A stretch of 59,031 nt of DNA, the filler included. It is 4 parts of 4 records of this genome, joined end to end, with 100 filler letters (N's around TTAATTAATTAA, not from the genome) between each part and the next. Parts side by side here need not be neighbours in the genome. Positions count along the whole stretch, not along the records: positions 7,354 to 37,453 come from SRR20825019_1125; 3 more parts are not named here. The stretch is one strand, 5' to 3'. The notes beneath the pieces are model-generated. The model had not been told where the DNA came from and made no database searches. It saw only the letters and a program-made list of their open reading frames with translations. This document shows positions 1-59,031 of the stretch, one piece after another (the stretch's first letter is position 1; the number at the start of each line of letters is the position of its first letter). The position numbers were made by a program, and so were the translations under genes.

Positions 1-131
1 CCCCCCCCCCCCCCCCCCCCCCGGACAACGACACAAACACACGGTTTCCCACTTTCAATACCGCTGTCTCCACTGGGACTATATGTATAGGTTCAACTGA
101 AGTTACAATCGATAACTAGCTTTTCCCAGTC

Positions 132-2495
132 ATGTTGTTGGGTTCTATTTTGGCCAGTTCCTCCGTTGTGCCGTATTTTTACATCCCGGTCATCATCATT
201 GTGTTGGCGATCGTGTTGGCCCTTGTGTTCTCCGCGATTAACACATGCATTGTTGCTTCTGTCAAGCTCGGACCCGGCTCGACCGCTGGTGAGGAGCCCT
301 TGAAGTCTGATGACGGACTCGCCCCTCAGCAGGTCACCAACACCGTGTCTGAGATTACCCTCACCATCCAGGAGGGTGCTAACGCTTTCTTGTTCGCTGA
401 GTACAAGATCTTGGCCATCTTCATCGTTGGCTTCTCCATCTTCCTCTTCGCTCTTCTGTGCTGCGCTGGTGCCATGAACGACGACAAGGAAATGAAGGAC
501 AAGTTCGGCAAGGCTTTCATGTACGTTGATGCCGTGTTCTCTACCATTGCTTTCGTTATGGGTGCCACCACCTCCGTCGTGTCTGGCTTCGTCGGTATGC
601 GTATTGCCGTGTTTGCCAACGGTCGCACTGCTCTTCAGGCTGAGAAGTCCGTGGGCGCTGCCTTCGTTACCGCCTTCACCGCCGGTACCGTGATGGGTTT
701 CTCTCTTGTGGGTCTTGGTCTTCTTAACTTGTACCTCCTCATCTCTGTCTTCATGTCCTACTACAACGACTTCAATGACGCCGCCATGATGCAGCGTCTC
801 TATGAGGCTGTTGCTTCCTACGGTCTCGGTGGCTCTTCCATTGCTCTTTTCGGCCGTGTTGGTGGCGGTATCTACACCAAGGCTGCTGATGTTGGTGCTG
901 ATCTCGTCGGTAAGGTCGAGGCCGGTATTCCCGAGGATGATCCCCGTAACCCCGCCACCATCGCTGACAACGTCGGTGACAACGTCGGTGATATCGCCGG
1001 TATGGGTGCTGATCTTTTCGGCTCCTTCGCTGAGGCTACCTGTGCCGCTCTTGTCATCTCTGGCTCCGAGGAGTCCCACATCGGTACTAACTACAACGCC
1101 ATGATGTTCCCTCTCTTGATCCACGCTTCTGGTATCTTCACCTGCTTCTTTACCTCCTTCTTGGCTACCCACATCATGCCCGTGAAGACCATCAAGGACA
1201 TCGAGCCCCGTCTCAAGCAGCAGCTCGCTGTCTCTACTATCCTCGAGACCCCCGTCATCTTCTTGTTCGCCTGGATGTTCTTCCCCGCTGGCAACTTTGT
1301 GCTCCCAGGTATTTTTGCAGTATTATTGTTATTGTTTCCATCCGCTTACCCCCCCCCCCTTTTTTTTTTAGGAGTCGCTAAGGTCACTTTCTGGAAGGTC
1401 GGTCTCTGCATCGCCTCCGGTCTCTGGGCCGGTCTTGCCATCGGATACATCACCGAGTTCTACACTTCCCACTCTTACGGCCCCGTCAAGGAGGTTGCCA
1501 ACTCTTGCGAGACTGGTGCTGCCACCAACATCATCTATGGTCTTGCTCTCGGCTACCTTTCCGTGATCATCCCTTCCATTGCTCTTGCCATCGCTATCTT
1601 CGTTGGCCACAAGTGTGCCGGTATGTACGGTATCGCTATGTGCGCTCTCGGTATGCTCTCCACCATGACCATCGGTCTCACCATTGATGCCTACGGTCCT
1701 ATTTCTGACAACGCTGGTGGTATCGCCGAGATGGCCGGCCTTGGTGATGAGGTCCGTGAGAAGACTGATGCCCTTGATGCCGCTGGCAACACCACTGCTG
1801 CCATTGGTAAGGGTTTCGCCATCGGCTCTGCTGCCCTTGTGTCCCTTGCTCTCTTCGGTGCCTTCGTCACCCGCGCCATGCCCAACAACTCGAACATCAA
1901 CGTCCTCGATGCCACTGTTTTCAGCGGTCTCCTCATCGGTGCTATGCTTCCCTATGCCTTCTCTGCCATGACCATGAAGTCTGTCGGTAAGGCCGCCATG
2001 GCTATGGTCGAGGAGGTGCGCCGTCAGTTCCGCACCATCCCCGGTATTATGGAGGGCACTGGCCGTCCCGACTACAAGCGTTGCGTCGCTATTTCCACCA
2101 CTGCCTCCCTCCGTGAGATGATCCTCCCCGGTGTGTTGGTCATGGGATCTCCCTTCGTCGTCGGCTTCCTCTTCGGCATCAAGTGCCTTTCTGGTCTTCT
2201 TGCTGGTGGCCTCGTCTCTGGTGTCCAGATGGCCATCTCCTCCTCCAACACTGGTGGCGCCTGGGATAACGCCAAGAAGTACATTGAGCAGGGCAACCAC
2301 GGTGGCAAGGGCTCCGAGCCCCACAAGGCTGCTGTTGTGGGTGACACCGTCGGAGATCCTCTTAAGGACACTTCTGGCCCCGCCCTTAACATCCTCATGA
2401 AGCTCATGGCTATCCTCTCCCTCGTCCTTGCTCCCTTCTTCAAGGAGTTCGAGGGTGGTGTGATCCAGGAGATCTACAACAAGATCAAGAATTAA
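132..2495 (+). CDS. Vacuolar-type H+-translocating inorganic pyrophosphatase (K+-dependent, AVP1-like); one in-frame intron at 1309-1371
   Basis: Motifs [87 protein letters not shown] has Ala at the K+-dependence position; many TM helices. Confidence 0.97.
1309..1371 (+). other. 63-nt spliceosomal intron (in frame, no stop, so read through by the ORF track)
   Basis: CCAG|GTATTT...poly-C/poly-T tract...TTTAG|GAGTC; composition abruptly differs from the flanking coding sequence; splicing gives ...VLPGVAKV... Confidence 0.85.
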
Positions 2496-3254
2496 ATTAT
2501 CACCATTTGGTTTCTGAACAATACACAAAATGCCTATTTTTATATTTCTTTAATCGATCATCGTTCATTATTCCCAGATTTCATGGTTAAGGCCGCCAAT
2601 TTTTCCCGCCATTGTTGGACCGGGACGACTGACCTAAGAACGACATTGGATCGACCGACGTCACTCCTCGGTCTCATCAACACGTGATAGTCATCTCACA
2701 ACAACCGGGACCGCCCGTCAGTTCCGGTCGCCCCCCCCGCCCAGGCCGTCAGCGCCCCCGCCGGGAAGGGGCTCGGCCAGGCGCCCCCCCCACTCCTCAG
2801 TGACGATGGCGTTGACTGAGTCGGTGACGGTGAGGGACGGTCACGTGCGGGGTGGCTCGTCTGCTGGCCGGGTCATACTAACCGATCTGAACCTCCGCCG
2901 CGCCGTGCCGAAGACTGAACTGAAACCCGAACCACGCGCCAAACAATCGTGCGTGGTCGTGGGGCATGGGGGCAGTTCATTGTTTCCGAAATGACACCCT
3001 CCCACACGGGTGTTGTCCTTGATGGTTGGCGACAGCATCATGTCATCAAAGTTCCTGGCGGCGTCCTATTGTTGCTTTAGTCAGCATCTGCTGTAGCCAT
3101 TGCGCCCCCAGCTCCTTCAACGTGGTTCAGAACTTGCAAAGGGCGAGTACCAAGGTAACGAGGACATGTTGGCAGCCTCTCTCCTGAAGGACGCTCTTCT
3201 TTCCATTTATTTATGTGCTTGTGTCGTTTCCAGTGAGGTGAACCACAAGCCATC

Positions 3255-4891
3255 ATGGCAGGTAGGCAACTTTTGATATCGATTTTTTTAGATACTAACT
3301 GGCTGTCGACTAGAAGGTAAATATGACTATGACCTGGTGGTCATAGGAGGCGGCTCAGGTGGCTTGGCCTGTGCCAAGGAGGCTGGCTCCTTGGGTAAGA
3401 AGGTGGCGTGCCTGGACTTTGTCACCCCTAGTCCTGCTGGCACCACTTGGGGCCTCGGTGGAACCTGCGTTAACGTTGGTTGCATCCCAAAGAAGCTCTA
3501 CCACACAGCAGCGATTCATGGAGAGAACTTGCACGATGCCAAGTCCTTTGGTTGGCAGCTCCAGGACAAGACCGAATTTAGTTGGGAGGCCTTTGTCCAA
3601 GAGGTTATCGGCCATATCAAGGGCCTTAATTTTGGCTACAGGACTGCGCTCAGGCAGAAGGATGTAAAGTACATCAATGCCTTCGGCACCTTTATCGACG
3701 CACACACCATTGAGTGCACTGATAAGAAGGGAAAGAAGGTGCGGCACCGCATTGTGGATCACGCTTTCTCATTCGACTTATCTTCCACCGCAGACTCAGA
3801 TCACCACTGAAAACGTTGTTATTGCCGTCGGCGGCCGTCCCAAATACCTTGATATTCCGGGCTCAAAGGAATTCTCGATTTCAAGTGACGATATATTCTT
3901 TCAAAAGAAGGCGCCTGGAAAGACTCTTTGTGTGGGCGCATCATACGTCTCGCTGGAGTGTGCCGGTTTCTTGACTGGCCTTGGCTACGATACTACCGTC
4001 ATGATTCGTTCTATTCCTCTTCGCGGCTTTGACCAGCAGATGGCCGGTCGCATTGTGGAGTACATGGAAAATCACGGCACGAAGTTCATCAAGAAGGCTG
4101 TTCCCACGAAGATCGAGAAGAATGCGGAGGGCCGCCTCGAGGTGACATTCACCGGTCCCGATGGTGAGAGCAAGGATGTTTTCGACACCGTTATTCAGGC
4201 TGTCGGTCGTGACCCCGTGACCTCTGGCCTCTGCCTGGACAAGGCCGGTGTCACTGTGAAGGAGAATGGTCGTATTCCTGTCAAGAATGAGGTCACTAAC
4301 GTTCCTAATATCTACGCTCTCGGAGACTGTGTGGAGATCGAAGGATTCGGGTTCCTGGAGTTGACGCCGGTGGCTATCCAGAGCGGTGTACTGGTTGCAA
4401 AGCGCATGTTTACTGGTGCGCCCGCTCCCGTGGATTATCGCTATGGTAGGACGTCTTGAACAAGCATTTTTTTTTTGTAGGACTAACCCGTTCACGTAGT
4501 GCCGACCACCGTGTTTACCCCATTGGAGTATGGCGCGATTGGTATGGCGGAGGAAGACGCCATCACCAAGCACGGGGAGGACTCAATCGAGGTGTACCAC
4601 AGTGAGTACACCCCCTTGGAGTGGACTATTCCCCACCGCGAGGAGGGCGCCTGCTATATGAAGGTCATCTGCAACAAGAAGGACAATGAGCGTATCCTGG
4701 GCATGCATGTTCTGGGCCCTAACGCCGGCGAGCAGATCCAGGGCTTCACCCTTGGAATTAAGCTTGGAGCTACTTTCGATGATCTGACCAACATGATAGG
4801 TATCCACCCAACCTGTGCCGAGTCGTTTACGACGTTGAGGATTACCAAGGCAAGCGGCGAGTCCGCTGCCGCCACTGGCTGCTGAGGATAA
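3255..4891 (+). CDS. TXNRD: High-molecular-weight (animal-type) thioredoxin reductase, selenoprotein with C-terminal GCUG; exons 3255-3261, 3314-3738, 3794-4445, 4500-4891
   Basis: Spliced start [19 protein letters not shown]; redox motif [38 protein letters not shown]; 3' end GGC TGC TGA GGA TAA (4877-4891); GT..AG introns 3262-3313, 3739-3793, 4446-4499 restore the frame. Confidence 0.95.
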
Positions 4892-5037
4892 TTTTCCCGC
4901 CGCTGCGGGGGGAAGGGCATTCCGACAACACATTTTGCGGAGTGATGACCATCCCCTAGTGCAGACGGCGGATAGCTCCGGCTCTTGCCGCGAGCGTCCT
5001 CGTTCGTGTTTATAGTGCGTACCGCACCCTGAAGGAA

Positions 5038-5100
5038 TGTGAGGCCGAATGAAGGTGCTGTTGAAAAGCTTTTGCCAACAGCAGCCTGAGAGGCACTCGC
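5038..5100 (+). promoter_or_regulatory. Eukaryotic SECIS element in the TrxR 3' UTR
   Basis: ATGA (5049-5052) / TGAG (5087-5090) core; helix II GGTGCTGTTG pairs with CAACAGCAGCC; unpaired AAAA (5064-5067) 11 nt above the core; lower helix GTGAGGCC / GGCACTCGC; AATAAA at 5104-5109. Confidence 0.9.
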
Positions 5101-5257
5101 ACGAATAAACACTTTGCTTTGTATTCAATTTACGTAGGAACGAGCATGACTAGAGTTGTGAAGGTTCGAATTCGCTCTACCACTCAGTACACTGCTAACC
5201 AATAAACGCATCACTTAAGGCCTGATTGTTACCAAGATGTCACTCTCGCTTATAACT

Positions 5258-6758
5258 TCACGGGGCACCATTCTTGTAACGGGCGGCTAATTCTTTGAAG
5301 CGCTGGATGCACTGCTTCTTCGTCTTGGTTCCCACATGGTTGCCGATGCTGGTCCATCTACACAAAAAGAGCCGAATGAGAGTCTAGAATCCGACACATC
5401 CCAGGTACAAAGCACACCTCTCGGGCGCCGTGGTTGGATATTTAACCAACGCTTCTTCCAACAACTTCTGCTCTTCAATAGTCCACGCCGCTGATTCGGT
5501 GGCCTCGGGTGGTATGGCTGACTCATTGACGTTGTTCGCTGGAATCGGACGGCGCTTCACTGCACCAGGTCCTGGTGCCGACGAGACAGTGGCGGGCCCG
5601 GCAGCAAACTGCTTCTGCTCCTTGACTTTCTTGGCAACCTCCTTTGGCGAACGAGTGCCAATGAACTCGGATATCTTATCCCAACGATCCTGAACGCCAC
5701 CGGGATAGCGTACGATGGCCTTGGCCAGGCGAGACATCTCGTCATCAAGCCACTCCAAGCCATCTCTCAGCTCTATTTTTAGTGCGCGGTCAGCAATCAG
5801 GAACACTTCAAGAATCCATCATTAAAACTAACCAACACTTTGCTTCACATCAACAGCCGGGGTAGGCAACACAACTTCAGGTCTTTCTTCCGGAGTAACC
5901 TCTGCAAACTCCAGCTCCGGCTCTTCCAGTCGTTCTGCTGAAACATCCACTGTCAGGCCGAAAATACCCCCCGGTGGTAAGCACTAGCAGACCTCGCGGC
6001 TTCTTTGGGACGGCGGGAGCCTCTTTTGCAATAGCTTCGGCTTTCTTCTTCTTTTTCTCTTCGGCCTCAAGCCTCTCATTAATGGTAGGAGGGCGGCGGC
6101 GGGCCTGCATATCGTCAAATTAATCCAAAATCTGCAACATGAAAACATGTGCATACTTTGAAATAGTCACGGCTCATTACGGCAAGCTTTGGACCCAAGA
6201 GCATGGACAGCAGAATGAACATTCCCCCGTAGAACAGAACACCCCATGATGCCCTAATTCGAGAGAGATCAGACGGCGTGGTCACGCATCAGCGAATCAC
6301 GATCATACTCTTCTCTTAAGTAGTGCTCCAAGCGCTCCAGCGAATATCCCACCTCCTCATTCCAGTCGTAATCCCAATAGTCGTCCATGGCCTCCACCAC
6401 GGGGCGCTCTTTCGTCGCACTCCGGAGTCGGTCATACGCGCCCCTTTTGTTTGCATCACTCAAAGTCTCATACGCTGTCTGCCATTAATTAACTGCTAGA
6501 CAAGATTCATAGGATCAGGTTACCTGTTGACACTTTCATATATATCTTTTCTGCCACCTCCTTTTTTTCTTCGGGCCACTCAGAGTGGGAGTCTGGGTGA
6601 TAGAGTTTTGTGAGCCTGCGATAGTTCCGCTTAACTGAGCTCAGTTGTGCGTCTTGTTCAACGTTTAAGATGTCGTAATATGAGCGCAGCTTAGGCTGTG
6701 ACTCAGCTGCTGCAGCTGCTACCAGTGCCACCACCACAAGGCATAGCAGCACTTTCAT
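5258..6758 (-). CDS. DNAJC1/MTJ1-like ER co-chaperone (signal peptide, J domain, TM, two SANT/Myb domains), multi-exon; internal exon borders approximate
   Basis: MKVLLCLVVVALVAAAAA signal; YYDILNV...YRRLTKLYHPD; hydrophobic WGVLFYGGMFILLSMLLG; WLDDEMSRLAKAIVRYPGG..DRWDKIS; WTIEEQKLLEEALVKYP..ER|WTSIGNHVGTKTKKQCIQRFKEL ending in TGA at 5258. Confidence 0.85.
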
Positions 6759-7253
6759 ATCCGATACCTTGTGTACAACCCAAACGCTGACCAGACTGAG
6801 CAAGTCTCTGAGCCCATACTTAAAGTGTGGTCAGGAGCCCGGCGCGGGCCGCCGCGCCATTGTGCAACCCCGCCCGCACCCGGGTCCCCACCCGCAGCAC
6901 CGGCACAGTCACTGTGGTGTCGCCGCCGCGGGAGGCCGCGGCAGGTGGTCCCGGTGGCCGCGGCCGCCCGCCGTGACCGGCACCGGGGCCGGGGCCTGCC
7001 TTTGAAGCCGGGGCCGCCGGGCGGCCGCCGGCGGGCGGCCGCCGCGGCGCGGCCCCCCCGCGGCCGCGGAGCGGCCCGGCCCGCCGCGTGGCACGGAAGG
7101 CCGGGTGGCCGTTTGTTCCTCAAATGTTCCCGGGCCTGCCGGCCGTACCGCACCGCAAACGGATTGCCGCCTTGCAGTCGTGTCAGTATTCGTCTACAGT
7201 GTACCGGCGGTGGTCGACCTGTGCGGCGGTGATTTCAGTGTCAACACTGAGTG

Positions 7254-7353
7254 NNNNNNNNNNNNNNNNNNNNNNNNNNNNNNNNNNNNNNNNNNNNTTA
7301 ATTAATTAANNNNNNNNNNNNNNNNNNNNNNNNNNNNNNNNNNNNNNNNNNNN
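7254..7353. other. Artificial contig spacer (N44-TTAATTAATTAA-N44)
   Basis: Six-frame stop linker flanked by Ns; eukaryotic DNA on the left, bacterial on the right. Confidence 0.98.
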
Positions 7354-7678
7354 CCAATTGTCCTGGTGACCTGGGAATTCGCAGGATTATACCGCAAGGG
7401 GGGAGAAGAGCCGCCCACCGCATCAGGAGCAAACTGTCCGGTTTCCGTGCAACCGCCCTGGATCGCGGACGGGTGAATAATTTTCAGGTCAACCCGCTCA
7501 CCAACATTGTCAACTGGATGTCCGACCTGTGGCTGGGCAGCGTCCCGGCTCCGCCCTCCGGTCAATTTCGCTGGGTGTCGTCATCAGCCAAGCTTTCCAA
7601 CGGGCCGAGATCCCGGCAAACTATCGCTACCCAGAGCGCACACATGATGATATTCGGCGACCAGCAAAGGTGGTGACC

Positions 7679-9481
7679 ATGACGCCGAATACCGAACCCA
7701 ACGCCAAATCCCCGATCGCCGCCATACATCCGGCCCTTGCCTCCGCCCTTGCGGCGAAAGGCTACAGCGCGCTGACGCCGGTTCAGATGGCGATGACGAA
7801 TGAAGATCACGGTGACGCCGATCTGCTGGTCTCGGCGCAGACCGGCTCGGGAAAGACGGTCGCCTTCGGCATCGCAATCGCGCCGACGCTGCTTGGAAGC
7901 GGCGCGCGTTTCGACGCCGCCGCCGCGCCGCTCGGCCTGGTCATCGCGCCAACGCGCGAACTTGCGATTCAGGTCCAAAGGGAGCTCGATTGGCTCTACG
8001 CGGCAGCTGCGGTCAGGATCGCAACCTGCGTCGGCGGCATGGACATGCGCAACGAACGCCGTGCGCTCGCCCGCGGCGCACATCTCGTCGTCGGCACGCC
8101 CGGACGCCTGCGCGATCATATCACGCGGGGCGCGCTGGACCTCGGCGCCGTTCGCGCGGTGGTTCTCGACGAAGCCGACGAGATGCTGGATCTCGGTTTT
8201 CGCGACGACCTGGAATTCATCCTCGGCGCCGCGCCCAAGGAACGCCGCACGCTGCTGTTTTCGGCGACCGTGCGTCGCGGCATCGCCGAGCTCGCCAGGA
8301 CCGTGCAGAACAACGCGGTGCGCATCGAGACGTCCGCGTCCACCGAGCAGCATGCCGACATCGAATACCAGTTGATGCTGGTGCGGCGCGACGAGCGCGA
8401 ACACGCCATCATCAATGCGCTGCTCGATTCCGACAGCGCAAGCGCCCTGGTGTTCTGCCATACACGTGAGGCGGTTCGCCATCTCACCGCGCGGCTTGCA
8501 AATCGTGGCTTCGCGGTGGTTTCGCTTTCGGGTGAGATGGCGCAATCGGAGCGATCGAATGCGCTGCAATCGATGCGCGACGGACGCGCGCGCGTCTGCG
8601 TGGCGACCGATGTCGCGGCGCGCGGCATCGACCTTCCAAACCTCGACCTCGTGGTCCACGCCGACGTGCCAAGCAACCCGGAGACGCTGCTGCATCGCTC
8701 CGGCCGGACCGGCCGCGCCGGTCGAAAGGGCGTCTGCGTGCTCATCGTTCCGGAACACAGGCGAGGCGCTGCTCAGCGCGTGCTTGCATTGGCAAAGCTG
8801 ACGGCGACCGTCCGCGCGGCGCCCGGCATTGCCGATATCGAGGCGCGCTACCGCCGGCGCATCATCGATGCCGCCGCCTCTGCCGCTGAGCCCGACGGAG
8901 CGGAGGCGGAATTCGTGGCCGAACTGCTGGACCGCGCGGGACCTGAGCGCATTGCAGCGGCGTTCCTGCGCCAGCAACTGGCCGCCCACCCCGTTCCCGA
9001 GGAACTCTTGCCGCTTGCCACTGAGGCGCTCGAGAACAAGAGGTCCGCTCGCGACCGCCGGTCCGCAGACAATCCCGCGTCGGTTCGCGAGCCGCGCGGC
9101 CCGGACATGCAGGACGGCGTATGGTTCACCATCTCGCTCGGACGCAAGCAGCGCGCCGATCCGAAATTCCTGCTGCCGATGATCTGCAACGCCGGCGGCG
9201 TGACGAGACGCGATGTCGGCGCGATCAGGATCGACGACACCGAAACCCGTTTCGAAATCTCCGCCGACAAGGCCGCCGGTTATGCGCAACAGATCAGGCA
9301 GCCCGGCAGCCTCGAGAGAGGCATCATCATCGCGCCGGCCGGTGAGATGCGCGAAAAACCGAGACAAGCGAAACCGAAATTCAAGCAGGACGGCAAGCCG
9401 AGCCGCAAACACCAGGCCCCGTCGGCCGATCGCGGCAAAACGCCGAAACACAAGAACCGCAAACGGAAGCGTCCTGCCTGA
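7679..9481 (+). CDS. deaD: DEAD-box RNA helicase with C-terminal DbpA-type RNA-binding domain
   Basis: AQTGSGKT, PTRELA, TPGRL, DEADEML, FSAT, ATDVAARGID, HRSGRTGRAG; C-terminal WFTISLGRKQRADPKFLLPMIC; start placed at MTPNTEP. Confidence 0.92.
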   Translation: MTPNTEPNAKSPIAAIHPALASALAAKGYSALTPVQMAMTNEDHGDADLLVSAQTGSGKTVAFGIAIAPTLLGSGARFDAAAAPLGLVIAPTRELAIQVQRELDWLYAAAAVRIATCVGGMDMRNERRALARGAHLVVGTPGRLRDHITRGALDLGAVRAVVLDEADEMLDLGFRDDLEFILGAAPKERRTLLFSATVRRGIAELARTVQNNAVRIETSASTEQHADIEYQLMLVRRDEREHAIINALLDSDSASALVFCHTREAVRHLTARLANRGFAVVSLSGEMAQSERSNALQSMRDGRARVCVATDVAARGIDLPNLDLVVHADVPSNPETLLHRSGRTGRAGRKGVCVLIVPEHRRGAAQRVLALAKLTATVRAAPGIADIEARYRRRIIDAAASAAEPDGAEAEFVAELLDRAGPERIAAAFLRQQLAAHPVPEELLPLATEALENKRSARDRRSADNPASVREPRGPDMQDGVWFTISLGRKQRADPKFLLPMICNAGGVTRRDVGAIRIDDTETRFEISADKAAGYAQQIRQPGSLERGIIIAPAGEMREKPRQAKPKFKQDGKPSRKHQAPSADRGKTPKHKNRKRKRPA

Positions 9482-9817
9482 TCGGGGCGCCTCAGTCCTG
9501 CACGGCCTGAATGACTGCTTTCGGGAGCCACTCGCGGCAGATCGAACGACCGGCTTGTGGGGGCGCCTTGCTGACCGACCGAAAGGGGCCGGAAGCGTGT
9601 TGGCAGGCTCAAGGTGCTGACGGCCGAAGCGGAGAATGCCCTCGGCGACCACCGTCGATTGCTGACGTTCGGCTTGCGGTTTGTCGGCGGCCAGCATCGG
9701 GCCGACAACAGGTGACCTGCTTTCCGACAGAGTCCCCGGATGACAGCATCATCCCATCGCCGTCGCTGCAGATGGTCCCAGAGGTCGGTGCTTTCTTGCC
9801 TTGATTGCCGCCGCCCA

Positions 9818-9920
9818 TAGAGCATTTCGCAGTCAGGTGGAATCGCCTGACATCCGCGAAAATGCGTCAAACAAGTAGATAGAGCATTTCTGGTGATCCC
9901 GTTTTCACCGGAAACTCTAG
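9818..9920. repeat. Rhizobiales intergenic palindromic repeat (RIME/Bru-RS-like, ~100 bp) overlapping the LacI stop codon
   Basis: TAGAGCATTTC occurs twice; internal hairpins GTCAGG..CCTGAC and CTGGTGA..TCACCGG; ends CTCTAG. Confidence 0.7.
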
Positions 9921-10945
9921 CCTGAAACACGCTCGATCAGAGGGCACTCAACCTTGAGCTGGTCATGCGTGCTGGTCAGTCCGCCCGTGATGTCGTCCAG
10001 CAGTTCGACTGCCATCGTACCCATAGCAAGCATCGGGAGATGGAAGGTCGTGAGCGGCGGCCGGGTGAACTGCGCGATATCGCGGTTGTCGAAGCCGACG
10101 ACGGCGACATCGTCCGGGATAGACTTTCCGAGTTCCTTGAGCGCTTCCAGACAGCCGATCGCCATCAGGTCATTGGCGCAGAAAATGCCGTCGGGCGGGT
10201 CGGGAAGCATCATCAACTCGCGGGTCTTTTCATAGCCGGACGAAGGCTCCCAGTTGCCGTAATGAACCAGCTTCGGGTCATAGGCGAGATCGTTGCTCGC
10301 AAGCGCCTGCTTGTAGCCGCGCAGGCGGTCGCGGGGGTTGTCCAGTCCCTCCTGGCCATTGATGAGCGCGATGCGCTTGCGGCCCCCTGCGATAAGCCGT
10401 TCGGTCGCCGCACGCCCTCCCGCCACGTCGCCGGGCACGATCGAGGGCAGCCTGCGTTGCTGGTCGTAGCAGTTGACCAGCACGGACGGGGTAGCGAGAA
10501 GCGCCTGCGGCGGGTCGATCTTCCGGGTCAGGATCGTGCCGAAGATGTATCCGACCAGCGTCTGGCTTTCGCAGACGGAGAACACCCCTTCATCAGGGTC
10601 CTCGCCCTTGCGAAATACTCCGAGCGTGACGATGATTCCAAGCTCGAGGGCCTTTTCACGTGCGCCCTCGAAGGCAAGCGCCATCCAGGGGTCGGTCGTC
10701 AACTCGTCGACGAGAAAGACGATGACCTTGGTGGCCGCGTGGCTGACCGTTGCCGATTTGTTGGACAGGCGATAGCCCAGCACTTCTGCGGCATCGAACA
10801 CCTTCTTGCGCGTCGCTTCGCTGAAGCGGGCGCCGGAACTGCCATTGAGAATGAGGGATACTGTGGCCTGAGAGACGCCCGCGCGCGCCGCGACATCCAT
10901 CATTGTCGGTTTCAATGCATTCTCCATGACGATCGGCGCGCTCAC
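9917..10945 (-). CDS. LacI-family transcriptional regulator
   Basis: N-terminal PTMMDVAARAGVSQATVSLILNG HTH; GIFCANDLMAIG; VVGFDN..PPLTT. Confidence 0.95.
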   Translation of the reverse strand: MSAPIVMENALKPTMMDVAARAGVSQATVSLILNGSSGARFSEATRKKVFDAAEVLGYRLSNKSATVSHAATKVIVFLVDELTTDPWMALAFEGAREKALELGIIVTLGVFRKGEDPDEGVFSVCESQTLVGYIFGTILTRKIDPPQALLATPSVLVNCYDQQRRLPSIVPGDVAGGRAATERLIAGGRKRIALINGQEGLDNPRDRLRGYKQALASNDLAYDPKLVHYGNWEPSSGYEKTRELMMLPDPPDGIFCANDLMAIGCLEALKELGKSIPDDVAVVGFDNRDIAQFTRPPLTTFHLPMLAMGTMAVELLDDITGGLTSTHDQLKVECPLIERVSG

Positions 10946-10963
10946 CCGGCTTGCTTGCAGGCT

Positions 10964-11953
10964 TCATGATCTGAAATGCCTGATTCGGTCGAAGGCTACC
11001 GCGATAATTATGAAGGTACCTATGAACATTCCCTGCCAGAATGTCGAGATGCCGAGAAGGATCAGGGAGTTGCGGATGACCTCGATCAAGAGCGCGCCAA
11101 CGACGGCGCCGATGGCGGTGCCTTCGCCGCCGGCGAGATTGGCGCCGCCGATCACTGCGGCTGCGATGACTGTCAGCTCGAGCGCCTGACCGAGATTGGT
11201 CGTCACGCTGCCGAGCCAACCGGCCATCAGGATTCCCGTCACGCCCGCCGTGAAGGCGGAGAACATATAGATGCTGACCTTAAGGCGCTTGACCGGAATG
11301 CCCGTCAGAAGCGCTGCATTTTCATTGCTGCCGATGGCATAGACATGCTGCCCCCAACGCGTCCATTTCAACACCAGCGACATGATGACCGCGAGAAAAG
11401 TCAGGGCGTAAAGCGGATGCGGAATGCCGAGCGTGGAGCCGCCGCCGATCCACAGCAGCAGGTCGTGATCGGGTCCGAATTCCCAGATCATCTTGTTGTC
11501 CGAGAGCACCATGGCGAGCGATCGGGCGGCCGACAGCGTGCCGAGCGTGATCACGAAGGGCGGCATGCCGCCATAGGCGACCAGCACGCCGTTCACCAGC
11601 CCCACCAGAAGGGCCGCCCCCAAGGCCATGGGCGCCGCCAGCCAGAACGACAGGCCGCCAGCCATCAGCACGCTGATCACCATGGCGCTCAGCACCACGG
11701 ACGAGCCCACCGAAAGATCGATGCCGCCGGAGGCGATCACGACGGTCATGCCGATCGCGATGATGCCGACAAAGGCAAAGTTGCGGGCGACATTGAAGAG
11801 ATTTCTTTCGCTTGCGAAGGTATCGGTGAGTACGCTCAGCGCCAGGCAGGCCGCGATTGCGGCGATGAACACCCAGAACAGCTGCTGGGTCGCGATCTTG
11901 GATGCCCAGCTGCCGTGCTGGCTTCTTGATATCACATGTTCGGTCGTGGTCAT
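10964..11953 (-). CDS. Monosaccharide ABC transporter permease (RbsC-like)
   Basis: GGIDLSVGS, PPFVITLG, YAIGSNENAALLTGI, ELTVIAAAVIGG. Confidence 0.95.
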   Translation of the reverse strand: MTTTEHVISRSQHGSWASKIATQQLFWVFIAAIAACLALSVLTDTFASERNLFNVARNFAFVGIIAIGMTVVIASGGIDLSVGSSVVLSAMVISVLMAGGLSFWLAAPMALGAALLVGLVNGVLVAYGGMPPFVITLGTLSAARSLAMVLSDNKMIWEFGPDHDLLLWIGGGSTLGIPHPLYALTFLAVIMSLVLKWTRWGQHVYAIGSNENAALLTGIPVKRLKVSIYMFSAFTAGVTGILMAGWLGSVTTNLGQALELTVIAAAVIGGANLAGGEGTAIGAVVGALLIEVIRNSLILLGISTFWQGMFIGTFIIIAVAFDRIRHFRS

Positions 11954-11965
11954 CGGTCTGCCTTT

Positions 11966-12721
11966 CTATGCCGCTTCGATTGCGCCGGTGATGAGACCGG
12001 TGACTTCTTCGGGAGAGGATTGCGCCGCGGGCTTGCTGGCGACCAGTTCGCCCCGCCGCAGCACGGCAATCGTGTCGGCGACGCCGAAGACATCCGGCAT
12101 GCGGTGGCTGATCAGGATGACGCTGATGCCCTGATCCTTGAGCCGCAGAATCAGATCCAGCACCTCCTTGACCTGCCGGACCGAGATCGCCGCCGTCGGC
12201 TCGTCCATCATCACGATCTTGGGTTTTGACAACAGGGTCCGGGCGATCGCGACCGCCTGCCGCTGCCCGCCGGACATTTTCCGGACCAGATCGCGCGGAT
12301 GGGTTTCCGATTTGAGTTGGCGGAAGAGGTCGGCCGCGATCTCGCTCATCTGGCGATAGTTCAGATATTTAAGCGGCCCGACCCGGCGCATGGCTTCACG
12401 TCCGAGAAAGACGTTCGAGGCCGCCGACAGGTTATCGCAGAGCGCGAGGTCCTGATAGACGACCTCGATCCCTTCTTTCTGGGCGTCCCGCGGCTTGTGG
12501 AAGACCACGGGTTTGCCGTCGATGTGCAGCGCGCCCGCAGAGGGCGGGAAGTTGCCGGCGATGATCTTCACCAGCGTGCTCTTGCCCGCGCCATTGTCGC
12601 CCATCAGGCCCAGCACTTCTCCCGGCGCAATGTCCAGCGACACGGAAGACAGGGCCTGAATGGCTCCGTAATTCTTTGATATTCCCGACAAGACAAGTCT
12701 CGACACAACATCCCTCCCCAT
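11966..12721 (-). CDS. Sugar ABC transporter ATP-binding protein (single domain)
   Basis: GDNGAGKST, MSGGQRQ, MDEPTAA, SH switch. Confidence 0.95.
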   Translation of the reverse strand: MGRDVVSRLVLSGISKNYGAIQALSSVSLDIAPGEVLGLMGDNGAGKSTLVKIIAGNFPPSAGALHIDGKPVVFHKPRDAQKEGIEVVYQDLALCDNLSAASNVFLGREAMRRVGPLKYLNYRQMSEIAADLFRQLKSETHPRDLVRKMSGGQRQAVAIARTLLSKPKIVMMDEPTAAISVRQVKEVLDLILRLKDQGISVILISHRMPDVFGVADTIAVLRRGELVASKPAAQSSPEEVTGLITGAIEAA

Positions 12722-12852
12722 TGTTCAGCGCCTTCCGCCTCGCGCTCCCGGCTGCCTTCGCTGACGCTATAACTAAATCAATAATATCTTGACTTAATAT
12801 TATTAGTAAATAATTATCACGTCGGACACAAGGAATTATCGAGGGGTTGCGG

Positions 12853-13836
12853 ATGAAGCTGCTGGTGACCGGCGCGGCAGGAAAAGTGGGGCAGGCGTTT
12901 CTTCCTGCGTTTCTGAGCGAGCAGCGCTTCTCGCAATGGGAGGTGGTGGCGCTGTGCAACAACCGGATGATCGAAACCGATGATCGGCGGATCACCGTGA
13001 TCCGCGGTTCGATGGCGGACGAGAACGCCGTTGAACAGGCGCTGGAGGGCGTCAGCCATGTGCTGCATCTGGCAGCCGTCAAGGAATCCCCCGAACTCGC
13101 CATCAATGTCGCGCTCAAGGGGCTTTATCTGCTGCTGGATCGGTTCCGCCGGTCCGGGACCGGTCGCCAGTTCATGCTGCTCAGCGGCGATTGCGTGGTC
13201 GGCCACATTTTCCAGGGCTACGCCGCGCCGATCACGGAGGCATCGCCCCGGCGGGCCTATCCGGGGATCTACGCGCTGACCAAGGTGATGGAAGAGGTGA
13301 TGCTGGAACAGTTCGGCATCCAGCACGACCTCCGGTACACGATTCTGCGCGCGCCATGGATCATGGAGAAGGATGATTTCAGATACGCCTTCGAACTGGA
13401 CGATACCCAGTTCGGCGGTCCGCCATGGGAAACGCTGATCGACGGGACGATGCTCGAAAGCCTGCGCCGCGGCGGATTTTTTCCCGCCATGCACGATGCG
13501 GACGGCAGCTTTCTGAAGCGCAACTTCATTCATGTCGAGGATCTGGTCGCGGCGATCCTGCTGTCGATCGACAATCCGGATGCCTATGGCGAGCTGTTCA
13601 ACATCGCCATGAACGAGCCGGTCGATTACGGCGAGTTGTCATCGCTGCTCGAGACCAGCGGACGGTCGCAACGCGCCGATATTGCAACGCCGTTTCACAG
13701 CAACTGGCTGGACAACGCCAAGGCCCGCAAGGTGCTGGGCTGGAAGCCTTCGATCGGCCTTGAGGAACTCGTTGAACGTGCATGGAACTACAGGCGCGGC
13801 GAAAACGACCCGCGCATTGTCTGGTATCCCGGCTGA
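12853..13836 (+). CDS. NAD(P)-dependent epimerase/dehydratase (extended SDR)
   Basis: TGAAGKVG Rossmann motif, HLAA, YALTK (YxxxK), RNFIHVEDL; GAGGGG RBS upstream. Confidence 0.88.
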   Translation: MKLLVTGAAGKVGQAFLPAFLSEQRFSQWEVVALCNNRMIETDDRRITVIRGSMADENAVEQALEGVSHVLHLAAVKESPELAINVALKGLYLLLDRFRRSGTGRQFMLLSGDCVVGHIFQGYAAPITEASPRRAYPGIYALTKVMEEVMLEQFGIQHDLRYTILRAPWIMEKDDFRYAFELDDTQFGGPPWETLIDGTMLESLRRGGFFPAMHDADGSFLKRNFIHVEDLVAAILLSIDNPDAYGELFNIAMNEPVDYGELSSLLETSGRSQRADIATPFHSNWLDNAKARKVLGWKPSIGLEELVERAWNYRRGENDPRIVWYPG

Positions 13837-13880
13837 GGAAGGAGCCTTTGCCGGCGATTTCAAAGAGGAGGAGAACTGCA

Positions 13881-14873
13881 ATGAATATCAAGTATCTGGC
13901 AATAACCGCCCTGTCGGCGGCCATGCTTCTTGCCGGTCAGGCGGGAGCTCAGGACAAGAAGACGCTGGCGATCGTCGTCAAGGGGCTCGACAACCCGTTC
14001 TTCGAGCAGATCAATCTCGGCTGCAAGAAGTGGCTCTCCGAAAACAAGGACAGCGAATACGAGTGCCTTTACACCGGGCCTGCCTCGTCGTCAGACGAAG
14101 CCGGGGAAGTGCAGATCGTCGATGACCTGTTGACCCGTGGCGTTGCGGCGATCGCGATATCACCCTCGAACGCGCCGGCCATGGCCAACCGCATCCGCCA
14201 GATCGCGCCGGACGTGCCGGTCATGACCATCGATGCCGACTTCCTCGAGCAGGATCGCGATCTGCGCTCGACCTATCTCGGCACTGACAACTACCTGATG
14301 GGCGTCAAGATGGCTGAGGAGGCCAAAAAACTCCGCGCCGATGGCGGAACGGTCTGCCTGCAGCTCGGCAATGTCGCCGCCGACAACATCAATGCCCGTG
14401 CCCAGGGCTTCCGCGATACTATCGCGGGCGACAAGAATGTCGATCGGCTTTCCGGACAGAATGGCTGGACCGAGATCGAGGGTTGCCCGGTTTTCACCAA
14501 CGACCAGGCTGACCTCGCCAACCAGCAGATGTCGGACGTCTTTACCGCCAATCCGGATCTCGACGCCTTCATTCTGATCGGCGGCTGGGCACAGTTTGCC
14601 CCGCAGGCCTATACCCAGGTGACGGACCAGGTGATGGACAGGCTGAAATCCAAGGACCTGATCATCATTGCCGGCGACACGCTGCCGCCGCAGACCAAGG
14701 CCTTCCGCGAAGGTCGCAGCCATGTGCAGGTTGGCCAGCGTCCGTTCGAGATGGGCTATCGGGCGCCCGATGTCATGATCCAGCTGATCAATGGCGAAAC
14801 GGTCGATGATCCGCTGTTCACCGGGCTCGACGTCTGCACCGCCGATGCCCCCGGCTTCTGCGAGAACAACTGA
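13881..14873 (+). CDS. Sugar ABC transporter periplasmic binding protein 1
   Basis: Signal peptide; KGLDNPFF; PVMTIDAD; YLGTDNYLMG; GQRPFEMGY; GAGGAG RBS. Confidence 0.92.
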   Translation: MNIKYLAITALSAAMLLAGQAGAQDKKTLAIVVKGLDNPFFEQINLGCKKWLSENKDSEYECLYTGPASSSDEAGEVQIVDDLLTRGVAAIAISPSNAPAMANRIRQIAPDVPVMTIDADFLEQDRDLRSTYLGTDNYLMGVKMAEEAKKLRADGGTVCLQLGNVAADNINARAQGFRDTIAGDKNVDRLSGQNGWTEIEGCPVFTNDQADLANQQMSDVFTANPDLDAFILIGGWAQFAPQAYTQVTDQVMDRLKSKDLIIIAGDTLPPQTKAFREGRSHVQVGQRPFEMGYRAPDVMIQLINGETVDDPLFTGLDVCTADAPGFCENN

Positions 14874-15014
14874 GGCGCGGGGCGGGCGGCCTGCTTTCCA
14901 CGCGGCCGCCCGCGCTTCGCATCTATCGTCCGGCAGCGCTCTGGTTTGCGTTCCGGAATGCCATCTTCAACCTGACAAGAGCGATCCGGGAGAAGTGGGT
15001 CGCGGGAGGACATC

Positions 15015-15962
15015 ATGAAAACGACATCCGTGATCCTGGCTGCAGCGGGCTTCGCTGTAACCGCAACCACCGCAGTGGCCGACGACAAGCCGGCGCTTGC
15101 CTTCGTCGTCAATGCAGCGTCGGATTTCTGGAAGCTGGCCGAGGCGGGCGTCAACGCGGCGCAGGCCGAGCTTCCGGGCTATGAGCTGCAGTTCCGCTAT
15201 CCGGCGCAGGGCACCGCCGCCCTTCAGAACGCCCTGATGGACGATCTGGTTGCCGCCGGCACCGACGCGATCATGATCTCGTCGGCCGATCCGAAAAACT
15301 CGATCGACGCTTTCAACCGCATCGCGGCGCAGGTGCCGCTGTTCACCACCGACAGCGACGCGCCGCAATCCAACCGTATCGCCTATCTCGGGTCCTCGAA
15401 CACCGATGCCGGCGTTCAGGCCGGCGAAATCGCCGTCGGCGCCATGCCGGACGGCGGAAAATGCATGGGCTTCGTCGGCTTCCTCGGCGCGGACAATGCC
15501 AAGGAACGCATTGCCGGCTTCCGTCAGGCCGTCGAAGGCAAAGGCATAGAACTGGTGGATGTGCGCGGCGATGACGTCGATTTCGCCCGCGCCCGCTCGA
15601 ATGTCGACGACGTTCTCGCCGCCAGCCCCGACATCAACTGCATGGTGGGTTTTTATTCCTACAATCCGCCAAAGATCTACGAAGCGCTGCAGGCGGCCGG
15701 GAAGCTGGGCGAGGTCACGGTCATCGCTTTTGATGAGGACCCGATCACGCTCGGGGCCGTCCGGGAAGGCTCGTTTGCCGGCACCGTCGTCCAGGACCCC
15801 TATCAGTGGGGTTATCAGGGCATGAAGCTGATGGCTGCCTATCTCCAAGGAGACAAGTCGGAGATCCCGGCGGACGGGCTGATCATCGTTCCGACCAAGA
15901 TCATCGACAAGACCAATGTCGATGCCTTCGAGGCCGAGCTCAAGAAACGCATCAACGGCTAG
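15015..15962 (+). CDS. Sugar ABC transporter periplasmic binding protein 2
   Basis: Signal peptide; NAASDFW; TTDSDAP..RIAYLGSSN; VQDPYQWGY. Confidence 0.92.
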   Translation: MKTTSVILAAAGFAVTATTAVADDKPALAFVVNAASDFWKLAEAGVNAAQAELPGYELQFRYPAQGTAALQNALMDDLVAAGTDAIMISSADPKNSIDAFNRIAAQVPLFTTDSDAPQSNRIAYLGSSNTDAGVQAGEIAVGAMPDGGKCMGFVGFLGADNAKERIAGFRQAVEGKGIELVDVRGDDVDFARARSNVDDVLAASPDINCMVGFYSYNPPKIYEALQAAGKLGEVTVIAFDEDPITLGAVREGSFAGTVVQDPYQWGYQGMKLMAAYLQGDKSEIPADGLIIVPTKIIDKTNVDAFEAELKKRING

Positions 15963-15971
15963 AATTCGCTC

Positions 15972-16040
15972 GGGAAATGCGGTGGATCTCCAATCGCCAT
16001 CGCATTTCCCGCCCGTGCGGGCTGCCCGGCCCGCACGGGC
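15972..16040 (+). terminator. Two tandem GC-rich stem-loops after the binding-protein gene (attenuator or mRNA stabiliser)
   Basis: GGGAAATGCGGTGG/CCATCGCATTTCCC and GCCCGTGCGGGC/GCCCGCACGGGC. Confidence 0.55.
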
Positions 16041-16064
16041 CCGGAGAACTGTTTGAGGAAACGC

Positions 16065-17561
16065 ATGGCACGGATCCAAAACCCCATTTCCCTGCGGCTG
16101 GGCGGCATCACCAAGGTCTATTCCAGCGTCGTCGCCCTCAACGACGTATCCCTCAACATAAGGGGCGGCGAGGTGGTCGGGCTGATCGGTGAAAACGGCG
16201 CGGGGAAATCAACGCTGATGAAGGTGCTCGGCGGCGCGATCCGGCCGGATGAAGGCGAGATCATCATTGACGGTGTCAGCATGGCAAGCCTCACCGCGGC
16301 GCGCGCTCTGACCCATGGCATTGCTTTCGTTCACCAGGAGCTGAACACGTTTTCCAATCTCGACGTCACCGCCAACGTCATGCTGGGGCGGGAAATCCGC
16401 AGAGGCATTTTCATCGACCGCAAGGCGATGGAAGGCCGCGTCCACCCGCTGCTTGATATGCTCGGCACGCGGTTCGGGCCCTCCGATCCGGCGGCGGAAC
16501 TCTCGCTTGCCGATCAGCAATTGCTGGAAATCGCGCGGGCGCTGTCGACCAATGTCAGGCTGCTGATCCTCGATGAACCGACATCGAGCCTGACCCTGTC
16601 GGAGACGCAACGCCTGCTGAAGGTCATCCGTCTTCTGCGTGACGATGGCGTCGCCGTGCTGTTCATCACCCACCGGCTGGGCGAGGTGGAAGACGTCGCC
16701 GATCGCGTCGTTGGCCTGCGTGACGGCAGGAACGCCGGCGATCTGTGCGGAGCGGAGATCGGCAAGGAGGCCATGGTGCGCCTGATGATCGGCCGGCCGG
16801 TTTCCGAATTCTACGAAAAACCCGAACAAAACCGCGGCGAGGTCGTGCTCGAAGCGCGGGGGCTACGCACAGCCGCCTATCCGCACGAAAGCGTCGACCT
16901 TGCACTGCACGGCGGCGAAATCCTCGGCCTTGCGGGACTTGTGGGCGCAGGGCGCTCCGAGCTTGCCCGCGCCATTTTCGGCATCGATCCGATTGAAGCC
17001 GGGATTGTTACGGTGGAGGGAAAACAGGTTGCGGCGGGGTCCGTGCCGGACGCGATCAGGGCCGGGATATGTCTCGTGCCGGAGGACCGCAAGTCCGAAG
17101 GGCTCTTTCTCGACTTCGCGATCACGCAGAATATTGCAATGCCGAGCCTCGGCGTGCTGTCGCGACACGGTTTTGTCGACAGGCAGGCAGAGCATGCCCT
17201 TGCTGTCGACGCACGCCAAAAGCTCGGCATCAAGGCCGAGAGGCTTGACCGGCCCGCCGGCGAGCTCTCGGGCGGCAATCAGCAGAAGATCGTACTCGCG
17301 AAATGGCTTGCCACCCGCCCGATGGTCATCATTCTCGACGAGCCGACCCGAGGGATCGATGTCGGCGCCAAAGCCGAGGTCTATCGCCTGATGCGCGCGC
17401 TCGCCGCCGGGGGAGCGGCGCTGCTGATGATCTCGTCGGACATGGAGGAGGTGATCGGCGTTTCCAGTCGTGTCGCCGTGATGAGCCGAGGCCGCATCGC
17501 CGGAATCTTGAAACATGAGGAGCTGTCGGAGGAGAACATCCTGCGGCTTGCTGTCGGATAG
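16065..17561 (+). CDS. Sugar ABC transporter ATP-binding protein (two-domain, RbsA-like)
   Basis: GENGAGKST, LDEPTSSL, GLVGAGRSE, PEDRKSEG, LSGGNQQK, DEPTRGIDVGAK. Confidence 0.95.
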   Translation: MARIQNPISLRLGGITKVYSSVVALNDVSLNIRGGEVVGLIGENGAGKSTLMKVLGGAIRPDEGEIIIDGVSMASLTAARALTHGIAFVHQELNTFSNLDVTANVMLGREIRRGIFIDRKAMEGRVHPLLDMLGTRFGPSDPAAELSLADQQLLEIARALSTNVRLLILDEPTSSLTLSETQRLLKVIRLLRDDGVAVLFITHRLGEVEDVADRVVGLRDGRNAGDLCGAEIGKEAMVRLMIGRPVSEFYEKPEQNRGEVVLEARGLRTAAYPHESVDLALHGGEILGLAGLVGAGRSELARAIFGIDPIEAGIVTVEGKQVAAGSVPDAIRAGICLVPEDRKSEGLFLDFAITQNIAMPSLGVLSRHGFVDRQAEHALAVDARQKLGIKAERLDRPAGELSGGNQQKIVLAKWLATRPMVIILDEPTRGIDVGAKAEVYRLMRALAAGGAALLMISSDMEEVIGVSSRVAVMSRGRIAGILKHEELSEENILRLAVG

Positions 17562-17567
17562 AAGGTC

Positions 17568-18575
17568 ATGACAATGCATAGAAAAGATCTGGGGCTGGCG
17601 GTGCTGGTCGTCTGTGTCGGGGCGATCGTGGCGCTGGTCAATCCGCGCTTTCTGTCGCCGATCAACCTCGCCAATACGGCCAACCTGATCGGGCTTTTCG
17701 GGCTGTTCTCCATTGCCGAAGCCTTTGTCATCGTCACCGGCGGGATCGAGCTTTCGGTTGGCTCCGTCATTGCGCTTCTGGGCGTCATCTTTATCGACCT
17801 GATCGCAACGCACGGCGTGGCCTGGCCGGTTGCCCTTCTGATTGTTCTGGTTCTCGCTGTTTTCATCGGGCTGCTGCATGGCCTGCTGGTCACCAGGCTG
17901 AAGCTCCAGCCTTTCGTCGTCACGCTCTGCGGTCTGCTGATCTATCGCGGGATAGCCCGTTTCTACACGCGCGACGGTACGGCCGGCTTCAGCTTCGGGA
18001 GCGACTTCCCGGCGCTCGAATATCTCGTCGCCGGGCGCAGTTTCGGCGTCCCGCACTCCGTCATCGCCTTCGCCATTGTCGCCGTCATCGCCTGGTTCGT
18101 GCTGCATCGCACGGTGTTCGGCCGGCATCTTTTCGCGGTCGGCAAGAACGAGGAGGCGGCCCGCTACTCCGGCATCAATACGCGGCGCGTGATTGTCTCT
18201 GCCTATGTGCTCTGCATGCTCTTGACCGGTCTTTCCGCCATTTTCTTCGCCATGTATACGAGGTCCGTGCAGCCGGCCTCGCACGGCAATTTCTATGAGC
18301 TCTACGGTATCGCGGCGGCCGTGCTTGGCGGGTTCTCGCTGCGCGGCGGCGAGGGCTCGATCATCGGCGTGGTCCTCGGCGTCATCCTGCTTCAGATCCT
18401 GCAGAACCTGGTCAATCTTCTCGGCATCCCGTCCTCCCTGAACTTCGCGGTCATGGGCAGCGTCATTCTGGCCGGTGTGATCGCCGACACGCAGTTCTCT
18501 GCCTATCGCGAACGGCGCCGTCATCGGGCGACGATGTCTCTCGTCGACAAGGCGGCAAAGACGCCTCGGTGCTAA
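17568..18575 (+). CDS. Sugar ABC transporter permease
   Basis: GGIELSVGS, QPFVVTL, AVGKNEEAARYSGI, ELYGIAAAVLGG. Confidence 0.95.
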   Translation: MTMHRKDLGLAVLVVCVGAIVALVNPRFLSPINLANTANLIGLFGLFSIAEAFVIVTGGIELSVGSVIALLGVIFIDLIATHGVAWPVALLIVLVLAVFIGLLHGLLVTRLKLQPFVVTLCGLLIYRGIARFYTRDGTAGFSFGSDFPALEYLVAGRSFGVPHSVIAFAIVAVIAWFVLHRTVFGRHLFAVGKNEEAARYSGINTRRVIVSAYVLCMLLTGLSAIFFAMYTRSVQPASHGNFYELYGIAAAVLGGFSLRGGEGSIIGVVLGVILLQILQNLVNLLGIPSSLNFAVMGSVILAGVIADTQFSAYRERRRHRATMSLVDKAAKTPRC

Positions 18576-18859
18576 CCCTTTCTTTTCGCCCTCTATCGCT
18601 TGCGCGCAAGGGTAATATTCGCAAAAGCAACCCGCCTGTCGCGCGCGCATCTCAGCCGGGTCGAAATCGACCGAATAGAGAATCACCGCCTTGAGCGCCA
18701 TTTTTTTCTAGTGGACGATCGGCTTGGGGGGCGTTGCCGACAGCCTGAAAAGGAGGCACTTGCGCGACGTCGAAAACCAATTTGACACGTTGAATATCCC
18801 GAGATGGCCGGCGATGGTAGATGGCTCGGCTCCTTGGTTGGGCGTGCTACAAGTATTGC

Positions 18860-19003
18860 TATCGAAAATCCCGCATCCCGGCTCCCCACGCTTGCAAGCT
18901 CTGCGGATAAATCGATCAGCTTCCGGGCGACGATATGGAGAACCTCTCCCTCTTGCTGTACCCGCCCTTTGACCCCGAGCATGCCTGACCGGCGACGATA
19001 GTG
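18860..19003 (-). pseudogene. dnaE2: C-terminal remnant of error-prone DNA polymerase DnaE2 (ImuC)
   Basis: Translation RRRSGMLGVKGRVQQEGEVLHIVARKLIDLSAELASVG resembles the DnaE2 OB-fold C-terminus; no start, cut at the LysR stop. Confidence 0.7.
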
Positions 19004-19008
19004 TTTGG

Positions 19009-19929
19009 TCAGGCCTGGTCCGCAAGTGGCGTCTCGATCTTGGAGATCACCTTGCGGATGCATTCCTCGGCGAGCGTCACGGAGGTGTCGAGCGTGCTGT
19101 CCTTGCGGCGGCCGAGGCGCAATTCGTGGTTGGCGATGTCGCGGCCGTGGATCGGTACGTAGACGAGGTGGCCTTCCTTCAGGTCCTCCTCGACATCGAT
19201 GCGGCTGAGGAAGGTGATCGCTTCGCCGGTGCGGGCGATGGATTTCAGCAGTTCGATCGAATTCGAGAGAACGGTGGTGCGCAGCGGAAAGCCGGCAACG
19301 GCGAAGGCCTCGGTCACCAGATGGTTGATGGTCACGGATTCGTCCGGCAGCACGATCGGCCATTTCGCGATCTCGGCGAGCCTGAGATGCGGCCGGCTGG
19401 CGAGCGGATGGTTGTTGCTGACCACCACGCCCAGTCGGGTCGGGAATACCGTGTTGGCGGTGATGCCAGTGCCGTTCGCCCAGGCATAGGCAAGCCCCAG
19501 ATCGCATTCGCCGTTGACGAGATCGCTCTCGACGCCGGCCTCCGTCTGGCTGCGCACGGTGATCGCGATCTCGGGGTGTTCGGAGCGGAAAACCCTGAGG
19601 ATCAGCGGGATGATGCCGGCGGAAAGGCCGTGCATCGCCGAGATCCGCACGCGCTGGCCGTCGGCCCCTGCAAGTTCGCTCAACCGTTTCTTCATACGCG
19701 CGCTGTCGCGAAGCGTCTGGCGGATGTGGGCGACCACGACCTCGCCGGCGGCGGTCACCTTCATGCCGCCGGAGTGGCGGATGAACAGGGGCGTGCCGAT
19801 CTCCGCCTCGAGCTGGATGATTCGACGATTTATCGACGACGCGGAAACGTTGAGGACATCGGCCGCCGCGCGGATCGAACCGCGCCGGGCGACCTCGTCG
19901 ATTTGTGACAGCAGGCTTGAGTGAAGCAT
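19009..19929 (-). CDS. LysR-family transcriptional regulator
   Basis: EVARRGSIRAAADVLNVSASSINRRIIQLEAEIGTPLFIR HTH; divergent from the TRAP operon. Confidence 0.95.
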   Translation of the reverse strand: MLHSSLLSQIDEVARRGSIRAAADVLNVSASSINRRIIQLEAEIGTPLFIRHSGGMKVTAAGEVVVAHIRQTLRDSARMKKRLSELAGADGQRVRISAMHGLSAGIIPLILRVFRSEHPEIAITVRSQTEAGVESDLVNGECDLGLAYAWANGTGITANTVFPTRLGVVVSNNHPLASRPHLRLAEIAKWPIVLPDESVTINHLVTEAFAVAGFPLRTTVLSNSIELLKSIARTGEAITFLSRIDVEEDLKEGHLVYVPIHGRDIANHELRLGRRKDSTLDTSVTLAEECIRKVISKIETPLADQA

Positions 19930-20172
19930 ATTGCTCTGTTTTCCGGCGATTTGTTGAAACTTATCAATAAGCGTACGCTTTTTGTGCACGTTGGTCTCGC
20001 AAAAAAACGCTCGATCAACGCGGAACTTCGCCCGTAAGGTTTTCCGCAAGAGCCGACGTCTTTCGATCATCGGCCGAGGGAACAATCAGCCATCGCCGCA
20101 AGCGCATGGACCCCGTGGCACAAGCCTGCCCGGACGCCCCCGCATGCGCGATCGCGGGAGAAGGAGCCTGAA

Positions 20173-20676
20173 TTGAGAGAGATTGCCGGCAAACTTTCAT
20201 CGGCGCTGAACAGGGTGGTCGACGCCGTCGTCGTGGTTCTGCTCGCGGCCCTGGTGCTCGATGTCTGGATCGGTGTGATGGATCGCTATCTGTTCCACTG
20301 GCAGTTCAACTGGCCGGAGATCATGGCCCGCTACCTGATGATCTGGGTGGCGCTTCTTGCCATTTCCTGCGGCATCGCAAGGCGGGATCACATCGGGCTG
20401 ACGATCCTGATCGACCGCTTTCCCGAGACGCTGCGGCGCGGCGTGCTCATCGGCTGCGACCTGCTGGCGCTGGCGCTGTTCGTCTGGACCTTTATCTACG
20501 GCCTGCAATTCGCAATCAGCGGGGCCTCTCGCTTCGCGATGATCTTCGGCATGTCGATGGCGCCGGCCTTTGCGGCCGTGCCGACCGCGGCGGCGCTCGC
20601 CTCGGTGCAACTCGCGCTCTGTCTGGTGCGCGATGCCGGGCGCTACGCCATCCAGGATCAGGCGGGGGAGGTCTGA
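20173..20676 (+). CDS. dctQ: TRAP transporter small permease (DctQ)
   Basis: 4 TM; WPEIMARYLMIW; HIGL; AAGGAG RBS before TTG. Confidence 0.9.
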   Translation: MREIAGKLSSALNRVVDAVVVVLLAALVLDVWIGVMDRYLFHWQFNWPEIMARYLMIWVALLAISCGIARRDHIGLTILIDRFPETLRRGVLIGCDLLALALFVWTFIYGLQFAISGASRFAMIFGMSMAPAFAAVPTAAALASVQLALCLVRDAGRYAIQDQAGEV

Positions 20677-20678
20677 TC

Positions 20679-21962
20679 ATGGCAGTTGGCATCATCTTCT
20701 TCGGGCTTCTCGTTCTCGGCATGCCGATCGCCTTCGCCATCGGCCTTGCCGGGCTCACCGGCTTGATCCAGCTCGACAATCCCCGCTTTCTGCTGACCGG
20801 CGTCTCGAAGCTGTTCACCGGCATGGATTCCTTCACCTTCCTCGCCATGCCGTTCTTCATCCTCGCCGGCGAGATCATGAACCATATCGGCATCACCAAC
20901 CAACTCATGCGGCTGGCGCATGTGATGGTCGGCCATTTCCGCGGCGGGCTCGCCCATGCCAACATGGTTGCCTCGGTGCTGTTTTCCGGCCTGACGGGCG
21001 CCGCCACCGCCGATGCCGCCGCCTTCGGCAAGACGCTGGTGCCGGAAATGGTGCGCAACGGCTATCGCCGCGATTATGCCGCAGCCGTAACCGCCGCCGG
21101 CTCGATCATCGGCCCGACCATCCCGCCCTCCGGCCTGATGGTGGTCTACGGATCGCTGATGGGGGTCTCGATCGGCGGGCTGTTTGCCGCCGGCATCCTG
21201 CCGGGGCTGATGATCTGCGCGGTCTGCATGGCGATCATCGCGCTCGGCGCCGCGCGCAACAACCTGCCGCAGGCCGAACGCCGCGCCACGCTGAAGGAAC
21301 TGGCAAAGGCCATATGGAGCGCCGGCCTCGCTTTGATGATGCCGGTGATCATTCTCGGTGGCATTCTGGGCGGCATCGTCACGCCGACGGAAGCGGCCTC
21401 GGTCGCTGTCGCCTATGCGCTGTTCGTCGGGCTGGTGATCTACCGCAACCTGAAGATCGCCGACCTCTACCAGATGCTGCTGACGACGGCGCGCACGACG
21501 GGAGTGATATTCGCGATCATCGCGTTCGCCTCCATGCTCGGCTGGTGGATGAGCTATGAGCGTATCCCGCAGGCGATCGCCGGCGCGGTGCTGTCGATCT
21601 CGTCGAACCCGGCCGTCATCATCTTCCTGGTGGTGCTTATCCTTCTGGCGGTCGGCATGGTGATGGATATCACCGCCATCCTGATCATCCTTGCGCCGGT
21701 GCTGGTGCCGCTCGCCAACGATATCGGGCTGCAGCCGATCCATTCGGGAATCATCTTCGTGCTGGCGCTCAACATCTCGCTGATGACGCCACCCGTCGGC
21801 GCCTGCCTGTTCGTGCTGTCGTCGGTCACCGGCGAAAAGCTCGAACGCATCGCGGCGAAGCTCTGGCCGTTCCTGATCGCGGAGATCTGCGTGCTGTTTG
21901 TCTTCGCCTACTGGGAATGGCTCGCTTTGCTCGTGCCACGCCTCCTGGGATTTGCGACCTAG
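20679..21962 (+). CDS. dctM: TRAP transporter large permease (DctM)
   Basis: LAMPFFILAGEIM, GPTIPPS, TPTEAA, MTPPVG. Confidence 0.95.
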   Translation: MAVGIIFFGLLVLGMPIAFAIGLAGLTGLIQLDNPRFLLTGVSKLFTGMDSFTFLAMPFFILAGEIMNHIGITNQLMRLAHVMVGHFRGGLAHANMVASVLFSGLTGAATADAAAFGKTLVPEMVRNGYRRDYAAAVTAAGSIIGPTIPPSGLMVVYGSLMGVSIGGLFAAGILPGLMICAVCMAIIALGAARNNLPQAERRATLKELAKAIWSAGLALMMPVIILGGILGGIVTPTEAASVAVAYALFVGLVIYRNLKIADLYQMLLTTARTTGVIFAIIAFASMLGWWMSYERIPQAIAGAVLSISSNPAVIIFLVVLILLAVGMVMDITAILIILAPVLVPLANDIGLQPIHSGIIFVLALNISLMTPPVGACLFVLSSVTGEKLERIAAKLWPFLIAEICVLFVFAYWEWLALLVPRLLGFAT

Positions 21963-22074
21963 GATATTGGCGATCTTCTTCGCATGCGAGATCCGGCGGC
22001 GATTGCCGCCGGGAGCGAAAACCTGTGTCGCGGACGCCGCGACATGAAACAAACCACAATAAAAGAGGACGAAC

Positions 22075-23121
22075 ATGAAAAAGACATTGATTGCAGCCCT
22101 GACGCTCGCGCTGCTGGGCAGCGCCCAGGCCTATGCGCAGGAAAAAATCATCCGCTTTGCCCATGACAGCAATGGCGATATCTACGACAACCCCAACCAT
22201 GCCTGCGCCTCGGTATTCGCGGCCATCGTCAACACCGGCAGCAATGGCGCGCTGAAGGTGGAAATCTATCCGGGCGGCCAGCTTGGCACCATCGGCGAGG
22301 CCGTCCAGATGGTCCGCGACGGCGTCATCGAGGTCACCAATGCCTCGACCGGCGCGCTCGCCCCCTATTATCCAAACATCGACGTTCTGAACCTGCCCTT
22401 CGCTTTTGCCAGCAACGGCGCCGCCGATACCGTGTTCAATGGTCCGTTCGGTTACGCGCTGAAGCAGGATATCGAGGACAAGCTCGGCGATGTCGTTGTG
22501 CTCGGCTACCCGGATACCGGGGGCCTGTTCGTCATCTCGAATTCCGAGAAGCCGATCTCGTCGCTTGACGACATGAAGGGCATCCGCCTGCGCACCATGA
22601 CGCTGCCGTCGCATCAGGCGATCATGAACGCACTCGGCATGGAAGCCTATCCGCTGGCATTCTCGGAAGTCTATTCCGGTCTGCAGACCGGCGTCATCGA
22701 CGGCCAGATGAACCCGATCCCGATCCTGGTCTCGGCCAAGCTCGACGAGGTGCAGCAGTATCTGACGCTGACCAACCACCTCTATTCGCCGTTCACGATG
22801 CTGTTCAACAAGGCCTTCTATGACGACCTGACGGAAGACCAGAAGGACCTGATCCACACCGCCGCGCAGTCCTGCGAGAACGCCGCGCGCGGCATCTCGC
22901 GGATCATCGAGGCCTCCGACCGCGGTCTCGCCGGGCTTTCCGGCAAGATGACGATCACCGCGCTTTCGCCCGAGGATCGCGCCCAGATGCGTGAGGTCAC
23001 CGATGTCGCCTTCGACAAGTACATGGCGGAAAACCATGGCGAGGATGCACTCGCACTGGTCGACCTGCTCAAGGAAGAAAGCCAGAAGGCCAACTCGACC
23101 CGCTATTTCGGCGAGGAATGA
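22075..23121 (+). CDS. dctP: TRAP transporter solute-binding protein (DctP)
   Basis: Signal peptide; YPGGQLG; MKGIRLR; FSEVYSGLQTGVIDGQMNP. Confidence 0.95.
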   Translation: MKKTLIAALTLALLGSAQAYAQEKIIRFAHDSNGDIYDNPNHACASVFAAIVNTGSNGALKVEIYPGGQLGTIGEAVQMVRDGVIEVTNASTGALAPYYPNIDVLNLPFAFASNGAADTVFNGPFGYALKQDIEDKLGDVVVLGYPDTGGLFVISNSEKPISSLDDMKGIRLRTMTLPSHQAIMNALGMEAYPLAFSEVYSGLQTGVIDGQMNPIPILVSAKLDEVQQYLTLTNHLYSPFTMLFNKAFYDDLTEDQKDLIHTAAQSCENAARGISRIIEASDRGLAGLSGKMTITALSPEDRAQMREVTDVAFDKYMAENHGEDALALVDLLKEESQKANSTRYFGEE

Positions 23122-23210
23122 GCCGATCCGAATGCCGGGGGAGGGTGTCTTCCCCCGGAACCGCCGGGCGGAGCCGCCCGACAACCCATCACTCAGTACA
23201 GGAATTCAAA

Positions 23211-23954
23211 ATGCGTTCGAGCCTTGGTGAAACCCGATCGAGCATCAAGCGCTCCCACGCGCTCATCTGCGTGGACAGCCACGAGATCATCAGCCTGCCG
23301 CACTGGCCGGGCACCGAAATCATCTCCTATGTGACGCCGGGCCTCGGCGCGGGGTTTTCCCTGTTCCGGATCACCGCGACGCGCGAAACCCGGATACCGC
23401 CGCCGCCGCATGACGGCATCCGCTTCATCCTGCTGCGTGCCGGCCGGGTGGACGTCCGCGACGGGGCGGAGGCCCATACCCTTGAGACGGACGAATATGC
23501 CTATCTGCCGCAGGCGAGCGGCTTCACGCTGGACATGGCGGACGGTACGGAACTCCTCTGCCTCGAACATGCCTACAAACCGTTGGCCGGTGCAAAGCCG
23601 CCCGGGCCGGTCTTCGGCTCGATAGCGTCTGTCGCTGCCGTTCCGCTGAAGGGAAACGAACAGCTTCATGTCCAGAAACTCCTGCCGGAGGAACCGGGGT
23701 TCGACATGGAGGTCAACGTGATGACCTTCGCGCCCGGCGGCTCGCTGCCCTATGTGGAAACCCATTTCATGGAGCATGGCCTGGTGATGCTCGACGGCGG
23801 CGGCATCTATCGCCTCGATGACCAGTGGTATCCGGTCGCGCGCGGCGACGCCATCTGGATGGCGCCGTTCTGCCCGCAATGGTTCGGGGCGCTCGGGCGC
23901 GGCGATGCGCGCTACCTGATCTACAAGAACTGGAATCGCGACCCGCTGGTGTGA
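23211..23954 (+). CDS. allE: (S)-ureidoglycine aminohydrolase (bicupin, AllE/YlbA-like)
   Basis: FDMEVNVMTFAPGGSLPYVETHFMEHGL..GIYRLDDQWYPV..GDAIWMAPFCPQWF..YLIYKNWNRD. Confidence 0.9.
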   Translation: MRSSLGETRSSIKRSHALICVDSHEIISLPHWPGTEIISYVTPGLGAGFSLFRITATRETRIPPPPHDGIRFILLRAGRVDVRDGAEAHTLETDEYAYLPQASGFTLDMADGTELLCLEHAYKPLAGAKPPGPVFGSIASVAAVPLKGNEQLHVQKLLPEEPGFDMEVNVMTFAPGGSLPYVETHFMEHGLVMLDGGGIYRLDDQWYPVARGDAIWMAPFCPQWFGALGRGDARYLIYKNWNRDPLV

Positions 23955-24055
23955 TCCTCCTCGCACCAGGACGGGAAATGCGGCCGGGTCGGCACTCGGT
24001 TCAAATCGGAGAAAGTATAACCCTTGTGCCCGGCAGCTGGCCCGTCCAGGCGTGG

Positions 24056-25240
24056 TCAGGGCCTCGTCATGCCAAGATGCGCGGCGCAGATGTCGGCTAT
24101 GGAGGTGAAGGGCATCAGGCCAAGGGAACATGGCGCAATGCCCGGACCGGCTACCAGCACCGGGACCCGTTCACGGGTGTGATCCGTGCCGGACCAGGTC
24201 GGGTCATTGCCGTGGTCGGCGGTTATGGCAAGCAGATCGCCTTCACTGAGCCGCTGGAGCAGCGACGGCATGCGGGCATCGAAGGCTTCGAGCGCGCGGG
24301 CATAGCCGGCCACATCCCGGCGGTGACCCCACAGACTGTCGAATTCGACGAAGTTGGCGAACACCAGATCGCCGGGGCCTGCCTTGCCCGTCCACTCCAG
24401 CAGCCCGTCGAACAGCGCCATGTCATCCGCGCCCTTGGTGACATCGTCGATGCCGCGATGCGCGAAGATATCGCCGATCTTGCCGACCGCGTGCACTTGC
24501 CCGCCGTTTTCGCGGACCCGGTCGCACAGCGTTCCATGCGGCGGAGCGATCGCGAAATCACGACGGTTCGCGGTGCGGTGGAAACTCTGCGGGCTTTCGC
24601 CCGCAAAAGGACGGGCGATCACCCGCCCGACATTCATGGGATGGAATATGTTCGCAGCGATGCGGCAGATCTCCAGCAGCCTTTCGAGACCAAATGCCTG
24701 CTCATGCGCCGCGATCTGCACGACGCTGTCGGCGGAGGTGTAGACGATCGGCCATCCTGTTTCGATGTGCTGAAGGCCGAACCGCCTGATGACTTCCGTG
24801 CCCGAGGCGTGGCCGTTGGCAAGCGTGCCGGCGATGCCGGACCGTTCGGCCAGCGCCGTCATCGCCTCCGATGGAAAGGCAGGGACGGTCCGGGGGAAAT
24901 AGTGCCAGTCCCGCTCCACGACCTTGCCTGCCAGTTCCCAATGACCGGATTGTGTGTCCTTGCCCTTCGAGCTTTCCTCGGCCGCGCCGAAACGGGCCGG
25001 TGCGTCGGCGGCAAGGCCCGGCGCGATCGCGCCTGAAGCGAGCGTGATTGCGCGCCCGAGACCGAGCGCATCGAGATGGGGAACGCGCAAGGGGCCGGCG
25101 CGCCCGCTCTCCGCCCTGCCGGCGGCGCAAGCCTCGGCGATGTGCAGGAGCGTGTTGGCGCCCTCGTCGCCGTAAAGCGCGGCGTCAGCAGCCCCACCGC
25201 AGCCGACGGAATCAAGAACGCAGAGAAACACCCTCGACAT
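24056..25240 (-). CDS. deoB: Phosphopentomutase
   Basis: LDSVGCG, GKDTQSGHWE, YTSADSV, RVIARPF, NRRD, DSLWGHRRD, TADHGNDP, TDHTRERVP. Confidence 0.95.
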   Translation of the reverse strand: MSRVFLCVLDSVGCGGAADAALYGDEGANTLLHIAEACAAGRAESGRAGPLRVPHLDALGLGRAITLASGAIAPGLAADAPARFGAAEESSKGKDTQSGHWELAGKVVERDWHYFPRTVPAFPSEAMTALAERSGIAGTLANGHASGTEVIRRFGLQHIETGWPIVYTSADSVVQIAAHEQAFGLERLLEICRIAANIFHPMNVGRVIARPFAGESPQSFHRTANRRDFAIAPPHGTLCDRVRENGGQVHAVGKIGDIFAHRGIDDVTKGADDMALFDGLLEWTGKAGPGDLVFANFVEFDSLWGHRRDVAGYARALEAFDARMPSLLQRLSEGDLLAITADHGNDPTWSGTDHTRERVPVLVAGPGIAPCSLGLMPFTSIADICAAHLGMTRP

Positions 25241-25983
25241 CAGGAAAGCTGGAAGCGTTCGAGTGCGTGGCGCCGGATGAGGTTAACGACCTCATAGAAT
25301 CCCCAGCCGATCAGCGAAAGCAGCAATACGACGCCGATCACCACCGCCGTGTCGCCGTTTTCCTGGCCGGAAGCCAGAAGATAGCCGAGCCCCTTGTTGG
25401 CGCCCATGAGTTCGCCGATGACGGCGGCCGTCATCGCCAGCGTGGTCGCAACCGCCATGCCGGCGAGAACCGACGGCAGCGAGGAGGGCAGTTCGATGCG
25501 CCAGAACATCTGCCACGGATTGAGCCGCAGCACCTTGGCGAGATCGCGATAGCTGCCTTCGCCATAGCGCAGCCCGCTCACCATGCCGGACATGACCGGG
25601 AAGAACGTGACGATCGCGACCAGCACGATTTTCGGCATGGGGCCAATGCCCAGCCACAAAAGCAGCAGCGGGGCAATGGCGATCTTGGGGGCCGTCTGCA
25701 GCAGCAGAATGGCCGGCGTGGCAAGTCGCTCGACGCGGGGCAGGCGGTCGAAGACGATTCCGGCGAGAACTCCCGCAGTGGTCCCGGCAGCAAAGCCGGC
25801 GATGATTTCCTGAAGCGTTACCCAGGTGTTTTCCATCAGGCCGGCATTCGTGAACAGAAATGCCATCCGCTCGGCAACCGCCACGGGCCCCGGCAGAAGA
25901 AACGCCGGGACGCGAAACACGTTGACGATCAGGACCCAGATAACCAGGGTTGCGATCAGGCCCGCTATGCCACGCACGAACAT
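25240..25983 (-). CDS. ABC transporter permease (SsuC/TauC-like)
   Basis: FLLPGP, QTAPKIAIAPL, TFFPV, IELPSSLP, GELMGANKGLG. Confidence 0.92.
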   Translation of the reverse strand: MFVRGIAGLIATLVIWVLIVNVFRVPAFLLPGPVAVAERMAFLFTNAGLMENTWVTLQEIIAGFAAGTTAGVLAGIVFDRLPRVERLATPAILLLQTAPKIAIAPLLLLWLGIGPMPKIVLVAIVTFFPVMSGMVSGLRYGEGSYRDLAKVLRLNPWQMFWRIELPSSLPSVLAGMAVATTLAMTAAVIGELMGANKGLGYLLASGQENGDTAVVIGVVLLLSLIGWGFYEVVNLIRRHALERFQLS

Positions 25984-25985
25984 GG

Positions 25986-26990
25986 TTACTTCCCGACCAT
26001 GGACGGATCGATGACGAAGTCCTCGGCCTTCGGCGCCTCTTCGATCACGCCATACTCGGCCAGCATATCGGCGTTCTTCTGCCAGCCGGCGAGATCGGCG
26101 GCCCCGAGGCCTTTTTCCTGCGTCAGCGGGCTCTGCCAGACGGAAGGAATGAAGGTCTGTTCGAAGGCCGTCGTCAGCGTATCCTTCTGATCCTTCGGCC
26201 ATGTCGGGGCATATTTGTCGAGCGCGATGTCCAGGGCCTCGCTGACATTGCCGTCGATCACCCACTGGTAGGATTCCGTCACGGAATCGTTGAAACGCTT
26301 TACCAGGTCGGCATTGTCGGAAAGGGTCTTCTTGCTGGTGACGACGACATTGCCGAACGAGGGCAGGAAGTCGTTTGAGAGGATCATCGTGACCTCGTCC
26401 CCGGCGGCTTCGAGACTGTATTTGCGCAATTCGGAGAAGACGATCGCATCGACCTGATCCGCCTGAAGCGCCTGGACGATCGCGCCGGTGGCGATCACCT
26501 CGACCTTGACGTCATCGAGGGTCAGGCCGGCGCTTTTCAGGCCGGCCTGAAGCTGAAGATAGTTCGGGCTTGCAAGACTGGTGACCGCGACGGTCTTGCC
26601 CTTCAGATCGGCATAGGTTTCGATGCCCGCGGACTTCTTGGCAAGCAACGCGCCGATGCCGCGCTGATAGGTGGTGTGCACGACCTCCACCGGCAGGCCG
26701 TTTGCGGCCGCGGCAACGACGGCATCGCCATTCGGGAAACCGAAATCGACATTGCCGACAGCGATGTTGGTGAGAATATCGGAGGCGCCGGCATAGATGA
26801 ACTCGACATCGATCCCGTTCTTGTCGAAGAAGCCCTTTTCGACGCCGGCATAGAGCGGCGCATAGAAAGGCACGGCGGCGCCGTCGATCTGGAACACCAC
26901 TTCGTCATTGGCAAGGGCGGTCGACGCGAGGAGTGGGAGGGCGAGCGCGCCAATGAGGATGGCGCCGGATTTCTTGAGGATGCTGGTCAT
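25986..26990 (-). CDS. ABC transporter substrate-binding protein (NMT1/THI5-like)
   Basis: Signal peptide; PFYAPLYAGVEKGFFDKNGIDVE; DLKGKTVAV. Confidence 0.88.
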   Translation of the reverse strand: MTSILKKSGAILIGALALPLLASTALANDEVVFQIDGAAVPFYAPLYAGVEKGFFDKNGIDVEFIYAGASDILTNIAVGNVDFGFPNGDAVVAAAANGLPVEVVHTTYQRGIGALLAKKSAGIETYADLKGKTVAVTSLASPNYLQLQAGLKSAGLTLDDVKVEVIATGAIVQALQADQVDAIVFSELRKYSLEAAGDEVTMILSNDFLPSFGNVVVTSKKTLSDNADLVKRFNDSVTESYQWVIDGNVSEALDIALDKYAPTWPKDQKDTLTTAFEQTFIPSVWQSPLTQEKGLGAADLAGWQKNADMLAEYGVIEEAPKAEDFVIDPSMVGK

Positions 26991-27778
26991 GAGAAGTCTG
27001 TTCCCTTCTGGTTGCTGAGTGAGAATGCCAGCCCTGCAATTCTGAGCAGATTGCGCTGGGTCGGCTCGTAATCATCAAGCCACTGGTCCGTGGCCCGATT
27101 TCCATGCACGCCAAGCAAGGCGGCGCATTTCAGGCCGACGGCAGCGCCGACCGTGAAGGTGGTTTCGCATTCCATCTCGACGCCGATCGCGCCGAGGCCT
27201 TGCAATTTTTCGATGAACCCGCCGGAGCGATGGTGGTGATCGAGGCGGAAACGCCGGTCCTGGCCGAAATAATAGCTGTCTGTGGAACCCACGATCCCGG
27301 TCCTGCACGCAAGCCCGCAGCGGCCGGCGGCTTCGCCGAGCCTTCCCACCAGCGACGCATCGGCCTCTGCCGTGCCGCCCGCCATCCGGTAGCGGGAGGC
27401 CGTGCCGGTGTCGCCGACCGCGCGCTCGACCGCGATGAAGCTGCCGACAGGATAGGCCTCGTCGAGCGCGGACATACCGCCGATGCGGATCACCTGGCGT
27501 GCGCCGAGCATGGCCAGTTCCACCAGCGCGATTTCGGTGGATGGGCCGCCGATGCCGGTCGAGCAGATGGTCACGGGCTCGCCCTGATAGCGGCCGGTGA
27601 TCACCGCATATTCGCGTTTTCGGCCGAAATCGCGGACATCGCTCAGCATGTCGGCCAGCAGGCGAACGCGGTCCGGATCTCCGGGCGTCAGAACATTCTC
27701 GGCGATGTCGCCGGGTCCGCATGGCAGATGCGGCGGACGGCCGTCCTTCCAGGGAAAGGAAGCGCTGGTTTCAGCCAT
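26987..27778 (-). CDS. Uridine-phosphorylase-like nucleoside phosphorylase with an atypical base pocket
   Basis: PHL, PGDPDRV, KREY, STGIGGPSTEIALVEL, DSYYFGQDR, EMEC; but RIGGMS replaces RIGTTG and VHGNR replaces VIVNR. Confidence 0.88.
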   Translation of the reverse strand: MAETSASFPWKDGRPPHLPCGPGDIAENVLTPGDPDRVRLLADMLSDVRDFGRKREYAVITGRYQGEPVTICSTGIGGPSTEIALVELAMLGARQVIRIGGMSALDEAYPVGSFIAVERAVGDTGTASRYRMAGGTAEADASLVGRLGEAAGRCGLACRTGIVGSTDSYYFGQDRRFRLDHHHRSGGFIEKLQGLGAIGVEMECETTFTVGAAVGLKCAALLGVHGNRATDQWLDDYEPTQRNLLRIAGLAFSLSNQKGTDFS

Positions 27779-28538
27779 TGCCTTCACCCTTCCAGGAAAG
27801 CAGGCGATGCTCGAGCGCCGTCACGATCACATGCAGCAGAAGCCCGACGGCAACCGTGAGGCCGACCATCGCAAACAGCAGGCCGGTCTTGTAGGTCGCG
27901 GTCGCAAACGTCATCAGATAGCCGAGCCCCTGCTGGCCCGACATCCATTCGGCCAGTACCGCGCCGACCAGAGCCTGGACGACCCCGATCTTCAGGCCGA
28001 CGAAGATGTCGGGGAGCGCCGCCGGCAGCTCGATCTGGCGAAAGGAGGCAAAGCGCCCAAGCCGCAGAAGGCGCGACAGATCCCTCATCTTCGGATCAAG
28101 GCCGCGAAAACCCGTCGTCGCGCCGACAAAGATCGGAAAAAACACCAGCGATACGATCAGGATGATCTTCGATGTGATGCCGGAGCCGAACCAGACGATG
28201 AAAAGCGGGGCAAGCGCGATCTTCGGCGCTGTCTGCAGGATTACCAGCGGCCCGTCGAACCAGGTCGCCAGCCGGGAAAACCGGGTCATGACATAGCCAA
28301 GCGCAAGGCCCGCGACGCTGCCGGCGACAAGGCCGATGACGATATTTTTCAAGGTGAAGCCAAGGTTGGTCCAAAGCGTGCCGTCGACTGCGATCTTCAC
28401 CAGGGCATTCCATGTGCTTGCCGGCGAAGGCATCAGATAGGGCGGCAGTTCGACGATCGCGGTCGCATACCACCACGCGCCGAGCAGCACGAGAACGGCA
28501 AGCGCGTAATCGAATGTTGCGGAGAGACGGCGTTTCAT
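27771..28538 (-). CDS. ABC transporter permease (SsuC/TauC-like)
   Basis: YLMPSP, QTAPKIALAPL, VFFPI, IELPAALP, AEWMSGQQGLG. Confidence 0.92.
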   Translation of the reverse strand: MKRRLSATFDYALAVLVLLGAWWYATAIVELPPYLMPSPASTWNALVKIAVDGTLWTNLGFTLKNIVIGLVAGSVAGLALGYVMTRFSRLATWFDGPLVILQTAPKIALAPLFIVWFGSGITSKIILIVSLVFFPIFVGATTGFRGLDPKMRDLSRLLRLGRFASFRQIELPAALPDIFVGLKIGVVQALVGAVLAEWMSGQQGLGYLMTFATATYKTGLLFAMVGLTVAVGLLLHVIVTALEHRLLSWKGEGNG

Positions 28539-29299
28539 CAGTGAACCCCGCCGCCCGCGCCCGCGGTTTTGAGATCGTGGCGGAGCTTGGCAACGAGGGC
28601 ATGATAGGCGGGATCCAGCTTGGTCGCCTCGCCCCGGGGCCGCTCGAGCGCGACATCATGGATGCATTTCAATTTGCCCGGGCGCGCCGTCATGACCAGC
28701 ACCCGGTCGGCGAGATAGGCGGCTTCATCGACGCTGTGGGTGACCAGCAGGATCGTCTTGCCGGTTTCCTGCCAGATGCGCAGCAATTCATCGTTGAGGT
28801 TGTCGCGCGTCATCAGATCGACGGCCGAAAACGGCTCGTCCATCAGCAGGATTTCGGGGTCGTCCGACAACGCACGGGCGATCGCCGCGCGCTGGCGCAT
28901 GCCGCCGGAAAGCTGGCGTGGCAGCGCTTTCTCGAATCCTGACAGGCCGACCATGGCGATCAGGTCCCTGGCCCTGGCGTTGGCGGTGGCGCGGTTCGCG
29001 CCAGCGGTATCGAGCGGGAATCGGACATTGTCGAGAATGTTCTTCCACGGCAGCAGCACCGGCTCCTGAAAGACGAAGCCCACCGGGCGCCGGCGATGCG
29101 CCGCGTTGAGTTCTATGGTGCCGCCGCTCGGATCATCGAGGCCGGAGATCAGACGCAGCAGCGTCGACTTGCCGCAACCGGACGGCCCGACGATCGAGAT
29201 GAACTCGCCGTCCTTGATATCGACGCTCAGCGGCTCAAGGGCAGTCACCGTGCCGTGGCTTGCCTCGAAGGTTTTATGGACGCCCCTGATCTCAATCAT
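28538..29299 (-). CDS. ABC transporter ATP-binding protein (TauB/SsuB-like)
   Basis: GPSGCGKST, VFQEPVLLPW, LSGGMRQR, MDEPFSA, VTHS. Confidence 0.95.
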   Translation of the reverse strand: MIEIRGVHKTFEASHGTVTALEPLSVDIKDGEFISIVGPSGCGKSTLLRLISGLDDPSGGTIELNAAHRRRPVGFVFQEPVLLPWKNILDNVRFPLDTAGANRATANARARDLIAMVGLSGFEKALPRQLSGGMRQRAAIARALSDDPEILLMDEPFSAVDLMTRDNLNDELLRIWQETGKTILLVTHSVDEAAYLADRVLVMTARPGKLKCIHDVALERPRGEATKLDPAYHALVAKLRHDLKTAGAGGGVH

Positions 29300-29368
29300 T
29301 GTGCATATGTCTTTCGATGTCGGGAAGGCTCATGGAACGCCTCTCTTCATGTTATATGTGGTAGAATT

Positions 29369-29384
29369 GTCTCATTATTGAGAC
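29369..29384. promoter_or_regulatory. Putative XRE-regulator operator 1 (GTCTCA-TTAT-TGAGAC) upstream of the ABC-phosphorylase-deoB operon
   Basis: Perfect 6-4-6 palindrome; same core as the sites at 33105 and 36135. Confidence 0.7.
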
Positions 29385-29447
29385 TTCACGGGTCATCTTG
29401 ACCATACCCTGCCGATGCAGGGCAGTCGTTTCGAACGGCGTCGAAAA

Positions 29448-31097
29448 CTATCCGTTACGCCGAACGGCAATCGCGCGGGCGATGTCGGAGAGGGCGTCAA
29501 GCTTGGCCTCGCACGACCCTTCCGCGTAAACCTTTTCGAGCTTTTCGGCATAGGTCTGCAATTCACGCAGGCAGTCCTCGCCGGCGTGATGGAGCATCGG
29601 CGTTTCATAATTGTCATCGGCAAAATCGGCAGCGACGATGCCGAGCAGGAGATAGCCCGCCGCCTTTTCGGGCTGTTTCTCCGCCTGCCGGAAGGCCACT
29701 TCCGCCGCCTTGCCGAAGGCTTTCACGGCCACCTTGTTTTCAATCACAAATGCGGGAATATCCTTGAACACTGATACTTCCTTCGTCTGGTTTTCATTCT
29801 CGAAGCGCGAATCTCCGCCAAGGTAATGGCACAGCAATTCGACCGCGCATAGCAGGTCGCCGATCTCCATCGCTTCGTCCGGATTATGCGATCCATGATC
29901 ATTTCGCACAAAAATCATCCCGGCGGAAATGCCTTTGCCGGCAAATACCGCGGCATCGTGTCCGCCGCCCGAGACCATGCGGATCGGCGCGAGCCCGGCA
30001 TCGTTCCCGGCCCGCTCCAGATCGGCGATGATTTTCCGCGACAAAGACGCGGGCGCGGTCTTCAGTGGCTCGCCCAGAACGAAGCGGACCTTGCGTGCCG
30101 CCTCGATCCGGCTGACCTCCCGTTCGAGCAACGTGTGGAAGCGCTCCAGTGTGGCAACATCATCGCTGCGCACATCAAGGCTGAAATGCACGGCGTCCGG
30201 TATTCGCGACATCGCATGGGTCGCCTCATTGGTGGAAACCACGCCGCTGGTAACCACCAGATCCCGGCCATTGTCGACGGCTTCCTGCCAGGCCTGATCC
30301 AGATGCGCCATCAGATCGGCCATCGCCAGCACCGGGTCATGGCGGTAGGCGCGCGGGACAGCGCCGGAATGGCCGCTTTCACCGAAACAGGTGATGGATT
30401 TGTAGCGGAAATTGCCCCGGATACCGGTCACCACGGCGACGGGCAGGTCGCGTTCGACCAGAACCGGCCCCTGTTCGATGTGGACCTCGATATACTGCGC
30501 GACCGCTTCCGTCCGGATCAGCGGCTCGCCGTTGCGCACCTTGCCGATGTCGATGCCGATCGCCTCCATATGCGCGGCGAGCGAATGGCCGTCATCCCTG
30601 TGGCGCGCTTCCAGTTCTTTGTCCGACAGCGTTCCGAGCAGCGCCTTGGAGCCGATGTAGCAGGGGCCGAACCACGCGCTTTCCTCGCCGCGCATCGCAA
30701 TCACCCTGACCGGCATGTGGAACGCGTTCGCCAGACCTTGGCGCACCGCCACCAGACAAAGCATGCCGGCAACGACGCCCGCCAGCCCGTCGAAATTGCC
30801 GCCCTGGTCGATGCTGTCGACATGCGAGCCGACCAGACAATAGCGTTCGGCCGCCGCGTGCTCGGGCAGGCTCATGACCAGATTGCATCCTGCGTCATAA
30901 CCGGTCGAAAGACCCTCGGCCTCGGCAACGCCCGCAAGATATTCCAGCACTTCGGTTTCCCTGGCGGAATAGGCCGGGCGGCTGACGCCCGCTTCGGCAG
31001 CGCTGATGCGCGCCACGTCGTCGAACATACGCGCCGCCAGCGATGCGAGATCGGCCGATACGATGCCGGGAGAAGGTTGAGGTCGGTGGTGCGTCAT
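29448..31097 (-). CDS. M20-family Zn amidohydrolase (N-carbamoyl-amino-acid/allantoate amidohydrolase family) with an extra ~107-aa C-terminal region
   Basis: GSHVDS..GGNFDGLAGV, RGEES, EVHIEQGPVL, GHSGAVP, SGGGHDA, SHNPDE; ATGA overlap with the pyrD stop. Confidence 0.9.
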   Translation of the reverse strand: MTHHRPQPSPGIVSADLASLAARMFDDVARISAAEAGVSRPAYSARETEVLEYLAGVAEAEGLSTGYDAGCNLVMSLPEHAAAERYCLVGSHVDSIDQGGNFDGLAGVVAGMLCLVAVRQGLANAFHMPVRVIAMRGEESAWFGPCYIGSKALLGTLSDKELEARHRDDGHSLAAHMEAIGIDIGKVRNGEPLIRTEAVAQYIEVHIEQGPVLVERDLPVAVVTGIRGNFRYKSITCFGESGHSGAVPRAYRHDPVLAMADLMAHLDQAWQEAVDNGRDLVVTSGVVSTNEATHAMSRIPDAVHFSLDVRSDDVATLERFHTLLEREVSRIEAARKVRFVLGEPLKTAPASLSRKIIADLERAGNDAGLAPIRMVSGGGHDAAVFAGKGISAGMIFVRNDHGSHNPDEAMEIGDLLCAVELLCHYLGGDSRFENENQTKEVSVFKDIPAFVIENKVAVKAFGKAAEVAFRQAEKQPEKAAGYLLLGIVAADFADDNYETPMLHHAGEDCLRELQTYAEKLEKVYAEGSCEAKLDALSDIARAIAVRRNG

Positions 31098-32035
31098 ATC
31101 ATCGCCTCCGCAAGTTCGATATTCCCTTCCGCAGGCAGCGCGGAGCCAATGATTTCCGCGATCGATGCGACGCCCTGGGCCTTGAGCGCAACCGCAAGCT
31201 CATCAACGAGCCGCGGCATGATGGTGGGATCGAGGAAATTTGCCGTGCCGACCTGAACGGCGCTGGCGCCGACCATCAGATATTCGAGAACGTCGTCGAC
31301 CGAGGAAATGCCGCCGCAGCCGATCACCGGGATGGAGACCGCGCGCGCGCACTGGTAGGCGACCCGCAGGGCCACGGGCTTGAGGGCGGGGCCCGACAGG
31401 CCGCCCAGAACATTGCCCAGCCTGAAGCGCCGGGTTTGGATGTCGACCGCAGTCGCGAGCAGCGTGTTGGTGGCAACAAGCGCATCGGCGCCGGCATCTT
31501 CGGCGGCATGAGCGATTGCGGCCACATCGCTGGCGTTGGGCGAAAGCTTGGCCCAGAGCGGAAGATCAGTCGCTGCGCGCATTTGTGCGATCACCCGCGC
31601 CGTCGCTGTCTCGCTGAGCGCGAAGGCGCGGCCATCATCCTCGATATTCGGGCACGAGATATTGACCTCGATGGCGCTCACTCCGGGGAGCGTCAGAGCA
31701 CGCGCGAATGCTGCAAAGAATTCGGCAGAGGGGGCCGAGACGCTGACCACGAGGGGAACGGCGAACGCGCCGAAGGCAGGGACAATGTTGCGGATAAGGT
31801 AATCGCTGCCCTGGCTCGGAATGCCGATCGAGTTCAGCATGCCATCATGCAATTCGCAAACACGCGGGACAGGATTGCCGGCGCGCCGTTGCGGCGTCAC
31901 TGTTTTCAGCACCATCGCCCCCAGCCGGTTGAAGTCGAAGATCTCGGCCATTTCAATTCCGAACGTGCCGGAGGCCGGCATGATCGGGTTTTGCAGGGCA
32001 AGATCGCCGATACGGACGGAAAGGTCGGTCATCAC
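31094..32035 (-). CDS. pyrD: Dihydroorotate dehydrogenase class 1B catalytic subunit (possibly acting as orotate reductase)
   Basis: NPIMPASGTFG, GNPVPRV, MLNSIG, EVNISCPN (catalytic Cys), KLSPN, NTL, GGLSGPALKPVAL, VQVGTANF. Confidence 0.92.
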   Translation of the reverse strand: MMTDLSVRIGDLALQNPIMPASGTFGIEMAEIFDFNRLGAMVLKTVTPQRRAGNPVPRVCELHDGMLNSIGIPSQGSDYLIRNIVPAFGAFAVPLVVSVSAPSAEFFAAFARALTLPGVSAIEVNISCPNIEDDGRAFALSETATARVIAQMRAATDLPLWAKLSPNASDVAAIAHAAEDAGADALVATNTLLATAVDIQTRRFRLGNVLGGLSGPALKPVALRVAYQCARAVSIPVIGCGGISSVDDVLEYLMVGASAVQVGTANFLDPTIMPRLVDELAVALKAQGVASIAEIIGSALPAEGNIELAEAMI

Positions 32036-32868
32036 ACGATCTCCTCCAGCCCGAAGACCGGCCCTTCGTGACAGACCCTGAGGTTGACGCCAACGCCATC
32101 GCGGCGGAAGGGGCGGACGCAGGCCTGACAGGCGCCGACGCCGCAGGCCATGTGCTGTTCAAGCGCCGCCTCGCCGGAAATCCCATGGCTGCGACCGAGC
32201 CTTTGCATGACCCCAATAAGGCGCGCCGATCCGCAGGTATAGAAGCGGTCGACACCCTCGGTTTCAATCAGGTTCTCTATCGTTGCCTTGATGCTTTCGA
32301 CGGCGGAGTTTCCTTCGCTGTCGCTCACCGCAATGACATTGACGCCCCAGGAGCGAAACCGATCGAGCGACATCAGAAGTTCCGGCGCTCTGGCGCTGCA
32401 GATGGCGGTGACCTTCGCAGACGACCGGGAGAGCGCCTCGGCAAGCGGGGCGAGCGTTGCCAGGCCGACGCCGCGCGCAAGCAGCAGGGGATGCCGGGAA
32501 TGATGCGCCATGTCGAACCCGCGGCCCAGCGGGCCGACAAGATCGAGATCGTCGCCGGGCCGGAGGCCTGCAAGCGCGCGGGTTCCAAGACCGGTAACCT
32601 TGTAGAGGAATGAAAGCGCGCCACGCGCACGATCGAAACCGTAAATGCTCATCGGCCTGCGGAAGAAAGGCGACGGGTGGCCATCGACCGGGCAGCGCAG
32701 GTGGAAGAACTGGCCCGGCGCGCATGCGAGCATTGCCGGCTCCGCTTTGGCCACGAGCAGACGATACTCCGCATTCACCGGCCGGTTCTCGACCACGGCG
32801 GCAAGACCCTGCCGTATCGGGTACCGGGGCGAGGGGATGTTGATGACAGCTTTGGCGTGGGTGTTCAT
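32032..32868 (-). CDS. pyrK: Dihydroorotate dehydrogenase electron-transfer subunit (FAD, 2Fe-2S)
   Basis: PGQF, RRPMSI, GLGTRAL, GPLGRGF, GVGLA, TCGS, EQHMACGVGACQAC..VCHEGPVF. Confidence 0.92.
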   Translation of the reverse strand: MNTHAKAVINIPSPRYPIRQGLAAVVENRPVNAEYRLLVAKAEPAMLACAPGQFFHLRCPVDGHPSPFFRRPMSIYGFDRARGALSFLYKVTGLGTRALAGLRPGDDLDLVGPLGRGFDMAHHSRHPLLLARGVGLATLAPLAEALSRSSAKVTAICSARAPELLMSLDRFRSWGVNVIAVSDSEGNSAVESIKATIENLIETEGVDRFYTCGSARLIGVMQRLGRSHGISGEAALEQHMACGVGACQACVRPFRRDGVGVNLRVCHEGPVFGLEEIV

Positions 32869-33078
32869 GGAAATCGAAAATAGCTCCTGCGACCGGTCAA
32901 GACCGGCGCTGTCGACTGAATGGAGAATTGGAATCCCGTGGATGCGCAGATTCAATCAGCTTCGGGAAAAATCAGACAAGGCCGAAACGCGTCGGCAGCG
33001 CTCTGCTTTACGCTCGGGAAACGTTCTGAAACGGACTTTGCGAGCCATCCGAATACCTCCGGCAGGAGTTAAAAACCG

Positions 33079-33136
33079 AGGCTATTATTGCCTCGTCCCA
33101 CTGTCAAGATAATTCTCATTTTTGCGAATTATCTTG
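33079..33136 (-). promoter_or_regulatory. Sigma70 promoter of the pyrK operon (TTGACA-17-TAGCCT) abutting putative operator 2 (CAAGATAATTCTCA-TTTT-TGCGAATTATCTTG)
   Basis: TGTCAA at 33102-33107 is TTGACA on the minus strand; 14-4-14 inverted repeat with one mismatch at 33105-33136. Confidence 0.75.
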
Positions 33137-33167
33137 GTTCGGTGCGACGAGACGCTTCGAAGACCGA

Positions 33168-34448
33168 TCACCGTCCCAGAAGATTCGGCAGGAAAAGCGA
33201 GACTTGCGGGAGGTAGGTGACAATCCCAAGCGCTATGAGATTGGCGAGGATGAAAGGCCATACGCCGGCTATGATCGCCGTGACCGGTTTCTGCAGGGTG
33301 GAGGAGGCGACGAAAATGTCGAGCCCGAATGGCGGCGTGATCATCCCGATGCAGATATTGAGCGTCATGATCATGCCGAGATGAACCGGATCGATGCCAA
33401 GCGCCATCGCCGCCGGAAACAGTGCCGGCACCAGAATGATCAGCGCCGAATTGGGATCGATGAACATGCCGGCAATCAGGAAGATCGCGTTGACGATCAG
33501 CAGAAAGACGAACGGCCCCGCCTGAACCAGATCGAGGAACCCGATGATCGCCTGCGGCATGCGGGCGAGGGTGATGAAATGGGCGAGAATGCTTCCGAAG
33601 GCGAGCAGCATGAAGATCACCGATGTCGAGATCGCCGCGCGTTCGGTCACCTCAAACAGTTTCCTGAGCGAGAGGCTTCTGTAGACCGCGAATTCGATGA
33701 TAATCGCATAGACCACGCTGACGGCGGCGGCTTCGGTCGGCGTGAAGAAGCCCGAATAGATCCCCCCGAGAATGATCACGGGCATGCCGAGCGCACCGAG
33801 CGCCTCCCGACTGGCGGCGATGCGTTCGGCAAAGCCTGCTGGCTCGCCGCGCTTGATCCCGCACCGCCTCGCCTCGATCGCGACATAGACGGCAAAGACG
33901 AGAGCCAGCAGCAGACCGATGGAAAGCCCGCCGATAAACAGTTCGGAAATCGAGGTTCCCGTGATCCAGCCATAGACGATGATCGTGATCGACGGGGGGA
34001 TGAGCAATGCCGTCTCGGCGCTCGAAACGATCAGCCCGAGCGAAAACTTCTCGCTGAAACCGGCCTTGCGCATTTCCGGATAGACCATGCCGCCCATTGC
34101 CGCCACGGTGGCCGGCGCCGACCCCGAGATCGACCCGAAGGTGAGCGCGCCGCCGATGGCCGAATACCCGATCCCTCCGGCCATATGGCCGCAGAGCGAG
34201 CGCACGAAAACCATCAGCCGTCGCGCGATCTGTCCTTCCCCCATCAGCTCGGCGGCGAAGATGAAGAACGGGATCGCCAGCAGGGTTGAATGGTCGACGC
34301 CCCCGACAATGCGCTGCATTATCGATGTCATCGGGAGCGACGCGAAATAGGCCTGCTTGATCAGCAGCGCTGGGACTCCCAGCACCAGAAAAATTTCGAA
34401 GCCTGCGACCAGCAGCAGTCCGGCAAGTATGATGATGACAACCAACAT
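33168..34448 (-). CDS. dctM: TRAP transporter large permease (DctM)
   Basis: LLAIPFFIFAAELM, GSISGSAPAT, LIPPS, TPTEAA, ITPPFG. Confidence 0.95.
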   Translation of the reverse strand: MLVVIIILAGLLLVAGFEIFLVLGVPALLIKQAYFASLPMTSIMQRIVGGVDHSTLLAIPFFIFAAELMGEGQIARRLMVFVRSLCGHMAGGIGYSAIGGALTFGSISGSAPATVAAMGGMVYPEMRKAGFSEKFSLGLIVSSAETALLIPPSITIIVYGWITGTSISELFIGGLSIGLLLALVFAVYVAIEARRCGIKRGEPAGFAERIAASREALGALGMPVIILGGIYSGFFTPTEAAAVSVVYAIIIEFAVYRSLSLRKLFEVTERAAISTSVIFMLLAFGSILAHFITLARMPQAIIGFLDLVQAGPFVFLLIVNAIFLIAGMFIDPNSALIILVPALFPAAMALGIDPVHLGMIMTLNICIGMITPPFGLDIFVASSTLQKPVTAIIAGVWPFILANLIALGIVTYLPQVSLFLPNLLGR

Positions 34449-34459
34449 GGGTCCTGATC

Positions 34460-34948
34460 CTAGCTTTGAGCCGAAAAGCGGTCATACCTGCCGAGTGCGC
34501 TTAGCAGGAACCTGAGCGCCAGCAGGCCGAACCCGATCGTCGGAGCGGCGTAAAGCCATGCGGTCGATATGTTCAGCGTGGGATTTTTCTGGTGAAGACG
34601 CAGCACGAAAGCGCACATCTGCCAACCGAGATAGGCAAGCTCCAGCGAAACCAGAAGACCGGTGATGTCGATGATCAGCCTGATCGGAAGACGGGTTTTC
34701 TCCGCTATCCTGTCGCGCCATGAGTTGATGCAGACCTGCCGTCCCTTTTCCAGCGCAAGACCGGCCGTCAGGAACACGAGGTAAAGGTTGAGAATGCCGA
34801 CCAGCGGATCGATCCAGACGAAATCGGACGCCCGTCTCGGCGCGACTTCGCGGACGACGACATTGGTGAAGTAGAGGGCGACCATCGTCAAAAAGACAGC
34901 GACGATAACCAGACGCTCCGCGTTGCGCAAAAACTTGAGGATTCCCAT
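34460..34948 (-). CDS. dctQ: TRAP transporter small permease (DctQ)
   Basis: 4 TM, located between dctP and dctM; NVVVRE; PTLNISTAWLYAAP. Confidence 0.88.
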   Translation of the reverse strand: MGILKFLRNAERLVIVAVFLTMVALYFTNVVVREVAPRRASDFVWIDPLVGILNLYLVFLTAGLALEKGRQVCINSWRDRIAEKTRLPIRLIIDITGLLVSLELAYLGWQMCAFVLRLHQKNPTLNISTAWLYAAPTIGFGLLALRFLLSALGRYDRFSAQS

Positions 34949-34987
34949 CGGAACGCTCCGGTTGGAAGGCAGAACCAAAAAGACCAA

Positions 34988-35015
34988 GCCGCGAAAACCC
35001 GAAGGCTTTCGCGGC
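34988..35015 (-). terminator. Stem-loop after dctP (attenuating terminator)
   Basis: GCCGCGAAA / TTTCGCGGC stem followed on the minus strand by TTGGTCTTTTT. Confidence 0.6.
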
Positions 35016-35037
35016 CGTGAGGCTTTTCGTGGCGGTA

Positions 35038-36063
35038 TTACTGGCCGGAAACGCGGCTGTATTCGCTCTCGTAAACGTCGATAAGCTGCTGTCCGGCAGC
35101 GCCCGCACGATCCAGATAGGCGCTCTTGGTGGCGGGATACATGATCTCCCGGAACCTGGCCTTCATCGCGTCGTCGGCAATCTGCACGTTCATCCCCTGT
35201 TCCTTGACGGCGGCAAGCGCATCATCGATCGCGGCTTGCTTGTGCGTCATCAGTTCCGGAATAACCTCGCGGAACGTATCCGCGATCACCGTCTGGTATT
35301 CGGCCGGCAGGCTGTCCCAGAATGCCGGGTTGAACAGGATGACGTCCTCCATCGCGCCGTGGTTGGAGACCAGAAGGTTCTTCTGGACCTCGTAATACTT
35401 CATGTTGCGGATGGTATCGAGCGGGTTTTCCTCGCCGTCGACGACGCCGGTCTGAAGGGCGGTGTAGAGCTCGGAGAAAGCAATCGGCGTCGCTGCCGCA
35501 TCGATTGCCTTGAACTGCTCGACAAGAATGTTTGAATCCATCACCCGGAACTTTGAACCTGCAAAATCCTCGACCGTGGCGATCGGGCTGTTGGAGGTGA
35601 AGTTCTTCTTGCCGTTTGGCCACAGGCCGAGGCAGGTTACGCCGTAATCACTGAAGGTGTCACAGAGCGCCTCGCCGAATTGGCCCTCGATGATCTCCTG
35701 ATGCTGCTCGTCGCTCTCCGGCAGGAGATAGGGAATATCGAGGATCGAAACCGCCGGATTGAACCCGCCCAGAAAAGCCGCCGGCGAAATCGTCGCCTCG
35801 ATCGTCCCGAGCTGAACGCCCTCTGTCATCTCCCGCTGCTGGCCGAGTTGGCCCTGCGGGAAGATCTGGAATTCGACATCGCCATTGGTTCGTTCGCTGA
35901 CCAGGGAGGCGACCTTTTCCAGCATGACATTGCGGGTCTGCTGCGGCGCTTCGAGGTGCCCGATCTTGGCGACATACTGGGCAGCTTCGGCTGAAAACGG
36001 CACCAAAGCCGCTATCAGCGCGCCGGCAAGCACTTGACGGCGATTGAAGGAAAGGACGAGCAT
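35038..36063 (-). CDS. dctP: TRAP transporter solute-binding protein (DctP), possible Tat-type signal
   Basis: NRRQVLAG signal; FPQGQLG; SKFRVM (conserved Arg); FSELYTALQTGVVDGEENP. Confidence 0.95.
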   Translation of the reverse strand: MLVLSFNRRQVLAGALIAALVPFSAEAAQYVAKIGHLEAPQQTRNVMLEKVASLVSERTNGDVEFQIFPQGQLGQQREMTEGVQLGTIEATISPAAFLGGFNPAVSILDIPYLLPESDEQHQEIIEGQFGEALCDTFSDYGVTCLGLWPNGKKNFTSNSPIATVEDFAGSKFRVMDSNILVEQFKAIDAAATPIAFSELYTALQTGVVDGEENPLDTIRNMKYYEVQKNLLVSNHGAMEDVILFNPAFWDSLPAEYQTVIADTFREVIPELMTHKQAAIDDALAAVKEQGMNVQIADDAMKARFREIMYPATKSAYLDRAGAAGQQLIDVYESEYSRVSGQ

Positions 36064-36100
36064 GAGGAAGTTCCCTTTTTTATCGTTGGAAGATTCCCGG

Positions 36101-36183
36101 ATGTTAGATCGGTTTTTGGATGGGGGTCAAGAATATTCTCAAAAATGCGAATTATCGCTTTTCAGTTATATTTTTTGAGAATT
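36101..36183. promoter_or_regulatory. Divergent dctP/XRE promoter region with putative operator 3 (ATTCTCA-AAAA-TGCGAAT, 36135-36152)
   Basis: Minus-strand TTGACC-18-TAACAT lies next to the palindrome, as at operator 2; extra half site TGAGAATT at 36176-36183. Confidence 0.7.
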
Positions 36184-36219
36184 CATGCTAGACCGTCTGA
36201 AATTGATGCGTGGAGAATC

Positions 36220-37113
36220 ATGACAGAACAATCCGTCTCAATTCAGGAAATCGGCAACCGCCTGAAGGCATTCCGGCTGGGCAAGGGGCTGACGCCCGAG
36301 GAGCTCGCCAAGCAGATTGGAATCTCCCGTGCTGCAATATACCGTTATGAGGCGGGCGCGACGCCAAAAGTCGACACGCTGGCATTGATCGCGGAAAAAC
36401 TGGGCGTGACGCTCACCAATATTCTCGGGATCGGCACGGAATATATCTCGACGGCTGTCGGCTTTTTCGAGCGGATGCGCCAACTTGAAGCCGATGTCGA
36501 TCAGATCAGCGTACTGTTCGGCCCGATCTCCTACCTCCTCACGACCGATGCCTACGACGCCGTGCTGCCAGAGGTTCTGGAAGAAAGCGTGCCGGCCGAT
36601 GCCCCGTTCCGCGAGAATACGCTGCGCGATATCGATACGCTGATCCAGATCCTGCTCGCGCGCAAACGCGCGTTCCGCGAGCGCAAACCGTCGATCCTCA
36701 GCCTGGTGGCGCTCGGCGAGCTCGAGCAGTTCGTCCGTTCCGGCTTTGTCGGAAGCTACCGGCCGGATGGCAGCGACCTCGCGGCGCGGCGCAAGGCGGC
36801 GCTCACCGAGGTGAACCATATCCTTGATCTCCTCGCCGATCCGCCGATCGGCGTTCAGATCGGCCTGGTGGTGGATTCGCTTCCCGGATCCTCGTTTCAG
36901 CTATTCCGAAGCGGTCAGCACAAGACGCTCTGCGTCAGCCCATATCGTCTGGGCGCCTTCCCGAATGTGCGAATCGGGGTTGCCACGGTCACCTCGGCGG
37001 CGGAGGCCATCGCGCTGCACACCGGCGTTACCGACCGCCTCTGGCGTGCCAGCCTGAAGGCCGATGATGCCATCCGGCTGATACGCTCCGAACTGATCGA
37101 CAAATACCGATAG
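36220..37113 (+). CDS. XRE-family HTH transcriptional regulator with uncharacterised C-terminal (ligand-binding?) domain
   Basis: IGNRLKAFRLGKGLTPEELAKQIGISRAAIYRYEAG; GGAG RBS; divergent from the TRAP operon. Confidence 0.9.
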   Translation: MTEQSVSIQEIGNRLKAFRLGKGLTPEELAKQIGISRAAIYRYEAGATPKVDTLALIAEKLGVTLTNILGIGTEYISTAVGFFERMRQLEADVDQISVLFGPISYLLTTDAYDAVLPEVLEESVPADAPFRENTLRDIDTLIQILLARKRAFRERKPSILSLVALGELEQFVRSGFVGSYRPDGSDLAARRKAALTEVNHILDLLADPPIGVQIGLVVDSLPGSSFQLFRSGQHKTLCVSPYRLGAFPNVRIGVATVTSAAEAIALHTGVTDRLWRASLKADDAIRLIRSELIDKYR

Positions 37114-37214
37114 CGTCGCCGCGTTCCAACTGGAGCATCGGAAGATTGTTGGCCGCCGGTCCTGGAGAAAAAACAATCCAATAGGATTTCATCCGACTGT
37201 TCTGCCCATCGCCT

Positions 37215-37365
37215 GGACGCGAGACGGTCGCCAGCGGCAACGACATAGCCGTAAAAATGTTGCGCGCCATGGCAAAGATAGCGAAGGCCCGGCTCTCCAT
37301 CTTTTGTCCTGAGAAAGCGGTCCGCCGGGCAGCGTCCCAGATAGACGCCAATAGGCACATGCGCG
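37215..37365 (-). pseudogene. Remnant of an anaerobic sulfatase-maturase-like radical SAM/SPASM C-terminus
   Basis: GRCPADRFLRTKDGEPGLRYLCHGAQHF resembles the GGCPKDRF..DGEPGLNYLC motif; no intact ORF. Confidence 0.6.
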
Positions 37366-37423
37366 GCCTTCTTCCGGAAGGTCCCGGAAGAATTCAATAG
37401 AATAAAAGCTTATGTAGTAAAAA

Positions 37424-37453
37424 TGGCTCCCCGGGTCGGATTCGAACCGACGA
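37424..37453 (-). tRNA. 3' portion of a tRNA (probably tRNA-Asn), truncated by the contig end
   Basis: Minus strand TCGTCGGTTCGAATCCGACCCGGGGAGCCA: T-arm, acceptor stem and CCA; anticodon not in the window, so identity is inferred from the acceptor. Confidence 0.8.
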
Positions 37454-37553
37454 NNNNNNNNNNNNNNNNNNNNNNNNNNNNNNNNNNNNNNNNNNNNTTA
37501 ATTAATTAANNNNNNNNNNNNNNNNNNNNNNNNNNNNNNNNNNNNNNNNNNNN
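37454..37553. other. Artificial contig spacer
   Basis: N44-TTAATTAATTAA-N44. Confidence 0.98.
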
Positions 37554-38330
37554 TACATGCGGATAGGGATAGACGTAATGCAGGCGCACCCACGCGCCCA
37601 AGCTGCCAAGTTCGCGCGCCAGCGTGGTGATCGGCTGTTCGGTCAACCCGCGCCGCACTTCGCGGTCCCAATCGGTGCCATAGGCGGATGTGTCCTGCGA
37701 AATCACCAGCAGTTCCTGCACGCCTGCCTCGACCAGCTTTTCAGCCTCGCGCAGCACAGCCTTGTGCGGGCGGCTGGCCAGGCGGCCACGCATGTCGGGA
37801 ATGATGCAGAACTTGCACTTGTGATTGCAGCCTTCGGAAATCTTCAGATAGCTGTAGTGTCGGGGCGTCAGGCTGACGCCACTGGCGGGCAGCAGGTCGA
37901 CAAAGGGATCGGGCGACGGCGGCACGGCGGCATGGACCGCGTCCAGCACTTGTTCGTATTGATGCGGACCGGTCACGGCCAGAACCTTGGGATGCGCGCC
38001 GGTGATATATTCGGGCTCTGCCCCCAGACATCCCGTCACGATCACCCGCCCGTTCTCGGACAAGGCCTCACCGATCGCCTCAAGGCTTTCTGCCTTGGCG
38101 CTGTCCAGAAATCCGCAGGTGTTCACGATCACTGCATCCGCGCCGGAATAGTCGGGCGAAATTCCGTATCCTTCGGCCCGCAGCCGCGTGAGAATACGCT
38201 CGGAATCCACCAACGCCTTGGGGCAGCCCAGACTGACCATGCCGATGGACGGCTGGCCGGGGCGTGTCTTGCCATCCAGCCGGGCGGCGGGGGCGATGTC
38301 GGGGCGCAGATTGGGTGGGTTTGTGCTCAT
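37554..38330 (-). CDS. rimO: Ribosomal protein S12 methylthiotransferase (5' part; truncated by the contig end)
   Basis: [58 protein letters not shown]. Confidence 0.95.
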
Positions 38331-38435
38331 GATCGCTCCTTTAGTGCAACCGGTGCGCGGCGGAAAGGGTTCTTGATTGAGAATGGGCAGCAAGACGCGT
38401 AGCAATCGGATGTGGTTTAGCGGAGGATATCTAGC

Positions 38436-40388
38436 ATGAAATGGATCGGGCGTCTGATCGGATTGATCGTTTTGATCGTGGTTGTGGCCGGTGTGTCGCT
38501 GTTTTTCCTGCCTGCCGACCGGATTGCACGCATCGCCGCCGACCAGATCCGCAATGCTACAGGGCGCGACGTGACGATTTCGGGCGATGTGTCGCTGTCG
38601 ATCTGGCCGGTGCTGGGGGCATCCGTCGGCAGCATCGAGATCGGCAACGCCAAATGGTCTGAACAGGGACCGATGCTGACCGCGCAAAACGCCGCCATCG
38701 GGGTGGATGCCGCGGCCCTGCTGTCGGGCGAGATCCGTATCACCAACATTGCCGCCACCAGCCCCACGATCCGGCTGGAACAACGCAAGGATGGCCGCGC
38801 CAGCTGGCAGTTCACCGATGCCTCGGGGGCTGCGACGATCGAAACGCAAACCTCGCCCGACACGGCACCGCGCCCGTTCTCGATCCAGAAGATGAACATC
38901 ACCGACGCCACGCTGATCTATGACGCCGAAGGCGCGGATCTGGTGCAATACGACGGCGTTGACCTGGCGCTGGACTGGCCCGAGCGTGCAGGCTCTGCCG
39001 ACATCCGGGCCACCGTTCGCCCCGCAGGCGAGGCGGTAAAGGTCAACGCCACAATCGGCGCTTTCGCCGGGTTCCTTGCAGGGCAGGTGCAACCGGTAAC
39101 GCTGCAACTGAGCGCAGGCAAAGGCACGGTTTCGCTCGACGGACGTGCCAGCACGGCGGGCGAGGTTGCGGGCAAGCTGACGCTTGACGTGCCGGACACA
39201 AGCGCATTCATGCAGGCGCTTGGCGCGGGCGCGGTAGACCTGCCGCAAGGGCTGGGTCACAGCATCGACATGACGTCCGACGTCACGCTGACCAAGGACC
39301 GACGCCTCTCCCTGCGAGAGCTTGTTGCCGACCTTGGCGGGAACAGGCTGACGGGCGCGGCAGATATTAGTCTGAATGGTACGCCGCAGGTGAACGCACA
39401 ACTGAACGCGGGGGCGCTGGACCTGACCGGCGTGACCGGCACGGGCGAGAACAGCCCCGGTGGCAGCTCTGACAGCGCCTCTGACAGCGCCGCAACCGGC
39501 TGGCCCAAGGACCGGGTTGACGCCTCGGGCCTTGCCGCATTCAACGGCGAGATTGCACTGCGCGCCAGTTCCGTCGATCTGGGCAGCTTCAAACTGGGAG
39601 CCACCCGCGCCCTGTTGACCAATGACAATTCCCGCGCCGTCTTCGATCTGCGCGAGGTCGATGCCTACGAGGGCACGATCACCGGCCAGTTCATCATGAA
39701 CAACCGATCGGGCCTATCGGTGGGTGGCAAGCTTTTTGCGAACGGCATCTCGATGCAACCCTTGTTGAACGATGCGTTGGGGTTGACGCGTCTGACCGGC
39801 GGCGCTGATGCCGAACTGAACTTTCTGGGCTCCGGCAATACGGTCGATGCGATCATGAAATCGCTGTCAGGGTCGGGGGCTATCGCCATCGGCAAAGGCA
39901 CCATTCAGGGGATCGACCTGGACAAGCTGATGCGCTCGGGCGCCACGGGCAGCGGCACGACTGTGTTTGACAGCCTGGGGGCCACGTTCAACATGGAAGC
40001 AGGCGACCTCCGCAACGACGACCTGCTCTTCACCCTTGCCAGTTATCAGGCGCGTGGCAAGGGGCGCATCGGGTTGGGCCAGCAGGACATGGATTACACG
40101 TTCACACCCATTGCGCTGAACGCCAACGAAGGCAACGGCATCGCCATCCCCGTGCGCATCACAGGGCCGTGGTCCAACCTGCGCATCATCCCCGACATCG
40201 AGGCCGCGATTGACCTGAACCTGGGCGCGAAAAAGGAAGAGCTGAAGGACGCCGCCGAGGCCAAGCTGAAAGCGGCGGTCGAGGAGAAGCTGGGCGTGAA
40301 AGCCGAGGATGGTCAAAGCGTCGAAGATGCGGCCAAGGCCAAAGCGAAGGAAAAGATCGCCAAGGAACTGCTGAAGATATTTAAGTAG
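38436..40388 (+). CDS. AsmA-family protein
   Basis: N-terminal TM then [17 protein letters not shown]; beta-rich repeats; [28 protein letters not shown]. Confidence 0.85.
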
Positions 40389-40394
40389 TCACAG

Positions 40395-40497
40395 GTTTCT
40401 TTTGGCCACAAATATCCCCGCCGGAGGCTTGAAATCTTCTGGTGCTCCAGAAGAATTTTAATGCCTCCGGCGGGGATATTTCCCGCCAAAAGAAAGC
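40395..40497. repeat. ~100-bp imperfect palindrome (REP/MITE-like; probable bidirectional terminator) between convergent asmA-like and kdsA genes
   Basis: TTTCTTTTGGC..AAATATCCCCGCCGGAGGC..CTTCTGG / CCAGAAG..GCCTCCGGCGGGGATATTT..GCCAAAAGAAA. Confidence 0.8.
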
Positions 40498-40500
40498 CGC

Positions 40501-41334
40501 TTACAGCGTGACCGGATTGGCTTTGGCCACCGCGTCCAGTTGCATCAGGACGTCGATCAGCTTGGGCATGTCGTCGAGGTAAATCATGTTCGGCCCGTCG
40601 CTGGGCGCGTTGTCAGGGTCATCGTGGGTTTCAATGAACACTGCCGCCACGCCCAAGGCGACAGCGGCGCGGGCCATGACGGGCGCAAACTCGCGCTGGC
40701 CGCCGCTTGATCCGCCCTGACCACCAGGTTGTTGCACCGAATGGGTCGCATCCATCACCACAGGGTAACCCGTCTGTGCCATCTGCGGCAGGCTGCGCAT
40801 GTCAGCCACAAGGGCATTGTAGCCGAAGGTCGTGCCGCGTTCGGTCAGCAGGATGCGTTTGTTGCCGGTGCTTTCGATCTTGGTCACGATGTTGGGCATT
40901 TCCCACGGGGCCAGGAACTGACCCTTCTTGACGTTGATCGCGGCACCTGTGTTGCCTGCGGCCAGCAGCATGTCGGTCTGGCGGCACAGGAAGGCGGGGA
41001 TTTGCAGGATGTCGGCCACTTCGGCAGCAATCGCGCACTGGCTTTCGGAATGCACATCGGTCAACACCGGCACGCCGATGGCCTTGCCCACCGATTGCAG
41101 CGCCTTCAGGCCAGCGTCGATGCCCATGCCGCGCACGCCGGACAGCGAGGTGCGGTTGGCCTTGTCGTAGGACGCCTTGAACACATACTGCGCACCGGCG
41201 GCGTCGCAGGCTTCTTTCATCTTGCCTGCGATCATCTGCGCGTGGTCGACGCTTTCCAACTGGCAGGGGCCAGCGATCAGGGTCAGCGGACGGTCATTGC
41301 CGATGGTCAGATCAGCGACGTTTACATGGGTCAT
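40501..41334 (-). CDS. kdsA: 3-deoxy-8-phosphooctulonate (KDO8P) synthase, metal-dependent type
   Basis: IAGPCQLES, KASYDKANRTS, QIPAFLCRQT, NVKKGQF, DATHSVQQPG, APSDG. Confidence 0.97.
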   Translation of the reverse strand: MTHVNVADLTIGNDRPLTLIAGPCQLESVDHAQMIAGKMKEACDAAGAQYVFKASYDKANRTSLSGVRGMGIDAGLKALQSVGKAIGVPVLTDVHSESQCAIAAEVADILQIPAFLCRQTDMLLAAGNTGAAINVKKGQFLAPWEMPNIVTKIESTGNKRILLTERGTTFGYNALVADMRSLPQMAQTGYPVVMDATHSVQQPGGQGGSSGGQREFAPVMARAAVALGVAAVFIETHDDPDNAPSDGPNMIYLDDMPKLIDVLMQLDAVAKANPVTL

Positions 41335-43130
41335 GATGTTACCTGTTCCCGAAGAATGGACGCGGTGAGCGAGATCATCAGGTAGATGCCTGCGAAAATC
41401 AGGAATGCCAAGACCGTGTTCTCGAACTTGCGCGGATAGGTCGGTTCTTGGCTTGCCACCGGTTGCACGGCCACGGTCAGATAGCGCACCTGCCGCGAGG
41501 CTTCGACGCGGCTTTGCTCCATCTGTTGTAGGGCCGATTGCAGCATCATGTCGCGGCTGGCAAGGTCGGCCTGCGCCAGTTGCAGGTTGACTGCCATCTG
41601 TGCCAGCGAGTTTTCACCCTCTGAGGCGTCGTTCATGCGTTGGTTCAGCTTTGCCAGCTGGTCTTTCAGGCGACGAATGTCGCCCTTGACGCCGTCGAGC
41701 CTTGCCTGGTTGGGGCGCGCGTTGTCTTCGAGCGCGGCCAGTTCCAGCTCTTTTTCCAGCAGCAGGGTTTCATAGTTGGTGATCTGCGTGCGCAAGGCCG
41801 CAATCACCGCTTGCGGGTCCAGCGTGCTGCTTTCCACCTGCAACTTGACCAGCGCCTCCTGTGCGGCGCGCCGTTCGGCTTCGGCTTTCTCGAAACCCTC
41901 GCGGGCGTCTTTCATCTGGTCTTCGCGTTTTTGCTGGCTCAGGTTGTTGACCCGCTGTTCGGCATAGCTGATCAGCCGTCGCGCGAATTCCGCCGACACT
42001 TCCGGCTCGGCGGCGACCACTTCCAGACGGATCATGCCCTCAGTCGGATCATAGCCGATTTTTACGTTTTTCTTGTATATCTTATAGGCTTCTTCATTGG
42101 TCGGGTCGGCGTTCAGACGCTGGATCGGGTCGATCCAGTCCTGGGTGAAATGCGCCTTGAAGCCCAGGTCGTCATCCAGCCGCAGCATCGCATCCTTGGA
42201 CTGCAGGTAGCCCTGCGTCGCGATGGCGTCCGAGTTGGTGGCAAACTGGGTTGGCAACAGCCCACCCAAGGGGCCGGCACCGCCGCTGCCTTCGTTCTGG
42301 ATGATCAGAAAGTCGGCCTTGGTCGCGTACATCGGGGTGGCGATCTGGTAGAAATACCAACCGGCCAGGAATGTGGGCAGAGCGACAAAGAACGCCAGCC
42401 GCACCAGCAAAAGGCCCAGCTTCTTGCGGCGACGTTTGCCGATGTCGCGCTGGATCTGCGAGATTTCGCGCACCCGCTTTTCCGTCGGGCTCAGCTCGGT
42501 CGAGGGCAGGTTCATGCGGCCCGCAGGCACGGTTTGTGGCAACTGGTTGCGGTTCTGGTCAGTGCGCGCGGGCAGGTTTTCAAAGCCGTCCGGCTCGCCC
42601 GGTTGGCGGCCGCCGTCGCTGGGCACCACAAGATCCAGCATGTTCGACCGCTGGAACGGGTCAATGCCTTCGGCGCGCAGCAGGCGCACCGCGTCAAAGT
42701 CCGAGGTGGGCGCAAGTCCATGCTTTTGCGCCACGCGCCGCGCCATGCGCAGCTGGCGGCCTGTCAGGCCTTCGTGGCGGATCGCGTCCATGTCGTTTTC
42801 GCCTGCGACCTCATTGGCTGAAGACACTTCGCCCTGACGCGGTTGCGGCTGTTCCGGGCGCGCAGCGGCCTGCGGCTCTTGTGGTGGCTGCGGACGCGGC
42901 TGTTGCGGCGGTGCTGACTGCTGTGCAGGGGCCGGGCGCTCTGGCGCAGCAGAAGGGCGGGGCGTTGGAGAAGACGCAGCAACCGTCGGGCGCGGAGTGG
43001 CGGCAGCCGAGGGATCGCCAACAGGGCGCAGCGGCGCAGAGGCGGCCGGCGTGGCGCTTTCAGATGTGCCACTCAACTGCGGCGTTGTCCGCTTGATGCG
43101 GAACTTTCTAGCCTTTGGTTTGGTAGTCAT
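41331..43130 (-). CDS. Capsular polysaccharide export inner-membrane protein (KpsE-like) with long Pro/Ala/Gln-rich N-terminus
   Basis: FFVALPTFLAGWYFYQIATPMYAT, YLQSKDAM, coiled coil, RQVRYL..P..P, C-terminal TM. Confidence 0.85.
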   Translation of the reverse strand: MTTKPKARKFRIKRTTPQLSGTSESATPAASAPLRPVGDPSAAATPRPTVAASSPTPRPSAAPERPAPAQQSAPPQQPRPQPPQEPQAAARPEQPQPRQGEVSSANEVAGENDMDAIRHEGLTGRQLRMARRVAQKHGLAPTSDFDAVRLLRAEGIDPFQRSNMLDLVVPSDGGRQPGEPDGFENLPARTDQNRNQLPQTVPAGRMNLPSTELSPTEKRVREISQIQRDIGKRRRKKLGLLLVRLAFFVALPTFLAGWYFYQIATPMYATKADFLIIQNEGSGGAGPLGGLLPTQFATNSDAIATQGYLQSKDAMLRLDDDLGFKAHFTQDWIDPIQRLNADPTNEEAYKIYKKNVKIGYDPTEGMIRLEVVAAEPEVSAEFARRLISYAEQRVNNLSQQKREDQMKDAREGFEKAEAERRAAQEALVKLQVESSTLDPQAVIAALRTQITNYETLLLEKELELAALEDNARPNQARLDGVKGDIRRLKDQLAKLNQRMNDASEGENSLAQMAVNLQLAQADLASRDMMLQSALQQMEQSRVEASRQVRYLTVAVQPVASQEPTYPRKFENTVLAFLIFAGIYLMISLTASILREQVTS

Positions 43131-43767
43131 AAAGCCTTTTCGCCTCTTCCAGCGTATCGAACATATGCAATTGTCCATCCAGCAGCACGGCGGCGGAACG
43201 GGCGAATTTCTCTAGTGTCTGTGCCTGGTGGGACACGATAATGATCGTCGTGGTGCGCAGCCGTTCTTCCAGTATCTGGCCCGCCTTCCGGTTGAACTCG
43301 ACATCGGTGGACCCCGGCATACCTTCGTCGATCAGATAGATATCAAAGTCCAGTGCCAGCATCAGTGCAAATGAAAACCGTCCGCGCATACCGGACGAAT
43401 ATGTGCCCAGCGGCTGGTCGAAATATTCACCCAGGTTGCACAGCCAGCGGCAGAAGCTTTCGACATAATCCGGGTCCAGCCCGTACAGCCGCGCGATATA
43501 GCGCGCGTTTTCCATTGCCGACACCTTTGGCACGACACCGCCCATGAAACCCAGCGGAAACGAGATGTTGCAGCCTCGGCGGATTTCCCCTTCGTCGGGT
43601 TTTTCCAGCCCGGCCATCATGTTGATCAGCGTTGTCTTGCCCGTGCCGTTCGGCGCGAGAATGCCCAGCGAGTTGCCCAGGTCGACGCGAAACGACACAC
43701 GGTCCAGGATCACCTTGCGATGACTGCCCGTCCAGAAGGACTTGCTGACATTTTCAAACTCTAGCAT
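43108..43767 (-). CDS. Capsular polysaccharide export ABC ATP-binding protein (KpsT-like)
   Basis: APNGTGKTT, ISFPLGFMGG, TYSSGMRGR, YLIDE. Confidence 0.9.
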   Translation of the reverse strand: MLEFENVSKSFWTGSHRKVILDRVSFRVDLGNSLGILAPNGTGKTTLINMMAGLEKPDEGEIRRGCNISFPLGFMGGVVPKVSAMENARYIARLYGLDPDYVESFCRWLCNLGEYFDQPLGTYSSGMRGRFSFALMLALDFDIYLIDEGMPGSTDVEFNRKAGQILEERLRTTTIIIVSHQAQTLEKFARSAAVLLDGQLHMFDTLEEAKRLYDYQTKG

Positions 43768-43978
43768 CGCCTGCTCCGGTCACGTGGCTCCGGCTGGAGA
43801 ACGTCCCCTTATTTGGTCACGCCCATCCCCCATTAGCAGAGGGTTGAGGACGATTTAACCACAGATTTTGGCCACATTATGTCGTGAAGCATAACAAAAG
43901 TATACTTCAAGAGTGGATTGTCCCTTCGCCTGCAACCCGATCAGGGGCGACCTTGCGACGCCTGCGAAGGGAGTGAAC

Positions 43979-45244
43979 TTACATCGCTTGTTTCTGAACC
44001 CGCAGCAGTTTGCCTGCCATGATGCTGATGATCGCGGCGGCAAAGCTGAACAGCGCTCCCATTTTGGCAGCGTCCTGCACAGGGCCTGCGTCAAATGCCA
44101 CGGCGGCAATGAACAGCGATACGGTAAAGCCGATGGCTGCGACACAGCCGACCACCAGCAGGTCAATGATGCGCATCCCTTCGGGAATGCCCAGACCCAG
44201 CGGCCGCGCGGCGATCCAACCGAACAGGAAGATCCCCGCAGGTTTGCCCAGGATCAGGCCGAACAGCACCAGCCAGGTGGCCTCGCCGATCGAGCCGAAC
44301 TCGACGCCCGCGTTCAGCAGGCCGAAGAAGAACAGGATGATCTCGACGGGATGTTTCAGCGCATGTTCCATCTGGTTGAGCAGGTCGCTCAGATACTGCT
44401 CGGCCTCGGAGAACAGCCCGAAGGCGCGGTCGGCATGTGGGATGGTCGGCACGATGGGCAGCAGACCAAGCGCGGGGTGCAGACCCGCGGCCATAAACCC
44501 GTACCAGCTTGCGCAGCCCGCCAGCAGATACGGGATAAAGGTCAGCTTTGTGCGCACCCACGTCGACACCGGGCGGTCCTGATTGCCGCGATCCATCTTG
44601 CGGGGCAGCCAGTTGAACAGCAAGAACACCCCAACCGCAGCTGCCAGCGACAGCAGCAGCCATTCGGGGGCCAGCTCGCCGCTGGGATAGAACACTGCCA
44701 GAATGATCAGCCCTGCCGCATCGTCGGCAATGGCCAGCAGCAGCAAAAAGCGCACCGCAGGGTGGCCTGCCCCAAAGACGATGCGCCCGACCAGGTAGCT
44801 GAACGCGATGTCGGTGGCGGTGGGAATGGCCCAGCCGTCGGCCACCGCGTCAAAGGTGGACGATCCGATGATCGTTGCCAGACCCAGATACACGGTGACC
44901 GGCCCCAGCATCCCGCCCAGTGTTGCAATCAGGGGCGTTGCCGCCTTTTTCCCGCGCAGCGATCCGTTTCGCAGGATCACCGCTTCCCACACTTCCTTGG
45001 CTGCGATCGCAAAGAACAGCGCCATCAGCAGATCGTTCACAAGATAGTGCAGGGTCAGGGTGCGATAGGCTTCGTGGCTGTCCGCTGCAGGGTGCAGGTG
45101 GCCGATGGGCGCGTGGTCCCACAGTTCGAGGTGGATAAAGTGGTGATAGCTGTCCGCGTCGATGTTGGCCCAAACCAGCGCGATGAGCGCGCCGAAAATC
45201 AACAACAGTGAATAGTTGGTCAGAAAACTCCAGACGCGGTACAT
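43979..45244 (-). CDS. nhaA: Na+/H+ antiporter NhaA
   Basis: VNDLLMALFF, GWAIPTATDIAF, LAIADD, LGKPAGI, IGFTVSLFIA. Confidence 0.93.
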   Translation of the reverse strand: MYRVWSFLTNYSLLLIFGALIALVWANIDADSYHHFIHLELWDHAPIGHLHPAADSHEAYRTLTLHYLVNDLLMALFFAIAAKEVWEAVILRNGSLRGKKAATPLIATLGGMLGPVTVYLGLATIIGSSTFDAVADGWAIPTATDIAFSYLVGRIVFGAGHPAVRFLLLLAIADDAAGLIILAVFYPSGELAPEWLLLSLAAAVGVFLLFNWLPRKMDRGNQDRPVSTWVRTKLTFIPYLLAGCASWYGFMAAGLHPALGLLPIVPTIPHADRAFGLFSEAEQYLSDLLNQMEHALKHPVEIILFFFGLLNAGVEFGSIGEATWLVLFGLILGKPAGIFLFGWIAARPLGLGIPEGMRIIDLLVVGCVAAIGFTVSLFIAAVAFDAGPVQDAAKMGALFSFAAAIISIMAGKLLRVQKQAM

Positions 45245-45360
45245 GAGACCTCCACCACCAAGTTTATCGCAATGCCTTAACCGATTGTAAATTTGTGGGC
45301 AATGCGAGGGCGTTGATCAGGGGGCGGGCTCCATCCACCCTGCGCGGTGGCGCTTTGGAT

Positions 45361-45846
45361 TTAGGCTGCAAGGGTCTGTCGCAGATGTTTCAACATTCCG
45401 CGCACGATCCATTTGTGGGCGATGCCCACAGGGACCATGTAAAGCGTTCCGAATAGGTTATGCACCCGCACCGACGAGGTCACGGCGACGCTGTGTCCCT
45501 CGGTCGAGATGCAGGTCATCACATCAAGATGGCGGTCGCGTTCTGTCAGCACCATGGTGTGCTCATCGACATATTCCACAAGGAAGAAATCCAGCTTGTC
45601 GCCTGCGACCACCTGTTGGGTCTGTCGGCCGCTGAAGCCGCCAATCTTTTTGACGCCGAACCATGACGAAACCGTGTCGCGCACCTGAAAGGCAAGCTGC
45701 AACAGCGGCTGTGGCTCTGTCATGATGATGTTCCACGCCTCAAGGGGGGTGATTTCGCGGGCCACCTCGACGCTTTGCGTGTCGAAATAACTTAGGTCAG
45801 AGACCGGCTCAAGAATGCGGATGTTGCTGTCGGGTAGGCTGATCAT
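45361..45846 (-). CDS. DUF2867-like protein
   Basis: YFD..RDTVSSWFGVK..DRHLD..VRVHNLFGTLYMVPVGIAHKWIVRGML. Confidence 0.7.
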   Translation of the reverse strand: MISLPDSNIRILEPVSDLSYFDTQSVEVAREITPLEAWNIIMTEPQPLLQLAFQVRDTVSSWFGVKKIGGFSGRQTQQVVAGDKLDFFLVEYVDEHTMVLTERDRHLDVMTCISTEGHSVAVTSSVRVHNLFGTLYMVPVGIAHKWIVRGMLKHLRQTLAA

Positions 45847-45912
45847 GCATCAACCTACCCGATTGGTTTTGGCCTGCGGTATGCGCCAGATGCGCACATA
45901 GGCGGGATGGAA

Positions 45913-46956
45913 TTAGGCCACGGCCTGCCAGATGACTCCGGCCAGCATCGCGCCTGTGACGGCAAAGCCAAGATAGGCCGCAAAGACCCGTGGTTTGACC
46001 AGCGCCCAGACCGCAATCGCCGCGGGAATGCAGCTGACCCCGCCCGCAATCACGAACGACATCGCCGCCCCTTGCGTCATGCCCTGCGCCAGCAGCGCAT
46101 CGACCAGCGGCACGGCGGCATAGCCGTTCAGGTAGGCCGGTGCGCCGACCAATGCACCCAGCAGGATCGGCATCAGTCCGGTACCACCCAACAGACCCGC
46201 GATCCATTCCGCAGGGACATAGTGCAGCATCAGCGCCTCGATCACATAGGCCAGCGTCAGCCATTTCAGCAAGAACAGCCCGTTCTCCAGCGCCGCCTCG
46301 CGGAACGTGTCGCGGCGCGCGTCTTCGGTCCAGAATTTCCACACCGGCGCGCCAGAGAACGGCTTTTTCACGCCACAGCAGCCACCCACCGCAGGCCGTT
46401 CGCGCAGCGGCTCGGCAAAGATCGGCGAGCGTGCCAGCGCCCAAGTGCCAAAGCCGCCCATCAACCCCAATCCCACCGCCGCCAATGTCTTGGCCATGGC
46501 GAATTCAAACCCCAGCGTGCCCGAAGTGATGGCAAACATCGCAGGGTCCATTAGCGGCGATGCCAGCCAGAACGCCATCACCGCAGCCAGCGGTGCACCA
46601 ACGGCCAGCAGTGCTGCGATGAACGGGATCACCTGACAGCTGCAAAACGGCGACAGCCCGCCCAGCAGGGCCGCCATCACGATCATCCGCGCGGTGTTGC
46701 CTTCGAAGGCTTTGGCCAGCAGGGTTTCTGCCCCGCTGGCCTTCAGATAGGCCACCGCCAGCACGGCAAACAGGATGAACGGCGCTGTGCCCAGCAAGGC
46801 TTGGGCCGCAAAGATCACGGTCGGGCCGAATTGCGGCCAGTCCACAAGCGCCACCAGAGCCAGCAGCAGCAGGGTAGCCCCCCATGCGCCGCGGAATTTT
46901 TGCAGCCAACGGCGCGCTGGATGTGGCGCGGTGGTGGTTTGGGTCAGATCAGCCAT
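45913..46956 (-). CDS. ArsP-like (DUF318) permease
   Basis: LSPFCSCQVIP, FWLASPLMDP, GAPAYLNG, GGVSCIPA; coupled to arsR. Confidence 0.85.
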   Translation of the reverse strand: MADLTQTTTAPHPARRWLQKFRGAWGATLLLLALVALVDWPQFGPTVIFAAQALLGTAPFILFAVLAVAYLKASGAETLLAKAFEGNTARMIVMAALLGGLSPFCSCQVIPFIAALLAVGAPLAAVMAFWLASPLMDPAMFAITSGTLGFEFAMAKTLAAVGLGLMGGFGTWALARSPIFAEPLRERPAVGGCCGVKKPFSGAPVWKFWTEDARRDTFREAALENGLFLLKWLTLAYVIEALMLHYVPAEWIAGLLGGTGLMPILLGALVGAPAYLNGYAAVPLVDALLAQGMTQGAAMSFVIAGGVSCIPAAIAVWALVKPRVFAAYLGFAVTGAMLAGVIWQAVA

Positions 46957-47308
46957 GGTCGTGGTCCTTGGTCAGGGTTGCACAATCCGCGCAACATTCA
47001 TTCAGTAGAAATTCCGACAGATGCCGCACGGTGTCATAAGCAACGGCGGCGCAGATGATCGACCGGCCCTGACGCGCCTGCGTCACCAGACCGGCCTGGG
47101 CCAGCACCTTGACGTGATGGGTCAGCGTGCTGCCGGTCACGCCCGTGCGCTCGCCCAATGTGCCGATGCTCAACCCCTCGGGCCCGGCCCGCACCAGCGT
47201 GCGCAGCACGCTCAGGCGTTGCTCGGACCCCAGCGCGGCAAAGCTGCTGGCGGCCAGCGTCAGGTCCAGATCATCGGTGAGGGCGGGGATATGTGATTCT
47301 ATTTTCAT
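46949..47308 (-). CDS. arsR: ArsR/SmtB-family regulator with C-terminal CCxxC
   Basis: FAALGSEQRLSVLRTLVRAGPEG..STLTHHVKVL..GLV..RQGRSIIC..FLLNECCADC. Confidence 0.88.
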   Translation of the reverse strand: MKIESHIPALTDDLDLTLAASSFAALGSEQRLSVLRTLVRAGPEGLSIGTLGERTGVTGSTLTHHVKVLAQAGLVTQARQGRSIICAAVAYDTVRHLSEFLLNECCADCATLTKDHDHG

Positions 47309-47369
47309 ATTTCTAGAATTATAGAAATGTTTTCGCTCTGCCAATCTTTATTTCGATGGATCTCGAAAT
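47309..47369. promoter_or_regulatory. Two tandem putative ArsR operators ATTTC(T/G)A-N6-T(A/C)GAAAT
   Basis: ATTTCTA-GAATTA-TAGAAAT (47309-47328) and ATTTCGA-TGGATC-TCGAAAT (47350-47369), both perfect inverted repeats. Confidence 0.75.
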
Positions 47370-47419
47370 GACGGCGCGGACGGCTTGCCCGCGGGCACTT
47401 ACCGCCTATACCAATCCTC

Positions 47420-48001
47420 ATGGCCATCACTGATGACATCGCGGCTTGCACGATCTGTGCCGGGCGGTTTGCCGCCACCGCCACCGGTCACCACCCCCGT
47501 CCGGTGGTCTGGTTCGGCGTGGGCGCGCGCATCCTTGTGGCGGGACAGGCACCGGGGGCGCGGGTCCATGCTTCGGGCAAGCCATTCGACGACCCTTCGG
47601 GCGACCGGTTGCGCGACTGGATGGGGATCGACCGTGCCACGTTCTACGACATGACGCGTATCGCCGTTCTGCCCATGGCCTTCTGTTTTCCGGGCTACAA
47701 CGCGCAAGGGGCCGACCTGCCGCCGCCGCCGGTCTGCCACAAGACGTGGCGGGCTGGTGCAATGGAGCACATAGGCCCCGTGCCGCTGACCCTGCTGATC
47801 GGCGGCTATGCGCAGAAATGGCACCTTGGCACGCGCACGTCCGTCACGGACACGGTTGCAGACTGGCGGTCCCATGCGCCCGCCGTCTTTCCCCTGCCAC
47901 ATCCGTCGTGGCGCAACACCGGCTGGCTGCGCAAAAATCCGTGGTTTGAAACCGACCTCTTGCCAGCGCTACGTGAAGCGGTCCAAAAGGCGCTGACATG
48001 A
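47420..48001 (+). CDS. Uracil-DNA glycosylase-like family protein
   Basis: CTIC, GQAPG, FDDPSGDRLRDW, PMAFCFPG, DLPP..C, LPHPSWRN. Confidence 0.88.
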   Translation: MAITDDIAACTICAGRFAATATGHHPRPVVWFGVGARILVAGQAPGARVHASGKPFDDPSGDRLRDWMGIDRATFYDMTRIAVLPMAFCFPGYNAQGADLPPPPVCHKTWRAGAMEHIGPVPLTLLIGGYAQKWHLGTRTSVTDTVADWRSHAPAVFPLPHPSWRNTGWLRKNPWFETDLLPALREAVQKALT

Positions 48002-48789
48002 CAGAACACACACCCATCGACGCCGCCCACGCGGCCATGACCGCAGCGCCGGATGACGACACCGCCCGCCTGCGGTTCTATGAACGCCTTGCCGCCAGCG
48101 AGCTTTACGTCCTGCTTGAGGGTGTGGCCGACGGCGACAGGATCACCCCGCAACTGTTCGAGGCCGAAGGCACGCAATACGTCCTTGCCTTTGACCGCGA
48201 GGAACGTCTGGCCGGTTTCGCAGGCCCCGCAGCGCCCTATGCCGCCCTCTCGGGGCGCGTCACGGCGGGGCTGCTGGCCGCCAACACCCTCGGTCTTGGC
48301 CTGAACCTCGAAGTCGCGCCGTCCGCGATTCTCTTGCCGCCCGATGCAATGGCATGGCTGGACAACACATTGGGAAATGCGCCGCAGGATGTTGAGGCAA
48401 AGATCGAAAGCCTGACCGCGCCCAGAGGCCTGCCTGACAGCCTGATCGCGGCGATTGACGAAAAGCTGGCCACCGCCACCGGCCTTGCCCGCTATGCCTG
48501 TCTCGTGGGGGTGACCTATGCGGGCGGCGGCACGGGGCACATGTTGGGCTTTGTCGGCGCGGTGCCCCATGCGGAAAGCGCGCTGGCCCAGGTCGCCTCC
48601 GAAGCACTGACCTTTTCGGGGATCGAGGCGGGGGCGATGGATGTGGCCTTCTTCCGTGCGGACGATCCCATGGCCGAACGTCTGGCCCGCACCGGCCTGC
48701 GGTTCGACCTGCCGCAGCCCGAAGACCTGTCCGAACGCACCCGCCCGGCACCCGGTTCGGACCCCGACAAACCGCCGATCCTGAAATAA
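47998..48789 (+). CDS. SseB-family protein
   Basis: RLRFYERLA, AFDREERL, GLGLNLEVAPS, PGSDPDKPPIL; ATGA-coupled to the UDG gene. Confidence 0.7.
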   Translation: MTEHTPIDAAHAAMTAAPDDDTARLRFYERLAASELYVLLEGVADGDRITPQLFEAEGTQYVLAFDREERLAGFAGPAAPYAALSGRVTAGLLAANTLGLGLNLEVAPSAILLPPDAMAWLDNTLGNAPQDVEAKIESLTAPRGLPDSLIAAIDEKLATATGLARYACLVGVTYAGGGTGHMLGFVGAVPHAESALAQVASEALTFSGIEAGAMDVAFFRADDPMAERLARTGLRFDLPQPEDLSERTRPAPGSDPDKPPILK

Positions 48790-48946
48790 TCACGGGCGTT
48801 CCGGCGCGGACCACAGCGTCGGATTGCAACATATCCGGCTTTTGTTCACGAAAACCCAGCCACTGTGTCACATCCCCGTCAGGCGGGATGCTTTGTGCCG
48901 CGTTCTGTGGCTTCCTTTGTACATTCTCCGCGCAAAGGAAAAGCAT

Positions 48947-49468
48947 ATGACCCGTTTCAGCCTTGCCATCATTCTGCTGATCTCCGCCTTGGCCACCTCG
49001 GCCATTGCCGGTCCGCAATATGTCGACCGGACGGGCTATGCCGCCTCGGGCTATGATGTGGTGGCCTATTTCGATCTGGACCAAAGCCCCGTTGGCACCC
49101 AACAACCCGCCGCCGTTCCGGGCCGTGCCGACATCACCGCCGAATACAACGGTGCGACCTTTGCCTTTGCCTCGCAGGCCAACCGCAGCCGTTTCCTGGA
49201 AAACCCTGCGGCCTTTGCGCCGCAATACGACGGACACTGTGCCTATGGCGTGGCGCAGGGCGGCAAGGTTCCGGCCAACCCGAACCTGTGGCGGATCGTG
49301 GACGGCAAGCTTTATCTGAACATCACCCAAGACGTAGTGGGCTTTTGGGAAGAGGACATTCCCGGAAACCTTGCCTCAAGCACCGCCAACTGGGTGGCGC
49401 TCGATGTAAAACCCGCCTCGCGCAGCCGCATCCCCAAATTCAAATCCATCGCACCGGAACAGAACTAG
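48947..49468 (+). CDS. Secreted YHS-domain protein
   Basis: Signal peptide; GYDVVAYF; YNGATFAFASQANRSRFLENP..PQYDGHCAYG; WRIVDGKLYLN. Confidence 0.85.
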   Translation: MTRFSLAIILLISALATSAIAGPQYVDRTGYAASGYDVVAYFDLDQSPVGTQQPAAVPGRADITAEYNGATFAFASQANRSRFLENPAAFAPQYDGHCAYGVAQGGKVPANPNLWRIVDGKLYLNITQDVVGFWEEDIPGNLASSTANWVALDVKPASRSRIPKFKSIAPEQN

Positions 49469-49520
49469 GTTCGCGCTTCATCTTGCCCGGTAAACTCCGG
49501 GGGAGGCGCGCAGCGCCGGG

Positions 49521-49620
49521 NNNNNNNNNNNNNNNNNNNNNNNNNNNNNNNNNNNNNNNNNNNNTTAATTAATTAANNNNNNNNNNNNNNNNNNNNNNNN
49601 NNNNNNNNNNNNNNNNNNNN
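49521..49620. other. Artificial contig spacer
   Basis: N44-TTAATTAATTAA-N44. Confidence 0.98.
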
Positions 49621-50102
49621 TCATTTTCCGACGGGGCAATATTGAAATCGCCGACCAGAATGGCCTTGCGATCCGGGTCGGCAACCCGGCGTTCCGCCCA
49701 CCATGCGGTCATTTCATCAAGGAAGGAAAGCTTGTGGGCAAACTTTTCATTGATTGTCACGTCCGGTTCGTCGCCCCCGGCCGGGATGTAGAAATTGTGC
49801 AGCTCGACCCCGTTTTCAAACGTCACCATACAGTGACGGCGGTCTTCCTTGCCGCAGAAATGCCTGATATCGGTTTTGGCAAACGGCAATCGCGACAGGA
49901 TCGCAACACCGTTATAGCTTTTCATGCCATGGTTATGACGATGAATGTAACCGGCGGCTTCAAATGCCTCGTGGGGGAAATGCTCGTCCGGGCATTTCAG
50001 TTCCTGAAGACACAGCGCATCGGGTTGTTGTTCTTCTAAAAACTTTATGACCTGTTCGATGCGCAATCGAACGGAATTGATATTCCAGCTGACGATTTTC
50101 AA
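49621..50102 (-). CDS. xth: Exodeoxyribonuclease III (5' part; truncated by the contig end)
   Basis: SWNINSVRLR, CLQELK, YNGVAILS, NFYIPAG, GDFNIAP. Confidence 0.93.
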
Positions 50103-50172
50103 AACGGACTCCGTTTCCTGATGAGGTGAGTGGGCCCTGACCCTTTAATCCCTGTATCTTGATATCCTGATG

Positions 50173-50859
50173 CTATTTCAGCGTAACCGACAGTTCCGCA
50201 ACATCGGCAATCACCACATCCATGCGGTCACCGCGCACCACCTGACCGACACCTTCGGGGGTTCCGGTAAACAGCAGATCGCCAGCTTTAAGTTCGATCA
50301 GGGTCGACAGATGCACCAATGCGTCAACCATCGGCCAGATCATTTTGGCGGTGGTATCATCCTGTTTGACCGTGCCATTGACCGACAGTTTCAGGTTGGT
50401 TGCCTGCGGATTGCCTGCATCGGCCTTGGGCCGGATTGCCGAAATCGCGGCACAATCGTCAAAGGACTTTGCCATATCCCACGGCAGGCGACGGTCCTTA
50501 AGGCCGGCCTGCACATCACGGCGGGTCATATCAAGGCCCGCAGCATATCCGAAAATGGCGGCTTCAACTGCCACACGATCAAGGTTCTTGCCCCCCGCAC
50601 CAAGGGCCACAACAAGCTCCCCCTCGTAATGGAGGTCTTCGGTTCCCGACGGATAGGCTAGATCACCGTTGCCAACCTTCAGGCAATCCGTCGGCTTCAT
50701 GAAGATGCAGGGCGGGGTGTCGGCCGGGTCGGAGCCCATTTCGCGCACATGGTCGGCATAGTTCTTGCCAATGCAGAAGATGCGATTGACCGGGAAAAGC
50801 TGATCCGAATTCTGCACCGGAACGGTAACCGGCGTGGCTGCGGGAAAGACGAAACGCAT
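50173..50859 (-). CDS. Fumarylacetoacetate hydrolase family protein
   Basis: IFCIGKNYADHVREMG, HYEGEL, DMTRRD, KSFD, FTGTPEGVG. Confidence 0.93.
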   Translation of the reverse strand: MRFVFPAATPVTVPVQNSDQLFPVNRIFCIGKNYADHVREMGSDPADTPPCIFMKPTDCLKVGNGDLAYPSGTEDLHYEGELVVALGAGGKNLDRVAVEAAIFGYAAGLDMTRRDVQAGLKDRRLPWDMAKSFDDCAAISAIRPKADAGNPQATNLKLSVNGTVKQDDTTAKMIWPMVDALVHLSTLIELKAGDLLFTGTPEGVGQVVRGDRMDVVIADVAELSVTLK

Positions 50860-51100
50860 GGTGGCCCCCTTGAAGGAAATCCTGATGGAAATATTGTCCT
50901 TACTGATACCCAAGCTGCTGATAAATTGAAATGCTTTGAGTACGGATTTAATCCGCCTCCCTGTCAGAAGCTGTCAGGAGGATGCTGCACCATCAAATCA
51001 GGTGCCCTCAAATGGCCGGTTGCTTGACCGGTCACTGATTTAGTGACCTAGTTGGCTGGTGCCTGCCCGTCTGCTCGTTGCTGGTTGCAAAGGTTTCTGC

Positions 51101-53776
51101 ATGTCCGATCATCATATTCAGCCGTTACCGGAAATCCTTGCACATCTGAATGTTTCCCCCGAGATCGGCCTTTCGGAAACGGACGCCACAGAACGCCGGA
51201 AGAAATACGGCAGGAACAGCCTTAAGGACCAGAAGCACGTCTCTTTCTGGAACATCCTGATCCGGCAATTTGCGGGGCTGATTGTCTATATGCTGGCCGG
51301 TGCCGCGGCCCTTTCATTTTATTTCGGCGACCTGACCGAGGGCATTGCCATCGTCGTGGTGCTGATCATCAATGCAGCCATCGGCTTTACATCCGAATTC
51401 AGGGCCATCCGTTCGATGGAGGCATTGCGAAAGCTTTCAAGTGTTCACGCCAAGGTAAGGCGGGATGGGCAAATCCACGTGCTGGAGGCCCGCGACATCG
51501 TACCGGGCGATATTGTTGTCTTTGAAGCGGGCGACGTTATTCCGGCTGATATCCGTTTGATAGAATGCAGCAACCTGCAGGCAGATGAATCTGCTTTGAC
51601 AGGGGAGTCCGTTCCGACGGACAAAACCATCAACCTGCCCGATGATGCCACAACCGATGAAAACCTGCCGCTTGGGGATCGCACGAATATGGTGTTCAAG
51701 GGCACAGCCATCAGCCGCGGAGATGGATCGGGTGTCTGTGTTGCCACCGGAATGACAACCGAACTTGGTCATATCGCGGCGATGACCGAAATGGCAGAAG
51801 CCGAAACATCACCGCTTGAAAAACGTCTTGATACGCTGGCTGGTCATCTTATCTGGGCCACTTTGGGACTGACCATATGCATCGCCATTGTCGGCATTTA
51901 TGTCGGCAAAGACATGGTGATGATGCTCAAGACCGGTATCGCACTTGCGATTGCCGCCGTCCCAGAAGGATTGCCGATTGTTGCAACGGTTGCCCTTGCC
52001 CGCGGGATGTGGCGGATGGCGAAACGCAATGCCCTGATCAAGAACCTGTCAGCCGTTGAAACGCTGGGTGCGACCACGGTTATCATGACCGATAAAACCG
52101 GAACGCTGACCGAAAACCGGATGACGGTCGTGGCCCTCAGGACCTCGGAAAACGAGGTTGATTTTACGTCATCTCCTGACGCATTGCTGGCAGCAAACAG
52201 CCCCGAAGAACTGGCCATACGGATTGCCGTTTTGTGCAACGATGCAATTCTGCTGCCATCCGGCAGCACGGAAAAGCATATTGGCGACCCGATGGAACTG
52301 GCCCTGCTTGAAGTCGCCCGGAACGCAGGCATTGATCAGACAGAACAACAAGCCAGATACCCCGAAATCGCCAAGGAAGCTTTCAGCGCGCAGACCCGCA
52401 TGATGGCAACCTTTCATCGCGATCAAAACACACCCGATAACCTGTTTGTTGCGATCAAGGGCGCACCCGAAGCCGTCATAAAAAACAGCACCGGCTTCCT
52501 TGAAAATCATGGCCCGCGTGAAATGGACGAAAAAGCCCGGTGGCGCTGGTCGGATTTAAGCAATGACATGACGCAAAAGGGCTTGCGCGTTCTTGCCCTT
52601 GCGATGAAAAATGCCCCTGCGGTCGATACGCCCCCCTATCAGGATCTGATCCTGATAGGCCTGATCGCCCTTCTTGATCCCCCGCGAGAAGATGTGCCTG
52701 CCGCAATACAGGCCTGTCATGCGGCGGGGGTTCGGGTCATCATGGTAACGGGCGATCATATCGGCACCGCCAGAAATATTGCGGCGCAAGTCGGACTTTG
52801 CGATGCAACGGCATCGGGACTTGAAGGCAGGATGCTTCAGGCAACCGACCTGACACAGAAAACAGAACGTGACCGCATTCTTGCCACCCCCGTTTTTGCA
52901 AGGGTCAGCCCCGAAGCAAAATTAAATCTGGTTTCCCTTCACCAGCAGGCAGGTGCCATTGTTGCCATGACCGGCGATGGCGTTAACGATGCCCCCGCGC
53001 TTAAAAAGGCCGATATCGGCATCGCCATGGGCAAAAGAGGCACAGACGTCGCCCGCGAAGCCGCAGACATGGTTCTGCGTGACGATGCCTTCCCGTCAAT
53101 CGTAACCGCGATGCATCAGGGACGGGTTATTTTTGCCAATATACGCACCTTTGTGCTGTATCTGATGTCATGCAATCTCAGCGAGATACTCGTGATCGGC
53201 CTTGCCGTGCCAAGCGGGCTTCCCTTACCGCTTCTGCCGTTGCAGATTTTGTATCTTAACCTTGTAACGGACGTGTTTCCGGCTTTCGCACTTGGTATTG
53301 GCGAAGGAGACCGGCATGTGATGAACCAGCCCCCGCGCGATCCCAAAACACCGGTTCTGACCAAACAGGATTGGGGCGGCATTCTTTTTTACGGCGCATT
53401 GATTACGGTCGGAGTACTTGGTGCTTTTGCCATGGCACTGCATGTTTTCAACCTTGGGGATCAGGAAGCTTTGTCGGTATCGTTCCTGACGCTTGCAACC
53501 GCACAGTTGCTGCATGTTTTCAACATGCGTGCCCGATCTTCCGGCTGGATTTTCAACGATGTTACCCGCAACCCTTTCATCTGGATTGCCTTGGGAATTT
53601 GCGTGCTCCTGATCGGATTGACGCTTTATGTTCCCGAATTGTCCCGGCTGCTCATGATTGCACCGCCCAGCGGCACGGGATGGCTTCTGGTTATCGGGGG
53701 AAGTCTGGTACCGCTGGTTATCGGGCAGGCCGCGAAAATATTCACCAAACCGGCAAAGCAGCCTGTGTCGTCTTAA
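51101..53776 (+). CDS. Cation-transporting P-type ATPase (P2A, Ca2+-ATPase-like)
   Basis: LTGES, AVPEGL, DKTGTLT, GDPME, KGAPE, MTGDGVNDAPALKKADIG, NLVTD. Confidence 0.95.
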   Translation: MSDHHIQPLPEILAHLNVSPEIGLSETDATERRKKYGRNSLKDQKHVSFWNILIRQFAGLIVYMLAGAAALSFYFGDLTEGIAIVVVLIINAAIGFTSEFRAIRSMEALRKLSSVHAKVRRDGQIHVLEARDIVPGDIVVFEAGDVIPADIRLIECSNLQADESALTGESVPTDKTINLPDDATTDENLPLGDRTNMVFKGTAISRGDGSGVCVATGMTTELGHIAAMTEMAEAETSPLEKRLDTLAGHLIWATLGLTICIAIVGIYVGKDMVMMLKTGIALAIAAVPEGLPIVATVALARGMWRMAKRNALIKNLSAVETLGATTVIMTDKTGTLTENRMTVVALRTSENEVDFTSSPDALLAANSPEELAIRIAVLCNDAILLPSGSTEKHIGDPMELALLEVARNAGIDQTEQQARYPEIAKEAFSAQTRMMATFHRDQNTPDNLFVAIKGAPEAVIKNSTGFLENHGPREMDEKARWRWSDLSNDMTQKGLRVLALAMKNAPAVDTPPYQDLILIGLIALLDPPREDVPAAIQACHAAGVRVIMVTGDHIGTARNIAAQVGLCDATASGLEGRMLQATDLTQKTERDRILATPVFARVSPEAKLNLVSLHQQAGAIVAMTGDGVNDAPALKKADIGIAMGKRGTDVAREAADMVLRDDAFPSIVTAMHQGRVIFANIRTFVLYLMSCNLSEILVIGLAVPSGLPLPLLPLQILYLNLVTDVFPAFALGIGEGDRHVMNQPPRDPKTPVLTKQDWGGILFYGALITVGVLGAFAMALHVFNLGDQEALSVSFLTLATAQLLHVFNMRARSSGWIFNDVTRNPFIWIALGICVLLIGLTLYVPELSRLLMIAPPSGTGWLLVIGGSLVPLVIGQAAKIFTKPAKQPVSS

Positions 53777-53873
53777 GGCCAATCACCCTACGAAACGCAA
53801 TGTGCCGGATAACAGTACCCGGCACATCAATTCCCCTACAGGTATCGCCAAAGGATATATATATATCAGGTCC

Positions 53874-54860
53874 TTACAGAAGCCCTTCAATCACCCGATC
53901 CGGCGGTGTGTGACCATCGACAAAGGTCTTGATATTGATCAGCACCTTTTCGCCCATATCGACACGCCCTTCGATGGTCGCCGACCCCATATGCGGCAAC
54001 AGAACGGCGTTCTGCAATTCAAGCAGTTTCGGGTTCACGGCCGGTTCATGTTCGAACACATCAAGCCCGGCCCCGGCAATTTCACGATCGGCCAGCATCC
54101 GGGTCAATGCCGGTTCATCGACAATCTCGCCACGGGCCGTATTGACCAGAATGGCGTGCGGCTGCATCAGTTTAAGGCGACGGGCCGACAGCAAATGATA
54201 GGTTGCCGGTGTATGCGGGCAGTTGACTGACACAACATCAACATGGGCCAACATCTGATCCAGGCTTTCCCACCAGGTCGCATCCAGTTCCGCCTCGGTA
54301 TCGGGATGAACACGGCGGCGGTTATGATAATGCACCGAAAGACCAAAACCCTTTGCCCGGCGGGCCAAGGCCCGGCCAATGCGCCCCATGCCGACAATGC
54401 CAAGCCGCTTGCCCCAGATGCGATGCCCCAGCATCGATGTCGGTGCCCAGCCCGTCCATTCGCCGCTGCGGATCATGCGTTCGCCTTCGGCAACACGGCG
54501 CGATACTGCAAGGATCAGCGCCATTGTCATATCGGCGGTATCCTCGGTCAGGACATCGGGGGTGTTGGTGACGGTGATACCGCGTGACCGTGCGGTTTGC
54601 AGATCGACATGGTCGACACCCGTCCCGAAATTGGCAATCAGGCGCAAATTCGGCCCCGCATGGGCAAGAACGGCGGAATCGATTCTGTCCGTCACCGTCG
54701 GGACAAGAACATCGGCCTGTTTGACCGCCTCGATCAACTCGGCCTTGGACATCGGGACATCGTCGATGTTCAGACGTGCATCAAACAGCTCCATCATGCG
54801 GGTTTCAATCGCTTCCGGCAGTTTGCGGGTCACGATGACGAGGGGTTTTTTCTTGGTCAT
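53874..54860 (-). CDS. gyaR: D-2-hydroxyacid dehydrogenase (glyoxylate reductase/D-glycerate dehydrogenase)
   Basis: NFGTGVD, NTPDVLT, GMGRIG, NTARG, DVFEHEP, PHMGSAT. Confidence 0.92.
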   Translation of the reverse strand: MTKKKPLVIVTRKLPEAIETRMMELFDARLNIDDVPMSKAELIEAVKQADVLVPTVTDRIDSAVLAHAGPNLRLIANFGTGVDHVDLQTARSRGITVTNTPDVLTEDTADMTMALILAVSRRVAEGERMIRSGEWTGWAPTSMLGHRIWGKRLGIVGMGRIGRALARRAKGFGLSVHYHNRRRVHPDTEAELDATWWESLDQMLAHVDVVSVNCPHTPATYHLLSARRLKLMQPHAILVNTARGEIVDEPALTRMLADREIAGAGLDVFEHEPAVNPKLLELQNAVLLPHMGSATIEGRVDMGEKVLINIKTFVDGHTPPDRVIEGLL

Positions 54861-55074
54861 CTGCCGTTCCTATGCGGTCTTTTAACTCTTTTGCTGACAA
54901 GATGGGTTTCTTGCGCCAAATGCGCTCTTGCCGCAATGCAGTGATGCCACGTCACAGGGTATTAAAGCAAGAATTTTGACGTCATTTTTGTAATTTTATT
55001 TCTTAAAGAGCAAGGTTCGCCGGTTCCGAAATTCTATTCCGGCAGCAGAAGAAAGAGCAGGGAAAACCGTCACA

Positions 55075-55587
55075 ATGCCGCGGATCATCCGTAAATTCCT
55101 TCATACTTTTGTCGCCATGGCGATCCTTGGCAGCATTGGCGCACCGATTGTCGCCAGCGCGCAGGAATCAGGCCTGCCGATCCCGCGCTTTGTTGCATTG
55201 CGGTCAGACAAGGTTCACCTGCGATCCGGGCCCGGCCTGCGTTACCCAAAGGTCTGGATCTATCAGCGCCGCAACATGCCGATGGAAGTCATTTCGGAAT
55301 TTGATACCTGGCGCAAGGTTCGCGACTGGGAAGGCAGCGAAGGATGGGTGCATCAAAGTCTTTTGCTGGGATCACGTCATGTGATTGTTACCGCCGATAC
55401 CATCACGCTTTATTCCGCCGCCGATGAAAATGCCCGCAAGATCGCCCTTGTTTCCAATTCGGTGATTGGCAAAATCGAAACCTGCCCGCGTTCGGTTGAC
55501 TGGTGTCAGTTGCAGTTTGGCGATTTCGAAGGATGGGCCCCGCGTCAGGGCTATTGGGGCATTTATGATGGGGAATATATCGAATAG
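55075..55587 (+). CDS. Secreted SH3-domain protein (SH3_4 repeats)
   Basis: Signal peptide; SGLPIPRFVAL..LRSGPG..WRKVRDWEGSEGWVHQSLL; divergent from gyaR. Confidence 0.88.
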   Translation: MPRIIRKFLHTFVAMAILGSIGAPIVASAQESGLPIPRFVALRSDKVHLRSGPGLRYPKVWIYQRRNMPMEVISEFDTWRKVRDWEGSEGWVHQSLLLGSRHVIVTADTITLYSAADENARKIALVSNSVIGKIETCPRSVDWCQLQFGDFEGWAPRQGYWGIYDGEYIE

Positions 55588-55612
55588 GCTTTCCGACCAG
55601 TGCCTAAATCAT

Positions 55613-56680
55613 TCAGGCTTCTATCGATACGCGGGGCGCGCTGGATTGACCAGCCCCGCCACCACCTGACAAGGTGCCGCCAATACCCGTCCCACCACCG
55701 TTGCTGTCATAGCCGCCAAACGTGTTGGACGGGACCGGATCGGTGGTATTTCTTCCTGTTGTCGGCGCGAAGTATTGCCCATCATCACGCCCCAATGGAT
55801 CCGCGTTCGGATCATAGGCAAACGGATCATCACGCTCGGTAACCGGCTCAGGTCCTGGTTGCGGTTCTGGCAGACTGATGCCACCAATCGTCACGGTCTG
55901 ATCCTGCAAACGTGCCGATATTTCGCCAAGATAGCCCTGAAAAGCTTCTATGATTCCGCGCCGCACCTGATCGGCGTCGCCAGGTTCGGCCGCGGCAAGT
56001 TGCGCCTGAAGGATGTTGTTACCTGCAACCTCGGAAACCCGGCTGCGATCAGCCGCCCCGGCAATGCTTTCGCGGTCTGCCTGTAGGGATATTTCCCGGT
56101 TTGAAAGCGCTTCCTGCGCAGCATCAACACGGTCACGCGCGTTGGAAACCCCGGCATCATCGGAAATGTCGATGGCGGATAGCCCGGTTGCCAATCCTTC
56201 GGTCCCGGATGCATACAGTTCAACATTCAGACGGTTGCCTGATGACGTCCCCGATCCGATCTGCAATTCAATTGTCTGATCACTGTCCAGCAGGTTTTTG
56301 CCATCATAATTGCTGCTGGTGGCGATTTCGTCGATCTGATCAAGATAGTCCTGAATTTGCGCTGTGATGAACCCACGTTCGACGCGTGACAGTGATGGGT
56401 TGTTTTCAACGCTGCTGACCAGTGTATCGACTTCGTCCAAAGCAGAGCCGATCCGCGAAAGATCATCGGCGGCAACTTTAAGAAAATCATCCGCACGACC
56501 AAGCGAGCCCCGCAGGCTCCGGGATGCAGCACTGCTATTGCGAAGGGCATCGTTACTAAGGCTGGTGTTCGGGGAATTGCTGCTTTGGATGCTCTCGACG
56601 GACGCAAGCAGGCGGTTCTGCGGCGCGATGGCGCGCGCAGTGTCAGTATAGACCGGATAAGGACTACCAACTGCCTGCAA
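55613..56680 (-). CDS. Divergent flagellin-like protein with Pro/Gly-rich C-terminal tail
   Basis: D1-like segment ADDFLKVAADDLSRI..ERGFITAQIQDYLDQIDEIATSSNYDGKNLLD..LQIGS; IDISD..ARDRVDAAQEALSNREISLQA; canonical D0 termini absent. Confidence 0.7.
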   Translation of the reverse strand: MQAVGSPYPVYTDTARAIAPQNRLLASVESIQSSNSPNTSLSNDALRNSSAASRSLRGSLGRADDFLKVAADDLSRIGSALDEVDTLVSSVENNPSLSRVERGFITAQIQDYLDQIDEIATSSNYDGKNLLDSDQTIELQIGSGTSSGNRLNVELYASGTEGLATGLSAIDISDDAGVSNARDRVDAAQEALSNREISLQADRESIAGAADRSRVSEVAGNNILQAQLAAAEPGDADQVRRGIIEAFQGYLGEISARLQDQTVTIGGISLPEPQPGPEPVTERDDPFAYDPNADPLGRDDGQYFAPTTGRNTTDPVPSNTFGGYDSNGGGTGIGGTLSGGGGAGQSSAPRVSIEA

Positions 56681-56852
56681 TGTCGTTTCCGCACAAACAA
56701 GCCGGTTATGCAGCTACATGCTACGCCCCGGTCCGAATCACATTGATCCGAAGCCGGGCAGCCCATCCTGAAAGCCCGGCGGAAAAACCAGACATAAGTA
56801 TAGTATATTTGGAACGAAATATTAAGCCAAAACAAACAACTGGCGCGTTCAA

Positions 56853-58247
56853 TCAGGCCGATGTTTTGTTTCGATGCAGGATTGCGAACATCTCAAGATG
56901 CGATGACCACAGGAACTGATCGACCGGAACAACCCGCGTCAGTTCATACCCACCATTGCGCAACACCCTGATATCGCGGGAAAATGTCGCCGGATTGCAC
57001 GACACCGCGATCACCCATTCAGGCCCGTCAATCGCAAGGTTTTCACACTGCGCCAATGCACCGGCACGTGGGGGATCAAACAGGACAAGATCAAGTCCGG
57101 ACAAGTCGGCCTTATCAAGGGGGCGGCGAAATAGATCGCGTTCGACAACCTTGATCGGACTCGACGATTGTCCGACGGCATATTGCAGGCTGCGCACGGC
57201 ACGCGGATCGCTTTCCACCGCGACGACATTGCGGCGATCCCCCCCCAATGCAAGCGCAAAGGTAAAGCTGCCAATCCCGCAAAACAGATCCGCCACATGG
57301 CGGGCCGGGATACGTTGCAACGCCACCTTGATCGCATTGGTCAGGGATGCCTCGCCATTCCGGGTCGCCTGCAGGAAGCCCCCCGGCGGCACGGGCACAT
57401 CGATGCCTTCGAAGGCAACGGTTGGGGTACGGCGCGCTGCCACCGGTTCATCATTGGCGTCACCGACCTTCCAGCTTAGCCTTGCCAGATCAAGATTTTC
57501 GGCAAATTCGGCCAGATCCTGCCGCATATCGAGCCCCGGTTCGACACCTGCATGTATCACCACATCAAGGCCGTTATCCGCACGGGTCACAAACACTTCC
57601 TTGACGGTCTTTGCGGCATCCGGATCACATTTGCCAAGAAAGGCCGCAAAGGCATCACGGAACGCCATCAGGTCCGGATGCAGAACGGCACAGTCGGTAA
57701 TGTCGATGACCGTATGGCTGAACCGGCCATGGAAACCGACATGCACACCGGTTGCCCCCACATGAACCGCAAAACCGGCCCGGCGACGGCTTGCCGGTGG
57801 TGAAATTTCGACATCTCCCACCAGTTCCTCGGCCTCGTCGGGATCAAGTCCGGCACGCTGGACCGCGGTTAATGCCTTCTGGCGTTTCCAGTTGCGATAG
57901 CTGTCATCATCAAGATGCTGAAGCGCACATCCGCCGCAGCTTTCATAATGGCTGCACCGCGGGGCACTGGCAGGCGCACTGCGCGCAATCAGTTCGACCA
58001 GTTCCGCACCATATCCATCGCCGCGTTTTTGCCGCAGGGCCACACGCACGTCATCACCGGGCAGGACACAATCGACATAGGCAATGATGCTGGAACCATC
58101 CGGCCCCGTGATGCTTGCAATGCCGTCGCCCCGCGCGCCGATTTCGCGGATTGTCGTTGTCGCCTCGAACCCGATCAACGGATCGCGGCGCGGCGCGGAT
58201 TTACGACGCCCACCGCGGGCACGGGGATTGCGGTGATGATGTTTCAT
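56853..58247 (-). CDS. Class I SAM-dependent RNA m5U methyltransferase (RlmD/TrmA family)
   Basis: TRAM-like N-terminus, CSHYESCGGCALQH, FLQA, DLFCGIGSF, FDPPRAGA, VSCNPATFSRD, DQFLWSSHLE. Confidence 0.92.
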   Translation of the reverse strand: MKHHHRNPRARGGRRKSAPRRDPLIGFEATTTIREIGARGDGIASITGPDGSSIIAYVDCVLPGDDVRVALRQKRGDGYGAELVELIARSAPASAPRCSHYESCGGCALQHLDDDSYRNWKRQKALTAVQRAGLDPDEAEELVGDVEISPPASRRRAGFAVHVGATGVHVGFHGRFSHTVIDITDCAVLHPDLMAFRDAFAAFLGKCDPDAAKTVKEVFVTRADNGLDVVIHAGVEPGLDMRQDLAEFAENLDLARLSWKVGDANDEPVAARRTPTVAFEGIDVPVPPGGFLQATRNGEASLTNAIKVALQRIPARHVADLFCGIGSFTFALALGGDRRNVVAVESDPRAVRSLQYAVGQSSSPIKVVERDLFRRPLDKADLSGLDLVLFDPPRAGALAQCENLAIDGPEWVIAVSCNPATFSRDIRVLRNGGYELTRVVPVDQFLWSSHLEMFAILHRNKTSA

Positions 58248-58629
58248 GAACTCTCTCTTTGATCCGGCTTCTGCTGCACCTTGCGGGATGGCGCATCGGC
58301 ATCGACATACACCAGATATGCAATCACGAACAGACCCGCACAATGCATGGCTGCCTGACAGCCCCAAATCCGCCTTTCCCAGCATCACAAGTGATCATCG
58401 GGTCAGTTGAATTTAGCCTTTATTCACTTTTGCACACGCTCAAACCCTTAAAATCGTGTAAGAATGCCCACATAAACAGCGTAGTGGATTAAATTTCGGG
58501 GCCACAAAGCGCTGGCACGCTATTTTCGACAATTGCACGAACACCATCCCGGCAATGCAATCTGTCTCATCAGGCTGAGGCGCAGAATAAAATCACGATT
58601 AATCAATGATCGTGAGACTTGGGGAAGAC

Positions 58630-59031
58630 ATGCAAGACGATAACCGGCCAACCGAAGAATCCGCAACCGAGCGCAAAACCGGCATCCGCAAGCAGGCCCT
58701 TCTTGCCAGCTTCATGACCGGCGTGCTGCTTGCCCTCGCGACTTTTCTGCTCTGGAGCAACGCGCTTCAGAATCGCGATACCATGTTGCTGTCTGCGGCC
58801 CGGATCATGTCTTCTGGCATTGCACAGCAGGTCAAACAGATCGTCGATAACAATCTGCACGTGCTCGAAACCTTTGCCGATAACTGGCAGGACGGCCCAC
58901 CTGCGGAAGAACGCGATTATCTGAGCCTCGCCACCCCGTTGCAGGCCCGTTTCCCCGCCCTTCAGGCCGTCAACTGGGTCACACCGAACTACATCATCAT
59001 GTATGTCGCCCCGATCAAGGGGAATGTCCCG
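58630..59031 (+). CDS. N-terminus of a membrane sensor with CHASE-like periplasmic domain (truncated by the window end)
   Basis: Open frame MQDDNRP..ALLASFMTGVLLALATFLLW (TM)..ALQAVNWVTPNYIIMYVAPIKGN; missing from the ORF track because there is no stop. Confidence 0.65.
   Translation, partial: MQDDNRPTEESATERKTGIRKQALLASFMTGVLLALATFLLWSNALQNRDTMLLSAARIMSSGIAQQVKQIVDNNLHVLETFADNWQDGPPAEERDYLSLATPLQARFPALQAVNWVTPNYIIMYVAPIKGNVP

What the first reader, a model, noticed from the sequence alone, without database searches (positions are those of the whole stretch)
24056..37113. Candidate undescribed orotidine/orotate catabolic regulon: TRAP + PyrK/PyrD(1B) + M20 carbamoylase + ABC + atypical nucleoside phosphorylase + DeoB beside one XRE regulator
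Seen: three co-oriented operons next to a divergent XRE regulator, each preceded by the same palindrome. They are (i) TRAP dctPQM, (ii) pyrK-pyrD-M20 hydrolase, translationally coupled, and (iii) an NMT1/THI5-type ABC importer, a uridine-phosphorylase homologue and phosphopentomutase. No pyrB/C/E/F or carA/B genes are present. Established: TRAP systems import carboxylates; class 1B DHOD uses NAD(H) and is reversible; alphaproteobacteria normally use class 2 DHOD for biosynthesis; phosphorylase plus DeoB feed the ribose into central metabolism. Inference: the nucleoside (orotidine) is imported by the ABC system and split into orotate + ribose-1-P. Free orotate enters by TRAP and is reduced by PyrKD to dihydroorotate. 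The ring is opened (by housekeeping PyrC, not in this window) to N-carbamoyl-aspartate, which the M20 enzyme converts to Asp + CO2 + NH3. I know of no genetic description of such a pathway in Proteobacteria.
Basis: partly seen in the sequence, partly recalled or inferred. Interest (0 to 1): 0.85.

Follow-up and report, generated by a model that had tools for sequence, protein, structure and literature searches.

The report
Orotate and orotidine utilisation gene cluster
This is a conserved, jointly regulated set of genes that most likely lets the bacterium take up the pyrimidine precursor orotate (and probably its nucleoside orotidine) and break it down to aspartate, ammonia and CO2, a pathway known from 1950s enzymology whose genes seem never to have been assigned.

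Summary
Window 24056-37113 carries a divergent XRE regulator and three co-oriented units: dctPQM, overlapping pyrK-pyrD(class 1B)-M20 amidase, and an ABC importer with an embedded uridine-phosphorylase homologue and phosphopentomutase. All three are preceded by one core palindrome (TCTCA-N4-TG[A/C]GA).

- The TRAP binding protein is about 60% identical to PDB 4NN3, which was crystallised with orotic acid.
- In 43 of 55 loci found through that protein it sits beside pyrD and the M20 gene. Across all 85 loci, dihydroorotase follows in 30 and pyrE in 38.
- Five of five relatives' genomes also hold a class 2 pyrD, so the 1B enzyme is an extra copy.
- Two Desulfovibrio-type genomes use class 1B for housekeeping. 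One cluster has no pyrKD; the other has no pyrK and only a pyrD-like gene about 1 kb past the operon.
- The exact palindrome occurs 62 times in 1.6 Mb of related loci (0.66 expected), 60 of them in these promoters.
- The ABC/phosphorylase module recurs beside pyrD-like genes in Alphaproteobacteria, Streptomyces, Paenibacillus and Acidobacteriota. Its base pocket is remodelled (invariant His for E. coli Ile220).

Orotidine as the nucleoside remains inferred. No genetic description was found in ten literature searches.

The parts
36220..37113 (+). XRE-family regulator, 297 aa: N-terminal HTH_3 plus a roughly 230-aa C-terminal domain with no Pfam family
   Evidence: Pfam HTH_3 6e-15. AlphaFold model pLDDT 89.7. 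The C-terminal part gives only weak Foldseek matches to PLD-superfamily folds, including TrmBL2 (E about 1e-4, TM 0.3-0.4). Orthologues lie beside the cluster in 66 of 85 loci.
36136..36151 (.). Operator A (TTCTCAAAAATGCGAA) between XRE and dctP, directly upstream of a sigma-70-like promoter at 36130-36101 (- strand)
   Evidence: conserved position in relatives
35038..36063 (-). dctP, TRAP solute-binding protein, predicted to be orotate-specific
   Evidence: PF03480 1.9e-80. PDB 4NN3 at E 2.5e-127, 192 of 317 aligned columns identical by my count of the printed alignment. 4NN3 is bound to orotic acid.
34460..34987 (-). dctQ, TRAP small membrane subunit
   Evidence: PF04290 9.5e-21
33168..34448 (-). 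dctM, TRAP large membrane subunit
   Evidence: PF06808 3.5e-102
33113..33128 (.). Operator B (TTCTCATTTTTGCGAA) upstream of pyrK, abutting a TTGACA hexamer
   Evidence: Martelella locus L001 has the same two-site layout
32032..32868 (-). pyrK-like electron-transfer subunit (FAD/NAD plus 2Fe-2S). The start is uncertain because the ORF is open to 32955.
   Evidence: PF10418 3.4e-12. NCBIfam PyrK models score 113-120 bits, all below their cut-offs. Four Cys in the C-terminal motif are visible in the translation.
31094..32035 (-). pyrD, class 1B dihydroorotate dehydrogenase catalytic subunit, proposed to run as NADH-dependent orotate reductase
   Evidence: NF005574 342.6 bits, above the 269 cut-off. 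PDB 1EP1 (L. lactis DHOD B) 2.8e-74. NISCPN motif with the class-1 Cys.
29448..31097 (-). M20 hydantoinase/carbamoylase-family amidase, 549 aa, proposed N-carbamoyl-L-aspartate amidohydrolase. Residues 1-429 are the enzyme. Residues 430-549 (29448-29810) are a fused four-helix domain that is a separate gene in most relatives.
   Evidence: TIGR01879 253.4 bits, above the 204 cut-off; no equivalog model passed. 3N5F L-carbamoylase 1.1e-42. Homology of the extension to the small ORF family. Model pLDDT 88.7.
29369..29384 (.). Operator C (GTCTCATTATTGAGAC) upstream of the ABC/phosphorylase operon
   Evidence: The equivalent site AAATCTCA-N4-TGAGATTT lies before the ATPase gene in Rhizobium/Neorhizobium-type loci.
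28538..29299 (-). ABC transporter ATPase
   Evidence: PF00005 2e-33
27771..28538 (-). ABC permease 1
   Evidence: PF00528 7.4e-22
26987..27787 (-). Uridine-phosphorylase homologue with a remodelled base pocket, proposed orotidine phosphorylase
   Evidence: PF01048 1.9e-28. TIGR01718 148.6 bits, below the 280.3 cut-off. E. coli Udp 7.3e-31. Residue comparison.
25986..26990 (-). NMT1/THI5-type periplasmic binding protein of the ABC system
   Evidence: PF09084 3.5e-37. The nearest solved structures are distant: 4NMY 1.9e-14, ThiY 3IX1 8.8e-9.
25240..25983 (-). ABC permease 2
   Evidence: PF00528 3.8e-28; ATG located
24056..25240 (-). deoB, phosphopentomutase
   Evidence: NF003766 476.6 bits, above the 256 cut-off

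Best explanation
This is a regulon for using external orotate and, probably, orotidine.

Shown by sequence and comparison: one XRE-type regulator and three promoters carry the same core operator. The gene families are as listed under parts. The TRAP-pyrK-pyrD-M20 linkage is strongly conserved, and dihydroorotase, orotate phosphoribosyltransferase and a small helical protein often follow in the same operon.

Inferred mechanism:
1. Orotate enters through the DctPQM TRAP system.
2. The class 1B PyrK/PyrD pair runs in reverse as an NADH-dependent orotate reductase and makes dihydroorotate.
3. The housekeeping dihydroorotase, which is not in this window, opens the ring to N-carbamoyl-L-aspartate.
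4. The M20 amidase hydrolyses that to L-aspartate, NH3 and CO2. This is the ureidosuccinase step of the old Clostridium oroticum pathway.
5. In parallel, the ABC system imports a uracil-type nucleoside carrying an extra polar group, most simply orotidine.
6. The Udp-like enzyme phosphorolyses the nucleoside to orotate and ribose-1-phosphate.
7. DeoB turns ribose-1-phosphate into ribose-5-phosphate.

The XRE protein probably represses all three units until orotate or a pathway intermediate binds its C-terminal domain.

My odds: orotate catabolism about 0.8, orotidine as the nucleoside about 0.55.
For: - DctP is about 60% identical over 317 residues to orotate-bound 4NN3.
- Of 55 loci seeded with DctP, 43 carry pyrD plus M20 next to the TRAP genes. 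Of the other 12, 4 are cut short within 600 nt.
- Of 30 loci seeded with PyrD, 26 carry pyrK-pyrD-M20. Fourteen of the 30 also have the TRAP system and 11 have ABC/PNP/DeoB.
- Across the 85 loci, pyrC is in the operon in 30 and pyrE in 38.
- Class 2 pyrD scores above the TIGR01036 cut-off elsewhere in 5 of 5 relatives' genomes.
- The 2 Desulfovibrio-type genomes have no class 2 enzyme, only class 1B. One cluster (L059) has no pyrK or pyrD. The other (L061) has no pyrK and a pyrD-like gene about 1 kb beyond the operon.
- The operator is conserved: 62 matches against 0.66 expected, 60 of them in the promoter regions.
- The M20 enzyme is nearest to L-carbamoylase.
- All 17 close PNP orthologues lie next to pyrK-pyrD-M20.
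- In the wider scan, 46 of 80 loci hold a pyrD-like gene. These include Streptomyces (PNP | ABC-pyrD-M20-pyrK), Paenibacillus (DHOase-like, deoB, ABC, PNP, M20, pyrK, pyrD, OMP-decarboxylase family), an Acidobacteriota MAG (pyrD-M20-pyrC-PNP) and Devosia.
- In the PNP, the residues that in E. coli Udp bind phosphate, ribose and the uracil O2/N3/O4 edge are kept in 18 of 18 sequences (R30, R48, R91, H8, M197, E198, Q166, R168, R223). T94G, T95M and I220H are changed in 18 of 18, and G96S and V221G in 17 of 18. The His is kept in all 63 further homologues. The roles of the E. coli residues are recalled, not taken from a call.
- A uridine phosphorylase with weak orotidine-phosphorolysing activity has been reported, so the chemistry is feasible in this fold (passages of PMC3347554).
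Against: - Nothing here is experimental. No ligand, activity or induction was measured.
- The window's own genome is not held, so a second pyrD in the host itself is unverified.
- In two genomes the in-cluster pyrE is the only strong copy (G004, G005), and in G004 the in-cluster pyrC is the only E. coli-type copy. Part of the operon is therefore housekeeping rather than dedicated catabolism.
- Six full-length DctP loci have no core nearby, so the transporter also serves other ends, such as salvage.
- In 34 of 80 PNP loci no pyrD-like gene lies within 10 kb. In 3 of 5 such genomes no class 1B PyrD exists anywhere. The nucleoside module can therefore work without the reductive core.
- The changed PNP residues sit, as far as I recall the E. 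coli structure, at the C5 side of uracil rather than C6. That fits a 5-substituted uridine as well as orotidine.
- PyrK fails every NCBIfam equivalog cut-off.
- Vetting et al. 2015, which reported the orotate-binding protein, could not be read. It may already discuss this neighbourhood.
Confidence: 0.6

Rival explanations
1. The orotate core is read correctly, but the ABC/phosphorylase/DeoB module handles a different uracil-type nucleoside (uridine, 5-methyl-, 5-hydroxymethyl- or 5-carboxy-uridine, or another modified RNA nucleoside). It would be co-regulated as part of a general pyrimidine-scavenging regulon.
For: The uracil-edge residues Q166, R168 and R223 are conserved. The substitutions I220H and V221G lie at what I recall as the C5 pocket of E. 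coli Udp. The module stands alone in 34 of 80 loci, and 3 of 5 such genomes lack any class 1B PyrD. The nearest solved relatives of the binding protein bind thiamine-pyrimidine precursors, not nucleosides.
Against: The module is linked to pyrD/pyrK/M20 in four phyla. It shares the operator with the orotate units. In some loci the regulator of the ABC module is a paralogue of the TRAP-core regulator. pyrE directly precedes the ABC genes in L101, and an OMP-decarboxylase-family gene is in the Paenibacillus cluster. The protein fails the uridine-phosphorylase equivalog cut-off.
Confidence: 0.2
2. The cluster is a variant reductive uracil/thymine pathway. PyrKD would act as a dihydropyrimidine dehydrogenase on uracil released from uridine, and the M20 enzyme as a beta-ureidopropionase.
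For: PyrD and PreA share the DHO_dh fold (PreA model 113.5 bits). M20-type N-carbamoyl-beta-alanine amidohydrolases exist (8C46 matched at 3e-26).
Against: The TRAP binding protein matches an orotate binder, and uracil has no carboxylate. The in-cluster ring-opening enzyme is E. coli-type dihydroorotase and the in-cluster transferase is PyrE. PyrD passes the class 1B DHOD equivalog cut-off. Four of 5 relatives already carry a separate PreA-length DHO_dh protein. No dihydropyrimidinase or beta-alanine gene was seen in the window.
Confidence: 0.07
3. The cluster serves biosynthesis and salvage only. It would provide an NAD-linked DHOD for conditions where the quinone-linked enzyme cannot work, plus orotate import for PyrE. 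The M20 gene would have an unrelated or editing role.
For: The only strong pyrE copy (G004, G005) and the only E. coli-type pyrC copy (G004) sit inside the operon in some genomes. Six DctP loci lack the core.
Against: The M20 gene overlaps pyrD by 4 nt and accompanies it in 26 of 30 and 43 of 55 loci. No pyrB, pyrF or carAB is linked. Control by a dedicated repressor-type operator, and linkage to import systems, is the pattern of a catabolic regulon. In Rhizobium-type loci the core is linked to a nucleoside-cleaving module, not to biosynthetic genes.
Confidence: 0.08

Closest known systems
Reductive orotate degradation of Clostridium oroticum (orotate reductase (NADH) EC 1.3.1.14, dihydroorotase, ureidosuccinase EC 3.5.1.7). 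Lieberman and Kornberg, 1950s; recalled, not read here.
   Same: The proposed chemistry is the same: orotate to dihydroorotate to N-carbamoyl-L-aspartate to aspartate + NH3 + CO2. The reductase is a class 1B DHOD in both (recalled from Argyrou et al. 2000).
   Different: That pathway is defined by enzymology in an anaerobic Firmicute. As far as my searches show, no gene has been assigned to the last step. Here the hosts are mostly aerobic Alphaproteobacteria with a separate class 2 biosynthetic DHOD. There is also a TRAP importer, an XRE regulator and a nucleoside branch. I could not examine the C. oroticum genome.
Orotate-binding TRAP protein Desal_2161 of Maridesulfovibrio salexigens (PDB 4NN3; Vetting et al. 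2015)
   Same: About 60% identity over the whole mature protein without gaps. Desulfovibrio-group relatives have XRE | dctPQM-M20-pyrC-pyrE (L059, L061).
   Different: Binding has not been measured for the window's protein. The Vetting paper could not be read, so whatever it says about the gene neighbourhood is unknown to me.
Class 1B dihydroorotate dehydrogenase PyrDB/PyrK of Lactococcus lactis (PDB 1EP1)
   Same: PyrD matches at 2.8e-74, keeps the class-1 catalytic Cys motif and has a PyrK partner with the Fe-S domain.
   Different: It is proposed to work in the reductive direction as an accessory enzyme beside a class 2 DHOD. PyrK is divergent and falls below all equivalog cut-offs.
L-N-carbamoylase of Geobacillus stearothermophilus (PDB 3N5F) and M20 beta-ureidopropionases / allantoate amidohydrolases
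   Same: Same M20 hydantoinase/carbamoylase family (TIGR01879 passed); best structural relative 3N5F.
   Different: No equivalog model is passed. The enzyme is tied to pyrD. In this window it carries a fused 120-residue four-helix domain of unknown function.
E. coli uridine phosphorylase Udp with DeoB (deo/udp nucleoside catabolism)
   Same: Same fold, with the phosphate, ribose and uracil-edge residues conserved. Ribose-1-phosphate is passed on to phosphopentomutase.
   Different: It fails the Udp equivalog cut-off. The pocket is changed (T94G, T95M, G96S, F162Y, Y195V, I220H, V221G). The gene is embedded inside an ABC importer operon. The only orotidine phosphorolysis in the papers I could search is a 1% side activity of an Erwinia uridine phosphorylase.

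Membership tests
TRAP transporter (DctPQM) | Three components: DctP-type binding protein, DctQ and DctM | tested here: met
   PF03480, PF04290 and PF06808 all pass; the genes are adjacent and co-oriented.
Orotate-specific TRAP binding proteins (4NN3 type) | Binds orotate | not testable with these tools
   Homology only: E 2.5e-127, about 60% identity. The ligand of 4NN3 is taken from passages of PMC11668362. That paper's supplementary figure of the site is closed.
Class 1B dihydroorotate dehydrogenase | PyrD catalytic subunit of the class 1 type with Cys as the catalytic base | tested here: met
   NF005574 342.6 bits against a 269 cut-off; NISCPN motif; 1EP1 2.8e-74.
Class 1B dihydroorotate dehydrogenase | PyrK partner with FAD/NAD and 2Fe-2S domains | tested here: inconclusive
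   PF10418 passes and four Cys are present, but all PyrK equivalog models are far below cut-off (for example 120.4 against 314).
Class 1B dihydroorotate dehydrogenase | It is the organism's biosynthetic DHOD | tested here: not met
   5 of 5 relatives' genomes have a class 2 PyrD elsewhere. The host's own genome was not available.
Hydantoinase/carbamoylase-family M20 amidase | Family model TIGR01879 | tested here: met
   253.4 bits against a 204 cut-off.
Ureidosuccinase (EC 3.5.1.7) | Hydrolyses N-carbamoyl-L-aspartate | not testable with these tools
   Context only. No reference sequence for this EC number is known to me (recalled). Searches for its names found nothing relevant.
Uridine phosphorylase (Udp equivalog) | TIGR01718 / NF008383 cut-off | tested here: not met
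   148.6 against 280.3, and 125.5 against 262.
Uridine phosphorylase (Udp equivalog) | Phosphate-, ribose- and uracil-binding residues of E. coli Udp | tested here: met
   R30, R48, R91, H8, M197, E198, Q166, R168 and R223 are kept in 18 of 18 sequences. The hydrophobic pocket residues are not kept (I220H, V221G, Y195V).
Phosphopentomutase DeoB | Equivalog model | tested here: met
   NF003766 476.6 against 256; TIGR01696 400.9 against 341.2.
XRE-family repressor with palindromic operator | HTH_3 domain and an inverted-repeat site in the target promoters | tested here: met
   HTH_3 6e-15; conserved TCTCA-N4-TGAGA sites. Binding itself was not tested.

The most novel reading that the evidence does not exclude
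The cluster would give the first gene assignments for three things. First, ureidosuccinase, an enzyme activity known since the 1950s. Second, a dedicated orotidine importer and orotidine phosphorylase, a new specificity in the Udp/PNP fold marked by an invariant His in the base pocket. Third, an XRE regulator with a PLD-like sensor domain that responds to orotate or a pathway intermediate. Together these would define an orotate/orotidine utilisation system spread over Alphaproteobacteria, Actinobacteria, Firmicutes and Acidobacteriota. A small four-helix protein, fused to the amidase here, would be a new accessory component.
Probability: 0.45. Interest if true: 0.72.

Novelty: new variant of a known kind. 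Interest (0 to 1): 0.64.

Why it matters
Orotate is a common excreted pyrimidine intermediate. Its only described breakdown route is a piece of classical enzymology from one anaerobe. If this reading is right, four things follow.

- It ties that chemistry to genes in more than a hundred genomes of soil, plant-associated and marine bacteria.
- It removes an orphan enzyme activity.
- It explains why bacteria with a quinone-linked DHOD keep a second, NAD-linked one.
- It adds orotidine to the nucleosides for which bacteria have a dedicated import and cleavage system.

It would also supply a well-defined operator/regulator pair that could serve as an orotate-responsive switch. In practice it would correct genome annotation, where these genes are currently read as pyrimidine biosynthesis, allantoate amidohydrolase or sulfonate transport.

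Tried and rejected
- **Own genome:** The genome search 'own' found no genome held for this window. The test for a second pyrD was therefore run on five relatives only.
- **Vetting et al. 2015:** not held under its PMC id, DOI or PubMed id.
- **Plasmid collection:** megablast gave only partial matches of 40% coverage or less, with no usable annotation for the best three.
- **Long palindrome as the search pattern:** it missed the third site. This was resolved with the 16-nt core.
- **Small protein / M20 extension:** Pfam gave nothing, Foldseek nothing below E 0.79 and the Atlas only 'hypothetical protein' clusters.
- **Complex prediction:** M20 core with its C-terminal domain returned 'no answer'. 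This is neither for nor against binding.
- **Sequencing runs:** no RNA holder was listed.
- **Rfam:** no match at E up to 0.1 on 23900-37300.
- **Stand-alone loci:** neighbours of stand-alone TRAP loci and stand-alone ABC/PNP loci are unrelated genes and gave no clue.
- **Literature:** ten searches found no genetic description of orotate catabolism, ureidosuccinase or an orotidine-specific phosphorylase or transporter. The library lacks most subscription journals, so this is weak evidence of absence.
- **Barba et al. 2013 (PMC4016543):** only the passages holding my terms were read. They do not deal with orotate breakdown.
- **Rejected reading:** the neighbouring TRAP system plus (S)-ureidoglycine aminohydrolase (20679-23954) is not part of the cluster, since no relative locus carries it.

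Full report
**What is there**

On the + strand lies an XRE-type regulator (36220-37113, 297 aa; its ATG was read). On the - strand lie three units.

- Unit 1 is dctP-dctQ-dctM (36063 down to 33168).
- Unit 2 is pyrK-pyrD-M20 amidase (32868/32955 down to 29448). Each junction overlaps by 4 nt.
- Unit 3 is a compact operon (29299 down to 24056): ABC ATPase, permease, a PNP_UDP_1 phosphorylase, an NMT1-type binding protein, a second permease and phosphopentomutase.

No pyrB, pyrI, pyrC, pyrE, pyrF, carA or carB homologue is in the 59-kb window.

**The palindrome**

The 26-nt palindrome that catches the eye is found only before pyrK and before dctP/XRE. It is not found before the ABC operon even at five mismatches. 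Related loci showed that the conserved element is shorter, TCTCA-N4-TGAGA. With that core, the window has exactly three matches at up to 2 mismatches, one in each promoter region: 29369-29384, 33113-33128 and 36136-36151.

In the window alone the count is not significant, since 23 of 100 shuffles gave three or more. Across 85 related loci (1,602,107 bases) the exact core occurs 62 times against 0.66 expected from shuffles. Sixty of those lie within 350 nt upstream of dctP, pyrK, the ABC ATPase or the XRE gene. This is a phylogenetic footprint of one operator serving all three kinds of unit. The three operons therefore form one regulon.

**The base is orotate**

The TRAP binding protein matches PDB 4NN3 at E 2.5e-127 over 317 residues without a gap. 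By my count of the printed alignment, 192 columns are identical. The next best structure scores 1.3e-46. According to the passages I read in PMC11668362, 4NN3 is from Maridesulfovibrio salexigens and is bound to orotic acid. A TRAP review lists orotic acid among the ligands found by the same screen. The original paper (Vetting et al. 2015) is not held.

**The core is conserved and completes a known pathway**

I seeded genome searches with PyrD (30 loci) and with DctP (55 loci) and mapped all window proteins onto them. The two sets overlap in part; L007 and L072, for example, are one contig.

Of the 30 PyrD loci, 26 carry pyrK-pyrD-M20. Fourteen of the 30 have the TRAP system and 11 have the ABC/phosphorylase/DeoB operon. 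The four without the full core are one truncated locus and three distant ones (Nitrospirota, Terriglobia, Nanoarchaeota).

Of the 55 DctP loci, 43 carry pyrD and the M20 gene. The other 12 break down as follows:
- four end within 600 nt;
- one (L059) has M20-pyrC-pyrE but no pyrD;
- one (L077) has pyrK-pyrD without an M20 hit;
- six full-length loci have only unrelated neighbours.

Clustering all ORFs of the loci brought out three further conserved genes just downstream of the M20 gene.
- An E. coli-type dihydroorotase, in 30 of 85 loci.
- An orotate phosphoribosyltransferase, in 38 of 85.
- A protein of about 105 aa with no family, in 36 loci by clustering.

The commonest operon is therefore XRE | dctPQM-pyrK-pyrD-M20-(pyrC)-(pyrE)-(small protein). 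With pyrC, the set contains every step of the reductive orotate pathway recalled from Clostridium oroticum: orotate to dihydroorotate to carbamoyl-aspartate to aspartate.

**The class 1B enzyme is an extra copy**

The window's genome is not held, so I tested five relatives' genomes, those of L001, L002, L029, L036 and L020. All five have a class 2 PyrD above the TIGR01036 cut-off at another place, besides the in-cluster class 1B gene.

Two Desulfovibrio-type genomes (L059, L061) have no class 2 enzyme and use class 1B for housekeeping. L059 has no pyrK or pyrD in the cluster. L061 has no pyrK and a pyrD-like gene about 1 kb past the operon. The sample is small, but the pattern fits an NAD-linked, reversible enzyme being needed only where the housekeeping enzyme is quinone-linked.

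PyrD itself is a regular class 1B catalytic subunit. NF005574 is passed, 1EP1 matches at 2.8e-74 and the Cys motif is present. PyrK is divergent but keeps the Fe-S domain.

One result complicates the reading. In genome G004 the in-cluster pyrC and pyrE are the only strong copies, and in G005 the in-cluster pyrE is the only strong copy. In some species the operon has therefore absorbed housekeeping genes.

**The amidase**

The M20 protein passes the hydantoinase/carbamoylase family model but no equivalog model. It is closest to an L-N-carbamoylase (3N5F, 1.1e-42). Allantoate amidohydrolase (2.3e-38) and beta-alanine synthases (1.3e-19) come after it. Its constant coupling to pyrD makes N-carbamoyl-L-aspartate the natural substrate, but that is an inference.

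In this window, and in Martelella, its last 120 residues are the small helical protein fused on. The model is a confident four-helix bundle with no informative relative.

**The nucleoside branch**

All 17 close orthologues of the phosphorylase lie beside pyrK-pyrD-M20. A profile scan returned 80 loci. In 46 of them a pyrD-like gene lies within the locus. Several of these loci repeat contigs already seen.

The linked cases come from distant lineages:
- Streptomyces: PNP | ABC-pyrD-M20-pyrK.
- Paenibacillus: a DHOase-like amidohydrolase, deoB, the ABC genes, PNP, M20, pyrK, pyrD and an OMP-decarboxylase-family gene.
- An Acidobacteriota MAG: pyrD-M20-pyrC-PNP.
- Devosia.

In some alphaproteobacterial loci the module has its own XRE paralogue next to the TRAP-core regulator. 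In L101 pyrE directly precedes the ABC genes.

I aligned the protein with E. coli Udp, taken from the K-12 record. The family keeps the phosphate, ribose and uracil-edge residues in 18 of 18 sequences. T94G, T95M, F162Y and I220H are changed in 18 of 18, G96S and V221G in 17 of 18, and Y195 is Val in 16 and Ile in 2. The His is kept in all 63 further homologues. The protein fails the Udp equivalog cut-off.

The substrate is therefore a uridine-like nucleoside with something extra on the ring. Since its base is handed to an orotate pathway, orotidine is the simplest candidate. A review passage records that an Erwinia uridine phosphorylase cleaves orotidine at 1% of its uridine rate. The reaction is therefore possible in this fold, but no dedicated enzyme is described there.

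There is evidence against a strict link. In 34 of 80 loci no pyrD-like gene is nearby. Of five such genomes, three have no class 1B PyrD at all, and the neighbours give no clue. The module can thus serve salvage alone: orotate plus PRPP gives OMP through PyrE, and DeoB feeds the ribose towards PRPP. Alternatively it acts on another nucleoside.

**The regulator**

The model is confident (pLDDT 89.7). The C-terminal 230 residues give only weak matches to PLD-superfamily folds, among them the archaeal regulator TrmBL2 (E about 1e-4, TM 0.3-0.4). I treat it as an uncharacterised sensor domain. The effector is unknown.

**Comparison and novelty**

The chemistry is old. The orotate-binding TRAP protein is known, and every enzyme belongs to a known superfamily. 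Four things appear to be undescribed:
- the gene-level pathway outside Clostridium;
- a gene for ureidosuccinase;
- the orotidine branch;
- the regulator with its operator.

Ten full-text searches found nothing on these. The library omits most subscription journals, Vetting et al. 2015 could not be read, and supplements are closed. I therefore rate it a new variant of a known kind, well supported by comparative genomics and directly testable.

**Verdict**

Confidence in the whole model is 0.6: orotate catabolism about 0.8, orotidine about 0.55. Interest is 0.64.

Noticed in passing
window 29448-29810 (- strand); separate genes such as L032:16630-16965: The M20 amidase carries a fused 120-residue four-helix domain. 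In 36 related loci this domain is a free-standing gene of about 105 aa at the end of the operon. It has no Pfam family and no structural relative, so its function is unknown. The fusion suggests that it works with the amidase.
   Followed up: partly
window 33077-33095 (- strand): A terminator-like hairpin with a T-run (CGAGGCAATAATAGCCTCG GTTTTT) lies between the pyrK operator/TTGACA box and the pyrK start. It could be a leader attenuator. No Rfam family matches.
   Followed up: no
window 34987-35016 (- strand): A strong 13-bp hairpin sits between dctP and dctQ. Such hairpins are often seen after binding-protein genes and may raise dctP mRNA relative to the membrane subunits.
   Followed up: no
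window 29292-29333 (- strand): A 13-codon ORF (MSLPDIERHMHND) with a good Shine-Dalgarno sequence overlaps the ATG of the ABC ATPase gene, which itself has a poor one. It may be a translational coupling device or leader peptide.
   Followed up: no
window 20679-23954 (+ strand): A second TRAP system (DctM 20679-21962, DctP 22075-23121) is followed by an (S)-ureidoglycine aminohydrolase (23118-23954; TIGR03214 252.6 bits). This looks like a ureide/purine-catabolism unit convergent with deoB. It is not linked to the orotate cluster in any relative.
   Followed up: partly
L034, L037, L040, L044, L049 (about 7.9-9.8 kb): Two convergent XRE paralogues, 48-54% identical to the window's regulator, sit between the ABC/phosphorylase operon and the TRAP-core operon, one facing each. 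This suggests separate sensing of nucleoside and base in these genomes.
   Followed up: no
genomes G004 (L036) and G005 (L020): In G004 the only E. coli-type pyrC and the only strong pyrE lie inside the orotate operon. In G005 the only strong pyrE lies there. Housekeeping pyrimidine genes are thus embedded in a regulated uptake/catabolic operon.
   Followed up: partly
L157:15927-16907 (Paenibacillus ginsengihumi): A 326-aa OMP-decarboxylase-family protein follows pyrK-pyrD in the Paenibacillus version of the cluster and is followed by a chemoreceptor gene.
   Followed up: no
G003:C1:1809380-1810415 (Jiella pelagia genome): The class 2 pyrD match is in two adjacent pieces (profile positions 73-349 and 1-71). 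This may be a frameshift or an assembly error.
   Followed up: no

Follow-up and report, generated by a model that had tools for sequence, protein, structure and literature searches.

Ureidosuccinase (EC 3.5.1.7), whose activity was described in the 1950s, converts N-carbamoyl-L-aspartate to L-aspartate, CO2, and NH3. We know of no reference sequence for it, including a gene for the clostridial enzyme, and the literature searched yielded no paper that assigns one to EC 3.5.1.7, in agreement with the preliminary description of this locus. That description had put forward an M20-family carbamoylase, encoded next to a dihydroorotate dehydrogenase (DHOD), as a candidate, which raises the question of whether the gene cluster serves to degrade orotate. 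This question was approached through comparative analysis of the window (the whole 59,031-nt stretch of DNA that was analyzed) and of related loci. Most likely, the cluster lets the bacterium import orotate and degrade it to aspartate, and it offers a testable candidate gene for ureidosuccinase.

The coupled pyrK-pyrD-M20 triad and its genomic neighborhood

The locus comprises the following genes for enzymes and for a TRAP transporter:

35038..36063, minus strand, TRAP solute-binding protein DctP, probably the receptor for orotate (Pfam DctP, 1.9e-80; 4NN3)
34460..34987, minus strand, TRAP small membrane subunit DctQ (tblastn homologues; ORF cluster in 45 loci)
33168..34448, minus strand, TRAP large membrane subunit DctM (Pfam DctM, 3.5e-102)
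32032..32868, minus strand, PyrK-like FAD/2Fe-2S electron-transfer subunit (Pfam DHODB_Fe-S_bind, 3.4e-12; 1EP3_B; cysteines)
31094..32035, minus strand, PyrD-like catalytic subunit of class 1B DHOD (NF005574; 1EP1_A; active-site residues)
29448-31097, minus strand, M20 carbamoylase with fused Z, a single ORF of 549 aa

Both 4-nt overlaps reported earlier are present: GTGA at 32032-32035 combines the PyrK-like stop with the GTG start of the PyrD-like ORF, and ATGA at 31094-31097 combines the PyrD-like stop with the M20 start. An alternative PyrD-like ATG, one codon downstream of the GTG, would leave an overlap of only 1 nt with the PyrK-like ORF, which itself starts at an ATG at 32868 and reaches 32955 in a TTG-extended version.

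Synteny was analyzed in the best 80 of at least 581 stretches carrying relatives of the M20 gene. The triad is kept in 66 of these loci, absent from 10, and untestable in 4, and all 80 contain at least one of the triad, pyrC, pyrE, or the gene for protein Z (described below). A pyrC-type (dihydroorotase) ORF is found in 41 loci, starting at the M20 stop in 38, with two representatives scoring 416-421 bits against TIGR00856 (cut-off 293); pyrE (orotate phosphoribosyltransferase) is found in 61, with three representatives scoring 294-407 bits against NF001729 (cut-off 245); and aspA (aspartate ammonia-lyase; 684-694 bits against TIGR00839, cut-off 681) is found in 7, directly after M20 in L073. 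The operon copies of pyrC and pyrE were the only ones found in two of the five genomes examined (Roseibium algae and Maridesulfovibrio). Since these genes are housekeeping there, their adjacency ties the cluster to orotate chemistry but is not by itself proof of catabolism. Neither a dihydroorotase gene nor pyrE was detected in the window (tblastn, E <= 1e-3), which, together with L001-L005 and the Burkholderia lata locus, has the triad without pyrC or pyrE; ring opening would thus rest on a housekeeping gene outside the window.

TRAP genes are present in 45 loci, and an MFS transporter resembling aromatic-acid/H+ symporters, together with a porin, in 12 betaproteobacterial loci, a replacement which points to a carboxylate as the imported substrate. 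Six triad loci have no transporter within the fetched stretch. Of 401 sampled alphaproteobacterial genomes, 8 encode a PyrK-like protein (E <= 1e-40), indicating a patchy trait.

The dehydrogenase pair and the TRAP transporter

The PyrD-like protein exceeds the cut-offs of two class 1B models (NF005574, 342.6 bits, cut-off 269; TIGR01037, 289.1 bits, cut-off 270) and scores 50-98 bits against class 2 DHOD models. Identity with PreA was rejected, based on a score of 113.5 bits (cut-off 335) and the absence of ferredoxin domains. The protein aligns to L. lactis DHODB (1EP1_A, 253.5 bits) with matches at K44, N68, N190, and the N125, C128, and N130 residues of the NISCPN motif, all of which are invariant in 70 of 70 sequences (the window and 69 loci). 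From DHODA and DHODB structures, we take the Cys to be the catalytic base and the Lys and Asn residues to form the orotate and FMN site; the invariant residues presumably include all those that contact orotate in class 1 DHODs. In the same set, C242, C250, and C266 of the PyrK-like protein are present in 70 of 70 sequences and C247 in 69, and its alignment to 1EP3_B (97 bits) matches all four cluster cysteines; its scores lie under every NCBIfam PyrK equivalog cut-off (best 120.4 bits, against 314). The catalytic Cys and the 2Fe-2S cysteines noted in the preliminary description are therefore intact. Its label of "Firmicute-type class 1B" is correct by sequence as regards the class, but the protein falls into a proteobacterial group that accompanies the operon.

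The pair shares with the DHODB of L. lactis and B. subtilis (PyrDB-PyrK heterotetramer; 1EP1-3, 5KSW, 5UE9) its fold, catalytic Cys, Lys/Asn site, and a partner with FAD and a 2Fe-2S cluster. It differs in its divergent PyrK-like subunit, in its coupling to a carbamoylase, and in not being the biosynthetic enzyme in four of four relatives tested. All four of these triad-bearing proteobacterial genomes encode elsewhere a class 2 PyrD above the TIGR01036 cut-off (377-439 bits, cut-off 200), which makes the PyrD-like DHOD an extra copy, and a role as the DHOD of de novo pyrimidine synthesis was accordingly rejected for these relatives. In the one Maridesulfovibrio genome analyzed, the M20 operon has no dedicated pyrKD, and a single 1B-type DHOD is encoded without any class 2 enzyme. 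Separate, weaker DHO_dh-domain matches (105-110 bits) occur elsewhere in three of the four proteobacterial genomes.

The best PDB match of the window DctP is 4NN3 of Maridesulfovibrio salexigens (E = 2.5e-127, 428 bits, residues 22-338), the second-best reaching only 162.7 bits. According to PMC11668362, 4NN3 was solved with orotic acid bound. This closest solved relative is encoded in the same kind of locus: the DctP of the Maridesulfovibrio locus L056 matches 4NN3 with E = 1.2e-180, and its gene order, XRE-dctPQM-M20-pyrC-pyrE, places an orthologous M20 gene directly after dctPQM. Desulfovibrio-type loci differ in having no dedicated pyrKD beside M20, and the ligand of the window DctP, probably orotate, is a prediction from sequence. 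The DctQ assignment is based on tblastn homologues of 34-56% identity that adjoin DctP and DctM in related loci.

The M20 carbamoylase, protein Z, and the proposed pathway

The M20 ORF was divided into two domains, listed here with a further gene of relevance to its substrate:

29814..31097, minus strand, M20 carbamoylase domain, aa 1-428, candidate N-carbamoyl-L-aspartate amidohydrolase (TIGR01879; synteny)
29451..29780, minus strand, Z domain, aa 440-549 (profile match to the separate operon protein Z)
23118-23954, ureidoglycine aminohydrolase (UGlyAH), 5.5 kb from M20 in the window

The M20 protein scores 253.4 bits against the hydantoinase/carbamoylase family model TIGR01879 (cut-off 204), and its metal-binding and catalytic residues (H92, D94, D103, E138, E139, H206, and H380) are invariant in 24 of 24 aligned homologues. 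It belongs to the same family as L-carbamoylase (3N5F), AllC (1Z2L), and ureidoglycolate amidohydrolase (4PXE), and as beta-alanine synthase (8C46, 1R3N) and ErtE (N-carbamyl-L-glutamate amidohydrolase), with which it shares the metal ligands and catalytic Glu. It is set apart from the named ureido-amidohydrolases by scores below every equivalog cut-off, by Arg227 and Arg298, and by the fused Z. Solved family members, of which L-carbamoylase and AllC are the closest, score only 96-150 bits. Both Arg residues are invariant in the M20 group, whereas L-carbamoylase, AllC, and ureidoglycolate amidohydrolase carry Ala/Val and Val/Ser at these positions, and the Asn that usually precedes position 298 is replaced; the pair would suit a substrate that bears a second carboxylate. 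Identity with AllC was rejected (TIGR03176, 191.4 bits, cut-off 597.75; no UGlyAH homologue in any of the best 80 related loci at E <= 1e-10), as was identity with ErtE (NF058540, 248.5 bits, cut-off 520). The best NCBIfam matches, NF009527 (375 bits, cut-off 461) and NF006771 (347 bits, cut-off 399), are both below cut-off; the latter, named allantoate amidohydrolase, is passed by the L056 M20 protein (435 bits). No measured enzyme activity was found in the literature for any member of the window-type M20 group.

At 549 aa, the ORF extends ~120 aa beyond ordinary M20 carbamoylases. Its C-terminal ~110 residues are a fused copy of an uncharacterized five-helix protein of ~105 aa, here called Z; neither the extra length nor the fusion appeared in the preliminary description. 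A profile detected Z in 59 of the 80 loci, in most of which it has a gene of its own; it is fused to M20 in the window and in four of the 80 (L001-L004), and there are at least 31 protein clusters of long-form M20 (540-573 aa). No Pfam family matched Z, and its AF2 model (pLDDT 95.6) gave no informative fold match.

The earlier proposal of an orotate reductase coupled to a candidate ureidosuccinase is strongly supported by comparative genomics, in that predictions from the TRAP transporter, synteny, and family scores converge, and we consider it probable that the three genes encode the core enzymes of an orotate-utilization regulon. In this pathway, DctPQM would take up orotate, which the PyrK-like/PyrD-like flavoprotein would reduce to (S)-dihydroorotate, running against the biosynthetic direction with NADH, whose reducing power exceeds that of dihydroorotate. 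Dihydroorotase, whose reaction is reversible and which is encoded after M20 in many relatives and would be the housekeeping PyrC in others, would then open the ring to give N-carbamoyl-L-aspartate, from which the M20 enzyme would release L-aspartate, CO2, and NH3. Aspartate would enter central metabolism, with aspartase encoded next in line in some relatives.

Clostridium (Zymobacterium) oroticum ferments orotate reductively with an NADH-linked orotate reductase, as which class 1B DHOD was first described, a dihydroorotase, and ureidosuccinase. The proposal thus resembles this pathway, leading from orotate through dihydroorotate and N-carbamoyl-L-aspartate to aspartate, CO2, and NH3, with a class 1B NADH-linked DHOD as the initial enzyme. 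PMC10395836 names C. oroticum under the class 1B enzymes and places class 2 in Gram-negatives. The window-type operon, in contrast, is proteobacterial, has (in relatives) a dedicated second DHOD beside the class 2 housekeeping enzyme, and adds an importer of the TRAP or MFS type, a regulator of the XRE family, and protein Z. Reductive uracil/thymine catabolism (PreT/PreA, dihydropyrimidinase, and beta-ureidopropionase, the last step being catalyzed by an M20 enzyme in some bacteria) follows the same logic of reducing the 5,6 double bond, opening the ring, and removing the carbamoyl group; here, however, the PyrD-like protein fails the PreA model and is without ferredoxin domains, dihydropyrimidinase is absent, and the importer is of a type for carboxylates.

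An alternative role in pyrimidine homeostasis or salvage, in which imported orotate would be converted to UMP via PyrE, PyrK/PyrD would act as a quinone-independent biosynthetic DHOD (e.g., for low-oxygen conditions), and M20 would only trim excess carbamoyl-aspartate, could explain the frequency of pyrE and pyrC (61 and 41 of 80 loci) and why no further copies were found in Roseibium algae and Maridesulfovibrio; class 1B DHODs are also truly biosynthetic elsewhere (PMC10395836). We regard this role as unlikely, since a carbamoylase has no function in biosynthesis and yet is the most constant cluster member, aspA lies after M20 in seven loci, neither pyrC nor pyrE accompanies the triad in the window, L001-L005, and Burkholderia lata, and a sporadic trait (8 of 401 genomes) fits an accessory nutrient pathway. 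Even so, M20 would act as a ureidosuccinase in that setting as well.

That M20 acts on another ureido compound (allantoate, N-carbamoyl-beta-alanine, or an N-carbamoyl-L-amino acid), with the pyrD coupling incidental or part of another pathway, is very unlikely, given that it falls below the AllC and ErtE cut-offs (191 against 598 and 248 against 520 bits), that 0 of 80 related loci have a UGlyAH homologue, that all 80 tie M20 to the triad, pyrC, pyrE, or Z, and that dihydroorotase is the only cyclic amidohydrolase neighbor, no dihydropyrimidinase or hydantoinase partner having been seen. The invariant Arg pair, if it binds a second carboxylate, would argue in the same direction. Such a substrate would be in line with the generic or allantoate-related names of the best NCBIfam matches (both below cut-off), the passing score of the L056 orthologue, the UGlyAH gene in the window, and L-carbamoylase and AllC as nearest solved structures. 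It also appears highly improbable that the true substrate is a relative of orotate (external dihydroorotate, carbamoyl-aspartate, or a substituted 6-carboxypyrimidine) and that the orotate in 4NN3 reflects cross-reaction: although this ligand came from a perhaps limited ligand screen, six triad loci show no transporter gene within the stretch fetched, and a second, ABC-type uptake system lies in the same apparent regulon, the residues that presumably contact orotate in class 1 DHODs are all invariant and the commonest neighbors, pyrC and pyrE, are specific for dihydroorotate and orotate.

A shared palindrome and the adjoining ABC operon

The putative orotate-utilization genes share an operator-like element with a neighboring operon, as listed below:

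36220..37113, plus strand, XRE-family HTH regulator with a ~200-aa C-terminal domain without assigned family, divergent from dctP (Pfam HTH_3, 8.5e-15)
36137..36150, operator-like palindrome TCTCAAAAATGCGA between the XRE gene and dctP
33105..33136, 14-nt inverted repeat with an operator-like core at 33114-33127, between dctM and pyrK (spacer of 300 nt)
29370..29383, operator-like palindrome TCTCATTATTGAGA, preceding the ABC operon (0 mismatches)
28538..29299, minus strand, ABC transporter ATPase (Pfam ABC_tran, 2e-33)
27771..28538, minus strand, ABC permease (ORF; tblastn orthologues of 55-72% identity in 9 loci)
26987..27787, minus strand, uridine-phosphorylase-like nucleoside phosphorylase, inside the ABC operon (PNP_UDP_1, 1.9e-28)
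25986..26990, minus strand, NMT1/THI5-type ABC solute-binding protein (Pfam NMT1, 3.5e-37)
25240..25983, minus strand, second ABC permease (start inferred at ATG 25983)
24056..25240, minus strand, phosphopentomutase DeoB (NF003766, 476.6 bits, cut-off 256)

The palindrome TCTCA-N4-TG(A/C)GA precedes dctP, pyrK, and the ABC/uridine-phosphorylase-like/phosphopentomutase operon; it recurs between the XRE gene and dctP in many related loci, and equivalents precede the ABC ATPase gene in L001, L002, L004, L005, L017, and L033. In the dctM-pyrK spacer, the inverted repeat is followed by a hairpin at 33077-33095. Of the 80 related loci, 61 encode a homologue of the XRE regulator, among them 58 of the 66 triad loci, and we infer that it probably controls the genes through these operators. 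The element common to dctP, pyrK, and the ABC operon suggests a single XRE regulon, possibly with an orotidine branch.

Nine of the 80 loci have the ABC/phosphorylase module beside the triad, 6 of them with no other transporter. Orthologues of its NMT1-type binding protein, 73-83% identical, occur in nine related loci; among the 401 sampled alphaproteobacterial genomes, the protein was found in G001 itself and in none of the other 400. The uridine-phosphorylase-like protein scores 148.6 bits against TIGR01718, below the cut-off of 280, and aligns to E. coli UP, keeping the EME motif and the GQxR motif, which we take to be uracil-recognizing.

Tentatively, one XRE repressor may govern a regulon with two entries, orotate via TRAP and orotidine via ABC, in which Z is a partner of ureidosuccinase. 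The rare ABC importer would bring in orotidine or another orotate nucleoside, which the uridine-phosphorylase-like enzyme, acting as an orotidine phosphorylase (an activity for which we know of no gene) together with phosphopentomutase, would split into orotate and ribose-1-phosphate. Both routes would feed NADH:orotate reductase, dihydroorotase, and ureidosuccinase, the latter working with the previously unrecognized five-helix partner Z, fused to it in the window. This possibility is suggested by the position of the ABC module beside the triad, the rarity of its binding protein, the common palindrome, the GQxR motif, and the distribution of Z.

The pyrK-pyrD-M20 triad and its amidase

ORF reading in the window places the three genes of the triad as follows:

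32032-32868, minus strand, PyrK-like ORF
31094-32035, minus strand, PyrD-like ORF
29448-31097, minus strand, M20 amidase ORF (549 aa)

The preliminary description had claimed 4-nt overlaps at both junctions, and both were found: at 32032-32035 the stop codon of PyrK overlaps the GTG start of PyrD within GTGA, and at 31094-31097 the stop codon of PyrD overlaps the start of M20 within ATGA. Its assignment of the PyrD-like protein to the class 1B dihydroorotate dehydrogenases (DHODs) was borne out by curated HMM scores, by which alone PyrD was placed relative to PreA and M20 relative to AllC. The protein passed the class 1B model NF005574 (342.6 bits; cut-off 269) and fell under the cut-off of the PreA model (113.5 bits; cut-off 335). 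The catalytic Cys described in NISCPN is present; alignment with L. lactis DHODB (253.5 bits) showed that K44, N68, N125-I-S-C128-P-N130 and N190 are kept, with six PyrD residues conserved in 70/70 sequences (the window and 69 related loci). The four 2Fe-2S cysteines claimed for PyrK all align with those of the L. lactis PyrK subunit (97 bits) and are conserved in 69-70 of the same 70, while the metal and catalytic residues of M20 are invariant in 24/24 aligned homologues. From these overlaps, model scores and intact residues, the earlier observation on the triad therefore stands.

Regarding the amidase, the M20 protein passed TIGR01879 (253 bits; cut-off 204), and among solved structures it comes closest to an L-carbamoylase (150 bits), followed by AllC (136 bits). 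It fell short of the AllC (191 bits; cut-off 598) and ErtE (248 bits; cut-off 520) models. The M20 orthologues of triad loci are likewise under the named equivalog cut-offs, and under NCBI models they would receive no more specific name than "Zn-dependent hydrolase" or "hydantoinase/carbamoylase family amidase." Within this M20 group Arg227 and Arg298 are invariant; the enzymes compared carry Ala/Val at the first of these positions and Val/Ser at the second. Just before position 298, the group has Ser, Ala or Thr in place of the usual Asn. The two arginines might accommodate the additional carboxylate group of carbamoyl-aspartate.

To our knowledge, ureidosuccinase is an activity without an assigned gene. 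Neither a gene assignment for this enzyme (EC 3.5.1.7) nor a description of a pyrK-pyrD-M20 orotate operon was found in the literature searched (orotate degradation, catabolism or utilisation, C. oroticum, and orotate with TRAP), most subscription papers lying outside it. The proposed pairing of a class 1B DHOD as orotate reductase with the M20 protein as candidate ureidosuccinase is well supported by context. For this activity the operon offers a specific candidate gene that is widely conserved and should be easy to express.

Related loci and protein Z

Species-representative genomes were scanned with the M20-homologue alignment, which gave at least 581 stretches, and the best 80 loci were retained; every count out of 80 below refers to these best 80 of at least 581. 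Neighbours were counted by clustering all ORFs of the 80 loci together with a profile search. The pyrK, pyrD and M20 genes are adjacent on one strand in 66/80 loci; the triad is absent in 10, and in 4 the upstream DNA is too short to judge. A dihydroorotase-type ORF (pyrC) occurs in 41/80 loci and begins at the M20 stop in 38 of these 41. An orotate phosphoribosyltransferase ORF (pyrE) is present in 61/80, an XRE regulator in 61/80, an orthologous TRAP transporter in 45/80, an MFS carrier in 12/80 (betaproteobacterial) and aspartate ammonia-lyase in 7/80, including one locus (L073) with the aspartase immediately 3' of M20. At least one of the triad, pyrC, pyrE or protein Z (described below) lies beside M20 in 80/80 loci, and a ureidoglycine aminohydrolase homologue in none of the 80. 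No dihydroorotase or pyrE was found within the 59-kb window.

The family names of these neighbours were verified on representatives alone: two pyrC ORFs scored 416-421 bits against TIGR00856 (cut-off 293), three pyrE ORFs 294-407 bits against NF001729 (cut-off 245), and two full-length aspA ORFs 684-694 bits against TIGR00839 (cut-off 681), under which a third, truncated aspA ORF (L009) fell with 427.3 bits. In one locus (L021, 10877-11937) the dihydroorotase ORF after M20 is broken into two overlapping ORFs, perhaps because of a frameshift or because this MAG is misassembled there.

The M20 ORF exceeds the expected length by about 120 aa, a feature absent from the preliminary description. A profile of this extension detected an ORF of about 105 aa on the M20 strand in 59/80 loci, mostly after pyrE, at times directly after M20, and before the MFS gene in Burkholderia. 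We refer to this protein, and to the corresponding domain, as Z. Among the window and the best 80 loci, Z is fused to M20 only in the window and L001-L004; proteins of the fused length (540-573 aa) form at least 31 clusters, which shows that the fusion is real. Derivation of the extension from PyrE or from the ORF downstream was rejected, as no similarity was found (the ORF compared from L070 was spurious).

Searches against Pfam gave no family for Z, only noise at E<=10, and no invariant residue was found in it. Sources label Z as hypothetical, and its ESM Atlas matches are "hypothetical protein" clusters only. The predicted model is of high confidence (pLDDT 95.6) and has five helices; a Foldseek search of it against the PDB gave no match at E<=0.001, and a wide fold search (VIA) returned generic helical bundles and HPt domains with a best Z-score of 8.9, which is uninformative because it is under the level meaningful for helical proteins. 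Complex prediction for the M20 domain with Z scored 0.00, which is no answer and counts neither way. The fusion suggests that Z works with the M20 enzyme. The operon also brings Z to light as a conserved hypothetical protein.

Transport and regulation

Upstream of the triad the window encodes a TRAP transporter and a divergent regulator. On the other side of the triad, 148 nt downstream, an ABC operon follows, which also includes two permeases. The genes and a recurrent palindrome are:

36220-37113, opposite to dctP, divergent XRE-family regulator
36137-36150, palindrome TCTCA-N4-TG(A/C)GA in the XRE/dctP spacer
35038-36063, minus strand, DctP (TRAP transporter)
34460-34987, minus strand, DctQ (TRAP transporter)
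33168-34448, minus strand, DctM (TRAP transporter)
33114-33127, palindrome TCTCA-N4-TG(A/C)GA in the 300-nt dctM-pyrK spacer
29370-29383, palindrome TCTCA-N4-TG(A/C)GA upstream of the ABC ATPase
28538-29299, minus strand, ABC ATPase
26987-27787, minus strand, uridine-phosphorylase-like gene inside the ABC operon
25986-26990, minus strand, NMT1-type binding protein of the ABC operon
24056-25240, minus strand, phosphopentomutase, last gene of the ABC operon

Compared with solved structures, the window DctP matched 4NN3 best (E 2.5e-127, 428 bits; runner-up 163 bits), a structure reportedly from the work of Vetting et al. in 2015. The DctP of the Maridesulfovibrio locus (L056) matches it with E 1.2e-180, and the gene order there is XRE-dctPQM-M20-pyrC-pyrE; therefore, the operon of the liganded protein is of the same kind. 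In PMC11668362, 4NN3 is given as the orotic acid-bound protein of Maridesulfovibrio salexigens. This orotate-bound TRAP structure now receives its hitherto missing genomic context. The Burkholderia-type MFS carrier, whose gene is preceded by a porin gene, resembles aromatic-acid/H+ symporters (TIGR00895, 342 bits, under the cut-off of 418). The dctP-dctQ interval contains a strong hairpin of 13 bp with a T-run (34987-35016, minus strand), possibly an attenuator allowing excess binding protein.

The ABC/phosphorylase module adjoins the triad in 9/80 loci and is the sole transporter of the fetched stretch in 6 of these 9. Its NMT1-type binding protein was found neither in the 400 other alphaproteobacterial genomes sampled nor in four further genomes that carry the orotate cluster. 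The phosphorylase retains two motifs of uridine phosphorylase from E. coli, GQxR and EME. Because the module adjoins the triad, its binding protein is rare and these motifs are kept, orotidine, the orotate nucleoside, is an attractive but unproven candidate substrate, and the operon also points to a possible orotidine branch.

With one mismatch or fewer, a 20-mer form of the palindrome has 2 matches vs. 0.00 in 100 shuffles, and the 14-mer 3 matches vs. a mean of 1.34, with 16/100 shuffles reaching 3. The 18-mer with two mismatches or fewer gave 62 matches over all loci vs. 52 in one shuffle. The counts of the shorter forms alone are not significant, and the weight lies on placement and the 20-mer result. 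The placement recurs in relatives, with the palindrome before the ABC operon in L001, L002, L004, L005, L017 and L033. A sigma-70 promoter scan gave one site vs. a shuffle mean of 3.0; as this is fewer than by chance, no promoter is claimed. The dctM-pyrK spacer, tens of bases in related loci, is unusually long in the window (300 nt). It holds a 30-codon ORF (32956-33048, minus strand) with GGAGG seven bases upstream, which may encode a leader peptide or be fortuitous.

Direction of the proposed pathway and other features of the window

The adjacency of pyrC and pyrE links the cluster to orotate chemistry and leaves its direction unproven. In Roseibium algae and Maridesulfovibrio the operon pyrC and pyrE are the sole copies found in the genome, and are therefore housekeeping genes there. 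Catabolism is favoured by the constant presence of the carbamoylase, by the neighbouring aspartase genes and the importers, and by the patchiness of the distribution; at E<=1e-40, a PyrK-like protein was detected in only 8/401 sampled alphaproteobacterial genomes. One of the sampled genomes (G174) has two PyrK-like matches (45% and 50% identity) on different contigs, which suggests duplicated orotate-reductase modules.

All four triad genomes compared (Neorhizobium, Thalassovita, Roseibium and Burkholderia lata) carry a class 2 PyrD elsewhere (377-439 bits; cut-off 200), which makes the triad DHOD an additional copy there. In the Maridesulfovibrio genome the M20 operon is without a dedicated pyrKD, and no class 2 enzyme was found. 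The sole full DHO_dh gene found there is of class 1B, has a pyrK beside it and is separated by about 3 kb from the XRE side of the L056 cluster; in the Desulfo-type loci L037 and L052, pyrK-pyrD is likewise within 2-3 kb. This pattern fits the idea that, on thermodynamic grounds, a quinone-linked class 2 enzyme would be unable to reduce orotate; organisms dependent on class 2 would then need a dedicated NADH-linked DHOD for this step, and those with a housekeeping class 1B enzyme would not. The operon indicates that the proteobacterial class 1B DHOD is probably a catabolic orotate reductase, retained beside the biosynthetic class 2 enzyme, a reading that would correct the routine "pyrimidine biosynthesis" annotation of these genes.

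C. oroticum ferments orotate by a pathway with the same chemistry as that proposed for the operon. What differs here is the proteobacterial operon, the second DHOD, the swappable carboxylate importers, the XRE regulator and Z. Since orotate is abundant in milk and excreted by many organisms, bacteria of the sea, of soil and of plants may use the pathway to scavenge nitrogen. Class 1B DHOD was originally described from C. oroticum. PMC10395836 counts the enzyme of this species among class 1B.

Elsewhere in the window, a second TRAP system lies on the plus strand (DctM 20679-21962, DctP 22075-23121), and its DctP gene is overlapped by 4 nt by a cupin gene (to 23954, plus strand). The cupin scored 252.6 bits against TIGR03214, the equivalog model for (S)-ureidoglycine aminohydrolase, and so exceeded its cut-off of 200. 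This unit (20679-23954) is possibly one for ureide uptake, and in other genomes it has no synteny link to M20. The stretches 7254-7353, 37454-37553 and 49521-49620 each consist of two 44-base N runs with 12 bases between; the middle one (37454-37553) interrupts a long ORF on the minus strand, putatively rimO-like, at its C-terminal end.
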